Virus record (IMG/VR): IMGVR_UViG_3300044655_003531
Coordinates: 1-64,000 of that record
DNA length: 64,000 bases
Reading direction: 5' to 3' (one strand)
DNA from: a virus
Lineage: Duplodnaviria > Heunggongvirae > Uroviricota > Caudoviricetes
Shown one piece after another: positions 1 through 64,000 of the stretch. Made by a program: the position numbers and the translations under genes. The notes beneath the pieces were generated by a model. That model saw only the letters and a program-made list of their open reading frames with translations, was not told where the DNA came from and did not search any database. Position 1 is the first letter of the stretch. The number at the start of each line of letters is the position of its first letter.

Positions 1-231
1 TATTTATATCATCGAGTTTTATCCCTTTTTCTAACACATTTTGAATGAAATTAAGAGCATCATCATAATTATAAAATCTAGTAAGGCCGGTATATTCCCC
101 ACCATCATAATGTCTTATAGACTTCCAATAAGGTATTCCTATAAAGGTTTTCCTTTTTTTAATCCAAAAAAATGGTGTACCTTCTTTACCATACTCATCT
201 ACATACACACTTTTAAATATTTTGTAGTTGC

Positions 232-801
232 TCATAAAAAATCAGGTTTTTTGTAATACTCCCATACTTCATCCAATTGTTTTGGGTCTTTTACCCACAT
301 AATCCAATCATCTTTTTTAATTTCTTCCTCCAACACATCAATGTAAAATGTTTTTGGTGTAAATGGAAATCCTTTAATTTCCAAAGAACTATGAAATCGG
401 TTTGTATTGTTGATAGCATCCTCTCGAGTCATGTAAATAGGTCCTGACCAAGTTGTTCCATTAGGACATCTTTTGATAATAGCGTCATTATATGTAACCC
501 TACCATCCTTATCCTTAAACAATCCACCCTCTCTTTTGTTTTGATACCAAGGTTTACCTGCTAAATCACTAACATTTCCCCACTCTTCATCTTTACCTGT
601 AATAGGCCCCAGTGGTTTGTAGTTAGCTAATTTGTGAAATAAAGAGGCTACAATCGGTGCTGAACCACCTGAGTGTCCTTGTTTTTCAAATACCTCCATT
701 AGTTCCATAACTGCCTCTCCGATGGCTCCTCCATAGTCAGAATCTTCTCCAAAGAAGCCTGCTAATTCTAATTCAAATTTTGCGTGTGATGTTGTGCTCA
801 T
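232..801 (-). CDS. hypothetical protein (189 aa)
   Basis: Long ORF in a dense minus-strand array. No family confidently recognised. The GHSGGSAP segment is faintly NTP-pyrophosphohydrolase-like but insufficient for a call. Confidence 0.5.
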   Translation of the reverse strand: MSTTSHAKFELELAGFFGEDSDYGGAIGEAVMELMEVFEKQGHSGGSAPIVASLFHKLANYKPLGPITGKDEEWGNVSDLAGKPWYQNKREGGLFKDKDGRVTYNDAIIKRCPNGTTWSGPIYMTREDAINNTNRFHSSLEIKGFPFTPKTFYIDVLEEEIKKDDWIMWVKDPKQLDEVWEYYKKPDFL

Positions 802-831
802 AACTTATATTTTTTTAATTGCTGGATGTGA

Positions 832-1395
832 TTATAGTACCGCATATCGTAATGTACACCCAGTATATCCCATAGGTCTATACTCTTCAGGATTATCTAA
901 TACTCTTTCTAACATATTACGAATCATTTGTTTATCATCTTCATATGTTCTTTTAGGCGCGTCAATATCTTGAGGAAACTCAGGTGACCAAGTTAATGTT
1001 ATACTTTGTTTTGGTTCAAAGGTTTCTGGGTTAAATGTTATAGGTGCAAACACACACCCATCTTTTACTGGCTTATACATCTCTTCTGGTTCGTATATTT
1101 TTGGAGTAAATGATATAGTATAAACATATCCTACTTTATGTTTATAAGTTGGATTTTCGGAATCTGATATTTTAATAGATTTCGCAACAATGGGAGTTGT
1201 CTTGTCTTCAGTAAGACCTGAAGGTAATTCCATCCATATAATCTTATCAAACTCAAAATGTTTAATTAGTTCTGCTTCTACTTGAATACGTTGTTCTTCT
1301 GATAGTTTAGTTATCGATTCAATATCATTATAACCATAAGTTTTATCTGCACTTCCGCAGATTGATAGTAGTTTTTCTGTTAAATTTGATTTCAT
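832..1395 (-). CDS. hypothetical protein (187 aa)
   Basis: Long ORF, same strand and array as neighbours. Confidence 0.5.
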   Translation of the reverse strand: MKSNLTEKLLSICGSADKTYGYNDIESITKLSEEQRIQVEAELIKHFEFDKIIWMELPSGLTEDKTTPIVAKSIKISDSENPTYKHKVGYVYTISFTPKIYEPEEMYKPVKDGCVFAPITFNPETFEPKQSITLTWSPEFPQDIDAPKRTYEDDKQMIRNMLERVLDNPEEYRPMGYTGCTLRYAVL

Positions 1396-1500
1396 AAATT
1401 ATATTTTTAATTTCATAAATGTTTCTTTTTGTGTTGTACTAGATTACCATACCCACCAATTTGTTTGCTACAAATATCACAAACAAATTTTTCTAAAGTT

Positions 1501-2070
1501 TTACCTTTGTTCCATGTAGGTTTTCCCTTTTTTGGTTTCACTTATTTTGTTACTATGTTCTTTTGTTCTTGGTGGTTTTGGTTTCCTTAATTTTTCTCTA
1601 TTCTCTCCTTTTTTCATTGGATTATTATCACCTGATAATGCAATGCTCATTTTATATCTATACTCATCAGATTTATGAAATCCATGTGATATTCTTTTTT
1701 GTATTGTTTCTTCGGATTGCGTTACCCCAATTTGATATTCTCTTAATTTTTGTTTTTGCTCTTCTGTTCTTGCGTATCTTAACTTTTCTCTAACTTCATC
1801 TGATGGATTGAATAACCCCTCACCCCCATCTGTCATATTTGTCAACATATCTCTACCATATTTTTGAATTAAATATTTTTCAGTGTCACATGCACCTTCC
1901 CATTCAATATCCGATTCAATAATTTCAACATCATATCCATATTTAGCAACAACGTTTTTCCAATGTATGTTTCTATTTCTATAAGAATAAGCTCTTTCTT
2001 CATAAAGGCCAATCCCAACATAAAAAACTTCATTAGTATTTTTCTTTTTGTGTAAATAAACAACTGCCAT
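1501..2070 (-). CDS. GIY-YIG homing endonuclease (Seg/I-TevI-like) with NUMOD-like C-terminal DNA-binding region
   Basis: N-terminal VYLHKKKNTNEVFYVGIG...RAYSY...HW...N matches the GIY-YIG catalytic module. Basic K/R-rich C-terminal tail with NUMOD-like repeats. Located beside thyA as in T4-like phages. Confidence 0.75.
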   Translation of the reverse strand: MAVVYLHKKKNTNEVFYVGIGLYEERAYSYRNRNIHWKNVVAKYGYDVEIIESDIEWEGACDTEKYLIQKYGRDMLTNMTDGGEGLFNPSDEVREKLRYARTEEQKQKLREYQIGVTQSEETIQKRISHGFHKSDEYRYKMSIALSGDNNPMKKGENREKLRKPKPPRTKEHSNKISETKKGKTYMEQR

Positions 2071-2141
2071 ATATTATTTCTTTTGGTATAAATATATGAA
2101 AGTTGTGAAAAAGGTGTTTTAATTGTAGGTTATTTTTCATG

Positions 2142-2942
2142 TCAATTGGACAGGGGCGCTTTAATTGTTGGATGTGATACATAATTTTCTAAAATAATAT
2201 CTCCTGGCATAAATGATTCGATACCATCTCTAACGTGAACATTTGGTAGTCTAAATGGTTCTCTTTTTATTTGCTCTTTTGCTTGTTCAATATGATTTAA
2301 ATACAAATGTGTATCTCCTAAATTACCAATCAATTCATCAGGTATCATTTGTACTTCATCTGCAATCATTTCCAATAATAATCCATAAGAAGCAATGTTG
2401 AATGGTAAACCCAAGAATGTATCTACTGAGCGTTGATTCCACATTAGAGAGATTGCTCTGGTTGGAACTTCGGCTTCATTCATTATTTTAATATTTAACT
2501 CTTTAATATGTTCTCGGGTTTCCATTTTAAATCTTTCTGTTGATTGAAATATATTACACCGTTCTTCATAACTTAACTCTCTTGTATAAACTTGAAATCC
2601 ATAATGACAAGGTGGGAGAACCATTTGGTCTAATTCACCTACATTCCAAGCCGAAACCATTAATCTCCTACTATCAGGATTTGTTTTAAGGTCGTTGATT
2701 AGGTTTTGGATTTGGTCAATATACTGTGTTCCTTTTACATATAAGGGTTCAATATCATCACCATCATCAATTTTTAATGTTGTTGGAATAGCAACTTCGG
2801 TTTTCCATTTTCTCCACTGTTTACCATAAATTGGTCCCAAATCACCCCACTTCTTAGCAAACTCATCATCTGTTTTGATTTTGTTGATGAATTCTTCTTG
2901 GGTGTATGGTCTTCCATCTGGGTGTAAGTGTTCTTTATTCAT
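2142..2942 (-). CDS. thyA: thymidylate synthase, C-terminal portion (exon 2 or C-terminal fragment of a split gene)
   Basis: Contains WGDLGPIYGKQWRKW, RRLMVSAWNVGELDQMVLPPCHYGFQVY (active-site PPCH), NQRSVDTFLGLPFNIASYGLLLEMIA. Lacks the ThyA N-terminal third, which is encoded at 3951..4268. Confidence 0.85.
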   Translation of the reverse strand: MNKEHLHPDGRPYTQEEFINKIKTDDEFAKKWGDLGPIYGKQWRKWKTEVAIPTTLKIDDGDDIEPLYVKGTQYIDQIQNLINDLKTNPDSRRLMVSAWNVGELDQMVLPPCHYGFQVYTRELSYEERCNIFQSTERFKMETREHIKELNIKIMNEAEVPTRAISLMWNQRSVDTFLGLPFNIASYGLLLEMIADEVQMIPDELIGNLGDTHLYLNHIEQAKEQIKREPFRLPNVHVRDGIESFMPGDIILENYVSHPTIKAPLSN

Positions 2943-3906
2943 AACTTTTTATTTCATTTTTTAATTGTTCTAAATCAATATCACATCTTTTACTTTTAGT
3001 TCTATTACTACTCCATTCTATCATTTGTAGATTACAGTGATGACTAATAATTTCAGGTTCTACATTATTCAAAAATCCTTCAATTATTGAGTATTTGTGG
3101 TCTAATTGGAACCCAATTTTTCCATTTGTTACTCTTTCTAAATTATTTGGGTTTATAATGTTTTTATACATTTTATATGTTGTTTCAGTTAATCGTTTAA
3201 CTTTTTTTCTATAAATTTGGTAATCCGACAAAAACTCATCAGGTATTATCCATCCTCTTTCGATTTTTGTTTTAATACCATTACCAATTCTATTTTCCGA
3301 GTTAATATTAGCGGAATTATTAACCCCGTATTTATCTTTTAATACTTGCTTTATTTTCTCTTTTATACTGTGAGATTTAAACGGGTTGTCAACACCATAC
3401 TTTTTAATCCAAGTATTTAACGCTTTTTGTTTTATTGCATCACTATGAAAAGAATGTTCAACACCATATTTTTTAATCATAGTTGATTTAATTTTCTTTT
3501 TTAGTTCAGGACTTTGTAAAGTATAACCACCGTATTTTTCATTAACAGTTTTACGTCTTTTATTATTTCTTATGATTTTATCTGTTTCCGATAAACTATT
3601 ATATCTTTCTCTAAATTTATTTTTAGTTAGTTCCGAATTGTTATTACACTTTGCAGAACAAAATTTTCTATTCAAATCAATAATTGGGTTACCACAATGG
3701 AAGCAAGTATTAACGGAGTTTCTATCTTTCAAGATATACCTTATCCTATCAACCAATTTAGGATTGTAAATAGTTAGATATTGAGTACTATCAATAATAT
3801 CCTGTTTAAGTGATGATTCAATTACTCTTAATTTTTGAGACAATATTTTATACTCATTATTTTTTATAACACACAAGGTTGTTTCAATTTTAGTTTTTAG
3901 ACACAT
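2935..3906 (-). CDS. HNH homing endonuclease encoded in the sequence that interrupts thyA
   Basis: C-terminal QLDHKYSIIEGFLNNVEPEIISHHCNLQMIEWSSNRTK fits the HNH motif (DH...N...H/N). Basic nucleic-acid-binding N-terminal region with CxxC...C pairs. Sits exactly between the two thyA parts. Its stop overlaps the ATG of the thyA C-terminal ORF. Confidence 0.7.
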   Translation of the reverse strand: MCLKTKIETTLCVIKNNEYKILSQKLRVIESSLKQDIIDSTQYLTIYNPKLVDRIRYILKDRNSVNTCFHCGNPIIDLNRKFCSAKCNNNSELTKNKFRERYNSLSETDKIIRNNKRRKTVNEKYGGYTLQSPELKKKIKSTMIKKYGVEHSFHSDAIKQKALNTWIKKYGVDNPFKSHSIKEKIKQVLKDKYGVNNSANINSENRIGNGIKTKIERGWIIPDEFLSDYQIYRKKVKRLTETTYKMYKNIINPNNLERVTNGKIGFQLDHKYSIIEGFLNNVEPEIISHHCNLQMIEWSSNRTKSKRCDIDLEQLKNEIKSYE

Positions 3907-3950
3907 TTTGGTTTCTTTTATAATAAATATCTAAAAACCAACAAAAGTCA
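2943..3950 (-). mobile_element. intervening sequence splitting thyA (self-splicing group I intron carrying an HNH ORF, or a homing-endonuclease insertion that split the gene into two polypeptides)
   Basis: thyA N-terminal ORF terminates at 3951. The HNH ORF starts 45 nt later. thyA C-terminal ORF restarts with its own ATG overlapping the HNH stop. Analogous to the T4 td intron and to HEG-split nrd genes in T4-like phages. Confidence 0.6.
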
Positions 3951-4268
3951 TTATTTTTCCTCATCTTTCTTTAACTTCTCACATTCTTTTAGGTATGCTT
4001 GATAAGCATCCCCCGTCCAAATGTTACAGTCATTTTTAAGAAGATACTCTATTGATGTATCGCCTCTTAAAAACCAAAGTAATTCTGTACATATTGACTT
4101 CCACGCCATTTTCTTGGTTGTAAGAAGTGAAAACCCTTCACTCATTTTATGACGGATTTGTCTACCAAATACTGAAATAGTACCAGTACCTGTTCTATCT
4201 TTCTTTTCCACTCCATTATCTAATATATCTTGGAGTAGTGATTGATACTGTTTATCGAGGTTGTTCAT
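3951..4268 (-). CDS. thyA: thymidylate synthase, N-terminal portion
   Basis: [55 protein letters not shown] is the canonical ThyA N-terminus (RTGTGT, TTK, ELLWF, GDT). ORF ends at a TAA right after an L. casei-type insertion region. Confidence 0.85.
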
Positions 4269-4440
4269 AATGTTCTAATTGTTGTTCGTTAAAAATGTGT
4301 AATAATCCATATTCATCCATTTCGGCTACTAATCTAATTTCACCTTTTATTGTTGTGAATACGGATACAATTGTGCAAGGAAATTTATATCCTTTCGGTT
4401 TCCACGCTTTATCTCCTACTTTAAATTTTGTGTTATTCAT
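4252..4440 (-). CDS. hypothetical protein (62 aa)
   Basis: ORF in an operon-like array, overlaps upstream gene by a few nt. Confidence 0.4.
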
Positions 4441-4444
4441 ATAT

Positions 4445-4738
4445 TTAATAATTTATTCCATTTTCATATTTGTTAATTGTATCTTCCATCTGATGGAACA
4501 TTTGTTTAATTCTCATCCCAAGTTCATATGGGTCGGCATGCTTAACACCTTCTAATGTTATTCTATGGTTGGCTTTAAACCATTGTGGTGTTTTAGACCA
4601 TTTTTCTTCGCCTAAAAATCCTTCATATTTTCTGTATGCCACATCATGCATTGTAACCAAACAATCAAATCTGATTTCACATACTCGTTGTGTATTTGCA
4701 ACAATTTCAGGTACAGGTGTTATTTCTATTTTATTCAT
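4445..4738 (-). CDS. hypothetical protein (97 aa)
   Basis: ORF in array. Confidence 0.45.
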   Translation of the reverse strand: MNKIEITPVPEIVANTQRVCEIRFDCLVTMHDVAYRKYEGFLGEEKWSKTPQWFKANHRITLEGVKHADPYELGMRIKQMFHQMEDTINKYENGINY

Positions 4739-4765
4739 GACTTTCTATAGTTTTGTTGTTGTATG

Positions 4766-5221
4766 TTAAGATAACTGGAGTAAAATTCTATCTTCTTTTT
4801 TAAAACATTCCCCATTTATTATCATATCGCCACTTTCATTTTTTTCAGTTTCAACGGTACAATAAATCCATCTGAGTTGTTGAAGGTGAGATACAACGCT
4901 AGATATTTTACACCATTTAGGTTTAAACATATCACTTGCCGTGTCGATATCATCTAACAACTTAAACATAAATTCAAGTTTATGTGTTAATGTTGCAATA
5001 TTAATACCTCTACGTTGTGATAAATCAATAGCATAAGTGTCTTCAGTCATTTTAACTAATTCATCATCAACAGAGTGAGCTTCTTTTGCTTTGTTATAGC
5101 AATACTTCACATAATTTTTATTACCTTCTATCCCTTCATACCCTTCGAGAATATCTTCAATTGATGATAACACATCTCTTAATTTGTTTGCTGAATATAG
5201 CATTTTGTGTTTGTCGTTCAT
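4766..5221 (-). CDS. hypothetical protein (151 aa)
   Basis: ORF in array. Confidence 0.45.
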   Translation of the reverse strand: MNDKHKMLYSANKLRDVLSSIEDILEGYEGIEGNKNYVKYCYNKAKEAHSVDDELVKMTEDTYAIDLSQRRGINIATLTHKLEFMFKLLDDIDTASDMFKPKWCKISSVVSHLQQLRWIYCTVETEKNESGDMIINGECFKKEDRILLQLS

Positions 5222-5324
5222 AACTTTCTAGTGTTTTAGATGTTTTTTCCAAATGTTTACTACCGCTTCTGCTCTTGGGCCTTTTAGTTTTGACCAACGA
5301 TTAATCCAGTGTTGTATTTCTTCT

Positions 5325-6293
5325 TTATTCATCATCTTTTTTTTCATGTCTAAACCAATTAATCATTCCATCATAAAAAACACTACCATGATTTATCGAA
5401 CCATAATCTTTATGTTCTGCAAAATGTTCAGCATCCAGCAAATCATCTTCGTTTTGTGTTGAGTTTGGTGGTTTCACATTTGATTTTCTTTTTTCCAACT
5501 CATTCCACCATTCATCCGATGTCATATAACTCAAATCGGGATTAATCCTAATTTCTCCGGGTTCATATCCCAATAAGATTGTGGCCGGTAATCCATAATA
5601 CCATATTTTTCTTCCAATCTCTTTTTCTGGGTTTATGAAATTAAAAGGATGTTCTGATATTTTACTTATCAAAGAATGTGCTTCAGCCAATGCCCCTCCT
5701 AAATCTCTCCAATGAAATTTATAAACTTCCTTACCATTTGCTTTAATTGTACATATCCCACCATTTCTGATGCTCCACTCATCCCACTTATATTTGGTTG
5801 AATTAAATTGTCTATAATTTATTTCCCAGCAAACTCTATGAACACCCGTATCGATGTATGGGATAAGCTCTCTCATGGTTGGTACTTCATCATCATTATC
5901 CGAATGATAAACTGAGTAGTCTAACCACCATGTATCAGGACACCCATTCCATTTACCTAAATTGTGTTCATATCCATCAATTGAGTAAACTGGATAAAGT
6001 CTATCTCCTATTTGAATATCAAATATTTTATGCGGTTTTCCAAATTTTTCGGCGGCCTGTTCTAATGTGTAATTTTGTTTTTCAAATTTTTTTAATTCAT
6101 CGTATAAATCTTGATTTAACTCTTTGAGTTTATTTCCCAACTCTAAAAGAGCATGTTCGTTCCAATACCCTTTTTCATCTTCGGGTCTAAAATAGTAAAA
6201 TCCATCAATATCAGGCACAAAATAACCTATCAATTTTCCACCATGTGTGGTGGTAATTTTATAACTATGTTCTACTAATTCGTAATTTAACAT
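5325..6293 (-). CDS. hypothetical protein (322 aa)
   Basis: Long ORF, W-rich. No family recognised. Confidence 0.5.
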   Translation of the reverse strand: MLNYELVEHSYKITTTHGGKLIGYFVPDIDGFYYFRPEDEKGYWNEHALLELGNKLKELNQDLYDELKKFEKQNYTLEQAAEKFGKPHKIFDIQIGDRLYPVYSIDGYEHNLGKWNGCPDTWWLDYSVYHSDNDDEVPTMRELIPYIDTGVHRVCWEINYRQFNSTKYKWDEWSIRNGGICTIKANGKEVYKFHWRDLGGALAEAHSLISKISEHPFNFINPEKEIGRKIWYYGLPATILLGYEPGEIRINPDLSYMTSDEWWNELEKRKSNVKPPNSTQNEDDLLDAEHFAEHKDYGSINHGSVFYDGMINWFRHEKKDDE

Positions 6294-6349
6294 TGAGTTT
6301 AATTTTGGTTTTCAAAATAGGTAGTCTTGTGTGTGAATTAGTTTGTGTG

Positions 6350-6622
6350 TCATAACAAGTTTTTTAAAGTATATTCAATAGCTGCTTCATATGCTTCTGT
6401 TGGTGAATCATAGTGTGTGTCTGTAGGTTTAAATTCAGCATTCCTCTTCTCTTTCAAATTAAAATGCTCAAAATACCAAGACCCCATAATGTTCACATTC
6501 ACTACAGTCCAAATCCCATGCTTCTCATACAACCACATTACTACGTCTGATATAGTTGACAATAATACTCCATGTTTTTTAAACAGAATTTCAGCAATTT
6601 CAAATTTTACTGGTGTGTTCAT
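6350..6622 (-). CDS. member of tandem paralog family (short form, MNTPV...PTEAYEAAIEYTLKNLL)
   Basis: Shares N-terminus MNTPVxFEIA and a 60-aa C-terminal block VVMWLYEKHGIW...PTEAYEAAIEYTL with 6619..7053, 7050..7436 and 9615..9980. Confidence 0.6.
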   Translation of the reverse strand: MNTPVKFEIAEILFKKHGVLLSTISDVVMWLYEKHGIWTVVNVNIMGSWYFEHFNLKEKRNAEFKPTDTHYDSPTEAYEAAIEYTLKNLL

Positions 6623-7053
6623 ATTAAATTATTTAGCGTGTACTCAATAGCTGCTTCGTATGCTTCTGTTGGTGTTTTGAAATTTTCTCCTGATGTAAAC
6701 TCTTTTTTATCAGTATCAATAGACCAATAAAATTCTTTTTGGTCTATCCTATGTGCATAAATCCAAATCCCATGTTTCTCATACAACCACATCACAACTT
6801 CTGCAATGGTTGGTGCTGAGTAGTAGATTGCATTATCATCATTCGGGTATGGAATTTTTTTTAAAAGCATACCTGATTTACCACCATTCAAGTTCCAATC
6901 CCAAATACAATCTTTATCGGATTCATATTCTGTACCTGTTGTTAAATAAAATTCTTTATCGTACTTACTTTTGCGATAAAAGTGACGACATTCCCAAGAA
7001 AATCCTTTTTCTTTTAGGAGTTTTGCAATTTCAAAATTTACTTCAGTGTTCAT
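6619..7053 (-). CDS. member of tandem paralog family (MNTEVNFEIAKLLKEKGF...)
   Basis: Conserved termini with a variable middle. ATGA-type overlap with neighbours. Confidence 0.6.
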   Translation of the reverse strand: MNTEVNFEIAKLLKEKGFSWECRHFYRKSKYDKEFYLTTGTEYESDKDCIWDWNLNGGKSGMLLKKIPYPNDDNAIYYSAPTIAEVVMWLYEKHGIWIYAHRIDQKEFYWSIDTDKKEFTSGENFKTPTEAYEAAIEYTLNNLI

Positions 7054-7436
7054 ATTAAATTATTTAGCGTGTATTCAATAGCCGCTTCGTGTGCTTCTGT
7101 TGGTGAATTATAGTGTGTATCTGTAGGTTTAAATTCAGCATTCCTTTTCTTTTTCAAATCAAAATGTTCAAAATACCAAGACCCCATAATGTTCACATTC
7201 ACTACAGTCCAAATCCCATGTTTCTCATACAACCACATCACAACTTCTGCAATGGTTGGTGCTGAGTAATATCCAGCATTTCTTTTATGCATAGATGTAT
7301 CTCCAATAGTATGATTATTCCAATCTCCAAGTTCAAAAGTATAAAGATTTAAAGATGAATAATAACTCCAACATGGTATATCAAACCCTTTCTCTTTTAG
7401 CAACTTTGCTATCTCAAAACTTACTGGCGTGTTCAT
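7050..7436 (-). CDS. member of tandem paralog family (MNTPVSFEIAKLLKEKGF...)
   Basis: C-terminal 60 aa nearly identical to 6350..6622. N-terminal 18 aa identical to 9615..9980. Confidence 0.6.
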   Translation of the reverse strand: MNTPVSFEIAKLLKEKGFDIPCWSYYSSLNLYTFELGDWNNHTIGDTSMHKRNAGYYSAPTIAEVVMWLYEKHGIWTVVNVNIMGSWYFEHFDLKKKRNAEFKPTDTHYNSPTEAHEAAIEYTLNNLI

Positions 7437-7788
7437 TGGTTAGTGCTTTAATTAGTGCATCCGCTTTCATTACTTTAATTTTTGCCTCTACAAGCATCCA
7501 CCATTTCATTCTTTCTAAATCAGGAGAACGCGGAATATCTGAATCCATTAACGGCCTAACCGTGTCATAGGTATAATCATCCACCGGCATAATAGAAGCA
7601 AAGTACTCGCGCTTGGTTAATTTGCCATGAATAAAATCGTCTGGGTGTGTTTCGTTATTGCTCATAGTGGGCAATTCAATAGGGGTTACATACTCGTCAA
7701 TGTATTGCATGATGTGTTTTGCGTCTATCATTGACACCTCGCATTTTTCAGCGGCAGTTAAAAACATCTCTTTTGTGTATAGTTTCAT
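7414..7788 (-). CDS. hypothetical protein (124 aa), MKLYTKE N-terminus
   Basis: ORF. Shares its 5' nucleotide sequence ATGAAACTATACACAAAAGA with 7812..8144 and the 12.7 kb gene. Confidence 0.5.
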   Translation of the reverse strand: MKLYTKEMFLTAAEKCEVSMIDAKHIMQYIDEYVTPIELPTMSNNETHPDDFIHGKLTKREYFASIMPVDDYTYDTVRPLMDSDIPRSPDLERMKWWMLVEAKIKVMKADALIKALTNEHASKF

Positions 7789-7811
7789 AGTTTGGTTTGG
7801 TTTAGGTTGGG

Positions 7812-8144
7812 TTACACGATTCTACCCTTAATCGCACCTGCATAATGTTTGACAAATTTTTCGACTTCAACTTTTAATTCGTCAAGAGTATCGGTTTTAA
7901 ACTCTTTCCTCAAAATTTCATCATCAAGGAAATACACTTGGACTGTTCCTTCCCAAAAATTACCAATGTTTTTATGTGGTGGATAAAACCTGCTGCTAAT
8001 TGACAGCAAGGAGCCATCAAAGTCCAATTTAAATCCACAGTCCCATTTCCATTTTGGTTCATTGTGTATTTCCTTTTTTTCGTTTGCTTTGGCTTCCCAG
8101 AGCATTGCAAAATCCCAATCCAATTCTTTTGTGTATAGTTTCAT
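7812..8144 (-). CDS. hypothetical protein (110 aa), MKLYTKE N-terminus
   Basis: ORF with conserved 5' end. Preceded by the CCAACCTAAACCAAAC spacer. Confidence 0.5.
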   Translation of the reverse strand: MKLYTKELDWDFAMLWEAKANEKKEIHNEPKWKWDCGFKLDFDGSLLSISSRFYPPHKNIGNFWEGTVQVYFLDDEILRKEFKTDTLDELKVEVEKFVKHYAGAIKGRIV

Positions 8145-8157
8145 AGGTTAGTTTGGT

Positions 8158-8418
8158 TTAGGTTGGCATGTAATCTTCAAAGTCCTTTTTTGCTTTTTCC
8201 ATTTTTTCTTTCAATCGGTTTTTTTCATCCACGATAATTGCAGACGCTTGCTCTCTTGAGATTTTAAATTCATAAATTTTCGTTCCATGGTTATAAAGCG
8301 TAATTTGAGGAGTAGTGTATTGTTGGTTTACTCCTGCAGCAAAGGATTCGTAATCAGCGACAGCCCTGTTGAGCTTATCCATAAGCTCTCTTGCGTGGTT
8401 TAATTGATGGTGATTCAT
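8158..8418 (-). CDS. hypothetical protein (86 aa)
   Basis: ORF. Start preceded by the TAAACCAAACTAAACC spacer. Confidence 0.45.
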   Translation of the reverse strand: MNHHQLNHARELMDKLNRAVADYESFAAGVNQQYTTPQITLYNHGTKIYEFKISREQASAIIVDEKNRLKEKMEKAKKDFEDYMPT

Positions 8419-8431
8419 GGTTTAGTTTGGT

Positions 8432-9190
8432 TTAGTAAATGTATTTCCCTACCCATTGGGTATGACCTTCGGGGGTTGTTGTTTCCTTATGTACTTTTTT
8501 CAAAGGACAGGTAGGTATTTCTTTTCTGATAGATTCATATTGAGACTCATCAAACTTAACCCAACCGGCTTCTGTGCCATAATAATATTCACTTGACATA
8601 TAAAAATATTGTATCTCACATTCAAACGCAGTAGGTAATTCGGGTTGTGATAAAGATTCAACATAATTATCAAACCACTTAGTATATTTTGAAATAGCTT
8701 GAATCATATCCCACGCCGTAACATCTCCTGTTGGAAGTAGAGTAACTAAATTGTTTCTAATTGTAAGCATATCCTCATTGGTGTACTTGTACTTCTCTTT
8801 GGCTTTGTTGTGGCCATTTATAAAGCCAGCCTTTAAGTAACCAGGGTAATTAAAAAATTCGTTTGGATCATCATCACATGATTGACTCTGCTCGCTGTAT
8901 TCTCTTTCCGCTAACTCTTCAACTTCATCTTCAAGCGGTGGTAGCAAGTCCACGCCTTCAAGGATTGGCGAGTCATTGAGTGGTAGATGAGCAATTATTT
9001 TTCTGCAATAATCCATGTGTATTTGAGAGCTCTTATCAAATAAAAATTGTTCATTATAATAATCAGTTACTTGACGAATATCTAATACCTCTAATTCGGT
9101 ACAATTTACAAGCACCGTATCACCTGTACAAATTTCTGAATCATCAACCACCAATAGGTAGTCTTTCGTGTGAATTAGTTTGTGTGTCAT
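8432..9190 (-). CDS. hypothetical protein (252 aa), MTHKLIHTKDY N-terminus
   Basis: Long ORF. Its first ~35 nt are duplicated as a truncated remnant at 6320..6353. Confidence 0.5.
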   Translation of the reverse strand: MTHKLIHTKDYLLVVDDSEICTGDTVLVNCTELEVLDIRQVTDYYNEQFLFDKSSQIHMDYCRKIIAHLPLNDSPILEGVDLLPPLEDEVEELAEREYSEQSQSCDDDPNEFFNYPGYLKAGFINGHNKAKEKYKYTNEDMLTIRNNLVTLLPTGDVTAWDMIQAISKYTKWFDNYVESLSQPELPTAFECEIQYFYMSSEYYYGTEAGWVKFDESQYESIRKEIPTCPLKKVHKETTTPEGHTQWVGKYIY

Positions 9191-9618
9191 TGGTTTTGTT
9201 TTACAATTTCAATTAACTTCCTAAGACAAGCAAGTTCTGCTTCTTCGTAAGTTTTTCTTTTGCCTGTTTCATCTATAATGTAATCCCAAGATATCACTAC
9301 TGGATATTCATCAACTGATTCAATGTATATTTCTTTGGGTATACCAATAACATAAGATGCTCTAAAAATCGTACCCCTAATATGGATATCATAACCACAC
9401 TTCTCTCTAAACCATCTAAAAGCTTGTGAGAATGTTGGTGCTGTAACTTTACCCTTTGGGTGGTTAGAGTTTTTATAAAATTGACTACAGGAATGAGTAT
9501 ATGTTGGTACTTTAGCATACTCGGTTTCCCAACTACCAAAACAAGGTTCATCAAATCCAAGTTCTTTAAGTACTAATGCTTCTTCGTAGGGTACAAATTC
9601 TTTTTCTAAGGTGTTCAT
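9187..9618 (-). CDS. divergent member of the MNT... paralog family (143 aa)
   Basis: MNTLEKEFVPYEEALVLKELGFDEPC start and ...RKLIEIVKQNQ end resemble the family termini. Central FRWFREKCGYDIHI resembles the MWLYEKHGIWI block. Confidence 0.45.
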   Translation of the reverse strand: MNTLEKEFVPYEEALVLKELGFDEPCFGSWETEYAKVPTYTHSCSQFYKNSNHPKGKVTAPTFSQAFRWFREKCGYDIHIRGTIFRASYVIGIPKEIYIESVDEYPVVISWDYIIDETGKRKTYEEAELACLRKLIEIVKQNQ

Positions 9619-9980
9619 AACAAGTTTTTTAAAGTGTATTCAATAGCTGCTTCGTAAGCTTCTGTTGGTGAATTAAATGGATTGATATTGAGTTGTACTA
9701 TTGAATTTGTTGATCTGGATTTTTGACTTTGGATTGTAAATTGAAATTTTGAAACATTACCTAAATGTGAATACAATCCTCCATTAATCCAAATCCCATG
9801 CTTCTCATACAACCACATCACTACTTCTACAATGGTTGGTGCTGGATAATTATTACCTCTATGATTTTCAGTCAATTCTCTTGTGTCTGGGAAATAAAAT
9901 TTTTGATTATCGCCAAAATCTAATTTATATCCCTTTTCTTTTAGCAACTTTGCTATCTCAAAACTTACTGGCGTGTTCAT
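9615..9980 (-). CDS. member of tandem paralog family (MNTPVSFEIAKLLKEKGY...PTEAYEAAIEYTLKNLL)
   Basis: Termini conserved. About 45 nt at the 5' end identical to 7050..7436. Confidence 0.6.
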   Translation of the reverse strand: MNTPVSFEIAKLLKEKGYKLDFGDNQKFYFPDTRELTENHRGNNYPAPTIVEVVMWLYEKHGIWINGGLYSHLGNVSKFQFTIQSQKSRSTNSIVQLNINPFNSPTEAYEAAIEYTLKNLL

Positions 9981-10204
9981 TTTATATTTGTTAATGGATA
10001 AGCGTTTAAAACGGCCTCTTCAACTTCATCATAAGTTGCAATATCAGTACTAGAACCTAAACAGGGTATACTTTCAAGAGAAGCTTTTAAAGCGGCTTCA
10101 ACATGAAGTTTGGCAAATTCAATCATTGCTGTTTTAACATCTTTATGATTGATAATACAACCTGTTACTTTAGTGTATGTTTCTTCTGCTGTTGGTATTT
10201 TCAT
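9977..10204 (-). CDS. hypothetical protein (75 aa)
   Basis: ORF in array. Start preceded by the TTTAACACCAAATAAAA element. Confidence 0.45.
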   Translation of the reverse strand: MKIPTAEETYTKVTGCIINHKDVKTAMIEFAKLHVEAALKASLESIPCLGSSTDIATYDEVEEAVLNAYPLTNIK

Positions 10205-10206
10205 TT

Positions 10207-10491
10207 TTATTTGGTGTTAAAGGTTTCGTTTTTTATTGTGTCTAAAACTGCTAAGACACCATCCAAGTAGATTATGTCTCTAAAAGATGATGAATTGGTT
10301 TTTGCTTCTTCAAATTTGTCAATTGCTTTTTGGATTTTAACATTCATCTCATTATTATGCATCTCTTTTGCTTGATTAAATAAGTCAACACGGGTAACAC
10401 CATATTGGCCAAGTGTTATTTCCTTGTTTTCAAATCGAATTAGCAGGTCCCAGACTTGGCGTTCATACCACTCTATACTACTTTGTTTCAT
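10207..10491 (-). CDS. hypothetical protein (94 aa)
   Basis: ORF. C-terminus ...ETFNTK is encoded by the repeated element. Confidence 0.45.
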   Translation of the reverse strand: MKQSSIEWYERQVWDLLIRFENKEITLGQYGVTRVDLFNQAKEMHNNEMNVKIQKAIDKFEEAKTNSSSFRDIIYLDGVLAVLDTIKNETFNTK

Positions 10492-10730
10492 TTACTGTCA
10501 ATTTTAAGATTTTCAATTTCGTGCTTTACTTGCATAAGATATGGGCTTAGTGTTAATTCGGCAATATCTTTTGCAATACCCATAGAGTGAAGTGCTGAAG
10601 CATATACCTCCATCATCTCATCAATTGCAATTAATGAACATTTTTTAGCATTATCTTCGGGATATGGTCCATCTGCGACCAGCTGATAATATTTGTAGTA
10701 AAGTTCTTCTGATTTTTCTTTAGGTGTCAT
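10488..10730 (-). CDS. hypothetical protein (80 aa)
   Basis: ORF in array. Confidence 0.45.
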   Translation of the reverse strand: MTPKEKSEELYYKYYQLVADGPYPEDNAKKCSLIAIDEMMEVYASALHSMGIAKDIAELTLSPYLMQVKHEIENLKIDSK

Positions 10731-10957
10731 TTCTCTTTGGTGTTAAATGGTTGATTTCTGATTTCAGACTCAAGTTTCATCATATCAATAAAACATTGTC
10801 TTAGATGTGAATACATTCGTCCAAGTTCAAACCCATATACAATATCGTCCCTTTCACCACTACATAAGTCTAGAACTAATTGGGCATTGAATTCAAACAT
10901 TTTCTTGAAGTGTTCAAGTTTTTCTATTTGTTCTTGAGTAATAAGATATTCTTTCAT
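10727..10957 (-). CDS. hypothetical protein (76 aa)
   Basis: ORF. C-terminus ...PFNTKEK encoded by the repeated element. Confidence 0.45.
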   Translation of the reverse strand: MKEYLITQEQIEKLEHFKKMFEFNAQLVLDLCSGERDDIVYGFELGRMYSHLRQCFIDMMKLESEIRNQPFNTKEK

Positions 10958-10982
10958 GTTTATTTGGTGTTAAAGGTTTGAT

Positions 10983-11174
10983 TTATCCCCATCCTATTAG
11001 TTTGCTAACTTCGCTGGGATTGGGGTGTTTATGCTTCTTTTCACGCATCACTTCGAGATAGTATTTTCCACATTCTCCCATAAACATAGGGTCTCCAGCT
11101 GAAGCAAATCTATATGTGCTAAGAAGTTGTTCATAGTTAGCAGAATCAATCCACTCTTTTTGTTCTTGTGTCAT
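10983..11174 (-). CDS. hypothetical protein (63 aa)
   Basis: ORF in array. Confidence 0.4.
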   Translation of the reverse strand: MTQEQKEWIDSANYEQLLSTYRFASAGDPMFMGECGKYYLEVMREKKHKHPNPSEVSKLIGWG

Positions 11175-11193
11175 TTCTATTTGGTGTTAAAAT

Positions 11194-11832
11194 TTAGTAA
11201 GCTTCAGCGTAGATTTCCATATTTCGAAAGTCTGAATAATAACCATCAGTCCAACTTACTCTACGATTGCCACATTGGCACCGGTGGTATTGTGGATTCC
11301 AACCATCACATTCATCTTCACAGTTCTGACCTGAAAAGCCAATGTAACCATCGCCGATTTCAACTTTACGTTTCTCAACTTCTTTTTGGAATGCAATATC
11401 GTTGGCGATTGAGATTGCAGTTTCTACCGAAAGACCATCACCAAAGGTTCGTCCATTGACCAAACAAAAGGCGATAGCTTCATTGACCAAATTAGATTTT
11501 TCAGCTTCTCGTTGTTTTAGGAGCTCTGCTTGTTTCTCTTTCTCTTCCTTTTCTTTCACCATTCTCTCACGCATTTCGTAAGTGGATTTGGTGTTGTAGT
11601 AGGAACGAGCCGCTGATTGCAGACGGTCATAAACCTCATTTGGAGTTTTCAACTTTTCCAACTTAGCTTTACTTAAACCAAAGGTACGGCCCGGAAATTC
11701 TTTATTAGCGTTCTTCAATAGTTCGTTGAATTGATTTAGATATTCCTTAGCTTTATCTTCATAAGCTTTAGACAATTCCAAATTTTCTTCTTTAGTTAGG
11801 GTTTCTTTAATTTGATAATACATAACTCTCAT
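11194..11832 (-). CDS. hypothetical protein with coiled-coil centre and C-terminal Cys-rich motif (212 aa)
   Basis: KEKEEKEKQAELLKQREAEK coiled coil. C-terminal CEDECDGW...HRCQCGN cysteine cluster. Confidence 0.5.
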   Translation of the reverse strand: MRVMYYQIKETLTKEENLELSKAYEDKAKEYLNQFNELLKNANKEFPGRTFGLSKAKLEKLKTPNEVYDRLQSAARSYYNTKSTYEMRERMVKEKEEKEKQAELLKQREAEKSNLVNEAIAFCLVNGRTFGDGLSVETAISIANDIAFQKEVEKRKVEIGDGYIGFSGQNCEDECDGWNPQYHRCQCGNRRVSWTDGYYSDFRNMEIYAEAY

Positions 11833-11882
11833 TTTTTAATTACAAAGTAAAGATAAGTTATTTTTTAATTCCACCCAAACTT

Positions 11883-12032
11883 TCTATATTAATTTTGTGT
11901 TAAATTTTTCTATTTTAATTGCTCTTCCACCACAGGATGTAATCATTTTATCACACCAAAATGGTAAAGTAACCCAATTGTAAATAAGATAATAAGTCCC
12001 ACCTTTCCATTTACGATACCATCTATACTGCA
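11883..12032 (-). CDS. possible small protein (49 aa) ending ...KFNTKLI
   Basis: Unlisted small ORF in a 200-nt gap. Its 3' end carries the same TTAACAC element as neighbouring genes. Could be a real micro-gene or a coincidence of the regulatory element. Confidence 0.25.
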
Positions 12033-12037
12033 TTAAT

Positions 12038-12271
12038 TCAAATTTCATTTGCTATACAATTAAAAGTTTCGTTGTAATATTGCTCGTAGGATTCCCATTT
12101 TTCTTTTTGAACTGCATCAATAGCGCTGTTCCAAGTTTCAGCGTGTTCCTCTTTGTGCATCTCATGGGACTGTACAAATATCCCAATTGTTTGCATGATT
12201 TGCTGGTGTGTTAATATGGTCTCTAATGCCTGTTGTAACCATAAAATACTACTTTGTTTGGTGTTGTTCAT
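12038..12271 (-). CDS. hypothetical protein (77 aa)
   Basis: ORF in array. Confidence 0.45.
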   Translation of the reverse strand: MNNTKQSSILWLQQALETILTHQQIMQTIGIFVQSHEMHKEEHAETWNSAIDAVQKEKWESYEQYYNETFNCIANEI

Positions 12272-12507
12272 TGTTGTTTTAATTTCATTTTATGCCCGAA
12301 ATAAATAAATTCCGTTATGTTATTATCGGGACTAAATATATTCACACCGTCAAATGGTGGTTGTAAATAATGATTAGCTAATTCGTTGAAAAAAATTTGT
12401 AACTCTTGGCTATCAAATTCAAATGTTAAATTTTCCGGAATATCAATTCCAGCCGACTTTAATTGATTGATGAATTTTATCAATGCACTTTCCGAATCAA
12501 CCCTCAT
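12268..12507 (-). CDS. hypothetical protein (79 aa)
   Basis: ORF in array. Confidence 0.45.
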   Translation of the reverse strand: MRVDSESALIKFINQLKSAGIDIPENLTFEFDSQELQIFFNELANHYLQPPFDGVNIFSPDNNITEFIYFGHKMKLKQQ

Positions 12508-12767
12508 TTGTTACCTCCTTGTATTTGATCACGCATCCATTTCGCTCCCTCAATAAAACTACCAAGGTTATCTCCTGCTGTATCATCATTGTTTGACCAT
12601 TTCATTGAGTTTTTATCAAATACCCAATTACTTGCATTGTGATATATCTCATCCTCATTTGGTAGTTCGATGGGTTTAAGTGTAACCATTAATAAATATG
12701 CTAGCTCAGGGTTAGCTTTTGCTTGAGCAATTGCAATACTCATTTGTTCTTCTGTGTATAGTTTCAT
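12504..12767 (-). CDS. hypothetical protein, probable start at internal Met (MKLYTEEQ...; about 87 aa)
   Basis: The ORF track extends to 12851. The internal ATG at 12765-12767 reproduces the conserved ATGAAACTATACAC start seen at 7788 and 8144. Confidence 0.45.
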   Translation of the reverse strand: MKLYTEEQMSIAIAQAKANPELAYLLMVTLKPIELPNEDEIYHNASNWVFDKNSMKWSNNDDTAGDNLGSFIEGAKWMRDQIQGGNK

Positions 12768-13110
12768 AGATTTTGTTTTATCTTTTGATCCCAAAAAAAT
12801 CTTAAACATCCCCAGTAAATAAGCACCAAACATTGCCACTTGGGTACCCATCCGGCCATGGGGGATTCAGTTTTCCACAAAAAATAGGTGTGGATGTTTT
12901 CAGAGTCATTCCAATGTCTCTCAGAGGGTGCAAATTCAATGAGAACAGTGGACCACCTTGCTCTAAAATAAAAATAGTGGTTTAAAAATTCTCCCTCTGC
13001 CTGGATAGGACACTGACCGGAGGGTTTGTAGAGCCATTTTATCATTTTTTTTGGATATGCCGGACGTAGTTAAGATTTCCAAATTATTCGCAGTACTTTG
13101 ACAAGATCTA

Positions 13111-13470
13111 TCAAATCTTTTTCCTCCGTGATAGACATATCTTCTCCTTCAAAAGGAAATCCGGATTTTTAGCAACGCACTCCCAGAATTCTTGCTCGGT
13201 CATCAGACGAGTGCAATTGTTGACTGGATCATCGACGTGGAGTGAATAGTCTACCTCTTCCATCCCTCCGGCCACGCGAACATACTCTTGATACAGGTTT
13301 TCGGAGGGTGTAACGGGCTCGTGGTCATTTAATAGATCTACTTCTAGACCTTCACTGAATAGATCTAGACCTTTATAATCAGGGTTGTTCTCGTGCATGT
13401 AGGTTATGCCTTTTACCCAGAGTAGGGTAATCACCACGGCAGCAATAAAAATTATCAGAAAAGGAGACAT
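13111..13470 (-). CDS. membrane-anchored hypothetical protein (119 aa)
   Basis: N-terminal hydrophobic helix FLIIFIAAVVITLLWV. Moderate-GC block. Confidence 0.45.
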   Translation of the reverse strand: MSPFLIIFIAAVVITLLWVKGITYMHENNPDYKGLDLFSEGLEVDLLNDHEPVTPSENLYQEYVRVAGGMEEVDYSLHVDDPVNNCTRLMTEQEFWECVAKNPDFLLKEKICLSRRKKI

Positions 13471-13489
13471 GAAAAAATGTTTTAATTTG

Positions 13490-13729
13490 TTATAAACTGT
13501 CAGGAGGGATAAATTTATTTTTCTTCAAATGTATTAAATAATTTTCAGATTCCTCCAAAGAACTTAAAGAAGTCAAGTAAATTTTTATATCATCTCTTAA
13601 AAGAGAACACCTGTACTCTTTTTCAAAATGAGTGCTGGTAGAATTGTGGTAGGTGTCGGTAAGAATTAGAATCTCTCCCATGACTCCATCTTCTAAATCA
13701 AGATATCTAACGTTTTCTTCTTTCTCCAC
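13490..13729 (-). CDS. hypothetical protein (79 aa)
   Basis: ORF. Confidence 0.4.
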   Translation of the reverse strand: MEKEENVRYLDLEDGVMGEILILTDTYHNSTSTHFEKEYRCSLLRDDIKIYLTSLSSLEESENYLIHLKKNKFIPPDSL

Positions 13730-13730
13730 T

Positions 13731-14015
13731 TTAGGAATTTAGAGCAATGTAGGTGGGTCCTTGACCAGGATAAGTTTGGGCCGGAGCATCTTCCACAACC
13801 TCGACTATTTTCCAATTTTTGTTCATCTCTTCTAAAAGTGATCTGTGAAATTTTTTCGTTTCCGGGGGTGAATCTAGATCTTCTAACAGAATAGAACACT
13901 TGGTGATTTCTGCAACCCTTATCTTCTTTAAATTAGAAGGAAATCCGGCAGCGTCTTTCAGATCCACCAATCTGCCGATAATGTAGATCTTGTTGAGATT
14001 GAACTGATTAGTCAT
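13731..14015 (-). CDS. hypothetical protein (94 aa), weak SSB/OB-fold-like N-terminus
   Basis: NKIYIIGRLVDLKD resembles the SSB start MNKVxLIGxLxxDPE. Weak. Confidence 0.35.
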   Translation of the reverse strand: MTNQFNLNKIYIIGRLVDLKDAAGFPSNLKKIRVAEITKCSILLEDLDSPPETKKFHRSLLEEMNKNWKIVEVVEDAPAQTYPGQGPTYIALNS

Positions 14016-14448
14016 TGAAAATAGGAATTAAATTAACTCTTTGTTCGTGTCTTCCCCCTTCGAAGGGAGTTTCTAAGAAGGTCTTTACTATTTTCCAGGC
14101 CTCGCTGGAGGAGATAAACCTGGCAGGTAGACATAAAATGTTGGCGTCGTTGTGGCTTCTGGCCAGTCTAGAAACTTCCTCGTTCCAACACAAAGCTGCT
14201 CTGGACCTATTCCACTTATTAGCAGCCATGGTCATTCCGTTGCCCGAACCACAAATTAGAATTCCAATGTTGTTATAAAGGGTTCCTGACAGTGAATGAG
14301 CGATGTTTGGATAGTCTACTGACTCTTCAGAATGGGTACCGAAATCTCTGACCGTGAATTCGTTTTCTTGAAGCTTGTCGATGATAAAACTTTTGAGCTC
14401 ATAGCCTGCATGATCCGAGCCAATGTAAATTGTTTTTTTATTTGTCAC
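14008..14448 (-). CDS. rpiB: ribose-5-phosphate isomerase B (RpiB/LacAB family)
   Basis: IYIGSDHAGYELK, ILICGSGNGMTMAANK, FEGGRHEQRVNLI are hallmark RpiB motifs. Confidence 0.8.
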   Translation of the reverse strand: MTNKKTIYIGSDHAGYELKSFIIDKLQENEFTVRDFGTHSEESVDYPNIAHSLSGTLYNNIGILICGSGNGMTMAANKWNRSRAALCWNEEVSRLARSHNDANILCLPARFISSSEAWKIVKTFLETPFEGGRHEQRVNLIPIFND

Positions 14449-14519
14449 GTGGGATTTATTTTTTATGAATTTGAATAAGGTATTTATCTTATAGGAGAAA
14501 TATTCTGATTATTTCTTAC

Positions 14520-14771
14520 TTAGTCCTCTGTCCTGCAATTTTTTCTGAATAAATGAACTAATTGGATCAATTCATCGTCAAATTCAATTCTTAAATGAGA
14601 AGAAAAAGTAGAAATAACAAACCAGGAATTGGAATCGTCTGTGAAAGGCAGGCCCTGCAAGGTAAAATCTGGAAAATTGAGCACATAGTGGGGACAGCAC
14701 GTTTCCCCGGTCTCGTCATCGATCATGTAATCTTTGTCAAATCCCAGGGAGATGAGGGTTGATTCTAGCAT
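14520..14771 (-). CDS. hypothetical protein (83 aa)
   Basis: ORF. Confidence 0.4.
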   Translation of the reverse strand: MLESTLISLGFDKDYMIDDETGETCCPHYVLNFPDFTLQGLPFTDDSNSWFVISTFSSHLRIEFDDELIQLVHLFRKNCRTED

Positions 14772-14773
14772 GT

Positions 14774-14986
14774 TTATTCGGGATTTAGGGCTTGTTTTTG
14801 ACCTTCGGAAATACCCATCTCGTAGGCTTTTTGGAGATCTGATAAAGTCTGTTCGTATAATTCCCTGTAAATAGACAGGATTTCATTTTTCTTGTCGTCC
14901 GGAATTTCTCGGAGGGCTTTGAAAATCAACTTCGTGATCGGGATTCCCGTCAGGGAAAGATCCTCTAGATAAACTAATTTTTTCAT
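14774..14986 (-). CDS. hypothetical protein (70 aa)
   Basis: ORF. Confidence 0.4.
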   Translation of the reverse strand: MKKLVYLEDLSLTGIPITKLIFKALREIPDDKKNEILSIYRELYEQTLSDLQKAYEMGISEGQKQALNPE

Positions 14987-15005
14987 TTTTTTTATTTTTT
15001 TAATA

Positions 15006-15539
15006 TTAATCCCACCAAGATTTCAACCCAGTGTTTGTATCCTTTAATATTTCAAATAGTTCATCCCATTCATCGTTTTCTATTTTAAGTGAACACTCAG
15101 ATACTTTAGAATTATGTTCACTCTCTTCTTTAGTTAGGTTATCTTTCAATGTAAATAATTCAGAATTATCGGTTAGTGGAACAAACTTAAATTCTCTATG
15201 AACTAATTTACCACACTCTTTTTCGGCCAATTCAATATAAGAATCATCTAAGTGATTAGACAAAATTTGGATAGCCCTTCGCATTTTGGTAATTTTTACA
15301 AGCCGTGTCTCATTAACCTCCGAACCTTTGGTTTCTATACCATTTGCCATATCACTAATTCCTATTTTCATAAAATGTAATAAACTATGATTATCCCACC
15401 ATTTAAACTCATATAGGGGTTTTCTGAACATCCAAATGTTCTTAAAGAAGTTGATACACATTTTAATAGGGTATATAAAATCGTTATAGTAATACTTAAC
15501 CATATAGCTGTTTAAATATTTGCATTCGTTCTTCCTCAC
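15006..15539 (-). CDS. hypothetical protein (177 aa)
   Basis: ORF. Confidence 0.45.
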   Translation of the reverse strand: MRKNECKYLNSYMVKYYYNDFIYPIKMCINFFKNIWMFRKPLYEFKWWDNHSLLHFMKIGISDMANGIETKGSEVNETRLVKITKMRRAIQILSNHLDDSYIELAEKECGKLVHREFKFVPLTDNSELFTLKDNLTKEESEHNSKVSECSLKIENDEWDELFEILKDTNTGLKSWWD

Positions 15540-15873
15540 TCATTGCTCGGGGTAACTCATAATCATCAGTTCGATTTTCTTCCAAGTATTGGTGTAGTTC
15601 TTCTACCGTTCGACATAATTCGTCCCCATCTTTATCTGTCATTTTCAAATCCATTCGTTCTCCCCATTCTTTTTCCCAACACCACCAATCAAATGTTTCT
15701 TTACCTTCTTTGCCATAGATTGAACCAATTAACATAGAGATAGCACTTTCTAATGGGTCAACAAAATTTATAAGGTCAACACCTGATTTATACGCTTTAT
15801 CTAAGCTTTCTTGTTGTTCTTTAAGTTTAGAAACAATTTCTTTGAACACTTCTAGTTTTATGCTGTAATCCAT
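15496..15873 (-). CDS. hypothetical protein (125 aa)
   Basis: ORF. Overlaps the previous one; the real start may be internal. Confidence 0.4.
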   Translation of the reverse strand: MDYSIKLEVFKEIVSKLKEQQESLDKAYKSGVDLINFVDPLESAISMLIGSIYGKEGKETFDWWCWEKEWGERMDLKMTDKDGDELCRTVEELHQYLEENRTDDYELPRAMSEEERMQIFKQLYG

Positions 15874-16163
15874 TCTGTTTTACTTTTAAGTTGGATACTT
15901 TCACTTCCATCATATTCATTGATAATAAAATCTTCTCCTTCATCTACCCACACTACGACTAAATCTTCAACCCCACCGATGTACGTGTCCATATAGGTAT
16001 TTCTAGCATACTCGTTTGCACCATCAAAATCTTCTGATCCAACCAACTCTACTAACTTTGGATCAAATATTGCCTCAATGGGCGCTCCCCAAGTGTAGAA
16101 CCCAGCTCCGTATCCACGGGAAATAAGAACTGCTACTTTACCATCTTTAATTAATTTATTCAT
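15858..16163 (-). CDS. hypothetical protein (101 aa)
   Basis: ORF. Confidence 0.4.
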   Translation of the reverse strand: MNKLIKDGKVAVLISRGYGAGFYTWGAPIEAIFDPKLVELVGSEDFDGANEYARNTYMDTYIGGVEDLVVVWVDEGEDFIINEYDGSESIQLKSKTEWITA

Positions 16164-16167
16164 AGTT

Positions 16168-16485
16168 TTACATATTTTTAATTTCTTTTTCTACCTCCAC
16201 CCAGAATGTTGTTTTGGGATGGTTTGCCCAATAACAGGTTTCCGATTCTTCGTCATCATCTTTCATAAACTGGAATATTTCACCAACAACAGCAAGAGCT
16301 GATTCTTTCCATTTTGGATTTGAATAGAAACTTTTGTATTCACCGGTTGTTACTTCATAAACTTTATTAGTTGAAAATCCAACCGACCCGACTATTTGAA
16401 GTGCCTTTTCTTTTGGTGTAATTGTGATTGGTTTGTATTTAGACATAGAATTTTTTTGAGTTAAAGAGCTTATTTTCAAGCTCAC
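16168..16485 (-). CDS. hypothetical protein (105 aa)
   Basis: ORF. Confidence 0.4.
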   Translation of the reverse strand: MSLKISSLTQKNSMSKYKPITITPKEKALQIVGSVGFSTNKVYEVTTGEYKSFYSNPKWKESALAVVGEIFQFMKDDDEESETCYWANHPKTTFWVEVEKEIKNM

Positions 16486-16865
16486 AGAACAATTTCGAAT
16501 CTTTCCTTCATTTGGAGGATTCTTTCGTCAGGTACTCCGTGGACATTCTTTCCCCCGTGTCTGTTTTCAACAATCAATGAAAAAACGGTGAATCCGTATT
16601 TTTCTGCAAGTTCATAATAGGCCGACATTTCCCATTTTCTGGTGAAAGTGTTGGACACGACTACCTTATCTTCTCCTCTACTCATAGCAGTTTCTGCAGT
16701 TTTTTTGCACCACTCGTGAGCTTCTTTGAGCAGAAGAGGATCAAATTTATATTCGTTGTCTTTCATGAAGAACATATCAGCCTCGACGTGAGAACCCCCG
16801 ATTGCTTTGGCTAGGGTGGATTTTCCAGCCCCTGGGCAGCCTCTTAATAAAAATAAAGATTTCAT
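16482..16865 (-). CDS. pnk: polynucleotide 5'-kinase, stand-alone homolog of the T4 Pnk kinase domain
   Basis: LLRGCPGAGKSTLA P-loop aligns with T4 Pnk ILTIGCPGSGKSTWA. ELAEKYGFTVFSLIV aligns with ETFAKEYGWKVEHKVF. VPDERILQMKERF aligns with VPIDVLRSMYKSM. Confidence 0.75.
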   Translation of the reverse strand: MKSLFLLRGCPGAGKSTLAKAIGGSHVEADMFFMKDNEYKFDPLLLKEAHEWCKKTAETAMSRGEDKVVVSNTFTRKWEMSAYYELAEKYGFTVFSLIVENRHGGKNVHGVPDERILQMKERFEIVL

Positions 16866-16883
16866 CCTTTTGTCGAATTTGTT

Positions 16884-17339
16884 TTAGAATGCTCCGTAGT
16901 TAACTTGAAAACAGGCAATACCTTGGTCCCTCCACATTTTTACTACTTTATCTCTATCATCATAAACGCACATTATTTCATTTCCCTCCGAGATAAATTT
17001 ATCCATCCATGCCTTCTTCAAGACCTCGTCCGGGGTGTAATCGTGATGTGATCTCATTTGGAGGAAATCAGGCACGATCCCTTGATCACCCAACCACTGC
17101 TCGGTTTCTTTTCTGGAAATCTCATCTCTCCCCGAGAAAATCCCTACCTTTAATCCTGCCTGCTTTAAAAACTGAAAAGTTCGGATAACTGGTAAATTGG
17201 GCTCATCCAATTGGATGTTCTCAGGAGCAAAAAATTCTTTCCAGTTCAATTTGCCAGTTGGCAGAGTAGCCTTGGATCTTCTTTTTTCGATCAGAGCCAG
17301 GGTTCCATCCAGATCGAAAATAACCGATAATTTTTTCAT
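16884..17339 (-). CDS. pnk: polynucleotide 3'-phosphatase, stand-alone homolog of the T4 Pnk HAD phosphatase domain
   Basis: VIFDLDGTLA matches T4 VIFDVDGTLA. GIFSGRDEISRKE matches VVVSGRESGTKE. YDDRDKVVKMWRDQGIACFQVNYGAF matches [26 protein letters not shown]. Encoded upstream of the kinase gene, so the domain order is permuted relative to T4. Confidence 0.85.
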   Translation of the reverse strand: MKKLSVIFDLDGTLALIEKRRSKATLPTGKLNWKEFFAPENIQLDEPNLPVIRTFQFLKQAGLKVGIFSGRDEISRKETEQWLGDQGIVPDFLQMRSHHDYTPDEVLKKAWMDKFISEGNEIMCVYDDRDKVVKMWRDQGIACFQVNYGAF

Positions 17340-17346
17340 GATTTTA

Positions 17347-17997
17347 TTAATTTGATAAACTTAAAGGCAAAAAGAGAAGTGTGGGATTTTTCTTTTGAAT
17401 GTCGACATCTGGATATTTTTTTCTAAATTCCATAACGTCAAACTTTTTGGTGATTAAATGGTGGCCGTTTTTGGTGGGGATAATAGCCTCTATTTTCGGA
17501 CCCACCTTGTGGCCGACAGGAAACCCAGCTTCATCAAAGTCGACTACGGTGATGGGTTGGCATCGATACTCCAAATAGGACATCATCATAGGACTTGGAG
17601 TTTGTGACCCATCAACATCCACAATCCATCTTTTCTCGTGGGTTTGGATTTGGCCAACAACAGAATCGAAAAGATTTTTTTGGTTCGCTTGACCATTTCG
17701 AATTCTTTCTGCCAAGGCAACCATCATGCTCAAAGAAACATCTTGGTGATTTTGCTTTTGAACATGAATATAAGCACGGGCTTTAAACAGCTCGCACAAT
17801 TGTTTAATTTCATCGTATCTACGGTCTAAGTGGTCAACACTTTCGATACAGTAGGTTTTGATTGTTCTGACCGATTGGTGGTTGTCCCTTTCTTCTCCGG
17901 GCTGGTCCTTTTTTCTCTTTAACACATAGAGCATGTAAAAATCTCCAGTTTTCTCAAAATTGAGCAGAGGTTTTATTAGATGAAGGTTGTCGATCAT
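17347..17997 (-). CDS. hypothetical protein in the RNA-repair operon (about 216 aa from internal Met; ORF track extends to 18039)
   Basis: ATG at 17995-17997 is preceded by a TTTG...TATATTTG Bacteroidetes-type promoter. No family recognised. Confidence 0.45.
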   Translation of the reverse strand: MIDNLHLIKPLLNFEKTGDFYMLYVLKRKKDQPGEERDNHQSVRTIKTYCIESVDHLDRRYDEIKQLCELFKARAYIHVQKQNHQDVSLSMMVALAERIRNGQANQKNLFDSVVGQIQTHEKRWIVDVDGSQTPSPMMMSYLEYRCQPITVVDFDEAGFPVGHKVGPKIEAIIPTKNGHHLITKKFDVMEFRKKYPDVDIQKKNPTLLFLPLSLSN

Positions 17998-18040
17998 GGT
18001 GTTGTAATTTGTAGCAAATATACGAAAAAGATCCGACAAA
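17998..18040 (-). promoter_or_regulatory. Bacteroidetes-type promoter (-33 TTTG, -7 TATATTTG) upstream of the 17347..17997 gene
   Basis: Minus-strand sequence TTTTTTGTCGGATCTTTTTCGTATATTTGCTACAAATTACAACACC-ATG. Similar TATATTT(G/A) boxes lie upstream of the starts at 25230, 23110 and 26148. Confidence 0.45.
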
Positions 18041-18117
18041 AAATAAAACCAAAAAAGGTTTAAATTTGGATCGGCAAAAATTATTCCATTTCAGAATTTA
18101 CTTAAAGAGTCTTATTT

Positions 18118-18507
18118 TTAGTTTTGGTCTTTTTGAGACTCAGCGTTTTTGAAAATAAATATAAGATGCATTACTAACATTAAGAAGTTTAATAATTTAA
18201 AAAATACATCTCCAACACCGATATTTTCAAATACCAGGACACACCCGATTACAACACTCACCCCGGTCCATAGATTAGCATTTTTAGAATCAATAGCATT
18301 TGCTCTTTTATAAATGGTCGCAAAGGTATACCAATAAACTAAAAATAACATACCACATCCTAATAGTAACACTATTATATTTAACTCCCATCCCACACCA
18401 CATGTGAACCCAGCTAGGTACTGCAAAATATTTGCAAGAATAGACCTTAAAAAATAAGTGGTACCGCCAATTCGACCAGAGAAGTCAAAATATTTATTTT
18501 TAATCAT
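18118..18507 (-). CDS. multi-pass membrane protein (about 129 aa from internal Met)
   Basis: Three to four hydrophobic helices. The long form overlaps the upstream gene by 100 nt, so the internal start MIKNKYF is more plausible. Confidence 0.45.
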   Translation of the reverse strand: MIKNKYFDFSGRIGGTTYFLRSILANILQYLAGFTCGVGWELNIIVLLLGCGMLFLVYWYTFATIYKRANAIDSKNANLWTGVSVVIGCVLVFENIGVGDVFFKLLNFLMLVMHLIFIFKNAESQKDQN

Positions 18508-18895
18508 CGTTTCTTTCTTTGATTGAATCTGATGAAGAATCAGGAGGAATTGCACCCCATATTTTCGCAAAATCCTTGTCTGATATTGAACGAGCAATAA
18601 AGTCGGATTTCGTGAGTGGATCGTTCAGAGTGTACATCCAGGCGTTGTAGTACTTTTGGTAGGCAGAATCCATTCTTGATATTTGTGAATTGGAGGTTGC
18701 CAAATCAATCCCGTGATGCACTCCCCTAATAAATTCTTCAATCTCCTGGTTTGAAATTAGGGGCAGGGATTTACCTAAAGCCAAGCCTACCTCGTTGCCT
18801 AAATCCGACACTTCACCATTAGGGTAGGAAACATTTTTTAAGTGGTCTGAAATTTCCTCTGTTATCCTTTTGAAGTCGAAGTTTTGGTAGGTCAT
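18500..18895 (-). CDS. hypothetical protein (131 aa)
   Basis: ORF. Confidence 0.45.
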   Translation of the reverse strand: MTYQNFDFKRITEEISDHLKNVSYPNGEVSDLGNEVGLALGKSLPLISNQEIEEFIRGVHHGIDLATSNSQISRMDSAYQKYYNAWMYTLNDPLTKSDFIARSISDKDFAKIWGAIPPDSSSDSIKERNDD

Positions 18896-18912
18896 TTTTT
18901 ATGATAACTTTC

Positions 18913-19553
18913 TTAATTTATTTTCTGAAATGTGGTAACCAGATCTGTTGTAAGTGGAGATGGACTGCACTGAACCTGCTGAACGATCTTAAAACCAAGT
19001 CGATGAAGTTCTTTGTTAAGTTCTTCATGATCTAGATTTGCTCTGCCACCCTTGTTTTTAAAGGACAGATCTTCACCTCCTCCAAACCAGGCGTGATGCA
19101 AAGTTGCCTTTCCCCCTATATTTAAAACTCGATGCATTTCCGGCAGATAATCTCGAATAATATCCCAGTGAATATGAACAAAAGAATCGAAGGAAACAAT
19201 TGCATCGAAGGATGAACTTGGGAAGCAGGTCAAAGATTTTCCATCGTTCATGTGGTAACCGTGGATTCTATCTCCAAATCTATCTAAACAAAATTTAAGA
19301 GGAACAGAGTTGTATTCAACCAAACTCAGGGAAGGACAGTGATTCAAGAAAAATTCTGTGATTCTACCACCTCCGGCGCTATTTCTAAATTTCTATTTCC
19401 CAGATGGGGAACATAAAGAGGATAAATTAGATCAGTCCAAAGCTGCTCAGGGGAAGAAAAATTAGTTGACCAGTATTTAAGATCGTTTTTATTTTCCCAA
19501 ATTGCAGGATCATTCCAGAATTTCTGCTCTTCTAAATTGATATGGACTTGCAC
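18913..19553 (-). pseudogene. class I SAM-dependent methyltransferase interrupted by a single-nucleotide frameshift near 19371-19376
   Basis: Two ORFs (19344..19553 and 18913..19347) join into one MTase if one base is added at CCGGAG, giving NLEIAPGGGRITEFFLNH (motif I), LVEYNS (acidic post-I), FDAIVSFDSFVHI (motif II), VLNIGGKATL (motif III). Confidence 0.55.
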
Positions 19554-19556
19554 TAG

Positions 19557-20627
19557 CTATTCGTTTTTAAGTAAAAATCTGTTGCTGATGACCTTGAAAG
19601 AAATAGTTGTGTCCATGCTGCGAATGACCAATCCTTCCCTCTCGGCATTGGGGTTGAGAACAGATTTCCCTTCAGTCTGCTGTAAGAGTTCTTCGATGGT
19701 GTCTGGTAGAAGAAACTCAGTCCCGAGAATCGGTACGGTCTCAAATCCTAAGTCTTCCATAAGGGAGATAAAAGATCTGAGGTTGAATCTTTCCTGTTTA
19801 TCAATGTCAAAAGCATTGTAGAAACGAACGGTATGACCTTTGAGCTTGTAAGGATTCTTCTGAATTCCTTCCCCGATCAATTCACCCTGAATGCAAAGGT
19901 TAAGACCAGTATCCAGTAGCTTCTTCTTGATGTCCATTTCACGGGCCACTTTCCAGAAAGTGTTTTCCCGCTTAGGCCGTTCGATCCCATCATCGCACAG
20001 TTCCGTTCCTGACACAAATTCACCTGGTTCTGCCAACTCGAGATTTCTAGAGCAAACCCCAAATTCACCGTCTTTGACATAAAATGATGCGGAACTGCCG
20101 TCCAACTTTTCGGTTGCATAGAACTGGTGTTTACTGGTGATCTTCCATTCTTCGTATTCTCTAGACAAATTTTGGACCCTTTCCTCATCGGTTCGGCGGA
20201 GAAAAGAAGGAAAGTAGCCTTTTACTTTGCCAGCCAGTTCGGCGGGAATGGGTGGTTCGTATTTAATCACCCCAAGAATTTCGGTTACATCCATGCCAAG
20301 ATATACATTTCCCCTAACGGGAAGCACATTCAGGGGCATGAGCAATCCCTGGGATAATTCTCCTTTCAAACGGATGGTCTTGAGTCTAAATCCCTCGACA
20401 TCTCCCATTTTCTTGAAAGATGATTTTCGGAGAAACTCAAATTCATCCCGGACCGGAAGAAAAGAATCAATCTCAAAATAAACACAGGTATCTCCAGGTT
20501 TAAACTCTCCTTTCTTGGTTACCACCTGCCACCCATCAACAACAGCCAATTCGATGGCGTCTGCTCCTTTGATGGACTTGATCTCCTTGACCAATCTGAT
20601 GGAAGCTAATTTTCTGGTTTGTTCCAT
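19557..20627 (-). CDS. ATP-dependent RNA ligase-family nucleotidyltransferase (Rnl5/DraRnl-like, N-terminal OB-like domain)
   Basis: Motif I lysine in ATEKLDGSSASFY at about residue 170, preceded by an N-terminal domain as in DraRnl/NgrRnl. EGLVIRSMD resembles motif IV. Immediately upstream of the methyltransferase and the split pnk. Confidence 0.6.
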   Translation of the reverse strand: MEQTRKLASIRLVKEIKSIKGADAIELAVVDGWQVVTKKGEFKPGDTCVYFEIDSFLPVRDEFEFLRKSSFKKMGDVEGFRLKTIRLKGELSQGLLMPLNVLPVRGNVYLGMDVTEILGVIKYEPPIPAELAGKVKGYFPSFLRRTDEERVQNLSREYEEWKITSKHQFYATEKLDGSSASFYVKDGEFGVCSRNLELAEPGEFVSGTELCDDGIERPKRENTFWKVAREMDIKKKLLDTGLNLCIQGELIGEGIQKNPYKLKGHTVRFYNAFDIDKQERFNLRSFISLMEDLGFETVPILGTEFLLPDTIEELLQQTEGKSVLNPNAEREGLVIRSMDTTISFKVISNRFLLKNE

Positions 20628-20640
20628 ATTATGTAATCAA

Positions 20641-20835
20641 TTAAGACTCGGTTGAAACGGAAGAATCACTTCCTGAAGGAGCAGAAGCCAAAATCCACAC
20701 AAAAAGAGAAATAAGCACCAGTCCAAATCTGTCGTCGTTACTCCAATTTGAAATCATCAGATCCCATCTGATAAATCCAATAATTAAATAGAGGGAAAAT
20801 AAAGATTTTAGAGGAGTGATAAACCATTTTTTCAT
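20641..20835 (-). CDS. small membrane protein (64 aa)
   Basis: Two hydrophobic helices. Confidence 0.4.
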   Translation of the reverse strand: MKKWFITPLKSLFSLYLIIGFIRWDLMISNWSNDDRFGLVLISLFVWILASAPSGSDSSVSTES

Positions 20836-20910
20836 AAGACAATTTTTTTTTATTCTTCTAAACGATTTGAAAGGAGAAAAGTTCCGAATAATCTTTCAGA
20901 TCCTTTCTTT

Positions 20911-21360
20911 CTAAACGCTATGCGGGATGTTAACTCGAACACAGGATTGAGACTGTCCCTCATTCATCAAAAAATTGTTGATGTATCCCATGATGTTAGC
21001 AGAGCCAATTGGATTGGCCGAATGGGTGTAAACTAAGGGGAAAATAATGCCCGATGATTTTTTCCCTACCCTGCCCTCGAGGGTGTCGTATTTATTCAGG
21101 TAGTAATCGACCAACCATTTTGCACAGTCCATCTCAGTCTTTTCAAGGATGTTTGAGTAGTTGAGCTCGTAATTAGGTTTAACATTGTTGAAATATTCCT
21201 CCATGACAGTATCACCCAGATCGTGGTCCAGTGAAATGATCTCAATGTTTTCTAATCCTATATCAGTGACAACTTTTACAAACTGCTCGTAATTTCGAAC
21301 AACTATCCAGTTTTCATCGTTTGGGGTTCGAATATCATCTAAGTAAATTCTTTTTTTCAT
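20911..21360 (-). CDS. hypothetical protein, paralog A of a duplicated family (149 aa); REC-like acidic motif pattern
   Basis: About 75% aa identity with 25260..25709. Conserved YLDDxRTP, ISLDHDLG, HSANPIGSANIM. Lies immediately downstream of the tRNA gene. Confidence 0.55.
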   Translation of the reverse strand: MKKRIYLDDIRTPNDENWIVVRNYEQFVKVVTDIGLENIEIISLDHDLGDTVMEEYFNNVKPNYELNYSNILEKTEMDCAKWLVDYYLNKYDTLEGRVGKKSSGIIFPLVYTHSANPIGSANIMGYINNFLMNEGQSQSCVRVNIPHSV

Positions 21361-21390
21361 TTTTTGTGAGCTATTTTTTGCATTCTTGTG

Positions 21391-21521
21391 TAGTCAGGAC
21401 AGGATTCGAACCTGTACGTGGGTTGAGTCCTTTGAGAATAACACCTTTCGGTCTCTTGAGTCTCTCCTGCAACATCCCCCACAGCTTTAGCTTACTTGCT
21501 TCTACCATTCCGCCACCTGAC
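21391..21521 (-). tRNA. atypical long tRNA gene (about 131 nt); canonical acceptor, Leu-like D arm and T arm; anticodon not assigned
   Basis: Minus-strand read AGTCAGG-TG-GCGGAATGGTAGA...ACAGGTTCGAATCCTGT-CCTGACT-A. 7-bp acceptor stem, GGTTCGAATCC T-loop, D-arm close to bacterial tRNA-Leu (GGCGGAATTGGTAGAC). About 45 nt more than a type II tRNA, so it contains an intron-like or extended insertion. Confidence 0.55.
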
Positions 21522-21602
21522 TATAATTCACCTGCCTTTTATCTCCTCATATATTCCGCCCAAAATTATTATTATAATTATAAGTAAAAACGTCTGCATA
21601 TT

Positions 21603-21893
21603 CTAAAAATGCTCCCCGAAGCCGTGTTGAGTGGCTACCAACTGTGGGTTTTCCAAGTAGCGACCAATCTCTTTGTATCCAGCCTCGATGCTTGTAAATG
21701 CAATACTCTTACATCCAACCTTGACGATACATCCTCTGTCTAGCGCGTGAATGCCAATCTCCCAGCGTTTAAGGTTTTCAATCCTTCTGCGTTGCTCTCC
21801 TTGTTCTTTGCTTTCGCATTGCTCTGTTGACTTTTCAAAGCACTGTGGCATTTCTCCGACAGGTTCTACTCTTAATGTTTGTTCTTCGTTCAT
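21603..21893 (-). CDS. hypothetical protein (96 aa)
   Basis: ORF flanked by the tRNA and the tRNA-like copy. Confidence 0.45.
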   Translation of the reverse strand: MNEEQTLRVEPVGEMPQCFEKSTEQCESKEQGEQRRRIENLKRWEIGIHALDRGCIVKVGCKSIAFTSIEAGYKEIGRYLENPQLVATQHGFGEHF

Positions 21894-21927
21894 TTTGATT
21901 GGGTTTAAATTGTTTTTATATTTTTAG

Positions 21928-22007
21928 TAGTCAGGACAGGTACTGCCCCTGTTGCTTGTTCTTTTGCTTTTATGCTCACACATGAGTTACTTTTACTCCA
22001 CCTGACT
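21928..22007 (-). ncRNA. degenerate tRNA-like element (80 nt) sharing acceptor and T-stem with the tRNA at 21391..21521
   Basis: Same 5' AGTCAGGTGG and 3' ACAGG...CCTGTCCTGACTA. T-loop GGCAGTA is non-canonical and no clean anticodon arm, so probably a decayed duplicate or structured RNA. Confidence 0.4.
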
Positions 22008-22012
22008 GTTTG

Positions 22013-22576
22013 TTAATCTAATTTACATTTTATTTTATCAAAATCCTTTGTTCCCAAATGAACTGAACTATCTACAGTCATATTAGAACGGGTTTCATCT
22101 TGTTTCCAAAATTCATGGCGAATAACTTGAACAATATCATAAGTTACTCTTGCACTTTCATCTACTACATCGGGATTGTAAATACCAAAACTTCCGCCAT
22201 TAGCAAAGTTTTCTTGTAAAAGCATGTTAGCAGCATTATGTAATATTTTATCTGCTTCATCTCTAATACTGTGGTATTTTTCATAATCAATAGATAATTT
22301 TACATCCCCAACATCAGTCCAAGTACGAATTTCTTCTCCATTACCCCAATGACCTTTGGTTTTAATGTAACCATCTCCAATTTCTATCACCTCACCACGT
22401 TCGGTACTATCACCAACTTCTATTTCTTTTTTAGGTCGGAGTTTATCCCGTAGAACATTGTAATATGTTGGATGGTCTTTAATTACCCATAATTGGCCGA
22501 TACCGATACGGGAGTACATATCTAACGCCTGTTGAATTAGTCTAAGTTGTTCGTTTGTAACTTCTAATGTTGCCAT
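22013..22576 (-). CDS. hypothetical protein (187 aa)
   Basis: ORF. Confidence 0.5.
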   Translation of the reverse strand: MATLEVTNEQLRLIQQALDMYSRIGIGQLWVIKDHPTYYNVLRDKLRPKKEIEVGDSTERGEVIEIGDGYIKTKGHWGNGEEIRTWTDVGDVKLSIDYEKYHSIRDEADKILHNAANMLLQENFANGGSFGIYNPDVVDESARVTYDIVQVIRHEFWKQDETRSNMTVDSSVHLGTKDFDKIKCKLD

Positions 22577-22587
22577 AATTTTTATTT

Positions 22588-22857
22588 TTAAGATTTTGCG
22601 TAAATTATTTTATTTTGAAAATTTCCACTATGGACGTTTTCAACAAAATCAATTGCGTCTTTTAAAGTATTAAAAGTGTTTATCCCATTCCTAAAGTTCA
22701 TTTGAGCCCAAAAAGGCCACCACCATCTCCATACTTGACATTCATAACCATGATAGCTGTCGTCTACAATTCTATATTTAATAGTTTTGTAACCTAAAAA
22801 AGATTTTGAAGGCAATTTTTTCATAATAGTATTTTTAAAATCCCAAACGATATCCAA
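22588..22857 (-). CDS. hypothetical protein (89 aa)
   Basis: ORF. Confidence 0.4.
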   Translation of the reverse strand: MDIVWDFKNTIMKKLPSKSFLGYKTIKYRIVDDSYHGYECQVWRWWWPFWAQMNFRNGINTFNTLKDAIDFVENVHSGNFQNKIIYAKS

Positions 22858-22924
22858 AATAATATAACAATGAATGCAAATGCTACCGTAAAATAATAGA
22901 ATTTATCTTCCGATTTTAGATTTT

Positions 22925-23110
22925 TCATTTATTAAATAGTCTTGAAAAAAATTCAATTGTAAAAGCCACACAAAAAGGAATCCAAAGTGGAGACGTTACC
23001 CACCACCAAGACCAATTGGCAACTACCCCGGCATCTGATAGTTTTAGAATTAAAAATATCAGAAAAATTATCCCTGCAATACCTAAACTCTTGTTTGTTT
23101 TCTTTTCCAT
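22925..23110 (-). CDS. small membrane protein (61 aa)
   Basis: Two hydrophobic segments, W-rich. Promoter-like TATATTTA 25 nt upstream. Confidence 0.45.
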   Translation of the reverse strand: MEKKTNKSLGIAGIIFLIFLILKLSDAGVVANWSWWWVTSPLWIPFCVAFTIEFFSRLFNK

Positions 23111-23149
23111 AACTTTTATTTTTATAGCGTAAATATACTAGAAATTTTC

Positions 23150-23554
23150 TTACTTTTCATCAATTTTAAAATTTTCGAAAAAAAATTTCACCTCCCTTCC
23201 TGTTTCTTCAATCAGCCCATATCTTTTTATGAATTTGTATTGTGTACTGTACTGGTTGAGCGAATTTAAAAAACCTTGAATATTGGATCTAAATTGTTCT
23301 AACGTGAAAGAATTTTTTTGAATATTACAACTAGAGCAAGCTGGATTATAGTTTTCTAAAATCTCATTTTCTGGATACCTACATGTTCCACTATTTACAA
23401 ACTTACCTTTTTTTCTGTCCCATTTACTGTCCCTGACAATTGGCTGGATATGGTCCGCGTGCCAACTTTTTGTCAAATCACAGCCACAATATGCACATTT
23501 TCCACCATACTTCTCAAAAATTTTAATCCTATCAGATTTTTTCATCTGTTTCAA
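23150..23554 (-). CDS. HNH endonuclease
   Basis: CAYCGCDL...HADHIQP...NYNPACSSCNIQK is the classical CxxC...H-N-H...CxxC architecture. Confidence 0.75.
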   Translation of the reverse strand: MKQMKKSDRIKIFEKYGGKCAYCGCDLTKSWHADHIQPIVRDSKWDRKKGKFVNSGTCRYPENEILENYNPACSSCNIQKNSFTLEQFRSNIQGFLNSLNQYSTQYKFIKRYGLIEETGREVKFFFENFKIDEK

Positions 23555-23909
23555 TCTTTCTGATTTTCAGAATAGCCTCTATAGGCATTGTTTTCACACA
23601 ATATTCAACGATATGTTTGAATTCTTCCAAAGGAAAAACTAGAAGTTCTAGGGAGAAGACTTTTGAATCTCGGTGTTCTTCTACCTGTAAATGTTTATTG
23701 ACCTTACCTACAATCTGCTCGGCCAATCGTTGGGTTATTTGTTTGAGAATAATACAATCGATATCTGGTGATAGGTAGTGTTCTAATATTTCTCGAGATA
23801 AGGTGTGTTGACATTTGTGATGGGAATTTTCTAACATTAACGCTTGTTTGGCGGTCTGTAGAGATCTGACGAGTTCTCTAGAAACATGATCGAAATCTTG
23901 TGTGTTCAT
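23532..23909 (-). CDS. hypothetical protein (125 aa)
   Basis: ORF. Confidence 0.4.
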   Translation of the reverse strand: MNTQDFDHVSRELVRSLQTAKQALMLENSHHKCQHTLSREILEHYLSPDIDCIILKQITQRLAEQIVGKVNKHLQVEEHRDSKVFSLELLVFPLEEFKHIVEYCVKTMPIEAILKIRKIETDEKI

Positions 23910-23913
23910 TGAT

Positions 23914-24288
23914 TTATGTTTTTGGGTTTGATCTTTCCAATCTGAAACAAAATTCAGTATGAAAAAAACTTTTAGTGCTCGACAGAGAGTTTTTCCAATC
24001 TACAAATGCTCTAGTAAATGCCTCGAAATCCATTTTGTCATAATGGTTCAATTCGGCCAGACGAACTAACTCATTGTAGTCCATGTCTCTTAAATATCCT
24101 TTTAGTGGCATTACTCTACCCACACAAGTGCTCCAACGAAAATCTCTACCATTAAAAGTAATATAGTAGTAATCTTCGCCATCGTCTCCTATTGCAACTA
24201 ATCTTTCTATCTCGCTATATGATATAATCACAAATTGTCCCTTGAGTAGTTCAAATTCTTTTAAAATTTTCTCTAAGTTACTGTCCAT
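23914..24288 (-). CDS. hypothetical protein (124 aa)
   Basis: ORF. Confidence 0.4.
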   Translation of the reverse strand: MDSNLEKILKEFELLKGQFVIISYSEIERLVAIGDDGEDYYYITFNGRDFRWSTCVGRVMPLKGYLRDMDYNELVRLAELNHYDKMDFEAFTRAFVDWKNSLSSTKSFFHTEFCFRLERSNPKT

Positions 24289-24520
24289 TTTTTGCTTGGT
24301 TTTTAATATTTTGATTATGTAGTGCTACAATATGCTCTACTATTTCTTTGCTTAGCTCTCCACCTACTAGAATATGATATTCCTCTTGAAAGTCTCCATC
24401 TTTAAATAAAATAGGTTCAACTGGACTGATAGTACGGCACCAACATTGCTCTCCCTGAGAGCAAGTGCCAATCTTCCACTCGACTAGGAGTGATTTTTCT
24501 TTAGCTTGAGAGTAGTCCAT
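24278..24520 (-). CDS. hypothetical protein (80 aa)
   Basis: ORF. Confidence 0.4.
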   Translation of the reverse strand: MDYSQAKEKSLLVEWKIGTCSQGEQCWCRTISPVEPILFKDGDFQEEYHILVGGELSKEIVEHIVALHNQNIKNQAKNGQ

Positions 24521-24531
24521 TGTGTTAAACT

Positions 24532-25230
24532 TTAGGAATGTATTTGAACTTCAAATATCTGACTTTCGTGTGCATCCGATACATAACAACCCATAACGAG
24601 CAAAAATGTTTTTTCTCCGGGTATTCCAAAAAAACACCTATAATCGTTGGTGGAAAAGATTTCCAATTCAGATATTCCAACGAACAAAAGATTATCAATC
24701 AATTCCCTTGTAGTCTTCATAGACAAGTAAACTCCATCCACATTAAAGTAATGATTTTCTGGTAAGTGGTAATGTCCAGTTTCCTCCGTGCCTGAGGGTA
24801 TTTCACCTTCGCCATCACATTTTTCACAATCAGATTCTGAACCACAACAGTCACACTCTATAGTTCCAAATCCATCACACTCAGAGCATTCTATGTATTT
24901 TTCCGAAAATTCTGGAATTAATTTGATTTTCTCAAAAACTTCTTCAAAATCCTTGATTTTGATTCTACCGATAGGTCGAGGCACACCCTCGTAAAATTCG
25001 GAGAATTTCTCAACAACTGGAAGTGCCTTGATCCCCTCTGTATCCGAATAAATGTATCTGTTTTCAAAATTTTTATAATCAGGATCGTACGTCCAAATTA
25101 ATTTGTAGGTGTCCGTAGCGCAGACCCATCCATCGTCAAAACAAGTTGGTTTCAACATTTGTGTTCTATATGAATCCTTAGAACACCAGGATTCAATGAA
25201 CGTTTGATATTTTGGATTTTCTCTAATCAT
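24532..25230 (-). CDS. Cys-rich protein with DnaJ-type CxxCxGxG zinc-finger repeats (about 233 aa from internal Met)
   Basis: CSECDGFGTIECDCCGSESDCEKCDGEGEI. Start at 25228-25230 is preceded by TATATTTG. The longer ORF would overlap the paralog gene. Confidence 0.5.
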   Translation of the reverse strand: MIRENPKYQTFIESWCSKDSYRTQMLKPTCFDDGWVCATDTYKLIWTYDPDYKNFENRYIYSDTEGIKALPVVEKFSEFYEGVPRPIGRIKIKDFEEVFEKIKLIPEFSEKYIECSECDGFGTIECDCCGSESDCEKCDGEGEIPSGTEETGHYHLPENHYFNVDGVYLSMKTTRELIDNLLFVGISELEIFSTNDYRCFFGIPGEKTFLLVMGCYVSDAHESQIFEVQIHS

Positions 25231-25259
25231 TATTTTTTTTACAAATATACGGAAAAATC

Positions 25260-25709
25260 TCAAACAAAGTGTGGAATGTTCACACGAACACAAGATTGAG
25301 GTTGACCCTCATTCATCCAAAAATTATTAATGTATCCCATAATGTTGGCAGATCCGATTGGATTTGCCGAATGGGTATACACTTGTGGAAAAACGATACC
25401 AGATGATTTTTTTTCTGACCTACTTTTCTGAGTAAGGTAATTGTCAAGATAGTGATTGACCAACCACTTAGCACAATCCATTCCCGTCTTTTCAAGGATG
25501 TTATTGTAATCCAATTTGTAGTTTGGACTCACGTTATTGAAATATTCATTCATCGCTGTATCACCCAAATCGTGATCCAAGGAAATTACATCTATGTTTT
25601 CTAATCCTATATTTGTTACCGCTTCCACGAACTCGTCATAATTCCTCACAACCACCCAAATATCTTCTTTGGGGGTTCTAACATCATCTAAGTAAATTTG
25701 TTTTTTCAT
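25260..25709 (-). CDS. hypothetical protein, paralog B of the duplicated family (149 aa)
   Basis: About 75% aa and 80% nt identity with 20911..21360. Confidence 0.55.
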   Translation of the reverse strand: MKKQIYLDDVRTPKEDIWVVVRNYDEFVEAVTNIGLENIDVISLDHDLGDTAMNEYFNNVSPNYKLDYNNILEKTGMDCAKWLVNHYLDNYLTQKSRSEKKSSGIVFPQVYTHSANPIGSANIMGYINNFWMNEGQPQSCVRVNIPHFV

Positions 25710-25710
25710 T

Positions 25711-26148
25711 TTAAAGTTTGTTTATGACTTCACCCTTTGAGTTTTCATAGTAAGTTTCATATCCTTTGGAGTTATACTCTATTCTTTCCCACATCCCATT
25801 GGAATCCTCTGTTCGACAACCATTATTTGAATATGTAGTTTGTTTCCAATACCCTGTCGAATCTTCATACAAAGTTATATCCCGTTCAGAATTGTATTCA
25901 TACCTTGCCCAAAACCCATTTGACGTAGTTTCTTTAATCCGATTATCATTAGAATCATATTCATATCGTTCCCAACGGTTCTTTGAATTTTCCCAATAAA
26001 TTTGGTTACCTCTATCATCTCGTTCACTACTTTCCCAATAACCGGTGGCATCTTCGCTATAAGCAACCTGCCCGTCTTTAGTTTCAATTACCAAGTCGCC
26101 ATCTATTTCAAAGTTCCATTTAAGCAACTGTCCAATTGTTTGTGTCAT
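25711..26148 (-). CDS. repeat-containing protein (YD/RHS-like short repeats, 145 aa)
   Basis: Reiterated WERYEY / ARYEYNSE / WERIEYNSKGYETYYENSKG units. Promoter-like TATATTTA upstream. Confidence 0.45.
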   Translation of the reverse strand: MTQTIGQLLKWNFEIDGDLVIETKDGQVAYSEDATGYWESSERDDRGNQIYWENSKNRWERYEYDSNDNRIKETTSNGFWARYEYNSERDITLYEDSTGYWKQTTYSNNGCRTEDSNGMWERIEYNSKGYETYYENSKGEVINKL

Positions 26149-26223
26149 ATTTTTTATTTTTATTTATGGTATAAATATACGAACGAATTTTCGTGTCTCC
26201 AAATGACGGAGTTATAACCAATG

Positions 26224-26511
26224 CTAAACAAGCACTGCATATTCATAGCCAAAATTAGTTGCCCCATCAGTTACGACATACTTCCAATCAACTTCGAATT
26301 GTTCAAGTTCACATACAGGCTTGTTGAATTTTTGGACAAGTAGTAAATCTGCAATTTGCTCGCTTTCTTTTTCAAGTTCATAAATTGGTAAGCAGTGATG
26401 CCAGTTGTTTTCTCCAGCAGGTTCAGTAATGTAATCAACAAACCATTTTCCATTTGCTTTGGTTAGTTTTCCTTTGTTTATTTCGGTTGTAATGTTTGAC
26501 ATAAATTCCAT
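26224..26511 (-). CDS. hypothetical protein (about 95 aa from internal Met)
   Basis: ORF. The N-terminal extension is Cys/low-complexity and probably not translated. Confidence 0.4.
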   Translation of the reverse strand: MEFMSNITTEINKGKLTKANGKWFVDYITEPAGENNWHHCLPIYELEKESEQIADLLLVQKFNKPVCELEQFEVDWKYVVTDGATNFGYEYAVLV

Positions 26512-26631
26512 ATTTGTATTATTTAAGTTTAAAAATTCGTAAAAGCACTGGTTATAACAGCACATAAGCAAAAGCCCAAATCCAACAGCACAATGCCCAC
26601 GCTATTTGTGCCTTCGCTTATCTGCAAAACG

Positions 26632-27351
26632 TTATGACATATTACCAACTTTAAGTTCACCATCATAAATCAAATATTGCTTTGATGGTAAAGCATCTAT
26701 CATATAATATCTACCACCCATGTGTTTATTCATACCATTCAAATCTATTTCTTTAATTTGAGTATGTCCAAATATTTGAATAAAACGTTTTTTGATTGCG
26801 TTTTCATTTCTTCGTTTGTTAGACATTAACAATGAAGTAGGTCTTATCCACACAGGAGTTTGAGTTACATTATCCCCATAAGCATTAAATCCATTAAAAG
26901 CAAAAGCATGAGGCCTGTGTTTAAATAGCTCATTGATTTCATCAACCAAAGTATCTACATTACAACGACCAAAAGTTTCTACAACCCAATAATGGCTTAC
27001 TCCTGCGTGAGTGCAAAGAAAATCATCAAATGAGTATGCCATTTGCAACAGGTCCATATTCTCTGATAAAACATGGCTGATATCAAACTGAAGAGCGGGT
27101 TGAAAACCTGAATAAGTTTCGTTGATATGCATATAGTGTAGGTCATGATTACCTGTCAATAGAATCACTTCCTTGTCGGAGTTTCGTTTAAACTCACATA
27201 TCTCCTTAAAGTTATGTATTTGGTCAACACCGGGTATATCAAAAGAATCAAAGTAATCTCCAACAAAGATTATTCTATCTGCGTTTTCTTTTGCTACAAT
27301 GTCCTTCCAAATTGGACGGCCGTGGATATCTCCAATGAATATTGTTTTCAT
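26632..27351 (-). CDS. Ser/Thr-type metallophosphoesterase (lambda-PPase/ApaH-like)
   Basis: IFIGDIHGR, FVGDYFD, LLTGNHD, GH motifs in canonical order. Confidence 0.7.
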   Translation of the reverse strand: MKTIFIGDIHGRPIWKDIVAKENADRIIFVGDYFDSFDIPGVDQIHNFKEICEFKRNSDKEVILLTGNHDLHYMHINETYSGFQPALQFDISHVLSENMDLLQMAYSFDDFLCTHAGVSHYWVVETFGRCNVDTLVDEINELFKHRPHAFAFNGFNAYGDNVTQTPVWIRPTSLLMSNKRRNENAIKKRFIQIFGHTQIKEIDLNGMNKHMGGRYYMIDALPSKQYLIYDGELKVGNMS

Positions 27352-27767
27352 TTGTTAGTAAAGTTTATATCTCCATTAGTCATACCAACAGCGGTGTTAG
27401 TGGTAGTAGTACCGATTACTCCAGTTCCATATTTTTTTGGGTTAGGGACCATCTTATTACCCATAATACAACCACATAAACCACTTCCACCATTTTTTGG
27501 ATTACAAGAGCAAATACTTGCATAAGGAACTTCATCAGGTTCTGAACTTGTTAAACTTATACTGAACCCACCGGGATGACTTTTGTCCCAAGTTGGGATA
27601 TTTGGAATATTTTCATCGTGTGGAATAGATTTATCATATTGAATTGTTTCAAGAGCATCCAACTGCTTTTTGAATGCTTTTCTTTCAGTTTCTAAAACTA
27701 AAATATCCCTATCAAGTGATTTGATATGTGATTTGATATCACTAATTGCTCTTTCAATCTTGTTCAT
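27348..27767 (-). CDS. hypothetical protein with N-terminal coiled coil (139 aa)
   Basis: ORF. Confidence 0.4.
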   Translation of the reverse strand: MNKIERAISDIKSHIKSLDRDILVLETERKAFKKQLDALETIQYDKSIPHDENIPNIPTWDKSHPGGFSISLTSSEPDEVPYASICSCNPKNGGSGLCGCIMGNKMVPNPKKYGTGVIGTTTTNTAVGMTNGDINFTNK

Positions 27768-28020
27768 AGTTTTTATGTGTTTTTAATCCCAATAATAATA
27801 ATATTTGATAATTACAATAATCAAAATAATCAACTAATTCTTTATGCCTTTCAGTTGTAAGTTCAGGATTAAGAATTAATCTTGCCGCTTCTGCTCTGTG
27901 TGAAAGAAGATTGAATAATGAGGGTTTAATTGAATTATCCCACATATCTCTATTAAAATGGGATGACTGTACAATTCTATGTTGAGTGCCCAGCGTCTCT
28001 AATGTGTTTGATTTAATCAT
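27754..28020 (-). CDS. hypothetical protein (88 aa)
   Basis: ORF. Confidence 0.4.
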   Translation of the reverse strand: MIKSNTLETLGTQHRIVQSSHFNRDMWDNSIKPSLFNLLSHRAEAARLILNPELTTERHKELVDYFDYCNYQILLLLGLKTHKNYEQD

Positions 28021-28370
28021 ATTGTATTTTTGCTATCTTCCATTAACTTTTTAAGTTCTTTATTAAAATCTAAATAATCTAATTCCATATCACACACATT
28101 TTCAACCAAAACCTCATATCCAAATACTATTCGCATATGAATATGAGATATATTTTTTTGATAATAATCCATATAGTATTCCCAGCTAAACTTGTCAGTA
28201 TCTTCGCAGTGCTCTATAATCCCCATAAATTTTTCATCACCTTCCCAATCAGATTTGAAAGATTTCCATTCGTTTTTGTTGGTAGGATCAATTGTACATA
28301 GTTCATCGTTGAATTTCATCCAATGCATTAAACAATTAATATGTTCCTGCGGTGCTCTTGCCATTCTCAT
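28017..28370 (-). CDS. hypothetical protein (117 aa)
   Basis: ORF. Confidence 0.4.
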   Translation of the reverse strand: MRMARAPQEHINCLMHWMKFNDELCTIDPTNKNEWKSFKSDWEGDEKFMGIIEHCEDTDKFSWEYYMDYYQKNISHIHMRIVFGYEVLVENVCDMELDYLDFNKELKKLMEDSKNTI

Positions 28371-28380
28371 AACTGTAAAA

Positions 28381-28599
28381 TTAATGTTTCCATCCCATTC
28401 TCATTTTGCTTATGGGAGTTAAAGCAGATGTGTAATTCATAAAGTTATCCCAATCTCCCCCACAACTATATACAACCCGTACTTCAGTATTTGTATGATC
28501 GGGGATTTCTTTTACCATTCCGTTTTCGCAGTCATCACATCCTTCGAATGGTATGTAATGAACCTTGTCTCCGATTTTCAATTTAGCAATATCTATCAT
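28381..28599 (-). CDS. hypothetical protein (72 aa)
   Basis: ORF. Confidence 0.35.
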   Translation of the reverse strand: MIDIAKLKIGDKVHYIPFEGCDDCENGMVKEIPDHTNTEVRVVYSCGGDWDNFMNYTSALTPISKMRMGWKH

Positions 28600-28608
28600 T
28601 TTTTTGTT

Positions 28609-28818
28609 TTAAAGGTCATACCAATACATTCCTAAACATACTTTCATAAAAGTACGATGAATCCAATTAGGTCTATAAGTTAAGTTTAATTGTACATAAT
28701 GGGTGGATTGATTGCCAAATCTATACCCACCCACACATTTTGGTATTTCAGGACTTAGTACCGATATATTAGACTTTTCAAAATCCTTTGGGTGTAGGTT
28801 AAATGTTTCTCGTTTCAT
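28609..28818 (-). CDS. hypothetical protein (69 aa)
   Basis: ORF. Confidence 0.35.
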   Translation of the reverse strand: MKRETFNLHPKDFEKSNISVLSPEIPKCVGGYRFGNQSTHYVQLNLTYRPNWIHRTFMKVCLGMYWYDL

Positions 28819-28839
28819 TAGTAAATCCTTTTTTCATAA

Positions 28840-29700
28840 TTATTTTCCTAAATTATACATCATATTAGTTCCACTACCCAATTGAGTAGTGGGTAAAACT
28901 CCATTCCATTTATTGATATACTCAAGTTGTAATAGTAATGGTGTTAAGGTTTGTTGTTTCATCCTGTTAGCTTCTGCTTCAGCTTTGGCTGATGTTAGCA
29001 TTGCTTGAGCATTACCTTCAGCTTGTGCGATTTTGATTTTGGCTTCAGCTTCAGCTTGCTTTACCCTATTTTCGGCTGTAAGTGCGGATTGAACTGCGTT
29101 ATTTTTAGCTTCAATGGCTTTCTTAAATGTTTCAGGATATACAAGATTTGATGTAAATTGAGCCAACATGAATCCTTCAGGTAGTAAGTGTGATTCTAAT
29201 ACCTTTCTAACTTTCACTTCAAATTGTTCACGATTTGAAATAAGTTCATCGGCAGTATATGAGTTAGCAACCACACGAAACGCATCATATACCGCAGTTT
29301 TTAAGAAACCTGATTCAATCTCATCCAATGTAACTCGGTATTTACTAAAAATATAGGGTACTCGTTCTCGTTTAACTGAATAGTTTAATAATGGTGAAAC
29401 GTGAAATTCTGAACCATCTTTTGAGTTTACCACAAATGATTCATCGGGATTATCTTCGCCATTGTTTTTATATTCTTTGTGCTGAACAAATGTTGGGAAC
29501 TCAATGATTTTTGTGGTAAATGGATTGTAAAATACCCAACCAGTTACCTCAGTAATATCATCTACACCTTTACCATCTCCATAGAGATTTACTTTAACAC
29601 CAACGTGACCCGCATCAATGCGTTCACAACTTGATAGACTGAAAATGATTAATCCTAATGCTAGCAATGCTACTGATACAATTTTAAAAGGGTTTTCCAT
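28840..29700 (-). CDS. SPFH/band-7 (stomatin/prohibitin/HflK/C-like) membrane protein
   Basis: N-terminal TM helix, SPFH core, C-terminal Ala/Glu-rich coiled coil QAEAEAKIKIAQAEGNAQAMLTSAKAEAEANRMKQ. Confidence 0.7.
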   Translation of the reverse strand: MENPFKIVSVALLALGLIIFSLSSCERIDAGHVGVKVNLYGDGKGVDDITEVTGWVFYNPFTTKIIEFPTFVQHKEYKNNGEDNPDESFVVNSKDGSEFHVSPLLNYSVKRERVPYIFSKYRVTLDEIESGFLKTAVYDAFRVVANSYTADELISNREQFEVKVRKVLESHLLPEGFMLAQFTSNLVYPETFKKAIEAKNNAVQSALTAENRVKQAEAEAKIKIAQAEGNAQAMLTSAKAEAEANRMKQQTLTPLLLQLEYINKWNGVLPTTQLGSGTNMMYNLGK

Positions 29701-29714
29701 AGTTTTTTGTTTTT

Positions 29715-29921
29715 TTAGTTTTGTTTTGTTGTGGTTTTTGGTTTAAAAATGAATTGTAAGGTTAAAAATAAAAAATAAATACCAATAAATAAGGTTATTA
29801 CTCCGAAGAAAAAAGCAATGGTAGATGGCATATTCATTAACGAGAAACTAAACTTCATTAGTTCTGAAAATGCTAATCCAAGTAGGATGCAGGAGAATGT
29901 TTTAATTAAAATGTTTTTCAT
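29715..29921 (-). CDS. small two-TM membrane protein upstream of SPFH gene
   Basis: Two hydrophobic helices. Overlaps the HAD gene end. Confidence 0.4.
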   Translation of the reverse strand: MKNILIKTFSCILLGLAFSELMKFSFSLMNMPSTIAFFFGVITLFIGIYFLFLTLQFIFKPKTTTKQN

Positions 29922-30549
29922 AGTTTATATTTTGTAAAGTTCTATTCAATTTTCCATAGTTTGTTTTACCATCAAATGCTCTACCAATACGATACAAATG
30001 ATTAGGTGATAATCCAAAGTAACCATCGCAATGATAAAATTTATCCATTTGTTCTGGAAGCATATCTGAGTCATCATCTAAAATTGCATAATCCTCAACT
30101 TCAGGTCTTTTATCTAGCCATTCCTTTATTTCTTCTCCTCTCATACCAAACCCACCTCCTGTGATACCAACAAAAGTTCCCTCATTAAATCCAAAATGAA
30201 CCAATGCGCGTTCCCACCACTGGGGAATTACGTTTTTCTCCGTTCCAAAATGGCGTTTCCAAACAGATGAAATACAAATTTTAGTTCCAGTCCTATTACA
30301 AAAATCAGAAAGCCACTGCCATTTTTGGGGGCAAGTCTCTTCAATCAACCTTTTAAGTTGGTATTCATAAGTGTAATGGCTATCGGGTGTTTTGTAATTT
30401 GCTAAACTCACAGGTTTTGATTTAATACCTAAAAACTTTCTGATTAGGTAGTAGTAAGTCCTGGGTTTCAACCACCTTTTTTTGTGTCGGTTCTCGTAAA
30501 AAATATGGGAGTTCATAACTCCATCAATATCTAAAAATATAACTTTCAT
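29902..30549 (-). CDS. HAD-superfamily phosphatase-like protein
   Basis: N-terminal FLDIDGVMNS (DxDGV motif I). Confidence 0.5.
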   Translation of the reverse strand: MKVIFLDIDGVMNSHIFYENRHKKRWLKPRTYYYLIRKFLGIKSKPVSLANYKTPDSHYTYEYQLKRLIEETCPQKWQWLSDFCNRTGTKICISSVWKRHFGTEKNVIPQWWERALVHFGFNEGTFVGITGGGFGMRGEEIKEWLDKRPEVEDYAILDDDSDMLPEQMDKFYHCDGYFGLSPNHLYRIGRAFDGKTNYGKLNRTLQNINYEKHFN

Positions 30550-30558
30550 ATCAAAGGT

Positions 30559-31275
30559 TTATTTTGTAAGTAATTCTTTAAATCTTTTTCTTAACATTCT
30601 AACATATACATCATTGGATAGTCCGTAATTTCCGATAGCCCACATATCATTGTATTCAATAACTACGTTCTGACCCCCACTCAAAACACCTATATCAATT
30701 GTGTAGGCCGATGGAAAAGTATTTCTATTGTTTTGGATTATTTTTTCTAAATACGAACTATCAATCGAAACATAAAGATTACCAGAGTAGTTTGCTAGAT
30801 ATTCAATGCGGTGATCGTTGATATAGCATCTCCATTCACTCTCAATTGGTTGATCAAAAACATCATAAACCATAACTCGTGTTTCTTCAGGAACATTAGA
30901 AATTGATGTGTTCTGCATTTGATCAATCACAAAACCAGTGAATAATTTTATGTCAAATGGTTTTATGAAAAACTTTTGACCTAGTTGTGCTAATCTCTTA
31001 ATTTCCCCTAAGGTTTGTATGCTGTGTTTTCTATCGGAATTCATAGGTAGTCTAGGATCTTCAACACCAGCGATTTGAAACACAACTCTCATGAACTCAA
31101 CAGAACCAACAAATAAATTGTTAGATGTTACTAATTTATTAAACTTGCCGGAAATTAAATCATCATAAGTAATAAGTCTAAAGTCCTGTCCAGTATCCAT
31201 AGCACCATACATAGCACAAGAAACATCAAAGTGATGTGGTAACTCTCGGTTGCTGTCTTTTTGTAAATAAATCAT
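30559..31275 (-). CDS. hypothetical protein, possible ATP-grasp fold
   Basis: C-terminal ...VVIEYNDMWAIGNYG resembles the ATP-grasp E-x-N signature. Weak. Confidence 0.3.
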   Translation of the reverse strand: MIYLQKDSNRELPHHFDVSCAMYGAMDTGQDFRLITYDDLISGKFNKLVTSNNLFVGSVEFMRVVFQIAGVEDPRLPMNSDRKHSIQTLGEIKRLAQLGQKFFIKPFDIKLFTGFVIDQMQNTSISNVPEETRVMVYDVFDQPIESEWRCYINDHRIEYLANYSGNLYVSIDSSYLEKIIQNNRNTFPSAYTIDIGVLSGGQNVVIEYNDMWAIGNYGLSNDVYVRMLRKRFKELLTK

Positions 31276-31371
31276 AATGGTGCAAATATATACATTTTGT
31301 AACTAAAAACAAAATTTTTTAGAAAAATTACCAACCTCAACTATTTTGAATATCTAAGAGTATAACTTTCA

Positions 31372-32448
31372 TTAAATTTTATAAAATTGGGGTTTTATTA
31401 TTTTCCAAATTAATGAGGAGTATTCCTTACGATCGTACATTTTAAATAAAAGGGAAGGATTTTTGTATTTTTTTGCTTCTTCGGCAAAACTAGCTCTCCA
31501 CTTGAAATCTTTTATGCTCTTGAGGGTGTCGAAGATAGCCAAATACTCCTTCTCTACCTCCTGGTATTGACTTATCAGCTCGTTGGCATATCCTGTCACC
31601 TTTCCATAAAACTCATCGGGGGTGTCGACAAGGATGGCTGACATGTCACCTCCGGTAGACAAGACCTCCCAGATCGAAGTGGAAGTAACATTTGTCATTA
31701 TTCTGTGCAACCTGAGATACTCCTCAAATTTAATTTTCATCCGAAAGTTACCAGGTTGAAATCTAAGAACGAAACCCTCCTTGTTAACATCGTTCTGTGC
31801 CTTCAAACTACGGTATAACTGATCGGAAAAGTTAAAATGCTGCTTTGTTTGGGTGATGTCTTTATCAGAGACACCGTTGAACTTAAAGACATCACAGGCC
31901 ATAGACCAATGTAATTCTTCTTCGTTGGTTTGTTTGTAAAAATTATTGGGGACCGCAGATAAAAATATGACTTTTTCTTCCCCGTAATTTACAACGATAC
32001 GATTTTCCGGGTAGATGATCTCAACCAAGTACGCGTATTCTTTTATCCAACTATCCAACTTGTATTTGGATTGAACCATCTCTAATCCCTTTATTGCCTG
32101 GTCTGAGGTAAAAGAACCCCGGGTAGCCATAATCCATTCACCCTCGTAGTAAAACAGTATGCCTAAAGAGCCATCCGCCTTTTCCTGCACATACACACAG
32201 TCTCCTTGGGTTGGAATTTGTCCTTTGTTCACAATTTCTTCGTAGTTGAAAAACTTTGGAAAGGGTTTAACAAGGATCCCGCCGGTAACATCATCGGTAA
32301 TAAGACCTCTACACATAAGGGTCACATCGTCCCATAATCCATCGTATTGAACCTTTTCGCTGTAGTTCCAAATTGTCAGCGGAAAGCGAGGATGGGACTG
32401 GGAGTGGAGCAGGCCCCTTTCCTTATAATCTTCTAGTACGTTTCTCAT
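31372..32448 (-). CDS. rnlA: RNA ligase 1 (T4 Rnl1 family)
   Basis: LMCRGLIT/LECRGIMF, FPKFFNYEE/MEKFFNLNE, motif I EKADGSLGILFY/KEDGSLVSTY, VEIIYPENRIVVNY/FEFVAPTNRIVLAY all align with T4 gp63. Confidence 0.8.
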   Translation of the reverse strand: MRNVLEDYKERGLLHSQSHPRFPLTIWNYSEKVQYDGLWDDVTLMCRGLITDDVTGGILVKPFPKFFNYEEIVNKGQIPTQGDCVYVQEKADGSLGILFYYEGEWIMATRGSFTSDQAIKGLEMVQSKYKLDSWIKEYAYLVEIIYPENRIVVNYGEEKVIFLSAVPNNFYKQTNEEELHWSMACDVFKFNGVSDKDITQTKQHFNFSDQLYRSLKAQNDVNKEGFVLRFQPGNFRMKIKFEEYLRLHRIMTNVTSTSIWEVLSTGGDMSAILVDTPDEFYGKVTGYANELISQYQEVEKEYLAIFDTLKSIKDFKWRASFAEEAKKYKNPSLLFKMYDRKEYSSLIWKIIKPQFYKI

Positions 32449-32497
32449 TCCCCAAATATAAGAATAAATTCTAAAATTAATTCACAAAAAATCGAAC

Positions 32498-32725
32498 CTA
32501 TCCATTAAAAAAAGTTTCCCTCTGAATCTTCTCCACAAAAGACAGAAAATATTCAGAAGGCAAAACTTTTTCCAAATCAGACACAAGAACCACATCCCGG
32601 CCAGAAACCGATTGGATTTGAAGAGATTCCCCGCATTTCTCTAACAACTGGCCGTCAAAGAAATTTGAAACCAATCCCACGGGAACTAACTCAGGAATGT
32701 TCAGTGCTTCCATTAATTTGGTCAT
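32498..32725 (-). CDS. hypothetical protein (75 aa)
   Basis: ORF. Confidence 0.35.
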   Translation of the reverse strand: MTKLMEALNIPELVPVGLVSNFFDGQLLEKCGESLQIQSVSGRDVVLVSDLEKVLPSEYFLSFVEKIQRETFFNG

Positions 32726-33347
32726 TAATTCTTTTTATTTTATTCATCTTATGAATTTCTAGATATTTTGCCAAATCCTCATTACTCATCCACTTATTGA
32801 AATCCGGTTCAATTTTTTTGATTTGTTCGGTTAAATCTTTTTTGTAACCTTTTCGATAGTAATAATCTTCAATGGAATCAGCAAGGTCCTGAATGTATTG
32901 AGGTGCAGCAACTGAGATTCTTAAATCATACCATTCCCACTTTGTTTTATAATCTACAAATGTAATTCCTTTGGTTAGTTTTCTATGTAAATTATGTAGT
33001 GCCCTATTACGAACCCTTACAATAGATTTATCGTTACCAAACACATCGAGAAATCTAAGAAACCAACGAGGACACCACCAAGGTTTTGCTTCATAGTCCA
33101 TAGCCAAAACTAATGGGACCATAGCTTTATTACAGTTATTGTAATCAGGTACAGAACCTAAATACCCATACTTTTCAGAAAAATCTTTAGGAAAGAAAAT
33201 ATAACGAATATCATCCCACTCCAAATCACGAGTATGTACTATACCTTTCTTTCTACCCTTCCAAAATAGGAGAGATTGTCCAAAGTCTTTAGCTTTTGCA
33301 CTAAATGGGCGATTGTCCTTAAAAGGACCAAATTTACTTTTTTTCAT
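32691..33347 (-). CDS. hypothetical protein (218 aa)
   Basis: ORF. Confidence 0.45.
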   Translation of the reverse strand: MKKSKFGPFKDNRPFSAKAKDFGQSLLFWKGRKKGIVHTRDLEWDDIRYIFFPKDFSEKYGYLGSVPDYNNCNKAMVPLVLAMDYEAKPWWCPRWFLRFLDVFGNDKSIVRVRNRALHNLHRKLTKGITFVDYKTKWEWYDLRISVAAPQYIQDLADSIEDYYYRKGYKKDLTEQIKKIEPDFNKWMSNEDLAKYLEIHKMNKIKRINDQINGSTEHS

Positions 33348-33472
33348 ACTATTTGGTTAACAAATCATAAAGGATAATTCCAAGTCCTATCAATAAAATC
33401 GTGGAGGTTACGAAAGAAATTACTGAAGAAAGGAGGAGCAAATAAAATTTTTTGTGTTTTAGTTTCATGAGT

Positions 33473-33793
33473 TTATGGTTTTAGTGAATCCTGGATTGAG
33501 CTTTTCTCTATTGTTGTGTCCATGTGCTGACAATGTATTTTTCCACATTTTTCAGTCACCAATTTGGTAATGTAAATAGTATCTGTTGTTTTTATAGGGG
33601 GTTCTTCCTTTTTTATTTCATGAATTACTGTTCCTTCTATATCCTGTGTGGAGCTGGATCTAAAAAAATCAGAGGTGGCAACTTTATAAATAAAATAAAT
33701 GCTGAAGAAACAAAAAATAAAGAAAAGCAAAAAACCCAGGCTTAGAAAAAGGGTAAAATTGTGATTTTTAGTGTTTTTGGGTGATTTCATCAA
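33473..33793 (-). CDS. membrane-anchored hypothetical protein (106 aa)
   Basis: N-terminal TM helix. Confidence 0.4.
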   Translation of the reverse strand: MMKSPKNTKNHNFTLFLSLGFLLFFIFCFFSIYFIYKVATSDFFRSSSTQDIEGTVIHEIKKEEPPIKTTDTIYITKLVTEKCGKIHCQHMDTTIEKSSIQDSLKP

Positions 33794-34193
33794 GGAGATT
33801 TTTAAGTGAATAACGGATATTAGCGGTGATGTCAGCCTCTAGAGAATGCCTTCTTTCTTCAATTTCCAAATTATAAGAATGAATTAATCTCTGCCAAGCT
33901 CTTTCCCGAAGGGTAACGGAGTAGCTGTGGATATTGTCTATAATTTGGACCTGGTTGGAGTCCATAATAACATAAATCTTTAACCTCTCGTTTTTTAAAA
34001 ATCTTTTGTCGGTCAAAGGTGTCATTAAGAGAATAGAGTCTGACATTTTAGCCAGCTTTTTACACAGCATGACACACTGCGCCTCGTGGGGCAAAGGTGA
34101 TTCTTTGCGGTCGCTGGTGGAGTCTAGACGCCTGAGCAAATAGATAGACAATTTTTGCATTCTACGTCTGAAGTTGTGAGTAATTAGTTGCAT
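33768..34193 (-). CDS. hypothetical protein (141 aa)
   Basis: ORF. Confidence 0.4.
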   Translation of the reverse strand: MQLITHNFRRRMQKLSIYLLRRLDSTSDRKESPLPHEAQCVMLCKKLAKMSDSILLMTPLTDKRFLKNERLKIYVIMDSNQVQIIDNIHSYSVTLRERAWQRLIHSYNLEIEERRHSLEADITANIRYSLKNLLDEITQKH

Positions 34194-34260
34194 GGAGAAT
34201 TTGGTTTAGACCCCAAATATAGAAAAATTCCTCCAATAGTTGATACTTCGAATAAAAAAA

Positions 34261-35178
34261 TTAGGCGGTAGTAGATAAGTCTTTGACCTCAATGTTTTGG
34301 GCAAAATCTAGAGCTTTTCTGGTACCCTCTCCGATAATTCCGGCATCTACATTATTTCCTGGACCCGCATTGGCATTGTTAACTGCTCTAACTGCAGTTT
34401 TTAAATCTTGAAAATCGTTCTCGTTGGAGTTGGAATACTTCTCCTTGATAGTTGGGTTGTTCAAAGTGATCTTAAAGAAGAGGGCTGCTACTTCGGCGGC
34501 AATTTTTGAATTCTTTTCTAAAGTTTCAGGATTAGCTACTAGATCAACATTAGTTCCAGCTTTTTTGAGTAAGTCTGTGTATACTCGGTAGTTTGCTTTC
34601 CCTGTGAGCCCGTTGTATCCTCTACCTCGATATTTCCAGCCGTCACCTGGCTGATCGTTGCCTAGATCCTTACCCGTACTAGTTGGACAATCTACGCCGT
34701 ATACTCTATCCCAGAATTTAGCATCATCCTTTCTTAATTCTTCAATCTGAGCATCTGTTAGATCCTTGACCCTCCGTCCGAAAACATCTCTAATCCTACT
34801 AGCCGGTGTGTTTCTATAAGAAATTTCAGCAACGCTGGGGTTGAACCCGCTTTCTTTATTCACAACTCCCAAGACCGCTCTTTGGACGTAAGGGTTTGTG
34901 AGACCGTGTTTATTGAGAGCTTCTACGAGCTCTTGCATTGCCTGCTTTTGATTAGCAGGGGCACTGGGCAGAATTAATTCTCCCGATACAGGAGATTCAG
35001 TATCAGAAGCTTTAGAAGCTGAAACTAATCCCGAATCGGAAGTGATGGTGGATCCAAAAGAGCTTCTAATTTCGGAATCCATCCATTTGTCAAAAGATTC
35101 CTTCCCCCTCTCTGAGTTCGATTTTGGTGTATTTTCATACAAGTCCCTAAAAGATTTGAGATATTTCATTTTTTTCAT
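34261..35178 (-). CDS. glycoside hydrolase family 19-like protein (candidate endolysin/chitinase-like)
   Basis: YRGRGYNGLTGKANYRVY fits the GH19 signature GRG-x-x-Q/N-L-T-x-x-x-NY. LGVVNKESGF contains a candidate catalytic Glu. Confidence 0.45.
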   Translation of the reverse strand: MKKMKYLKSFRDLYENTPKSNSERGKESFDKWMDSEIRSSFGSTITSDSGLVSASKASDTESPVSGELILPSAPANQKQAMQELVEALNKHGLTNPYVQRAVLGVVNKESGFNPSVAEISYRNTPASRIRDVFGRRVKDLTDAQIEELRKDDAKFWDRVYGVDCPTSTGKDLGNDQPGDGWKYRGRGYNGLTGKANYRVYTDLLKKAGTNVDLVANPETLEKNSKIAAEVAALFFKITLNNPTIKEKYSNSNENDFQDLKTAVRAVNNANAGPGNNVDAGIIGEGTRKALDFAQNIEVKDLSTTA

Positions 35179-35282
35179 TCTTTTGTTCTAACTTTGAGAT
35201 TTCTGTTGAAAGCCCTTGTTTTAATGTATAACGAGGGGGTCGGTCTATATATCCACAAGATAGTGCACACTTTTCATGTAGA

Positions 35283-36086
35283 CTACCAGTTTTCTAGACT
35301 GGGGTAGTACGTATCGCTATCAATGAACTGGTAAAGAAATGCATTTTCTCTAATTCTTGCTTCCATGTTTCTAACTTTCTGGTGATGATCCGACATTGAC
35401 AGAAATTCCCGGGTTACCATGGGCCAAATGGTGTAATTGTGAATATTTGTTTCAGGTGATGTAACGAAATGGTCAAAATCTTTTATACCAACAACTGTGT
35501 CCCTCTTCTCGATATTCGCTTCTATCTTGTCAACAATGGTTCTTCTGAATATCCCAAAATTCAGGGTCGAGGCTGTGCCCAATGGTTTTGCTAGATGGTC
35601 TGTTAAGATCTCGATCCTGCCTATAAAATAGTGGTTCCCGATAAGACAATCCCAATCCTCAGGCAGGTCTTCAAAAGCTAAACGAATTTTATCCATAGCT
35701 CCTGCAACGAGATACGAATCATCTTCCATAATAATAATGGTTTCTTCATCCTTTAGATGCTCAGTCAGACAAGTTGAGAAGGAGGCAAAAATTCCATCTA
35801 CTGGGGATTTTTTTTCTAGGGCAGAAAATCTGGTGATCTGAAAATTGGCCAAAGAGTTCTGATTCAATTTCATGAAATTCTCCCATCTATCCTCTCTTCT
35901 GTCAAGGTTGATCACATAAACTGAAGTTGGGAATTGACAGGGATTTTTCTTGAATTCTTGGGAACTTAGACGGGAGTTTTGAATTTTTTGTAGATCCGAT
36001 AACCTGTTTTTATTGGACATGATTCTGAAATACCCTTTGGAGGGTCCTGAAGAAAGAGGATTGTCCATGCCTAATCCTCGGTCCAA
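35283..36086 (-). CDS. glycosyltransferase family 25 (LPS/glycan beta-1,4-galactosyltransferase-like)
   Basis: VINLDRREDRWENF and the DxD-like IMEDDSYL are typical of GT25. Confidence 0.55.
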   Translation of the reverse strand: MDRGLGMDNPLSSGPSKGYFRIMSNKNRLSDLQKIQNSRLSSQEFKKNPCQFPTSVYVINLDRREDRWENFMKLNQNSLANFQITRFSALEKKSPVDGIFASFSTCLTEHLKDEETIIIMEDDSYLVAGAMDKIRLAFEDLPEDWDCLIGNHYFIGRIEILTDHLAKPLGTASTLNFGIFRRTIVDKIEANIEKRDTVVGIKDFDHFVTSPETNIHNYTIWPMVTREFLSMSDHHQKVRNMEARIRENAFLYQFIDSDTYYPSLENW

Positions 36087-36472
36087 ATGTTCAGATCCAT
36101 GTCCTCGTAGAAATCGTCTTTCTCCTCAAATTGAATTTCCCATTCGTATTTATTTTTTTTCCATCCTTTGGAATAGAATGGAAAATTGTAAGTCCAAATG
36201 ATTTTAGAATGGTCTGCAAATTCGCACAGTTCTTTTTCCACCTTTGTGACACACTCAAAAAACTCCTCTGCATTGGACATCTCGATTTCACCTTCATCAA
36301 TGTAGATCTCCAATTTACCAGACTTACCAATAACAGAGGACTCGGAAACAGCTTCTTTCATCTCAGGGGGAATGTCTAATTTTTTCAATTTTTGTAAGAA
36401 CCTCGCCAAAGATTCGGGGTTGACCTGACAGGTACTGATCAGATCCAGATGATAAATTCCAGTTTCTTCCAC
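36071..36472 (-). CDS. hypothetical protein (133 aa)
   Basis: ORF. Confidence 0.4.
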   Translation of the reverse strand: MEETGIYHLDLISTCQVNPESLARFLQKLKKLDIPPEMKEAVSESSVIGKSGKLEIYIDEGEIEMSNAEEFFECVTKVEKELCEFADHSKIIWTYNFPFYSKGWKKNKYEWEIQFEEKDDFYEDMDLNIWTED

Positions 36473-36486
36473 TTGTTTATTTTTTT

Positions 36487-38022
36487 TTAAACTGAGGCAA
36501 CAAAAGTTATTTTCATGCCTTCGGAGGGATGAATCAGATAGGCTTGAAGAGCTCTATTGGATCCTTCAAACCCGTGTTGGTGATGCCATCTATCAGAACC
36601 AGACAGACTCGGCATTTGATAAACCTTCACCCCATTGAAGTCCTTCACCATCTCATGATGCAGGTGTCCAGTAAAGAAGAATCTGTGTTTGGTTCTGGAC
36701 CAAAAATCAGGAGCTTCTCTGGCCATAAGGTAAGGAAGCTCTGAAAGTTTGGTTCCGTCACCGTGCGTGAATCCCATGAGATTTTCACCGTATTCGTAGT
36801 ACTGACGGAATTTATGACATTTAATCACCTCTACATCTTCACAGCTCCTATAATAGGCTCCCAAATACTCCAAAAGAACATGAGAAAGTTTGAAGTCGTG
36901 ATTGCCCGCAGTTAATAAAATCTCAACGGGAGCCACCCCTCTCAGGATATCGATGAATTCTACCATCAGTTGCTGGCCCTCCACCATGATCTGGATAAAA
37001 GTACCATCGCAGTCCTGAGGTGTGCCTTTGGTCGTGGTTCCACCGAGGGTATCAACATGAAAAAAATCGGATCCTACAGGAATAATAATTTTCTCAATCT
37101 GATACTTAACAACATCGGACAAGATGGAGGCAGTTTTTCCGAGTAATAAATCCCGGGCCATTTGACGGTTGTATTCATCCCTCACCTCTCCTGACCAGGC
37201 ATATTTCCCGTAGTGCAGATCAAAGGGAGAAATAACGAGGGAATGAGGTTCTCCGGGAGGCAGGGTCAATTTAGGAACCTCGTACTGGGCAAAAACCTGG
37301 GATAATTTTTCGGCCAAAGGATTGATAACCAGACCCTTAAAAGCCCACCAATTTGAGGCTGCCTCTTTGATCATTTTTTCCTCTTGCCGGGTGTATTTCT
37401 GGAAGAATGAAAATTTTCTTTTTTGTAGAGCATCTGAAACCATCTCTTCCTCGTCTCGGACGAACATTTCTTCGTCGGTATAGGGTTCGGAGTCGTGGGT
37501 CCAGCCCAGAATAGATTTAAGGGCGGTAAATATGTTTCTAGGTATTTCGAAATTCCGACAGATTTCGTTGATGGTTTCTGCACTGCCGGTCAGAGAAGAA
37601 TAACGGGATTTCATGTCCCTAATGATGGTGCCGGTAAATCGATAGGCTTTGTTCTTGATGTACACTATATAGAGATCTTTTGCCTCATCATAGTAGTAGT
37701 TGGTGTTGTGCTTGTATTTTTTGTAGGCAGACCGGGCTATTTTTTCCTCCTCTTTGTCGATTTCTAATTCCATAGAAGGAGGAATTTCCTCCTGCCTGAA
37801 TTTTTCCTCGATCGATTGTCTTAGAACATCTTCCGGTAATTCTTCTGACAGCTTGGCAGAGATTGCTCTTCTAAAAGAATCAATGGCCGAAGTGCCCAGA
37901 TTTAGAAATTTTTCGGAAACCAATTTTTTGGCTATCTCAGTATGAGAAAAACCTTGACCGTGTAAAGACCAGATTTCCTCTGAGAATTTTTCGGCTAGGT
38001 CCTTGAGTGAAATTTGACTCAT
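36487..38022 (-). CDS. two-domain protein with C-terminal calcineurin-like metallophosphoesterase domain
   Basis: SDFFHVDTLGG, LTAGNHDF, GFTHGDG, FFFTGHLHHE in MPE order. N-terminal ~250 aa unknown. Confidence 0.55.
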   Translation of the reverse strand: MSQISLKDLAEKFSEEIWSLHGQGFSHTEIAKKLVSEKFLNLGTSAIDSFRRAISAKLSEELPEDVLRQSIEEKFRQEEIPPSMELEIDKEEEKIARSAYKKYKHNTNYYYDEAKDLYIVYIKNKAYRFTGTIIRDMKSRYSSLTGSAETINEICRNFEIPRNIFTALKSILGWTHDSEPYTDEEMFVRDEEEMVSDALQKRKFSFFQKYTRQEEKMIKEAASNWWAFKGLVINPLAEKLSQVFAQYEVPKLTLPPGEPHSLVISPFDLHYGKYAWSGEVRDEYNRQMARDLLLGKTASILSDVVKYQIEKIIIPVGSDFFHVDTLGGTTTKGTPQDCDGTFIQIMVEGQQLMVEFIDILRGVAPVEILLTAGNHDFKLSHVLLEYLGAYYRSCEDVEVIKCHKFRQYYEYGENLMGFTHGDGTKLSELPYLMAREAPDFWSRTKHRFFFTGHLHHEMVKDFNGVKVYQMPSLSGSDRWHHQHGFEGSNRALQAYLIHPSEGMKITFVASV

Positions 38023-38076
38023 GAATAAATTTTTTTACTGTAGTGTAAATCTTAAAACTGTTTCTATCCCGGCTAA

Positions 38077-38349
38077 TTATTTCTCGGTTTTTGATTCTTT
38101 GGTCAAGGTTAAAATTTGACTGAGTAGAATATCTTTCTCCAGCTTGGCGAAAAAGTTTGTGATGTACTGACATTTTTCATACTCCTCTGTCGACTCATAG
38201 TATCTCAACAAACTAGCTTTAATGTCTTCTCTCTTTTCGAGAAGATGAGGATGGTTAATGGCGCTGCTGCCCATTTTTTCCATTCTAGATAAGGCTTTTT
38301 CGTACACCTTACGCTCTATCCTCGGTTCGGTTTTCAAATTCTGAATCAT
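38077..38349 (-). CDS. small helical protein with E-E-Y-E-K-C motif (90 aa)
   Basis: STEEYEKCQYITNFF. Related to 38309..38551 and 62889..63140. Confidence 0.45.
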   Translation of the reverse strand: MIQNLKTEPRIERKVYEKALSRMEKMGSSAINHPHLLEKREDIKASLLRYYESTEEYEKCQYITNFFAKLEKDILLSQILTLTKESKTEK

Positions 38350-38551
38350 TTTTTTTCAGTTTAGACTGGGTGCGCTCTACTGGGTGGATCTGATGAAGAT
38401 CCATACATTTTTCATATTCCTCGAAATCTTCTAAAACTTTAATACATTCTTCCCGCTGGGAAAAGGCAAGACTTTTCTCGCCAAATTTTACGATGTCACT
38501 ATAGACTTCTAAAGCCCTATTCAATCGGTCTATATTCTGATGATTTTTCAT
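38309..38551 (-). CDS. small helical protein with E-E-Y-E-K-C motif (80 aa)
   Basis: DFEEYEKCMDLHQI. Confidence 0.45.
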   Translation of the reverse strand: MKNHQNIDRLNRALEVYSDIVKFGEKSLAFSQREECIKVLEDFEEYEKCMDLHQIHPVERTQSKLKKNDSEFENRTEDRA

Positions 38552-38646
38552 TTCTGATTCAGAAGTATATATGTTTTGACCAGAATGAATTTTCTGAGTT
38601 TAAAGTGCAAAAGACAATTTACAGCAATCTTTCTTGCCAGAATTTT

Positions 38647-38910
38647 TTAGGTCAGAAATTGAAAGCTATCCGGCGATTTTTGAAAGGGCACTCCAAAAGA
38701 GCCTGGAGCATTATATTCCACCAGTAACTCCACTTTCCCTTCATTATTTTTAAGTACATTCAATACCTTGACAGTTTTTTGGGAAGATTTCTCTCTTAAG
38801 ATGTCACCCTTTTCTATTCTCATATCGTTCAAGTAGTGTGAACTGATTAGTCTAAATCCTGAGTTTTCCATTTTTTTAGAAGTTGTAAAGTTTTTTTTAT
38901 TTGCCCACAC
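38647..38910 (-). CDS. hypothetical protein (87 aa)
   Basis: ORF. Confidence 0.4.
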   Translation of the reverse strand: MWANKKNFTTSKKMENSGFRLISSHYLNDMRIEKGDILREKSSQKTVKVLNVLKNNEGKVELLVEYNAPGSFGVPFQKSPDSFQFLT

Positions 38911-39158
38911 GCCTCGTAATTTTCAGTCCTTTCGTTCCAGAGTTGGCAGTTGACAAGGAATTTTTCATAGTCTTTTTTCTCAATGATTACGGAATAGCTG
39001 GGACCATCCGTGTTGAAATCTTGACCCATCGTAAAAAGAACTGCGAAATTATACCTTTGTTCTACAGCTTCGGTAATCTTTTCACGGAAGAGTTCCCAAA
39101 ATCTGTCTTTATCTTTGAACTGAAGTGCTTCTTTGAACGGCGGGTGGGAATCGTACAT
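38847..39158 (-). CDS. hypothetical protein (103 aa)
   Basis: ORF. Confidence 0.4.
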   Translation of the reverse strand: MYDSHPPFKEALQFKDKDRFWELFREKITEAVEQRYNFAVLFTMGQDFNTDGPSYSVIIEKKDYEKFLVNCQLWNERTENYEACGQIKKTLQLLKKWKTQDLD

Positions 39159-39167
39159 GAATTTAGT

Positions 39168-40220
39168 TTATTCTAATTCCTCGAGAGAGTTGGAGAGATA
39201 TTTGGTGATTTTATAAGGATCCGCATTTGATCCTGGTCTCCTGTCTTCAAGATAACCCAACCACTTATCAGAGGTAGAAATGGGTATTCTGATTGATGCT
39301 CCTCTATCACTTACACCCCAACTGAATTTCGAAATGCTTTGGGTTTCGTGCTTGCCGGTAAGTCTCAGATGATTGTCCGATCCATAGAGGGAAATAGCAA
39401 CATCGTGGGTTTTTTCCAGCACTTGACAAATGCTGTTAAAAAATTCTTCCCCTCCTGTTTCTCTCATTCTATTATTTGAAAAATTGGTGTGCATTCCTGA
39501 TCCGTTCCAATCTTCCTCTGCTCCCATGGGCTTGGGGTGAAAGTCAACTTTGATCTGGTAATTTTCTGCAATTCTCATGAGCAAAAATCTAGATATCCAA
39601 AGATCATCTGCGGCCGTCTGTTCTCCCTGGCCAAAAACCTGATATTCCCACTGACCGAGCATCACTTCGGCATTGGTGCCTGTGATCTGAATGCCACAAG
39701 AAAGACAGGCATCCAAATGTTCCTCTGAAATATTTCTGCCAGCGGAATAAGGATGACCGACTGAACAATAATACTTGCCCTGAGACTCGGGTGGGTTGAA
39801 ATTTTCAAATCCTACCGGCCGATTACTATTTTTATTGAACCACCTGAGCACATACTCTTGCTCAAACCCAAACCAAAGAGCATGAGAATCCTTTCCGATC
39901 AAGGCTCTAGTATTGGAAGAATGTGGGGTGCGGTCTGGATTTAGAACCTCACACATTACGAGATAGCAAAAGCCCATTCTGAGAGGATCTGCATAAACCC
40001 TCACTGGTTTTAGAATCAAATCTGAGAAATTACCTTCAGCCTGCCGGGTGGAACTTCCATCAAAAGACCATTCTGGAAGTTCTTCTGGTCTAGGTTTTGC
40101 GTGTTGGGGCGAAAGAGTGTTCAGATTTGACGGGGTATAATCGAAAATCTTTACTTTTGATCTCAAATTTGGTTCGGGTTGATATCCATCTAACCAAACA
40201 TACTCCAATTTTAATTTCAT
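39168..40220 (-). CDS. glnII: glutamine synthetase type II (eukaryote-like GSII)
   Basis: ELPEWSFDGSSTRQAEGNFSD, WFGFEQEY, GTNAEVMLGQWEYQ, NGSGMHTNFS, SIRIP, EDRRPGSNADPY all match GSII blocks. Length about 350 aa, typical of GSII. Confidence 0.85.
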   Translation of the reverse strand: MKLKLEYVWLDGYQPEPNLRSKVKIFDYTPSNLNTLSPQHAKPRPEELPEWSFDGSSTRQAEGNFSDLILKPVRVYADPLRMGFCYLVMCEVLNPDRTPHSSNTRALIGKDSHALWFGFEQEYVLRWFNKNSNRPVGFENFNPPESQGKYYCSVGHPYSAGRNISEEHLDACLSCGIQITGTNAEVMLGQWEYQVFGQGEQTAADDLWISRFLLMRIAENYQIKVDFHPKPMGAEEDWNGSGMHTNFSNNRMRETGGEEFFNSICQVLEKTHDVAISLYGSDNHLRLTGKHETQSISKFSWGVSDRGASIRIPISTSDKWLGYLEDRRPGSNADPYKITKYLSNSLEELE

Positions 40221-40312
40221 GTTAAATTTGTTTTAATGAACTCCTGTTTATAGCCCAAAAATTCAAAAAATTTCAATTTTTCAAGGGTATTGAAAGAAAT
40301 TGTAAAGAAAAA

Positions 40313-40498
40313 TTATTTAGATTGGAGGCTCGAGAAAGTCTTTTTGAACTCTTCAAACTTCATGAGCTTACCAACCGTGGCCTGCTTCATACCCAGAGAG
40401 CCAACTTTCGAACTGTAAGCCCTTTGATCGTACCACTTGACGAAATTATCGTCGGTGGTGTGTTTAGGGTCTGGAGCAACTGTTTGTGGATTTGACAT
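40313..40498 (-). CDS. hypothetical protein (61 aa)
   Basis: ORF. Confidence 0.35.
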   Translation of the reverse strand: MSNPQTVAPDPKHTTDDNFVKWYDQRAYSSKVGSLGMKQATVGKLMKFEEFKKTFSSLQSK

Positions 40499-40507
40499 GG
40501 TGTTTTT

Positions 40508-40909
40508 TTAATTTGTATCAGATAGGAAAAAGATTTTTGCTAAAATCCCAACCAAAGTGGTGAAAAAGATCCACATAGCTTTGGTGATCCCCCCTTTCCA
40601 CTTCATGAGGTCAGAGTGTTCTAGTAAGAGGTTCCGGTATTCAACCTCATCTTTCTCCTTCTGTCTCTGTTGTTCTAGTCTGAATTTGGTGTTTTCGTTT
40701 ACTTTGACGATCACACCATCATCTGGATCCAGAAGTTTTTTCTTTAGCTCCGAGAGATCTTTTTTCATTTCAGACTGAGCTGCTTTGAGTTCCTCCATGC
40801 TGATCTGGATGATCCTTAGATCGTGGCCTGGAGATCTTTCCCTCATAGAGTTTAATTCATCCTGTAAAACCTCCCTGATGATCTCTGAAATCGGTTTTTG
40901 AGTTTCCAT
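40508..40909 (-). CDS. coiled-coil protein with C-terminal TM anchor (133 aa)
   Basis: C-terminal MWIFFTTLVGILAKIFF helix. Confidence 0.4.
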   Translation of the reverse strand: METQKPISEIIREVLQDELNSMRERSPGHDLRIIQISMEELKAAQSEMKKDLSELKKKLLDPDDGVIVKVNENTKFRLEQQRQKEKDEVEYRNLLLEHSDLMKWKGGITKAMWIFFTTLVGILAKIFFLSDTN

Positions 40910-40944
40910 AACTGAGATTATATATCTGCATCAGGACTCATTTT

Positions 40945-41151
40945 TTACTGGATTTCCTTGTTCCAGTGAACTTTTATGTCGGGAATTAGAATAAAATCAT
41001 CAACGTAGATAGGTAGACTTTCTAGTAAAAAAAAACTATAAAATCCTTCTTCATCAAATTTGTTTTCTAAGATTTCAACCTTATGAAGATTAATAAGGGA
41101 ACAAACTTCCAGATGTGTTCTGGGCGAGGTGGTAAGAATCTTAATCTTCAA
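40945..41151 (-). CDS. hypothetical protein (68 aa)
   Basis: ORF. Confidence 0.35.
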   Translation of the reverse strand: MKIKILTTSPRTHLEVCSLINLHKVEILENKFDEEGFYSFFLLESLPIYVDDFILIPDIKVHWNKEIQ

Positions 41152-41422
41152 CTTCTGGCTCTCCTAAAATTGATTTTGTAACGGGATCAATGGACATGAT
41201 AAAGTATTCGGAGGTGGATTTTTTTTCAACCACAACTTGAACGGGACTGGTACTACCCCGAAGACAGTATTTTTCACCTTCCAATAGAAATTCTTGATCT
41301 AAGTGTTCTGGCAAGAGTTTGGATCTTCGAATCCACTTGTTTTGATTTCTGACGTATTGTTCCTGATAATGTTTCATCAGAGAATCCTCTGGCTTTCTGA
41401 TTCTTTTAGGGGGGATTTGCAT
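41141..41422 (-). CDS. hypothetical protein (93 aa)
   Basis: ORF. Confidence 0.35.
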   Translation of the reverse strand: MQIPPKRIRKPEDSLMKHYQEQYVRNQNKWIRRSKLLPEHLDQEFLLEGEKYCLRGSTSPVQVVVEKKSTSEYFIMSIDPVTKSILGEPEVED

Positions 41423-41433
41423 GCTGTTTATTT

Positions 41434-42168
41434 TTAAAATTTTTCGGACGATAATTTCATGCTCATTAGGTCATCTAAAATAGGACCCATAAGGTAATAC
41501 TCTGCTGAAGGTTGGCCCTTATCACAAACTCCAGGCTGGGAATACCAGTGGACGTTATAGTGATAATGATTGTGAACTTTGCTGCTCATTCTTTTAGACC
41601 CTTCAACCTCGTTTGTCCAGGGATCTTCTCCATCAACAATGTTTTGGATTAAGTACTCTCTATTCCAGATAGTTGCATTATGAGAGTGGAGATAATTTTC
41701 TCCTTGACTGTGCTTCATGATCCTAACCTTGTTAATGACGTAAGGGGTAGGATCTAGGCGGTAGGCATCGTAATAGTGTAATTTGGTGTGAATCTTGATG
41801 GATTCCGCCTTTTGGACTTCTGCGAACAGCAAAAGTTGTTCTAAAACGGGATAGGGAAAAGAAGATTTTAGCCACATATCTTCCTGGAGATAAATGATCC
41901 ATTTTGAGGTAATTTCGGATAAGGTTTTTTTCATTCTGGTGGAAAATCCATTTTTATCCGTCTTTCCGGTCAAAATGCTTTGCATCGCGGAGTTAGGCTT
42001 GAAGAGGTGACCCCTGCACGAAAGTTCAAAATCCTTGACATTCCGTTCTTCGGATGCCCAATAAACAGGGATTTTTTCAAAATCCCAGTACAGGTCTAAG
42101 GAATACAACATACCAAACCAAAACTGATGGTACGAATCACACGTGTGAACAACCAAAGAAAGATCCAT
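41434..42168 (-). CDS. hypothetical protein of glycan cluster (244 aa)
   Basis: ORF at the edge of the sugar-modification cluster. Confidence 0.45.
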   Translation of the reverse strand: MDLSLVVHTCDSYHQFWFGMLYSLDLYWDFEKIPVYWASEERNVKDFELSCRGHLFKPNSAMQSILTGKTDKNGFSTRMKKTLSEITSKWIIYLQEDMWLKSSFPYPVLEQLLLFAEVQKAESIKIHTKLHYYDAYRLDPTPYVINKVRIMKHSQGENYLHSHNATIWNREYLIQNIVDGEDPWTNEVEGSKRMSSKVHNHYHYNVHWYSQPGVCDKGQPSAEYYLMGPILDDLMSMKLSSEKF

Positions 42169-42169
42169 G

Positions 42170-43171
42170 TTATAAAGTGTTAAAATAATTAGATTGCTGG
42201 AGATGTTTCAAATAATCTAAAATTTTCAGAAATTCTTCCGGTCTTTTCTCGCCGTGGAGAACCTTGATGTCCCTTTTAGAAGGAGGAATTCTATAAAAAT
42301 TAAGAGAATAGTCCTTATTTTCCTCCGACATCCAGGTGGAAAATCCTGGATGTCCCTCTTCATAAAAATGACAAACCGTGTTGATCCCATCTCTTAAATT
42401 TATATAGCATAGTGGAAATCCTTCGTTGGTTTTTTTCCACGATAAAACGTTGTAGATTGTCTCTTCGTGAAAAGCGGCAACCCTAGATAAACTAATTTTC
42501 AATTTGGGAAGCAGAAAACAGAATTCCCTCCATGTTTTAACAAAATTCAAACAAGATGAATTACAGAGTATAACGTTGGTTGTTCTGTAGGTTCCCCTAG
42601 ATTCCGCAGGCATTTCTAAAAATTGCATTAAAGGCCATTCTAGGGTTTTGGTTAAATCGGCCTTTGGCCAGCACCCTTCAAATGGATTTCCTCTTTCAAA
42701 CCCATTTGGCTCGACTATGATCATATATTGATGAATGCCCTCCGTGCAAACTGGGTAGTCTTTTACGATGGGCATCCAATCGAACATTTCGTCGATTATA
42801 GGAGAAGCTATACAATCCGAATCTAAGTAGCAGAGCTCTTCGAAACCTTCTTCTAAAGCCAGCTGCATAGCCATAGTCTTAGCACATAAAATTTTATAAA
42901 TTTTTGGATTTTCTCTGGTAACGTAAAAATTACCATTAGCTTGATGAGTAAAATTATCTAGGTAGTCTTCATCCAGTTCTAGATCTAAATTTCTAAAGAT
43001 AACTTTTTCCAGTCCTTTAAAGAAAAGGGACGCATCAGGAGAGCAATTTACACCGCAAACAATAATAGGAAATTTAGAGAAGAGTTCTATACTTGTAGCT
43101 AAATTTTTGGCTATGTCTAGATAATTTTCAGTGGCATGTGTAATAAAAGCTCTTTTCATACAAATTCCCAT
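42170..43171 (-). CDS. putative GT-A-type glycosyltransferase (DxD)
   Basis: CYLDSDCIA DxD-like motif. Context only. Confidence 0.35.
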   Translation of the reverse strand: MGICMKRAFITHATENYLDIAKNLATSIELFSKFPIIVCGVNCSPDASLFFKGLEKVIFRNLDLELDEDYLDNFTHQANGNFYVTRENPKIYKILCAKTMAMQLALEEGFEELCYLDSDCIASPIIDEMFDWMPIVKDYPVCTEGIHQYMIIVEPNGFERGNPFEGCWPKADLTKTLEWPLMQFLEMPAESRGTYRTTNVILCNSSCLNFVKTWREFCFLLPKLKISLSRVAAFHEETIYNVLSWKKTNEGFPLCYINLRDGINTVCHFYEEGHPGFSTWMSEENKDYSLNFYRIPPSKRDIKVLHGEKRPEEFLKILDYLKHLQQSNYFNTL

Positions 43172-44082
43172 CCTCCTCCTGGAAACTTTTCGGCTTGATC
43201 CAAAACGTCAAAAATTTTACCATTTCTCCAAAACTCGAATTTTTGTAAACTAGGATCAATCTCAAATTGTTGGAACTCTGATATTGTCATCTTTTGGATA
43301 TCGTTATCCTTTCTTATAAAGATTTCCAAGGGTTGTTTCACATCGTAAACCAAACAGTGTTGGGGATCTGCGGTGCCAACATTTTTGGAGAAATAAATTT
43401 TGAATTCCTGCCAGGGAGAATAATTGTAAAAATCTTCGTGCCAATTACGAAAAGTGTAAATATGATCTTCGATAATAAAATCCCTGTTAATTGAAACATT
43501 AATTTTTTGGGCAAGATCTGCCCAAAAGTGTTCCGCACAATCAAACTCCAAACATCTTTCCCAAATAAATTCAGATTCTAGATTTTCTAATTTTGATTGT
43601 GAGACGGAAAAAAATTGGGAAGCACAATCATTAATTAATTTTTTTCCATTTTCGGTTGTTCTAAAAGCAAAAAAAGATTCTTGGTTTTTGTATTTGATGA
43701 AATTTAAAATTTGATTATCGATGACCAAATCATATAGCATAAAATAATTCATGTCATAATTTAGAATCCTTGCAAGTTGAACTAATTTCAGAACCTGAGA
43801 AAACCCAGCAAAACGGTTATTTCTCCAAAATCTGTAAAATTTAATTTTTTTCGCTCCAAAAAATTCTTCTTTCCAAAAAAGGTTAGAAGAATCCTCTTTT
43901 AATGGGTTATTTGGGTTGAAAAAATAAAAATCAACTAAGTTTAGAATGTCTCTTTCCAGATGAATAGACGAATAAAGCAAAATAGATGTGTCTATTTGCC
44001 TTAAAAGTTCCAAATTAATTTTTAGAACTTTTCTTTTTTCTTCTGAATCACAATGAGAACTAATTAAAACTAATTTTTTCAT
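43156..44082 (-). CDS. hypothetical protein, member of three-paralog family in glycan cluster (308 aa)
   Basis: N-terminal KKLVLISSHCDSEEKRKVLKINLELLRQIDTSILLYSS pattern shared with 47091..48212 and 53295..54275. Confidence 0.45.
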   Translation of the reverse strand: MKKLVLISSHCDSEEKRKVLKINLELLRQIDTSILLYSSIHLERDILNLVDFYFFNPNNPLKEDSSNLFWKEEFFGAKKIKFYRFWRNNRFAGFSQVLKLVQLARILNYDMNYFMLYDLVIDNQILNFIKYKNQESFFAFRTTENGKKLINDCASQFFSVSQSKLENLESEFIWERCLEFDCAEHFWADLAQKINVSINRDFIIEDHIYTFRNWHEDFYNYSPWQEFKIYFSKNVGTADPQHCLVYDVKQPLEIFIRKDNDIQKMTISEFQQFEIDPSLQKFEFWRNGKIFDVLDQAEKFPGGGWEFV

Positions 44083-44089
44083 AATTCTT

Positions 44090-44731
44090 TTAAAAATTAA
44101 TTTTTTTTAAATATCCATTTGGATTAAAAGTGACATTGTAACCATAAAAATCACACCATTTTCTATCTATTTCGAATTGTGGATTTTGTGGTAAAAATTC
44201 TTCTATCGCTCTAAGAGGACCTCCGTCATAGTTTTTTTCGATGCCCATCCAATTCACAGTTCCGTCTTCAACGATCATATAGGAATCTTCGCTGATTAAA
44301 TCTTTGAATTTATTCATCACAGACAAAACATCGTTATAGTTGTGTGACCCATCTTCAATCAACATAATTTTTTTAAATGAGGATGCATAATCCAAGTTGT
44401 ATTCTTGATAACCTCCCAAGAATCTCTGAATTCTTGGATGTCGATTAATCAAACCCCTCTTTTCTTCGGAATTTGATAAAAAAGTTTCATCCTGAATATC
44501 CACAGTATGAACCATACCTTTACCTATATTATTTAAAATATCACCCAAATACAGACACGATCCTCCATAATTAGTCCCTATTTCTATTATCAAATCGGGT
44601 CTTATTTCATTAATTATCATTTGATACATTACGTAATCAAATGGGGATTTTTCAGTTATAATTCCTCTATATAAAGTTTTTAGATGTCCATCCATGATAC
44701 CATCTAAATTTAAGTTGTATGAATTGTTCAT
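44090..44731 (-). CDS. class I SAM-dependent methyltransferase (CmcI/TylF-like O-methyltransferase)
   Basis: IIEIGTNYGGSCLYLG motif I. Size and pattern typical of CmcI-family sugar O-MTases. Confidence 0.55.
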   Translation of the reverse strand: MNNSYNLNLDGIMDGHLKTLYRGIITEKSPFDYVMYQMIINEIRPDLIIEIGTNYGGSCLYLGDILNNIGKGMVHTVDIQDETFLSNSEEKRGLINRHPRIQRFLGGYQEYNLDYASSFKKIMLIEDGSHNYNDVLSVMNKFKDLISEDSYMIVEDGTVNWMGIEKNYDGGPLRAIEEFLPQNPQFEIDRKWCDFYGYNVTFNPNGYLKKINF

Positions 44732-44741
44732 TTTTTTTATT

Positions 44742-45146
44742 TTAAAGATCCACTCTCATAGTATTGCACTCCCTGAAAAATCCACATCTTTCATAGAAAT
44801 TAATTCTCTCATCGAAACAGGATAGAATAACCTTATAACATCCAAGATCCCTGGCTTTTTCCAAAGCTTTTTGAACCAATAAAAAACCAATTTTATTACC
44901 TCTAAATTTTTCTTTCACCGCCACATCTTCAATGAATCCTGCTAACCCGCCATTTCGGATTAATTTTCTTTGGAGATGGAGTGTAATTGTTCCTATGATT
45001 TCTTGTTCTTCAACCGCAACAAAATTGTAATTATTTGTCATCCATTCAGATAAAACGTTTTCTTGTATTTCTGTGATGTACCAGGTCTCCTTCAAGATTT
45101 CCAGTAATCCAGCTTCATCTCCCTTCTGAAATTCGCGAATGGTCAT
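44742..45146 (-). CDS. GNAT N-acetyltransferase
   Basis: IGTITLHLQ...GFIEDVAVKEKFRGNKIGFLLV (Q/R-x-x-G-x-G/A motif A). Confidence 0.65.
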   Translation of the reverse strand: MTIREFQKGDEAGLLEILKETWYITEIQENVLSEWMTNNYNFVAVEEQEIIGTITLHLQRKLIRNGGLAGFIEDVAVKEKFRGNKIGFLLVQKALEKARDLGCYKVILSCFDERINFYERCGFFRECNTMRVDL

Positions 45147-45151
45147 AAATG

Positions 45152-46312
45152 TTATTTTTGTGATTCGATAACGTTTTGAATCACAAATTCAATATCATCA
45201 TCGGTTAAAAATAAATGTAAAGGTAAACTAATAATTTTCTCGCTCAGGTTCAATGAATTCGGATTCAACCCAAATTGTGATTTGTACATATCATAATGGG
45301 TATTATCACGATAATGAACTCCTGGATATATCCCACGAATATTTAAAAATTCCATAGTTTTGTTTCTTTCTTCCACAACAATTTGATACAAATGCCTAGA
45401 AGAAAGTTCTGTGTACGGAGAAACTTTAACTGACTGGATGCCTGCAGATTGAAATGACTTTTCATACATTTGGCAGATTTCTCTTCTTCTGGTGTTATCC
45501 TCTTCAAGATATTTCAAACCAACTAAAGCCATCGAAGCCATCATAGAATTACCATGATATTTGAAACCAACATCAACGAGATCATATTCCCATTTATAAC
45601 TTCCTTTGTCGTGTGATCTTTGGTAAGTGTCTTTAGAAATTCCAAGCCAAGATAATTTTCTGGCTAATACGTCATAATCTTCATTCTTGAAACAGATCAT
45701 TCCCGAATCTGCGGTCGGAAGATTTTTGACCGCCTGAAAACTAAAAATAGAAACATCAGCATCTAAACCAACATGATCTTTCGAGTAACCAACACCAACC
45801 TCTGTTTTGTTTTTTATCCAGGTTCCAGCCATATGTGCGGCATCTAAAATAATTTTAAGGCCTTTGCGTTGGCAAAAATTTACTATTTCATCGAACCTCC
45901 CGGCATTACCCCCAATTCCCACAAATAAAACAGCTTTGGTTTTTTTGGTGATTTTTGATTCTACTGATTTTGGATCCAGACATAGAAATTCATCTACGTC
46001 TGCAAAGATTGGTCTCAGTCTTTCGTACATTATTGCGTGATTTGAAGACACAAAAGTTAAGGGGGACGTGATAATCTCGTCTCCTTCTTTCCATTTATTG
46101 GCGTCTTTTAAAATTTTTAAGGCAAGATGCAAACCAGAGGTGTTCGAATTTAGAAAATGCGCATGCTTAAATCCGGTGTATTTTTTCCATTCTTCTTCAA
46201 TCTGCTGAGTTTTAAAACCTAAACCTGTCCATCCTATTTCCATACACTCTTGCATATGTTCCCAGATTTCTGATGTTCTGAACTTAGGTTTGAATAATTG
46301 AATATTTTTCAT
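45152..46312 (-). CDS. DegT/DnrJ/EryC1/StrS-family PLP-dependent sugar aminotransferase
   Basis: DVSIFSFQAVKNLPTADSGMI (S-F-x-x-x-K PLP lysine motif). About 386 aa, typical size. Confidence 0.7.
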   Translation of the reverse strand: MKNIQLFKPKFRTSEIWEHMQECMEIGWTGLGFKTQQIEEEWKKYTGFKHAHFLNSNTSGLHLALKILKDANKWKEGDEIITSPLTFVSSNHAIMYERLRPIFADVDEFLCLDPKSVESKITKKTKAVLFVGIGGNAGRFDEIVNFCQRKGLKIILDAAHMAGTWIKNKTEVGVGYSKDHVGLDADVSIFSFQAVKNLPTADSGMICFKNEDYDVLARKLSWLGISKDTYQRSHDKGSYKWEYDLVDVGFKYHGNSMMASMALVGLKYLEEDNTRRREICQMYEKSFQSAGIQSVKVSPYTELSSRHLYQIVVEERNKTMEFLNIRGIYPGVHYRDNTHYDMYKSQFGLNPNSLNLSEKIISLPLHLFLTDDDIEFVIQNVIESQK

Positions 46313-46323
46313 TCTTAAAAAAT

Positions 46324-47094
46324 TTAAAAATTATGAAATTTTTGATTGAAAATCGATTTAATTTCATCTAAATCTTTTTCTGTTATTTCAGTTTGAGCTT
46401 TAGATGACATTGAATCTTCTTTTTTTTCATAAACAAATGATGGATAATCAAGATATCCTATTCTACCGCGAAGAGATAATTCAAAATTGGTAGCCCAATC
46501 TATGAAATGCTTATTTTTAACATAACTTAAATCAATGTCAGTGAAATTTCTAAAAAATCTTGATGATGAGTAGCACAAGTTACTATGATGTAAAAGTTTT
46601 TTGTCAATTTCTCCGTCACTAATTGGATGTAAAACGGAGTTATACTCTGTCATAGCAGCAATCCAAAAGCTCCCATCCGCCGAGGGAACCAATTTTCTTC
46701 CTTCACTAATCAAATATCCAGTGCTAACGAGAGAAAAATCAGGATTATTTTCTAAAAAATCAAATTGTTTTTTTAGTTTATATGGATCTATCCAATAATC
46801 ATCTGGGTCTATATAAGCAACATAAGAAGTTGAACAATTTTTGAGAAGAAAAATAACGGTTTCTATAAATCCTTTGTTTTCTTTATTGGAAAATATCGAA
46901 ATTTTAAAATTTTCGTTTTCAAAATTTTTTAATCTGTGTAAAATAGCCAGACTTTGATCTGTAGAACAGTCATCGCAGGCTATAAAATGAATATTGCAGT
47001 CGATTTTTTGCACGTAAACGGAAAAAAAAGCACGATCTAAAAAATAAGCATAATTGTAGACCGGCATTATAACACTTATTTCTTTTCTTTTCAT
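46324..47094 (-). CDS. family 2 glycosyltransferase
   Basis: ISVIMPVYNYAYFLDRAFFSV...ACDDCSTDQS (DxD). Confidence 0.65.
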   Translation of the reverse strand: MKRKEISVIMPVYNYAYFLDRAFFSVYVQKIDCNIHFIACDDCSTDQSLAILHRLKNFENENFKISIFSNKENKGFIETVIFLLKNCSTSYVAYIDPDDYWIDPYKLKKQFDFLENNPDFSLVSTGYLISEGRKLVPSADGSFWIAAMTEYNSVLHPISDGEIDKKLLHHSNLCYSSSRFFRNFTDIDLSYVKNKHFIDWATNFELSLRGRIGYLDYPSFVYEKKEDSMSSKAQTEITEKDLDEIKSIFNQKFHNF

Positions 47095-48212
47095 TCGATT
47101 TTATAGTAATTTTTTACCAAAGCATATTTAGACAAGTTTTCTCTTTTAATTTTTATAGAATCTGTGAATTGACATGTTTCATCTTCTATATTATGTAATT
47201 TTTTTGTGAAAACTACAGAGTCCCCATCTACAAACAAATCATTCAATTTTTCTTTGTACCACCCTCCCTTTCCTAGAATTATTTCGCGATGGAAAATTTC
47301 TTCTGAATTTTCAGTAATAATCTTAATGGAGAAGCTGACTTCATTACAAGGGCAACCTGGTTCAACATTTAAAAGTAAATAACAATCCGATAGATCTTCC
47401 TTCCAGAATAGTGAAGAAGTTGTGGTGAAATGTAAAGCGCTTGGCCCAGGTTTTATGATCGAACTTACTGTATTCCAATTTCCGAATCCGAAAAATTTAT
47501 CCATCTCGGAATGTTCATCAACTAGATTATTATCCCCGCCAAAAAGTTTTAGCATCACATCTTCAAGACCACAATTGGGAAAAATCTTTTGAAAATTGGA
47601 ATTATCCGAAAAATCGAGATTTGGAATTTTTTGAATCAAACTTTCGTCCAAAGTAAACCCAAAAAGGTGTGGGCAATACCAGCTACTAAAATTTGGATTA
47701 TTTTTTATAAAGTAATTTTTGTGCTCCCCTAAATTCGAAAAAATTTCAGAGAATTTTTGTTGAATATTATCCGGACATTTGAAATCTCCAACAAAATAAA
47801 AGGCAAATTCATATCCCTTTGACCACAAAAATTTAATCGAATTAACAAATTGGGAGACAATGGAAACCGACCAACCGGTAACAACCAAATGGTCTCTAAA
47901 CATTTCATTTCCTATTTGAATGTATTTCAGGTAAACTGGATTTTGTATTCCCTCTAGATTGTAATTTAGAATGTCTGAATCAAGGAAATGATAATTGTTT
48001 TTCCTTTCAAAAATAAAATAAGTAGTGTTTTCAATAATCTCGGGAGTACATGGATGGTGGCTAGTTAAAAGAACGTCTATCTCATTTTGTTGAAAAATTT
48101 TTAGATTGGCCAGAAGAATTTCTTGTTCCTCCGTGGTTTGGGGATATGCATCTATGATGACACAGAACTTTTTATCTGATATTTTTTCTCCTATTAAATT
48201 ATCAGAATTCAT
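47091..48212 (-). CDS. hypothetical protein, member of three-paralog family in glycan cluster (373 aa)
   Basis: N-terminal KKFCVIIDAYPQTTEEQEILLANLKIF...LLTSHHP pattern. Confidence 0.45.
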   Translation of the reverse strand: MNSDNLIGEKISDKKFCVIIDAYPQTTEEQEILLANLKIFQQNEIDVLLTSHHPCTPEIIENTTYFIFERKNNYHFLDSDILNYNLEGIQNPVYLKYIQIGNEMFRDHLVVTGWSVSIVSQFVNSIKFLWSKGYEFAFYFVGDFKCPDNIQQKFSEIFSNLGEHKNYFIKNNPNFSSWYCPHLFGFTLDESLIQKIPNLDFSDNSNFQKIFPNCGLEDVMLKLFGGDNNLVDEHSEMDKFFGFGNWNTVSSIIKPGPSALHFTTTSSLFWKEDLSDCYLLLNVEPGCPCNEVSFSIKIITENSEEIFHREIILGKGGWYKEKLNDLFVDGDSVVFTKKLHNIEDETCQFTDSIKIKRENLSKYALVKNYYKIE

Positions 48213-48213
48213 G

Positions 48214-49143
48214 CTAAGACAAGATCTTTTTATTCTGCCAAGCCCAGATCATATTTCCAGTGTGGTGTGTTTGAAATCCATTTTCTGAAAAGATAAGCAA
48301 TAATTGATCCGGAGGATGAATATGATATTCCAAAACTATCTTTGGTATAGACTTTAAAAATTCAGAGCTCATGTTTGGAAAAATTTCCCATTCACCTCCC
48401 TCGCAGTCTATTTTTAAAAAATCTATTTTTACCTCATTTTCTTTTGCCCATTCTTCCAGGACAACTCCTTGACAAAAAACACTTTCATCGGTGTGATCGA
48501 ACGAAACAGAAACTGAATTCAAAACACTTGACTCATGAATATTTAGTTTCAAATCCTTTTTTTCCGACCACACAGCTAAATTGTGGACATGAATTGGCAA
48601 ATCACCGAAGTTTGTTTGAATAAAACTTGATAGCTTGGGGTCTGGTTCAAACGAGTGAACTTGTGCAGCTCCTTTTGTAATCGAAAAAAAGGAAAAGAAA
48701 CCGATGTTTGCCCCAATATCAACAACAACATCTCCAGGTTCCACTTTACAATGTTCGTGGTTGTATTCCCCACTTAAAAAAATCTCCCAAAGTACAAGCC
48801 CTGTTACTAAGTCTTTTTTTGAAAGATTACTTCCTATATTTTTCAACCTGTTCTTTGGGTCCAAATTTCTTATATCATGCCTAAAAGTATCTGAGTAATC
48901 ACAAACTTCGAGTAGGATTTCTCCAGTTTGCAAATCCTCTACTACAAAAGTGATAAATTTTGTGATTCTACCGCTATATGCTACCCAGTATGAACATTTG
49001 GGAAAAACATTAATTATGTCACCCCAATAACACAATCTTGTGTGAGAATCTATAAACTTAATTACAATTTCCCTTTCCTCGTCAAAATGACTGGTAAAGT
49101 CTATCCCGTTTCTATCCGGTAAAATGTGATTTAGAGAGATCAT
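48214..49143 (-). CDS. FkbM-family methyltransferase
   Basis: VVVDIGANIGFFSFFS...VHSFEPDPK is the FkbM signature. Confidence 0.6.
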   Translation of the reverse strand: MISLNHILPDRNGIDFTSHFDEEREIVIKFIDSHTRLCYWGDIINVFPKCSYWVAYSGRITKFITFVVEDLQTGEILLEVCDYSDTFRHDIRNLDPKNRLKNIGSNLSKKDLVTGLVLWEIFLSGEYNHEHCKVEPGDVVVDIGANIGFFSFFSITKGAAQVHSFEPDPKLSSFIQTNFGDLPIHVHNLAVWSEKKDLKLNIHESSVLNSVSVSFDHTDESVFCQGVVLEEWAKENEVKIDFLKIDCEGGEWEIFPNMSSEFLKSIPKIVLEYHIHPPDQLLLIFSENGFQTHHTGNMIWAWQNKKILS

Positions 49144-49150
49144 AATTTTT

Positions 49151-49927
49151 TTATTTATTATTTTGTCTTAGAACTTCTTTCTCCTTATTGAAACAATGCA
49201 AAGAAGTGATGTGCATGGTAAAAAATCCAGGTTTAACCTCGCCCCAGGATTCGGGATTTCTTTCCCTCAATTTTTCTAGAACCCAAAAAACTTTCCGACA
49301 AGCCATATAGATATCGTCTCTAAAGTGGCGGAGATAGTCACAGGACCTGATGTAATACACGATGTGTAGATAATCCGCTCTTCTCATAAAATGATAGCCG
49401 ATTGTACAAGGAACTCGTTCCCCGTGGACAGATCCAGTGTCTTCCGGGAACCACAGGGGCAGAAAAGCCTGTCTAGTGAAAGGTTCTCTTGCCAACAAAT
49501 CAATCACATCACCAAAGTCACCGTAGTTGTACCTAATGCCAAACATGGTCGAATTGGGTTCTTCTGATGCAAATTTAGGCCAGAGTCTTTCTGGATAAGT
49601 GTGAGAAAATTTCTCCTCTGTTTTGAATTGGGAATTCTTCTTTTGGTTGAAAGGCCACCATTCGTTAGAAGGAGGTGGATTCAGCGGCTGGCCCCCGATT
49701 CTTTCTTCAAAATGATCGTCCGCCCAGGGAAGATTAGGTCTGACCTCATCACGTAGTTCTTCGAGTGTGTGGGGGACAAACATAGAGAAAGAAGTATTTA
49801 AGGTTTCCCACATGTCGTCAGGGGAAGGTATACCCTGCCATCTCTCGGTCTGTACGACATATCCGTGATCGATCAATTTTTCCTTAGCCCACTTGATGGC
49901 TTGTGAGGGCTTTTGAAATGTTTTCAA
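49151..49927 (-). CDS. hypothetical protein (258 aa)
   Basis: ORF. C-terminal RVPCTIGYHF...YIRSCDY faintly recalls the ThyA-fold active-site region but the N-terminus does not. Not called. Confidence 0.45.
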   Translation of the reverse strand: MKTFQKPSQAIKWAKEKLIDHGYVVQTERWQGIPSPDDMWETLNTSFSMFVPHTLEELRDEVRPNLPWADDHFEERIGGQPLNPPPSNEWWPFNQKKNSQFKTEEKFSHTYPERLWPKFASEEPNSTMFGIRYNYGDFGDVIDLLAREPFTRQAFLPLWFPEDTGSVHGERVPCTIGYHFMRRADYLHIVYYIRSCDYLRHFRDDIYMACRKVFWVLEKLRERNPESWGEVKPGFFTMHITSLHCFNKEKEVLRQNNK

Positions 49928-49987
49928 TGGGATGAATTTTCAAATTATACGGCCTAATCTGAATTAGTTTTCGATGGATTTTAAGTT

Positions 49988-50620
49988 TCAATCTAAAATC
50001 CAGGAAGATATTTTTTCAGGGGAAATTAAATTCAAATCTCTGGTTCTATTTTGCTGGAAAATTTTATACTCAAAATATGGGTTATCGAAAGGAACGAGCT
50101 CTTGGCTTTCCCTTTTGATCAGTCCAACACCTTCGTCGGTATTAACAGTACAAATATTCAGATCTGGCCTGGTTGCCTTTAACTTATAGATAGTTTTCCA
50201 AACTGTTCCATTCCATGCTACTCCAAGATAATCTTCGATGACCCGAATGTAATTTACTTCATACATAAAAGGATCACAATCATGAAGAACTATAACTCCC
50301 TCTTCTGTCAAGTGATTCAAAGAATTTAAGATGTCTTTTTCTACCTGGTAAGAAAGGTGTAATCCGTCGATAAAAATAAGATCCCACTCATAATCAGGAG
50401 GTAAATCCAACAGATTATTTTCTAGCCTGGAAAAAAATTCATCAGAGGTAAACGGATACTTGACCGGATTTTCAGGATTTTCTAGACCTGGATCGACCCC
50501 AGATTTCTCTTCGCATTGAATTAAATCGTAACAATCCTCAGGCCATCTTACTCCTATCTCCAAGTAGGTGCTAAATTTTTTGGTACTGATAATCTGATTG
50601 ATCACTTCTGATCTATGCAT
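49988..50620 (-). CDS. class I SAM-dependent methyltransferase
   Basis: YLEIGVRWPE (motif I-like), VIVLHDCDP. Confidence 0.45.
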   Translation of the reverse strand: MHRSEVINQIISTKKFSTYLEIGVRWPEDCYDLIQCEEKSGVDPGLENPENPVKYPFTSDEFFSRLENNLLDLPPDYEWDLIFIDGLHLSYQVEKDILNSLNHLTEEGVIVLHDCDPFMYEVNYIRVIEDYLGVAWNGTVWKTIYKLKATRPDLNICTVNTDEGVGLIKRESQELVPFDNPYFEYKIFQQNRTRDLNLISPEKISSWILD

Positions 50621-50646
50621 AAGTTCAAATTTGTAAATTAATCACA

Positions 50647-50675
50647 AAAAACCCAGCCGAAGCTGGGTTGAAGAG
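50647..50675 (-). terminator. rho-independent terminator
   Basis: Perfect 7-bp hairpin ACCCAGC-CGAA-GCTGGGT followed on the minus strand by TTTTTTGTG. Lies just downstream of the lipoprotein gene. Confidence 0.6.
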
Positions 50676-50683
50676 AAGAAATC

Positions 50684-50845
50684 TTATTGAGCTGAAACTG
50701 TATCAACAGGGGCGGTAGCTTCTGTTGTAGTGTCAACTGGAGTGGTTTCTTCAACTACTGCCGGTTCATCAGTTGTAGTTTCTACTACAGGACCGCAGGA
50801 GCTTAGGATGGAAATGAGAGCGAGCGTAAGCAGGGATTTTGTCAT
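50684..50845 (-). CDS. small lipoprotein (53 aa), Thr/Val/Glu-rich
   Basis: Unlisted ORF MTKSLLTLALISILSSCGPVVETTTDEP... with signal peptide and lipobox L-S-S-C. Followed by the terminator. Confidence 0.5.
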   Translation of the reverse strand: MTKSLLTLALISILSSCGPVVETTTDEPAVVEETTPVDTTTEATAPVDTVSAQ

Positions 50846-50910
50846 TGTTTTTTTTGTTTTTTGTTTTAACTTTCTTTATATATTGAATCACCAACAAGGT
50901 TTCAAATTTT

Positions 50911-51498
50911 TTAATTTGCTATTTGAAATTTTTTAGGATCTGTAAAGGCCGGCTTACGATTTGGAAAATAATAAGTTATTTTTTCTTTCTTGTCGATGGT
51001 TAGGATTTTCCAAAAACCAGTTGGAACTGTTGCTCCCGTACTTAATTTTTCAGGAGACCCTGAAAAATCTAGTTTAATGAGAACGTCGACCTGATGAAAT
51101 TCTGCTACCAATTGTCTCTCTTTGGCCTCTAAAATTCTCCAAACCCCCCGATTTAAATCTTGGTGTTGGAGAGCACAGTTGAGGTAGGAGAAAGTTCTTA
51201 CTAGTGACTCCTTAGAACAACTGAAAGTAGCCGCCGGGGCTAGGTGCCCTTTGTCCCAGATATTCTTTTCGTAATCCGCATGATCAGAGGTAATGATGGA
51301 ATCAACCCGGTAAAAATCCAATCCTTGTCTGCTCTCCTTTGCCGCAGTACATCTGACCGAGTATGATAATTCTAGAGGTTGCTGATATATTTCAGAGTAA
51401 ACGAGAGAGTATTCCCCCGCATTAACCGCTACAGATGCTCTTTGTGAATATGTACAAAAAGGAAAAAAAAGGACAAAAAGTAAAATTCTTGATAGCAT
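50911..51498 (-). CDS. secreted non-specific DNA/RNA endonuclease (Serratia NucA/Endonuclease_NS family)
   Basis: Signal peptide MLSRILLFVLFFPFCTYS. Active-site block DKGHLAPAATF...N (DRGH-type motif). Confidence 0.65.
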   Translation of the reverse strand: MLSRILLFVLFFPFCTYSQRASVAVNAGEYSLVYSEIYQQPLELSYSVRCTAAKESRQGLDFYRVDSIITSDHADYEKNIWDKGHLAPAATFSCSKESLVRTFSYLNCALQHQDLNRGVWRILEAKERQLVAEFHQVDVLIKLDFSGSPEKLSTGATVPTGFWKILTIDKKEKITYYFPNRKPAFTDPKKFQIAN

Positions 51499-51541
51499 TG
51501 GATATTTTTTCCTTTATATATCCAATCTGGGTGTCGTGAAC

Positions 51542-51790
51542 CTATCTAGAGGCTAAAGATTCGTACTCTTGCTCCAAGAAAGACATCTCAATCTCGGCGG
51601 ATCTCTGATCCAAGCCCATTTCAGCCATAATTAAATTTACCCCAAAATCAGTCCATTCTTTTTTAACCGAGCCTTTTAAGGGATGGTTCAGCACCCAGAG
51701 GTGATCTTTCTTAATTTGCTCATCGTGTAATCCAGTGTAAAGCTGATGCCTTTTTTTGAGAGAATTAATAATGTGATTTTTCGTCTCCAT
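51542..51790 (-). CDS. hypothetical protein (82 aa)
   Basis: ORF. Confidence 0.4.
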   Translation of the reverse strand: METKNHIINSLKKRHQLYTGLHDEQIKKDHLWVLNHPLKGSVKKEWTDFGVNLIMAEMGLDQRSAEIEMSFLEQEYESLASR

Positions 51791-51795
51791 TGATT

Positions 51796-52581
51796 CTATT
51801 GTTTATTCTGATTTTTCTGAAATTCTTCTTTTCTCCTGGTAAAAATCAGGGACTTTTGATCAAGCCATTCTTTTTCACTTGTTTCATCCACTTTTTCTAT
51901 TTCTTTAGGATGAGTTAAAGAATTCGAATGTTTCCTATAAATGTAGCTAGGGTAATGATCGTAGTTAATCTTACCCCTTAAGCTTAATTCATAATTCATG
52001 GGCCAATCTGAATACGGAAATTCGAAAAAGTAAGGCTGAAAAAGATCCTCATAATTTCTAAAAAAACGGGAGGATGCATATACACAGTTCCTGCCGGTAG
52101 AAATAAATTCAGGGGAGGTGAAATTTTTATCCATAAATTCTTCGGGAACTCCAAAAAATAAATCTCCTTCTGGATGTGGACAAAATCCATACTCTCCTTC
52201 TAAAGTTAAATAACCGGTAGAAGACGCGGAAAATTCTGGATTACTCTCAAGAAAATCAAATTGTTTCTGTAATTTATAAGGATCTATCCAATAGTCATCA
52301 CCATCAAGATAGGCTATATAATTTCCTTTAGCTTTAGAAAGTAATCTTTTAACTGTTTCTACTTCTCCCTTATTTTCTGTGTTGATAAAAAAGTCGAATT
52401 TGTCCTGCCCGTAAAATTTTTTGAACCGTGTTAAAATACCAGCGCTCTGATCTTGAGAAGAATCATCCCCCACTAATACTTGCACGTCGAAATTGGTGAT
52501 CTGCGAAAAAACGGAAAAAAGAGTCGTATCAAGAAATTCAGAGAAGTTGTAATTTGGAATTATGACGGTAACGGAGCTCAT
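51796..52581 (-). CDS. family 2 glycosyltransferase (paralog of 46324..47094)
   Basis: VTVIIPNYNFSEFLDTTLFSV...GDDSSQDQS. LDGDDYWIDPYKLQKQFDFLESNPEF is nearly identical to the other GT2. Confidence 0.65.
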   Translation of the reverse strand: MSSVTVIIPNYNFSEFLDTTLFSVFSQITNFDVQVLVGDDSSQDQSAGILTRFKKFYGQDKFDFFINTENKGEVETVKRLLSKAKGNYIAYLDGDDYWIDPYKLQKQFDFLESNPEFSASSTGYLTLEGEYGFCPHPEGDLFFGVPEEFMDKNFTSPEFISTGRNCVYASSRFFRNYEDLFQPYFFEFPYSDWPMNYELSLRGKINYDHYPSYIYRKHSNSLTHPKEIEKVDETSEKEWLDQKSLIFTRRKEEFQKNQNKQ

Positions 52582-52598
52582 TTTTCTCTACTCAATTT

Positions 52599-52985
52599 CT
52601 ATTTTTGTGAATCACCTTTCCAAACACGATAAGAATCCTCGTCAAAGTGTTGGGTGGAAACCTCGAAGATTATCCCATCCGTTATTGCTTCCAGTTGATG
52701 TGGTTGGCCGGGCATTTGTCTGACCGAATCACCTTCTATTAAATTTTTTTCAACCACTTCTGCGTTGCGGGTGTCTATATACCGATAAATAAAAGTGCCT
52801 TCCTTTACGTACCAAGTTTCATCTTTGATCAAATGATAGTGCATTGAAAATTTGGCTCCTCCCTTAAAACATAGAAGTTTTCCACAATACAGTTCGTTAT
52901 TTTCGAAGACAACCTCATGACCCCATCCTTTAGGGATGTTGCACTCATCGCAGGAGGGTACATGATATATAATAGGTGGTTCCAA
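52599..52985 (-). CDS. cupin-fold sugar isomerase/epimerase-like protein (WxcM/FdtA-like)
   Basis: Small cupin with HYH and glycan-cluster context. Confidence 0.4.
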   Translation of the reverse strand: MEPPIIYHVPSCDECNIPKGWGHEVVFENNELYCGKLLCFKGGAKFSMHYHLIKDETWYVKEGTFIYRYIDTRNAEVVEKNLIEGDSVRQMPGQPHQLEAITDGIIFEVSTQHFDEDSYRVWKGDSQK

Positions 52986-53073
52986 GAGATTTGTCAGTCA
53001 AATTAAATATGGACCTTTTATGAAAAAGAAAGAAATGATTTCGAATTATTTCTTAAATTTGTAAAAAAAAACA

Positions 53074-53280
53074 ATGGAAGTTAACAAGTGGACCAATCGG
53101 ATCAAGAATTTAATTCTAGATCTGGAGCTGAACCAAGACCCTGAGAAAAAGAGTGAAATTCTCGGTCGGTTAAAAGCTCATGTAGAAGATCTAAATAAAG
53201 AGCTGGAAAAATTAGAAGAGCATCACACTTTGGTGGTTTCGCAGCTAAAACAGGAGATCTCCAGATTGAATGGCCTGTAA
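53074..53280 (+). CDS. possible small coiled-coil protein (68 aa)
   Basis: Only plus-strand ORF in a gap between minus-strand genes. Heptad-rich. Confidence 0.25.
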   Translation: MEVNKWTNRIKNLILDLELNQDPEKKSEILGRLKAHVEDLNKELEKLEEHHTLVVSQLKQEISRLNGL

Positions 53281-53294
53281 GAAGAGATATTAAA

Positions 53295-54275
53295 TTAATA
53301 GATAGAACCATATCCGCCGTTTAAATCTGCAAACTCATACAGTTCTAAAAATCCTTTGGCACTGTAAAACTTTTCGTTCTCTTCGGTCAATTCGAATCTT
53401 TTTTCTAAGGAATATTTGCCATCCACGATTCGAACTTCCATTTTTTCAGAGGCTGGGCAGTACCAATAACCCCCAAGTGTAAGAACAATTTGATTCTCTC
53501 CGACGTAATATATTATTTCTCTTGAGGTGTTGTTCATTAAAAAAAGATAGTAGCCAGTTTGAGATGGGAGGACTTCACACACTATCCCAATAGCGGAAAT
53601 TCTATTCATCTCGCTAGTTCTAAATCCTTCCATAGCACCATCTTCGTAACATTCCTTAATCAAAAAATCAGATTCATTTACACCCAAATGCTCATAAAAA
53701 TCTCTTTCGAGAATACCAGTGATATTAAAGGCATGATAGGCATCATAATTTGTGGGTAATTTGATTTTCTGCACAAAATATTCAGCATTTCCTCCAAACA
53801 AGAGAGTGTGATAATTGTAACCCTCGTTAAATTGGTATCTATGAAAGATCATTTTTTTTTCGGCATGAATCATTTCTTGCAGAAAATTATCAAAAGTAGA
53901 AAGATCTTTTTCAGAAATTAAATTGTCACATTCCAAAAAATAGAAATACTCATAGCCCATTCGGTGGGCGGCAGAAATACTAGTGTCCATATTTTTACAG
54001 ATAGCAAGCATGTGACCTATGTTCCACAGAGTTGCCTTAATAAAAGAATTAGCAAACCAACTGAATGAATGGGATCCTAAGAGTGGATTTTCTGAATCAT
54101 AAATAAAATAGTCTATTTCCTTCTGCACATCAAGGGGCAGAGGTAAATGTGAAACAACCATCAGTTTGTAGTCAAGCCCCTTGAGTCTGACAATACATTC
54201 TTTCAGAATTTGTAAATGGTAGTCACTAGAAGGAAAACAATTTATAATGAAAATTTTTTTAAATGGATAATTCAT
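53295..54275 (-). CDS. hypothetical protein, member of three-paralog family (326 aa)
   Basis: N-terminal KKIFIINCFPSSDYHLQILKECIVRLKG...MVVSH pattern shared with 43156.. and 47091... Confidence 0.45.
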   Translation of the reverse strand: MNYPFKKIFIINCFPSSDYHLQILKECIVRLKGLDYKLMVVSHLPLPLDVQKEIDYFIYDSENPLLGSHSFSWFANSFIKATLWNIGHMLAICKNMDTSISAAHRMGYEYFYFLECDNLISEKDLSTFDNFLQEMIHAEKKMIFHRYQFNEGYNYHTLLFGGNAEYFVQKIKLPTNYDAYHAFNITGILERDFYEHLGVNESDFLIKECYEDGAMEGFRTSEMNRISAIGIVCEVLPSQTGYYLFLMNNTSREIIYYVGENQIVLTLGGYWYCPASEKMEVRIVDGKYSLEKRFELTEENEKFYSAKGFLELYEFADLNGGYGSIY

Positions 54276-54306
54276 AATAAATAATTCAAGGCGTAGTTCT
54301 GCGATT

Positions 54307-54699
54307 TTATCCCTCTGTCTGGGAATTTTTTTTGTTTGAAATATCGTTGAACCTCATTTGGCTCAACTCGTAATTTGCATTCACCTGAGCCCAGAGCTTA
54401 TCGCATCTGGAATCCAACTGCTTTTGTAGAGATTCAAATTGTTCTCTTCCCGATCTGATTCCGACTTCTTCTCGTTTATTGATTTCGTCGAGAACTTCAT
54501 CGATCCGATTGTGGATGTAAGAATCATCGGAGTGTAAATTGTTCCTTGTAATTTCAATCTCTTTCATGACCGATTCGATGTGGTCGGAGATTTTGGTTCT
54601 GATTTTTCGGTCTAAATCCGAATTCATCTTAAACACACCCGCCACGGTGACCAAGACCACCACGGTAAGCGCACCTAAAAGAAAATAAAGTATTGCCAT
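54307..54699 (-). CDS. membrane-anchored coiled-coil protein (130 aa)
   Basis: N-terminal TM helix ILYFLLGALTVVVLVTVAGV. Confidence 0.45.
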   Translation of the reverse strand: MAILYFLLGALTVVVLVTVAGVFKMNSDLDRKIRTKISDHIESVMKEIEITRNNLHSDDSYIHNRIDEVLDEINKREEVGIRSGREQFESLQKQLDSRCDKLWAQVNANYELSQMRFNDISNKKNSQTEG

Positions 54700-54763
54700 A
54701 ATTTTTAATTTTTTTTGAAGCAGAACTACGCCTTTCGAATTTCTATAAGAAATTACACAAAAG

Positions 54764-54796
54764 TTTCAAAAAAAAGTTTGTCTTACGACAAACTTT
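54764..54796 (-). terminator. rho-independent terminator immediately 3' of tmRNA
   Basis: 10-bp perfect stem AAAGTTTGTC/GACAAACTTT with loop TTAC, followed by an 8-nt T-run on the transcribed strand. Confidence 0.75.
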
Positions 54797-55246
54797 TGGT
54801 GGAGCTGGGCGGATTCGAACCGCCGTCCTGCTAGGTAATTCCATGAAACTCGTTCACAGGCTTAGTCCATTTTTCTAAACAGACAAATCTTTACCTCCTA
54901 GTTTTTGACTGTGATAGGAGATAATCCACATCATCGATCCCTACAGCGATCTGAAGGGTATTGGACCGGAGCCCGCAGGGTTACTGAGGATCGACGGATT
55001 GTGTGGTACTGTTAACCCTTTTTCCCACCCTCGTGACTTTCTGTTCCTGGGTGTCACCCCCCGAGGTTTAGGCTGCCAAGGCAACTTCAACCGGCTCCGC
55101 TGAACCTAGTCCAGCCAAAGCAAAAAATGGATTTTCGCCATTTAAGAAGTACTTAGGATATTTAGGTGCTTCCAAAGCTAGCACCGCCTGCATCATGTCA
55201 AAGAACTTATGCCTCCAGTCGATTCCTTTCAGCCCCATTTTTTATA
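54797..55246 (-). ncRNA. ssrA: tmRNA (ssrA), about 450 nt
   Basis: 5' GGGGCTGAAAGGAATCGAC matches E. coli GGGGCUGAUUCUGGAUUCGAC. 3' GGACGGCGGTTCGAATCCGCCCAGCTCCACCA matches GGACGCGGGUUCAACUCCCGCCAGCUCCACCA. Internal tag frame ...GENPFF...AEPVEVALAA-TAA ends with the canonical ALAA stop. Confidence 0.8.
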
Positions 55247-55340
55247 TATTTCATCATTCTAAAAAACCCCGAATTTTTCTCTGAGATGGAACGGAACCGT
55301 TTACGAGAATGAATATATAGTGCAAATGTAAAAAAAATTT

Positions 55341-57806
55341 ATGAAAAGAATATCCAAGAATTACAAAAAATTAAGATTATTCGAATCTGAGGAAGAACTA
55401 AAAGTCCCAGATGATGAAAAGCTTTGGCAAGCATACGGTGAGGATATGACCAAAGCAGCGAAGGAGGGAGAGATAAATGAAGTAATTGGAAGGGATAAGG
55501 AATTGGAACAGTTGCTTCGCATTCTGGCCAGGAAAACCAAGGATAATCCAGTTTTGGTTGGAGAGCCGGGCGTTGGAAAAACCGCTATTGTGGATAAGCT
55601 TGCTCTTTTAATGGCAAGCGATAAATGTCCCGGTTTTTTAAAGGGGAAAAAGTTAATAGATTTGACCTGGGCATTTAAAAAAATAGTTAATGGAGGTTAT
55701 TTACCCCTTTTGGCCCGTGAAATTGAGGAAGATAACTTGATTATTTTTGTGGACGAACTCCATTCTCTACCTAAAGCAAGTTACGATGAACTCAAACCCT
55801 TTTTGGCTAAAGCCAAACTTCATATGATCGGTGGTTCCACTTATAGTGAATATGGTCAAACTATTGAGAAAGACGGAGCCATGGAAAGAAGATTTCAACC
55901 GATCAAAGTTGAAGAGCCTACCTACGAGGAATGCATGGAAATACTTAGAGAAATCCAAGAAAAATATGGGGATTGGCATCATGTTAATTATTCACCAGAA
56001 GCCTTAGAATCCTTTTATAAACTATCTAAGCAGTATATTAAAGACCGATTTTTGCCAGATAAAGCTATCGACTTGATGGACGAATCCGGTGCACGAATTC
56101 GCATTAAAAATGCCCCGGATGCGGAGGTTGCGAATCTAGAAAAGAAAAATTTAGAACTCCTAGACCGGATCAGGCAAAAGACGGCAGAAGGTGACTATGA
56201 TGCTGCTGCAGATCTATCAGATGAAAAAGAAAAGATAGAGAGTCGGCTTGAAAAAATGGCTGCGAAAGGTCAAATGGGACCTAAAATTACCGTCACTAAA
56301 GAAATGGTGGAAAAACTAGTGGCAGATAAAACAGGGATTCCTGTTGAAACGATGAAAAAGGGCAGTAAGGCAATCCTAAAAGGAATGTCAAGCAGACTGA
56401 AATCAAAAGTTATCGGTCAAGACGAGGCGGTAGAGACCGTTGTTAGAACAATTAAAAGAAACAGGTCGGGTCTTAAAGACCCTAATAGACCTGAAGGGGT
56501 ATTTTTATTCGTGGGCCCTACTGGGACAGGTAAAACCTATTTGGTGAAAAAATTGGCTGAGGAGCTTTTTGGATCTAGGGAATCTAAATTGATTAGGATT
56601 GATATGAATGAATATTCGGAGGCTCATACAGGATCTAAATTGTTTGGATCACCTCCCGGTTATGTAGGTTATTCGGAAGGAGGCAAACTAACAGAGCAAG
56701 TCAGAAGAAACCCTTATTCGGTAATTTTGCTAGATGAGATCGAAAAAGCAAACCCTCAAGTTATACAATCCCTGCTAGGGGTGCTAGAAGATGGAAGGAT
56801 GACGGACGGGCAAGGGAGAACGGTTGACTTTACAAACTGTGTTATTATCATGACTTCTAATGTGGGATCAAAAACAGGATCTAAAAAGGTTAAATCAAAG
56901 GAACCCAGAAAAGCGATTGGTTTTTTGGTTAAAGATGAACCAGAAGATGAAACAAAACAGACTGGAGCAGAATCACCTGAGGAAATCAAAGCAAGAGTCG
57001 ATGCAGCGATCAAAAAAGAGTTTTCGCCCGAATTTATTAATAGAATAGATGATATTGTTATTTTTCAGTCAATAGACCAAGAATCAATAAAAAAGATTGC
57101 AGAAAAAGAGCTCGAGAAGGTGGCAGATAGGATTAAAAATACCCAAGACATTAATCTGACTTGGGGAACTTCGGTTTACAAGTTGTTACTTAAACACGGA
57201 TTTGACCCTGAATATGGGGCTAGACCCCTTAGAAGAGCAGTGGAGAAATATATCAAGGACCCTCTAGCCAATTTTATAATCGAGGAAGAGATTGAGGAAG
57301 GATCCAACCTCAAAATTGATTACGATTCCTTGGCAGATGAGTTAGTCATTAACGGAAAGAAAATTTCAGAGTTATCTGAATCTAGACTCAGAAAAATCCA
57401 CAAAAGTTTTTCTTTGTTCGAATCTACAAGTCCTAGAAGAATCAATAGTTTTTCAGAATTTAGCGATAGATTAGACGAGGCGGAAACAGAAAGGGAGAAA
57501 GAAGAGGAAAAGGGAAAACCAGCTCCTTTGCCTAAACCACTGCCTAAACCACTGCCTAAACCTACGCCTAAACCACAGCCTAAGCCTACTCCTAAACCTA
57601 CACCCAGTGAGGATGAAGATGAGGATGAGGATTTTGATCCAGATGCAGAACCGGTCCGAAGAATAACTCCTCATCCGTCAATTGCACCACGAATTAAAGT
57701 TCCTTCTCATGCTCCTGGACCCCAAGCAATAAAGAAAAAAGCTTCAGAGATGGATGTGATCAAAAGGTACATATCAGAACTCAAAAAAAGAAAACCATTT
57801 TACTAA
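55341..57806 (+). CDS. ClpA/ClpB-family AAA+ ATPase lacking the N-domain, with C-terminal PKP-repeat and acidic extension
   Basis: NBD1 VLVGEPGVGKTAIV, NBD2 FLFVGPTGTGKTYL plus DEIEKA Walker B and sensor blocks. C-terminal PLPKPLPKPLPKPTPKPQPKPTPKPTP followed by SEDEDEDEDFDPD. Confidence 0.75.
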   Translation: MKRISKNYKKLRLFESEEELKVPDDEKLWQAYGEDMTKAAKEGEINEVIGRDKELEQLLRILARKTKDNPVLVGEPGVGKTAIVDKLALLMASDKCPGFLKGKKLIDLTWAFKKIVNGGYLPLLAREIEEDNLIIFVDELHSLPKASYDELKPFLAKAKLHMIGGSTYSEYGQTIEKDGAMERRFQPIKVEEPTYEECMEILREIQEKYGDWHHVNYSPEALESFYKLSKQYIKDRFLPDKAIDLMDESGARIRIKNAPDAEVANLEKKNLELLDRIRQKTAEGDYDAAADLSDEKEKIESRLEKMAAKGQMGPKITVTKEMVEKLVADKTGIPVETMKKGSKAILKGMSSRLKSKVIGQDEAVETVVRTIKRNRSGLKDPNRPEGVFLFVGPTGTGKTYLVKKLAEELFGSRESKLIRIDMNEYSEAHTGSKLFGSPPGYVGYSEGGKLTEQVRRNPYSVILLDEIEKANPQVIQSLLGVLEDGRMTDGQGRTVDFTNCVIIMTSNVGSKTGSKKVKSKEPRKAIGFLVKDEPEDETKQTGAESPEEIKARVDAAIKKEFSPEFINRIDDIVIFQSIDQESIKKIAEKELEKVADRIKNTQDINLTWGTSVYKLLLKHGFDPEYGARPLRRAVEKYIKDPLANFIIEEEIEEGSNLKIDYDSLADELVINGKKISELSESRLRKIHKSFSLFESTSPRRINSFSEFSDRLDEAETEREKEEEKGKPAPLPKPLPKPLPKPTPKPQPKPTPKPTPSEDEDEDEDFDPDAEPVRRITPHPSIAPRIKVPSHAPGPQAIKKKASEMDVIKRYISELKKRKPFY

Positions 57807-57810
57807 GAAT

Positions 57811-58827
57811 ATGTCACTAAAAGCCAATTTCACAAAGAATTTTGCATCCTTTAATGAGGCTATTAGGGTTAAAGACATGGTGAGTATTCCCCCCGACTAC
57901 CTAGAGGATGTCACGAGAAGAGCTAAAGAAAAACTCGGCATCGGGAAAACTCCCGAGGGATCCCCGCAAGGAATCAGCCAAGCCGTTAGCCAGTTGATGG
58001 GAAATTTTTCGAGATCCCAGCAACTTTCTAGAGGGTATGAAAAGGAGCTAGAAGATCTAGCAAGAGAAATAATTACAGATCTATACAAGCCCCTCATTGA
58101 TTACTACGACATAAAGCTTGAAATTAAACTAGTACAGGGACCAGAAATAAGGAGGATGTTGGATGACAGCTTTAGAAAAACAAGACAAAAAAACAGACCT
58201 CGACCGGATTCTAAACCAGTAATTAAAGCTTTAGGAGCGGATTTCAGCATGCTGATTCATGAGGCAGTCAAAGGAATTTGGAGGGTTATGTCAATGTCTG
58301 CAGTACCAGATGACCCTGAACTAGCCAAGGCTATTGAAGATCAATTCGGATTGATAGACGAACCGGACGAATGGAGATATGGTCCTCAAATGGCCGAAGA
58401 TCTAAGAAAATTTATCTTTGAGAATCCCAAGGTCATCAAATATTCTAATTTGAGAGAGGAACTTTGGAAATATATGGTGGATCCAGAGAATTTACCCACG
58501 GCTGAATTTTTACCTCTGATGACAGGAATTTTTAGAAAAACTCCAGAAGCCAGAAAAAAAATCGATGAATTGATTGATGTAGTCATTGAGAGGGTGGAAG
58601 CCAGAGATGCCTGGCTGGAGCAGGATAGAGCCGATAAGGCTGAGTATGAAAGGAAATTAGCAGCATGGAAAGCCAGACAAGCTGCCAAATCCCCAAGTGG
58701 TTCAGAATCACAGATCACCAAAGATTACGCTAGTATGTCCCAAGAAGAACTAAAAAGGGAATACAGAAAGGCCGACGAGGAGGGAGATTTTGATAAAATG
58801 ATGGAAATCTCTGATTACATAAAATAA
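57811..58827 (+). CDS. hypothetical protein (338 aa)
   Basis: Long ORF co-directional with and 4 nt after the Clp-like gene. Confidence 0.5.
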   Translation: MSLKANFTKNFASFNEAIRVKDMVSIPPDYLEDVTRRAKEKLGIGKTPEGSPQGISQAVSQLMGNFSRSQQLSRGYEKELEDLAREIITDLYKPLIDYYDIKLEIKLVQGPEIRRMLDDSFRKTRQKNRPRPDSKPVIKALGADFSMLIHEAVKGIWRVMSMSAVPDDPELAKAIEDQFGLIDEPDEWRYGPQMAEDLRKFIFENPKVIKYSNLREELWKYMVDPENLPTAEFLPLMTGIFRKTPEARKKIDELIDVVIERVEARDAWLEQDRADKAEYERKLAAWKARQAAKSPSGSESQITKDYASMSQEELKREYRKADEEGDFDKMMEISDYIK

Positions 58828-58835
58828 ATTTTACT

Positions 58836-59114
58836 ATGGATAAATTCATGTCAGAAACAGAGAAAAGGAAGATGCTGAATTTGATTGGCCAGGGAGAAGC
58901 AAAGAACACCAAAAAAATCTTGCAGTTACCCGAGATAAAAAACAAATTGAAAAAAATTATGGGGGATGAAAAAGGTCAGGAATTAGCTAATTGTCTATTG
59001 GAACTTGCCAATTCAGCAGATAGACTAGATTGGTTGGATTGGACAGAAAACAGAGGCAGACAGATGGAACACGGAACATCATTTGGCGGGGGTTATTATG
59101 TTGAATGGGAATGA
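58836..59114 (+). CDS. hypothetical protein (92 aa)
   Basis: ORF in the same plus-strand operon. Confidence 0.4.
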   Translation: MDKFMSETEKRKMLNLIGQGEAKNTKKILQLPEIKNKLKKIMGDEKGQELANCLLELANSADRLDWLDWTENRGRQMEHGTSFGGGYYVEWE

Positions 59115-59431
59115 AAGATCTACAGAAATTTTTCGGCACAATTAGGGTCAAAATGTTTTGGCTCTGCCGAGAGCTAGTTTACATGTACAGTCCCAAGAAA
59201 TCTTTTTTTTCAAAGAAAAGAATAGAATCTAGTTTGGCTTTTGTTATTGGGCAATGGGGCATGATCTTCTGGATGTTAGAAAAACACTCTGAATTGTCTG
59301 CCTCTGATGTTGCCATCTGGGCGGGGATCGAATTTGCGATTGCCGGGTACATCATGACCGAAATCCAGAAAGAAAAAAAGGAGGTTTCTCGAAACGCTGA
59401 TGATTTCGAAGAACCTCCTATTCACTCTTAA
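59105..59431 (+). CDS. hypothetical membrane protein (108 aa)
   Basis: Hydrophobic segments. Overlaps the previous ORF. Confidence 0.4.
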   Translation: MGMKDLQKFFGTIRVKMFWLCRELVYMYSPKKSFFSKKRIESSLAFVIGQWGMIFWMLEKHSELSASDVAIWAGIEFAIAGYIMTEIQKEKKEVSRNADDFEEPPIHS

Positions 59432-59438
59432 TATCCCT

Positions 59439-59999
59439 TTAAATCAGAGAACGGTTGACTGTTCGGTTACTCACCCCACCTACACCTGGGTAGGAAGAGT
59501 ACATGTTTTTAGGATCTTTGATGGTGTTGTCCGTTGGAGAATGTGTATTTTCAGTCAGGTCCATGTGCTTTTTGATGAAACGATAAAGTCTTTGGCATTC
59601 ATCATCGATATCCGCCAAATCCAATTCACTTCCTCCCCATCTGATGGAAGGGTCTTGTGGATCGCACATAACAGACAGATTTCTAGGTCCCAGATGGCAA
59701 ATTAAAGCCGGATATTCTCCACTGATGTCTCTGACGTTGGAGATATAACCTTGATAGGGAGGATTTTCAATTTCTTTGTAAATTTGTCCTAATCTTTCCC
59801 GATCCTTGCTTGATTCAATACCAAACAGGCTTTTTGTTTTTCTTTTCATGGTTTGTAACATGCCTGGGGGTTGGTACCTTTTGTAGCCATAGCCGGCATC
59901 TTTCCATCCCTCCTGTAAAGGATCAGAAGATTCTGGAGTAAAATTGTCGTAAGAGATAATATTTTTCATAAAGTCTTTTTTTTTAAGAATGAGTGTCAA
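59439..59999 (-). CDS. hypothetical protein (186 aa)
   Basis: ORF. Confidence 0.45.
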   Translation of the reverse strand: MTLILKKKDFMKNIISYDNFTPESSDPLQEGWKDAGYGYKRYQPPGMLQTMKRKTKSLFGIESSKDRERLGQIYKEIENPPYQGYISNVRDISGEYPALICHLGPRNLSVMCDPQDPSIRWGGSELDLADIDDECQRLYRFIKKHMDLTENTHSPTDNTIKDPKNMYSSYPGVGGVSNRTVNRSLI

Positions 60000-60300
60000 T
60001 TAATTTTTGATAGAGGTCGAGGTTTTTTAAGCCCGTAGCTCTTTCTACTTCTTGACCGTCTTTGATGAGCAGTACGGTCGGGAGAGATCTAACCCCAAAT
60101 TCAATGGCAGTTTCTCTGTTCTCGTCTACGTTGATTTTGTGGATGACTAGGTCTGGATTTTTGGTCTTGATTTGGTCCAGAATAGGATGGAGCATTCTAC
60201 AAGGGCCGCACCATTCAGCCCAAAAATCGAGCAGGGTTAATTCAGTAAAATCTTCGGAAGTAATAGTTGATAAGTTCATATAATTTATTTTAGTAAACAA
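59983..60300 (-). CDS. trx: thioredoxin
   Basis: WAEWCGPC active site, size about 105 aa. Confidence 0.85.
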   Translation of the reverse strand: MFTKINYMNLSTITSEDFTELTLLDFWAEWCGPCRMLHPILDQIKTKNPDLVIHKINVDENRETAIEFGVRSLPTVLLIKDGQEVERATGLKNLDLYQKLIDTHS

Positions 60301-60646
60301 TTGTTTGGGTCATATCGGGATTGGTCCGGTAGATAATTTCAGGACCCGGGGACATAATAACTGACATACCATCAGACAGAGTTTGAAGACTCTGAATGAA
60401 ATTCTGAACGTCTTCTTTTTTAGAAGAGGGAAAGTTAAAGTGGGTCATCACATCTTTAACTAATTCATCTAAAGAAGATTCAAAATCTCCCGTGTCATGA
60501 AAATTCATGTATTTTTCGTATTTTTTAACGAAATCTTTGATTTCTTCCTGTTGGACTTCACTGAGAGACAGATTTGAAACAAAATCGTCGAATTCTAGAA
60601 TTTTTTTCTTATACATAGTGAGATATATATCTGAATTAAAAACCAA
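60290..60646 (-). CDS. hypothetical protein (118 aa)
   Basis: ORF. Confidence 0.4.
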   Translation of the reverse strand: MVFNSDIYLTMYKKKILEFDDFVSNLSLSEVQQEEIKDFVKKYEKYMNFHDTGDFESSLDELVKDVMTHFNFPSSKKEDVQNFIQSLQTLSDGMSVIMSPGPEIIYRTNPDMTQTIVY

Positions 60647-60651
60647 AAACT

Positions 60652-61146
60652 ATGCAAACTTCTTTAGCAGAAAAAGACAAAGATTTTTACCTTCAGGATT
60701 CAACTTCGGAATTTGAAATAGAAGAAGCTGAAGTGGAAATTTCTCCCGAAGAAATAGAAGATCCTTCTGAAGAACCAGAAGATCTGGGTACAATCGATTT
60801 CCAAATTTCATCAGATGAGGAAGAGGATCCGGATGAAAGAGAAGAAGACAAAGGGGAAGAGGACGAAGAGGAGAGCGACGAAGAAGAAGAGGTCCAGAGT
60901 ATAGAATATAGCGAAGTCGATGACGAGGATGATGATGAAGATGATGAAGATGATGAAGATGATGATGAAGATGAAACAGATTACGAAGAAGAGGAAATGC
61001 TAACTGAACCTTTTCTCGGAGATGAAGATTCCGAAGAAGAGGACGAAGAAGAGGACGAAGAAGATGAAGAGGACGAAGAATCTTCATCGGATGAAAGAAC
61101 CCCAATCCTAAGTTTCAAAGATTTTATTAAAAAAACTAGGAAATAA
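60652..61146 (+). CDS. hyper-acidic D/E-rich protein (164 aa)
   Basis: Over 55% Asp+Glu with long DEDD runs. The antisense ORF 60650..61105 is a low-complexity mirror and judged less likely. Confidence 0.45.
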   Translation: MQTSLAEKDKDFYLQDSTSEFEIEEAEVEISPEEIEDPSEEPEDLGTIDFQISSDEEEDPDEREEDKGEEDEEESDEEEEVQSIEYSEVDDEDDDEDDEDDEDDDEDETDYEEEEMLTEPFLGDEDSEEEDEEEDEEDEEDEESSSDERTPILSFKDFIKKTRK

Positions 61147-61154
61147 TCCTAGAA

Positions 61155-61337
61155 TCAATCGTCGGAGGTTGTGCTTCTGCCCAGGTCTCTCCGAATCAAT
61201 TTTCTAACGTAGTGAGAAATAGAAACCGGAGGATCGCCCTTGGTTAGAGCTTGCTTTGAGATCTTTTTGCCAAGTTCTTCCAGATCTTCAGATGACAGGA
61301 GAACCTGAATTTTTTCACTTTTATCTGCTTTTGCCAT
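61155..61337 (-). CDS. ribbon-helix-helix (CopG/Arc-like) DNA-binding protein
   Basis: KIQVLLSSEDLEELGKKISK is typical of RHH beta-strand/helix antitoxin-like repressors. Confidence 0.5.
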   Translation of the reverse strand: MAKADKSEKIQVLLSSEDLEELGKKISKQALTKGDPPVSISHYVRKLIRRDLGRSTTSDD

Positions 61338-61364
61338 GTTGTTTATTATTTGGTTTATATATCT

Positions 61365-62831
61365 TTAAGAAAATTCAATGCCAAGATGGGGTTTGCCTTT
61401 GGCTTTCAAAGGTCTATAACCTTTAATCTCCTCGGTGACGACAAAGGCTTTGTGTGGATTAACCATTACCCCCATTTTTTTCATCAGGCCTCTGCTGGCC
61501 AGGAATGGAGTGCTTTTTTGGACCCTATCCGTGGGAGCAACTTTTACATCCGAGATCTTTACCCCGTTGAGCATGACGTCTAGCAGAATAATAGGTCTCT
61601 TGCTTTTATCTCTACCCACTTCCGTATCGGTGTAACCAACAATGTCGCTGGTAAATTCTTTGCCCCCGATTTTCCACTTCAGCTGATTTCCTACTTCTTT
61701 CGTTTCATCTGCCTGAATCGATGAGGCACTGGAGCCATTTCCAGTGTCGAATTTGGCAACAAGCTTTCCTATCTCTGGGATCTCAATCGTCTCTAAATAA
61801 CCAACCTCCATCCTAGAGTAGATCCAATTCTTTTTATTGATGACATAATCGATGACGTCCCCCACAATGGGTCTTCCTATGGCCTGAGAGATGCCTTCTG
61901 TTCCAGGCGAGGAATTAACCTCCAGAATATACGGCTCTTTCGTTTTTTTATCGATCATGATGTCTACCCCGCACCAATGGCTACCGACAGAATTAGCAGC
62001 CCGACAGGCTAAATCGGCAATTTTATCATCTATATTATAGGCAGAAACTTTACCTCCTAGAGAGTAATTGGTTCTGAAATCCTTTTTTACTGCTTCTCTT
62101 TTCATGGATCCAAGAATAATGCAATTGCTTGGTTTGGTGATTAAAGGGTCAAATCTTTTGAGGATGACCTGAATTCTCAAATCAAAGTTCGAGTCAATTT
62201 TTTCCTGAATAAGAATTTCCTTTTCGGGATCCAATTTGGCAATCGTTTGATACACAGATTTCAGAGAGGCGTAAGAATCAACAATTGAAACCCCAATGCC
62301 CTGAGTGCCCGAGAGCAACTTCATTACTACAGGAAACTGACCACCTATTTGTTCCAAGGCAGTATCCAGATTTTCTTCCCCGTTCACCAGGGCATATCTG
62401 GGAACTGGAAGTTCATTCTCTTCCAACACCTTTGAGGTTAAGAATTTACTCTCACACACCTCGATAGATTCCAGAGAATTGACACAGAAATAACGGGATG
62501 CTTCTAATTCTCTCATGATCTGTTTGGTCAGAGAATTGGAAATAACCCCTCGTCTAGGAATAATAGCGGTCACATCAGGATTTATGAAAATTTCTCTTTT
62601 GTCCCCTGAGGTCTCCCGGAGTAGATGTCCATTATAGATTTTTTCAAGCTGCACATTGTTGATGTTGACAACGTAACAAGGGATACCCCTTTTTTGGCAT
62701 TCCTCCAGGAAGGATTTGGACGTCGGACTGGGTTTTACCGTGCCTGAGAGGATCAGGAGTTCAACTCCTTTTTCTTCTTTAGATTCGTTCAAGAAGTTGC
62801 AAAAATTTAACACGGCGGGTAGTGAATTCAT
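61365..62831 (-). CDS. RimK-like ATP-grasp ligase fused to C-terminal retropepsin-like (zinc-protease-like DUF785) domain
   Basis: ATP-grasp blocks FPVVMKLLSGTQGIGVSIV and PYILEVNSSPG. C-terminal about 150 aa resembles the RimK-associated protease-like domain. Confidence 0.6.
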   Translation of the reverse strand: MNSLPAVLNFCNFLNESKEEKGVELLILSGTVKPSPTSKSFLEECQKRGIPCYVVNINNVQLEKIYNGHLLRETSGDKREIFINPDVTAIIPRRGVISNSLTKQIMRELEASRYFCVNSLESIEVCESKFLTSKVLEENELPVPRYALVNGEENLDTALEQIGGQFPVVMKLLSGTQGIGVSIVDSYASLKSVYQTIAKLDPEKEILIQEKIDSNFDLRIQVILKRFDPLITKPSNCIILGSMKREAVKKDFRTNYSLGGKVSAYNIDDKIADLACRAANSVGSHWCGVDIMIDKKTKEPYILEVNSSPGTEGISQAIGRPIVGDVIDYVINKKNWIYSRMEVGYLETIEIPEIGKLVAKFDTGNGSSASSIQADETKEVGNQLKWKIGGKEFTSDIVGYTDTEVGRDKSKRPIILLDVMLNGVKISDVKVAPTDRVQKSTPFLASRGLMKKMGVMVNPHKAFVVTEEIKGYRPLKAKGKPHLGIEFS

Positions 62832-62888
62832 CCAGAGAATTTTTTTTAGATGTTCTATATATCTAGAACTCTGAAAAAATTAGATGGT

Positions 62889-63140
62889 TTACTGCATCAA
62901 GAATTCGATTTCCACCGCTATTCTGATTTTGTGAAGCACTGCACATTTCTCGTACTGTTCCTCCAAAGTGAAGAAATCAACCAGCTCTTCCAACCTCTCA
63001 CATTTGAAAGAAGGGGAGAGACTTTTATCACTTATAAACAAAAAACGGTTTTCTTCTAACAGATGGTAGGTCTCGTCCATATACTGGCAATATGCCTCGA
63101 ATTCTTCATCCGCAATATCTTCAAACTGGTACTTGTTCAT
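62889..63140 (-). CDS. small helical protein with E-Q-Y-E-K-C motif (83 aa)
   Basis: LEEQYEKCAVLHKI. Same family as 38077.. and 38309... Confidence 0.45.
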   Translation of the reverse strand: MNKYQFEDIADEEFEAYCQYMDETYHLLEENRFLFISDKSLSPSFKCERLEELVDFFTLEEQYEKCAVLHKIRIAVEIEFLMQ

Positions 63141-63303
63141 GCTTTTCTAAAATTTGACGGAGGTAGGACAAAGAGGACTCAGAACCTAGAACAGCATCAG
63201 GAGAGTACCAGTACAGTTGGAGGAATTTTGAATCATCCCCCAAATTTTCCCTGATTTTGCTCAGAGTATCAGGATCGGGTAAAATTGTGTGGTGGTAACC
63301 CAT
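63121..63303 (-). CDS. hypothetical protein (60 aa)
   Basis: ORF. Confidence 0.3.
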   Translation of the reverse strand: MGYHHTILPDPDTLSKIRENLGDDSKFLQLYWYSPDAVLGSESSLSYLRQILEKHEQVPV

Positions 63304-63306
63304 AAG

Positions 63307-63933
63307 TTAAAAAAGAGTGTTGATCATGAAAAGATTTGGACTGATTGGGTGAAAGCCCATTACTTCGATAAATCTGTTAATAGGATCTAGAATTGTTTTG
63401 GTGAACTGTTCGTCGTAGTTGACTGGGGGTGCGTATTCATAGGGAAAATTACCCTGGGAATAGGCAAAGACGTTGTTCTCTGCCTCGGATCTAACCGGCA
63501 CGAAATAAAATCTGACTTTATCTCCAGATCTCAGAAGAGGATATTTCTCTTTGTACTTGGAGTTGTTTAGCAGAAAATTATGGAAAGCGGAGGCTCTAAC
63601 GTGAATCGGACAGGACTTGCTCACCTCGAGTTTTGTCGTGTCATTCAGGATGAATTTTTCGTAGTTGTTAACCGATATTGCGAGAGAGATCTGCTCGGCT
63701 TCTTGGGCCTTGAAATCTTTTTTAATGCTCTTTAACTCCTGAACAAATTCTCTAAGGTTGAAGTTTTTACCCACAGACAGAATATACTTCGTCAAATAAA
63801 GAAGTTTTTCTCTGACAAAAGTGGGGGTTCCTCCCTTGATCATTTCTACCCCTGTTGTTTTAATAAAAGTCAGAGGATCCGAGTGTATCCCGTCGGCATA
63901 GACTTGATTGGTGACATATTTTTTCTTACCCAA
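63307..63933 (-). CDS. hypothetical protein (208 aa)
   Basis: ORF. Confidence 0.45.
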   Translation of the reverse strand: MGKKKYVTNQVYADGIHSDPLTFIKTTGVEMIKGGTPTFVREKLLYLTKYILSVGKNFNLREFVQELKSIKKDFKAQEAEQISLAISVNNYEKFILNDTTKLEVSKSCPIHVRASAFHNFLLNNSKYKEKYPLLRSGDKVRFYFVPVRSEAENNVFAYSQGNFPYEYAPPVNYDEQFTKTILDPINRFIEVMGFHPISPNLFMINTLF

Positions 63934-64000
63934 GAAAATAGCATTCTTTGAGATTGTTTCAAGTTCAAAGTCCTGGTAGTTTTCAGTGTTCCATTTCTTA

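Follow-up and report, generated by a model that had tools for sequence, protein, structure and literature searches.

A full-length tmRNA gene with a long tag reading frame in DNA of a probable huge phage

Results

A tmRNA gene between phage genes

The window, by which we mean the whole 64-kb stretch of viral DNA analysed here, carries a one-piece tmRNA gene (ssrA) together with elements that may direct its transcription, set between genes of phage type (Table 1). Such RNAs free stalled ribosomes and mark incomplete proteins for degradation. A covariance-model search (cmscan) assigned the gene to Rfam family RF00023 on the minus strand (55236 to 54797; 72.1 bits, E 4.3e-26), with a match spanning the entire model (1-374) against a gathering score of 47. 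This bears out the initial annotation, which had recognised a full tmRNA within positions 54764-55246: that span holds both the gene and its terminator, and the strand, which had not been given, is minus. The gene ends had likewise been placed correctly, with GGGGCUGA at the mature 5′ end and CAGCUCCACCA at the 3′ end; the transcript begins GGGGCUGAAAGGAAUCGAC and finishes GGCGGUUCGAAUCCGCCCAGCUCCACCA, and its acceptor stem contains a G3.U pair.

Table 1. Positions of the tmRNA gene, its elements and the surrounding genes in the window
Feature	Position	Strand	Basis or remark
tmRNA (ssrA), one-piece, 440 nt	54797-55236	-	Rfam RF00023; ARAGORN -ps80; 13 further distinct homologues
ATATATAA box, possible promoter element	55242-55249	-	conserved, 6-13 nt upstream of mature 5′ end; promoter role inferred
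tRNA-like domain, 5′ half: acceptor strand GGGGCUG (G3.U), D-loop analogue GGAAUCGAC	55218-55236	-	acceptor pairs invariant in alignment A3
PK1, GGUGCU/AGCACC and CUUUGGA/UCCUAAG	55152-55185	-	Rfam alignment
Tag frame: GGC resume codon (55139-55137), 23 codons, stop UAA (55070-55068)	55068-55139	-	ARAGORN -ps80; Bacteroidia alignment
Helix-5-like hairpin within tag frame, out-of-frame UAG in loop (GGA CUA GGU)	55094-55121	-	A3 pairing
Pseudoknot domain, PK2 to PK4 and hairpins	54865-55064	-	compensatory changes 180/204, 309/325, 319/342, 358/371
T-arm, GGCGG-UUCGAAU-CCGCC	54808-54824	-	compensatory swaps; identity to Bacteroidales
Intrinsic-terminator-like hairpin and U-run	54768-54796	-	fold -12.3 kcal/mol, z -3.1; kept in relatives
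Predicted membrane protein, 130 aa, downstream of tmRNA	54307-54699	-	syntenic in relatives
ClpC-type double-AAA+ unfoldase, 821 aa, divergent from tmRNA	55341-57806	+	Pfam AAA_lid_9, AAA_2, ClpB_D2-small
Thioredoxin, RimK-type ATP-grasp protein, family-B DNA polymerase (PolB) C-terminal fragment	right of tmRNA, as is the ClpC-like gene
gp47-like repair exonuclease	36487-38022		left of tmRNA
T4-type RNA ligase 1 (Rnl1)	31372-32448		left of tmRNA
Rnl2-like ligase with PHA02142 domain	19557-20627		left of tmRNA
Split PNK, HAD_PNKP phosphatase	16884-17339		left of tmRNA
Split PNK, AAA_33 kinase	16482-16865		left of tmRNA
cREC_REC, HAD_SAK_2, R2K ATP-grasp protein			left of tmRNA
Thymidylate synthase, glycosyltransferases, DegT aminotransferase			left of tmRNA

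The gene is difficult to find with standard tools. At its default settings ARAGORN reported no tmRNA anywhere in the 64-kb window, while at -ps80 it recovered the gene together with its tag, GENPFFALAGLGSAEPVEVALAA*. The lowered thresholds also yielded spurious overlapping calls, e.g. VPHNPSILSN... The Rfam score is low as well: 72 bits, where cellular Bacteroidia tmRNAs score 140-188.

Signals on both sides of the gene are consistent with a transcription unit of its own. The terminator that had been proposed from the sequence was confirmed as a hairpin of 11 bp, AAAAGUUUGUC-GUAA-GACAAACUUUU, which begins at the final A of CCA and is followed by UUUU; it is retained in the relatives L071, L073, L074, L084, L089 and L061. 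The hairpin is absent from the output of a simple scanner for consensus terminators. Upstream, an ATATATA core precedes the tmRNA in all 11 close family members, and more distant members carry TAAATTTG or TATCTTTG in its place.

A family of related tmRNAs on viral contigs

Relatives of the gene were collected with sequence patterns. A wobble-degenerate version of the tag start led to one IMG/VR contig (L061, 219 kb), a pattern of the 5′ end to 11 metagenome tmRNA loci, and a looser pattern to three more divergent viral contigs (L176-L178); nine of 20 metagenome pattern matches were not tmRNAs and were rejected. The family alignment has 447 columns, and further searches used nhmmer. Counting the window, the family comprises 14 distinct sequences, its homologues being 80-100% identical to the window tmRNA. 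They come from viral contigs in IMG/VR (74-219 kb) and from a metagenome contig of 202 kb (L077). The exact 5′ 19-mer of the tmRNA had no match in IMG/VR. The phage is also represented by four public copies, which are 100% identical at the locus and therefore uninformative for covariation.

The RNA fold is conserved

A hand-written structure comprising the acceptor stem, T-arm, parts of helix 2, PK1, the helix-5-like hairpin, a second hairpin, PK2 to PK4 and the terminal hairpin was scored on an alignment, A3, of 11 sequences (10 distinct). Standard pairs occupied 98.8% of cells, compared with 37-51% for slid controls, and six pairs had changed on both sides, a number equalled in 0 of 500 shuffles; both the structure and these pair counts come from one set of sequences. 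The six compensatory pairs (A3 numbering) fall in the T-arm (416/430 and 417/429, swapped in L072/L077), stem 2 of PK2 (180/204; G-C, G.U and A-U), both stems of PK4 (309/325 and 319/342) and the last hairpin (358/371). They represent few events, because the family is shallow (80-100% identity).

Other elements vary little or change in ways that preserve pairing. The acceptor stem GGGGCUG/CAGCUCC is invariant in A3, including its G3.U pair; CCA is encoded in the window, and most relatives lack an encoded CCA. Both stems of PK1 can be drawn in agreement with the Rfam alignment, and their pairs are invariant in the family apart from one U.U mismatch; PK1 ends 12 nt ahead of the resume codon. All cells of the 12 pairs in the helix-5-like hairpin are paired in A3, with four pairs varying on one side and still pairing, and in L178 a U-A pair has become A-U and a C-G pair U-A, as judged by eye from the sequence. 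In the divergent members L176-L178 the T-arm stems read GUGGG/CCCAC and GCGGG/CCCGC, and in L176 the pseudoknot domain is partly replaced. The 3′ strand of helix 2 is variable, with no clear covariation; for helix 2b/2c, a pairing present in the window, CAUGA/UCAUG, was rejected since most relatives destroy it.

Similarity to the tmRNAs of Bacteroidia

Over a 28-nt stretch that takes in the T-arm and most of the 3′ strand of the acceptor stem, the sequence matches Bacteroidales tmRNAs exactly. This 3′ end is common to nine genomes, eight of them Bacteroidia; a Thiomicrospira genome is among those with the 28-mer. The eight Bacteroidia tmRNAs, which were chosen by their sharing this stretch, carry the tags GENNYALAA, GETNYALAA, GNNNYALAA and GENNNYALAA according to ARAGORN. 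They have in common with the window tmRNA a one-piece form, the G3.U acceptor stem, a predicted PK1 preceding the resume codon and a 3′ domain of pseudoknots, as well as a tag that starts GEN and ends ALAA-stop. They differ in length (377-403 nt against 440 nt for the phage-encoded RNA), in overall sequence (46-51% identity), in the D-loop analogue (GGAAUCGAC in the phage, GGUUUUGAC in Bacteroidia) and in the size of the tag, which has 9-10 residues in Bacteroidia and 23 in the phage.

The tag reading frame

The predicted tag, whose C-terminus would read ...AGENPFFALAGLGSAEPVEVALAA, exceeds the usual length more than twofold; the commonest length of tmRNA tags is 10 residues (PMC11915505). Its frame is intact, at 23-24 codons, in all 14 distinct family members. 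These hold seven distinct tag open reading frames with conserved ends, fitting the pattern GENPFF[AVI]LAGL...EVALA(A/VA) and including the variants GENPFFALAGLGSAEPVEVALAA, GENPFFALAGLGSVESVEVALAA, GENPFFVLAGLGSVETAEVALAA and GENPFFILAGLVPQKEAEVALAVA.

Alignment with the Bacteroidia tmRNAs points to the GGC as the resume codon. The phage context CUUAAAU|GGC GAA AAU aligns column for column with, for example, UAUAAAU|GGC GAA AAC, giving a shared context of UAAAU|GGCGAAAAY in which GGC has UA at -5/-4. In E. coli, an A upstream of the resume codon sets the tmRNA reading frame. Substitutions within the family are of the coding type in this frame: between the window and L178 the codon differences are six synonymous and four non-synonymous in frame 0, compared with one and nine in frame +1 and none and eight in frame +2. 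Among close relatives there are two non-synonymous tag changes, A14V and P16S; each results from a C-to-U substitution by which a G-C pair of the hairpin becomes G.U.

The initial annotation had proposed a possibly long tag resuming at GGC, and had allowed for a later start that would give AEPVEVALAA. The former is supported by the identical tag from ARAGORN at -ps80, by the Bacteroidia alignment and by the intact frame, while the latter is disfavoured. We weighed two ways in which a real tmRNA could encode a short tag: resumption at a late GCG, giving AEPVEVALAA, which is canonical in length and form, or at a GCG one base past the GGC, giving AKIHFLLWLD, which would start with alanine and terminate on the UAG of the helix-5 loop, the usual site of the stop in tmRNAs. 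Against both, it is the GGC that aligns with the Bacteroidia resume codon and has UA at -5/-4, and frame 0 preserves GENPFF.LAGL upstream of the alternative start, mainly through synonymous changes. The first codon of AEPVEVALAA would lie in the 3′ strand of the conserved hairpin, 51 nt past PK1, has no UA at -5/-4, and is GUG or GUU (Val) in most relatives. The peptide of the +1 frame shows little conservation (LLWLD, LLLLD, SFWQD, SSLRD), and nine of its ten codon differences are non-synonymous. We therefore regard a short tag as highly improbable and the 23-residue tag as the best-supported reading.

Comparison with Bacteroidia also suggests how the long tag arose. Following GENPFFALA, the phage has GGA CUA GGU where Bacteroidia have GCU-UAA or GCU-UAG, and the hairpin loop consequently contains a UAG that is not in the tag frame, as in every family member. 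Beyond this point the frame extends for 14 codons to GCC UUG GCA GCC UAA, which again specifies ALAA-stop. The tag thus looks like one of Bacteroidia type (GENxxYALAA) whose original stop now lies in another frame, within the helix-5 loop; the second ALAA-stop, 14 codons on, looks to have been kept by selection.

A phage gene rather than an ssrA-integrated island

The gene ssrA is a classic integration site, and we asked whether the tmRNA could be a host gene with a prophage or island integrated at its 3′ end. Because the tmRNA is on the minus strand, the DNA to its left is downstream of the 3′ end, where such an island would sit, and this DNA is AT-rich and phage-like, as is the DNA directly downstream of ssrA in known targeted islands and prophages. 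The identity of the 28-nt 3′ end to Bacteroidales tmRNAs could be read in the same direction; since a gammaproteobacterium has the same 28-mer, we take the identity to reflect constraint and not an attachment site.

Several observations separate the window from ssrA-targeted islands. A search of the 64-kb window for the 25-nt ssrA 3′ end, allowing up to three mismatches, matched the gene alone, with no further copy within 54.8 kb, and a repeat survey of the window showed none either. Integrase families (Pfam) were absent among the 37 window ORFs scanned, which include both ORFs adjoining the tmRNA 3′ end. No host chromosomal genes were found upstream of the tmRNA; the genes there are the phage-family ClpC-like ATPase, thioredoxin, RimK-like protein, PolB and a topoisomerase. 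Public contigs with the identical locus contain the remainder of PolB and the topoisomerase past the right edge of the window. This locus is present on many metagenome contigs, and the ClpC-like protein was found in 39 assembly-collection blocks, of which four belong to the size class of 0.2-1 Mb. In addition, the tmRNA is too distant overall from its Bacteroidia counterparts (see above) to favour a host gene, and its homologues occur on viral-type contigs only, in shuffled phage contexts. The host-gene reading is already largely refuted, and we consider it scarcely credible.

With phage genes on both sides, replication and RNA-repair genes among them, the tmRNA can be attributed to a jumbo or huge phage. 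Of the possibilities raised in the initial annotation, a large phage encoding its own tmRNA is therefore upheld, and a phage/host junction within the window is contradicted. Its conclusion that the DNA to the left is not an ssrA island also stands; the reasons it gave, a terminator abutting the CCA end and no integrase nearby, were weak. One ORF to the right of the tmRNA (60290-60646) weakly matched DUF1577, which we take to be a Leptospira-specific family, and the match was treated as noise.

Clp genes and SmpB in the neighbourhood

The gene divergent from the tmRNA encodes a ClpC-like ATPase with two AAA+ modules, a D2-small domain (Pfam) and a proline-rich, acidic C-terminal tail. In the PDB it matches B. 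subtilis ClpC best, and because the alignment starts only at ClpC residue 166 the phage protein appears to have no N-domain (Clp_N). Its IGF loop (AIGF) aligns with the VGF of B. subtilis ClpC, the loop through which ClpC docks onto ClpP. A search of IMG/VR with this protein returned distant matches only. No homologues of SmpB, ClpP or M28 were found in the 64-kb window.

In relatives, the tmRNA recurs beside Clp genes in several arrangements. In the window the order is ClpC-like - tmRNA, the AAA_33 kinase lying far to the left, and in L077 it is ClpC-like - kinase - tmRNA. Seven loci (L073, L074, L080, L082, L084, L088 and L102) share the order ClpP - AAA_33 kinase - tmRNA, which in L082, L084, L088 and L102 forms part of a longer array, thioredoxin - 103-aa protein - ClpP - AAA_33 kinase - tmRNA - 130-aa membrane protein; compared with this full order, L073, L074 and L080 are cut short or different downstream. 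Homologues of the 130-aa protein follow the tmRNA in L071, L072, L073, L074, L077, L082, L084, L089 and L102, and in L012, where no tmRNA intervenes, one adjoins the Clp ATPase gene. This adjacency has exceptions. Neither L176 nor L177 carries a Clp gene next to its tmRNA, some 5.6 kb separate ClpP from the tmRNA in L109/L178, and around the Clp-ATPase relatives L010, L012, L014 and L016 (47-66% identity) no tmRNA was found within flanks of up to 10 kb.

The ClpP of these relatives belongs to an IMG/VR clade with at least 596 matches, on contigs of up to 373 kb. Among the best 80 of these matches, SmpB directly follows the orthologous ClpP at nine loci, the kinase is present at 25 and the Clp ATPase at 26, and a tmRNA of the window's family at only two. 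SmpB is thus encoded by sister phages. The nearest GenBank phage homologues of ClpP are from uncultured huge phages of 630-640 kb and from Prevotella Lak megaphages; in one huge phage (LR745206) ClpP is present, and no tmRNA or SmpB was found within 20 kb on either side of it.

Relation to other phage tmRNAs

Phages with tmRNA genes are known from the mycobacteriophage Bxz1 group and Bacillus phage G (PMC4131195), and huge phages with tmRNA and SmpB have already been reported (Al-Shayeb et al. 2020; PMC7162821). The window's family shares with all of these a large phage that carries its own full-length tmRNA. It differs from the described phage tmRNAs in its Bacteroidia-type tag and tRNA-like domain, in its linkage to ClpP or ClpC-like genes and in being missed by default ARAGORN. 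The Bxz1 tmRNA has 435 nt and, according to ARAGORN, a 25-residue tag, so that a long tag has a phage precedent.

A second family of tmRNAs was found in freshwater huge phages in IMG/VR (L215, L196, L240, L241, L226 and L244). Like the window's family, these have low Rfam scores (57-85 bits), are mostly missed by default ARAGORN and encode long, G-initial tags, such as GNILDKMSAIGLIRAEEVVVA and GNILNKMALVGLVRQDELVNVA (21-22 residues). They constitute a different family, with at most a weak nhmmer match to the 3′ end; they adjoin SmpB and the GOLLD RNA instead of Clp genes, and their tags end in VA, not ALAA.

A blastn search of the tmRNA locus against 50,697 GenBank phage records found no match, so that the family itself is new. 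Also new are the ease with which standard tools overlook it, the apparent origin of its tag by frameshift extension and its association with Clp genes.

Discussion

We performed a computational analysis of a tmRNA gene in viral DNA and of its relatives, leading to the prediction that it is a functional tmRNA gene of a jumbo or huge phage of lytic type, with a genome probably exceeding 200 kb and a host that, judged indirectly from the shared 3′ end and the ClpP homologues, most likely belongs to the Bacteroidota. From the sequence evidence we place the probability of this reading at roughly 0.85.

The fold described above, with its tRNA-like domain bearing the G3.U alanine identity pair, PK1, tag frame and 3′ pseudoknot domain, most likely serves trans-translation, in the following steps. 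The tmRNA would be transcribed as a unit of its own, from the AT-rich box to the intrinsic terminator. It would then be charged with alanine and delivered with SmpB, supplied by the host or by the phage as in the sister phages, to ribosomes stalled on broken mRNAs. Translation would resume at the GGC of the observed frame and append GENPFFALAGLGSAEPVEVALAA, and the C-terminal ALAA may send the product to Clp-type proteases of the phage or the host.

The role of the gene is probably translation damage control in infection, that is, the recycling of ribosomes stalled by host or phage cleavage of RNA and the clearing of truncated proteins. A connection with RNA damage is suggested by the dense set of RNA-repair genes in the window and by the PNK-type kinase that adjoins the tmRNA in relatives. 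More broadly, the location of a tmRNA beside a phage ClpP or ClpC-like gene, in a genome rich in RNA repair, suggests that large phages unite ribosome rescue with targeted proteolysis.

Alternatively, the tmRNA could act mainly as a decoy or regulator, titrating host SmpB, EF-Tu or AlaRS, or sensing stalled ribosomes, and so manipulating the host. There are precedents for such ideas: phage DS6A has a tmRNA that retains the tRNA-like domain alone, tmRNA is inhibited by a molecule of similar kind (PMC4131195), and the state of tmRNA has been mentioned as a signal for phages (PMC7162821). The D-loop analogue of the window tmRNA, GGAAUCGAC, departs from the Bacteroidia form, as it might in a decoy. 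The mRNA-like domain, PK1, the tag frame and the ALAA end would be superfluous for a pure decoy, yet all are conserved, with substitutions of the coding type, and sister phages encode SmpB themselves. We consider it highly improbable that this is the main function of the RNA, and prefer trans-translation.

It is tempting to go further and to speculate that this clade of huge phages of Bacteroidota type runs a private quality-control circuit. Such a circuit would consist of the clade's own tmRNA (joined in sister lineages by SmpB), a tag deliberately lengthened by a spacer and by another ALAA degron, and a ClpP of the phage paired with a ClpC-like unfoldase that reads the tag and has no adaptor-binding N-domain; phage tmRNAs in general might systematically write tags about twice as long as cellular ones. 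If true, the circuit would clear proteins made from mRNAs or tRNAs cut in the RNA war between host and phage, independently of host proteases. We offer this as a tentative proposal, unlikely to be correct in full. The tags of phage tmRNAs have 25 residues in Bxz1, 23-24 in the window's family and 21-22 in the family linked to SmpB and GOLLD.

Phage tmRNAs are known and have been little studied. The present family offers a natural example of tag remodelling, in which the ancestral stop appears to have left the frame and another ALAA degron to have been recruited and conserved. Given the low Rfam scores of these RNAs and the fact that most are invisible to default ARAGORN, trans-translation genes of phages have probably been under-counted. 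ARAGORN was the tool of the huge-phage survey (PMC7162821), and is a primary finder for the tmRNA database as well.

A second family of phage tmRNAs

In nine IMG/VR loci of huge phages (L215, L196, L240, L241, L226, L244, L246, L210 and L231), a tRNA, a GOLLD RNA scoring 285-320 bits and the gene for SmpB follow one another in that order, the set lying at approximately 1450-4900 within each locus. A divergent tmRNA is encoded on the opposite strand in seven of the nine, while none was seen at L210 or L231; at L247, a shorter locus, a tmRNA is present and a GOLLD match is absent. We know of no function for GOLLD RNA, and therefore its repeated siting beside trans-translation genes may offer a lead.

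The tmRNAs of this family are low-scoring (only 57-85 bits), and ARAGORN at its default settings detected one of the six tested. Their tags comprise 21-22 residues (GNILDKMSAIGLIRAEEVVVA, GNILNKMALVGLVRQDELVNVA). Taken with the 25-residue tag of the Bxz1 tmRNA, these lengths suggest that long tags are common among phage tmRNAs.

Coordinates of features in the window and in related loci
Feature	Location	Strand	Remarks
Second-family phage tmRNAs	L215 3903-4297; L241 4488-4903; L196 4477-4873; plus relatives
Two-piece (permuted) tmRNAs	L031 8124-8389; L053 2463-2693		110-116 bits
Weak tRNA match	window 21391-21522	-	Rfam, 31.5 bits against a gathering score of 29; 132 nt
AAA_33 kinase and HAD_PNKP phosphatase (split PNK)	within window 16482-32448	-
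Rnl2-like ligase with PHA02142 OB domain	within window 16482-32448	-
cREC_REC paralogue pair	window 20911-21360 and 25260-25709	-	repeat D2
HAD_SAK_2 protein	within window 16482-32448	-
R2K ATP-grasp protein	within window 16482-32448	-
Rnl1, T4-type	within window 16482-32448	-
Split family-B DNA polymerase	window 63307-63933; L006 17967-20613	- (window)
Four small paralogous genes in tandem	window 6316-9981	-	repeat families D3-D6

Other tmRNA loci

A search with a T-arm pattern incidentally recovered two-piece tmRNAs within the tRNA arrays of two viral contigs (L031 and L053; 97 and 149 kb).

At the tmRNA of the window, public gene calls for L006, a contig carrying the same locus, place a 56-aa ORF over the 5' part of the RNA (L006 9728-9898, equivalent to window ~55068-55238, minus strand), which is very likely an erroneous annotation as protein-coding. 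In the more divergent viral homologues (L176/L178, L177), the mature 5' end is preceded at a distance of ~12-26 nt by TAAATTTG or TATCTTTG, boxes that match the Bacteroidota -7 promoter consensus TAnnTTTG. In the window and its close relatives, the box upstream of the tmRNA is instead ATATATAA.

RNA-repair genes and a candidate tRNA

Genes for RNA repair are densely packed on the minus strand at 16482-32448 of the window. In the weak tRNA match the acceptor, D and T arms are well formed, and 47-65 nt are inserted either within the anticodon region or behind it. ARAGORN called this match only when run in intron mode with its threshold relaxed, and then as a doubtful tRNA-Phe(aaa). The sequence could be a phage tRNA that either holds an intron or has degenerated.

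Other genes of the window

The family-B DNA polymerase is encoded in two parts, an N-terminal one of 379 aa and a C-terminal one of 208 aa; between them, on the opposite strand, lies an ORF of 271 aa that is possibly a homing endonuclease. The repeat families D3-D6 of the four tandem paralogues are 62-96% identical and have their 5' and 3' ends in common. At its C-terminal end (57300-57806, plus strand), the Clp ATPase carries a proline-rich repeat (KPLPKPLPKPTPKPQPKP...) and, after it, a run of acidic residues. Separate from this gene, a 164-aa protein (60652-61146, plus strand) is made up of Asp/Glu repeats (repeat D1) over nearly its whole length.
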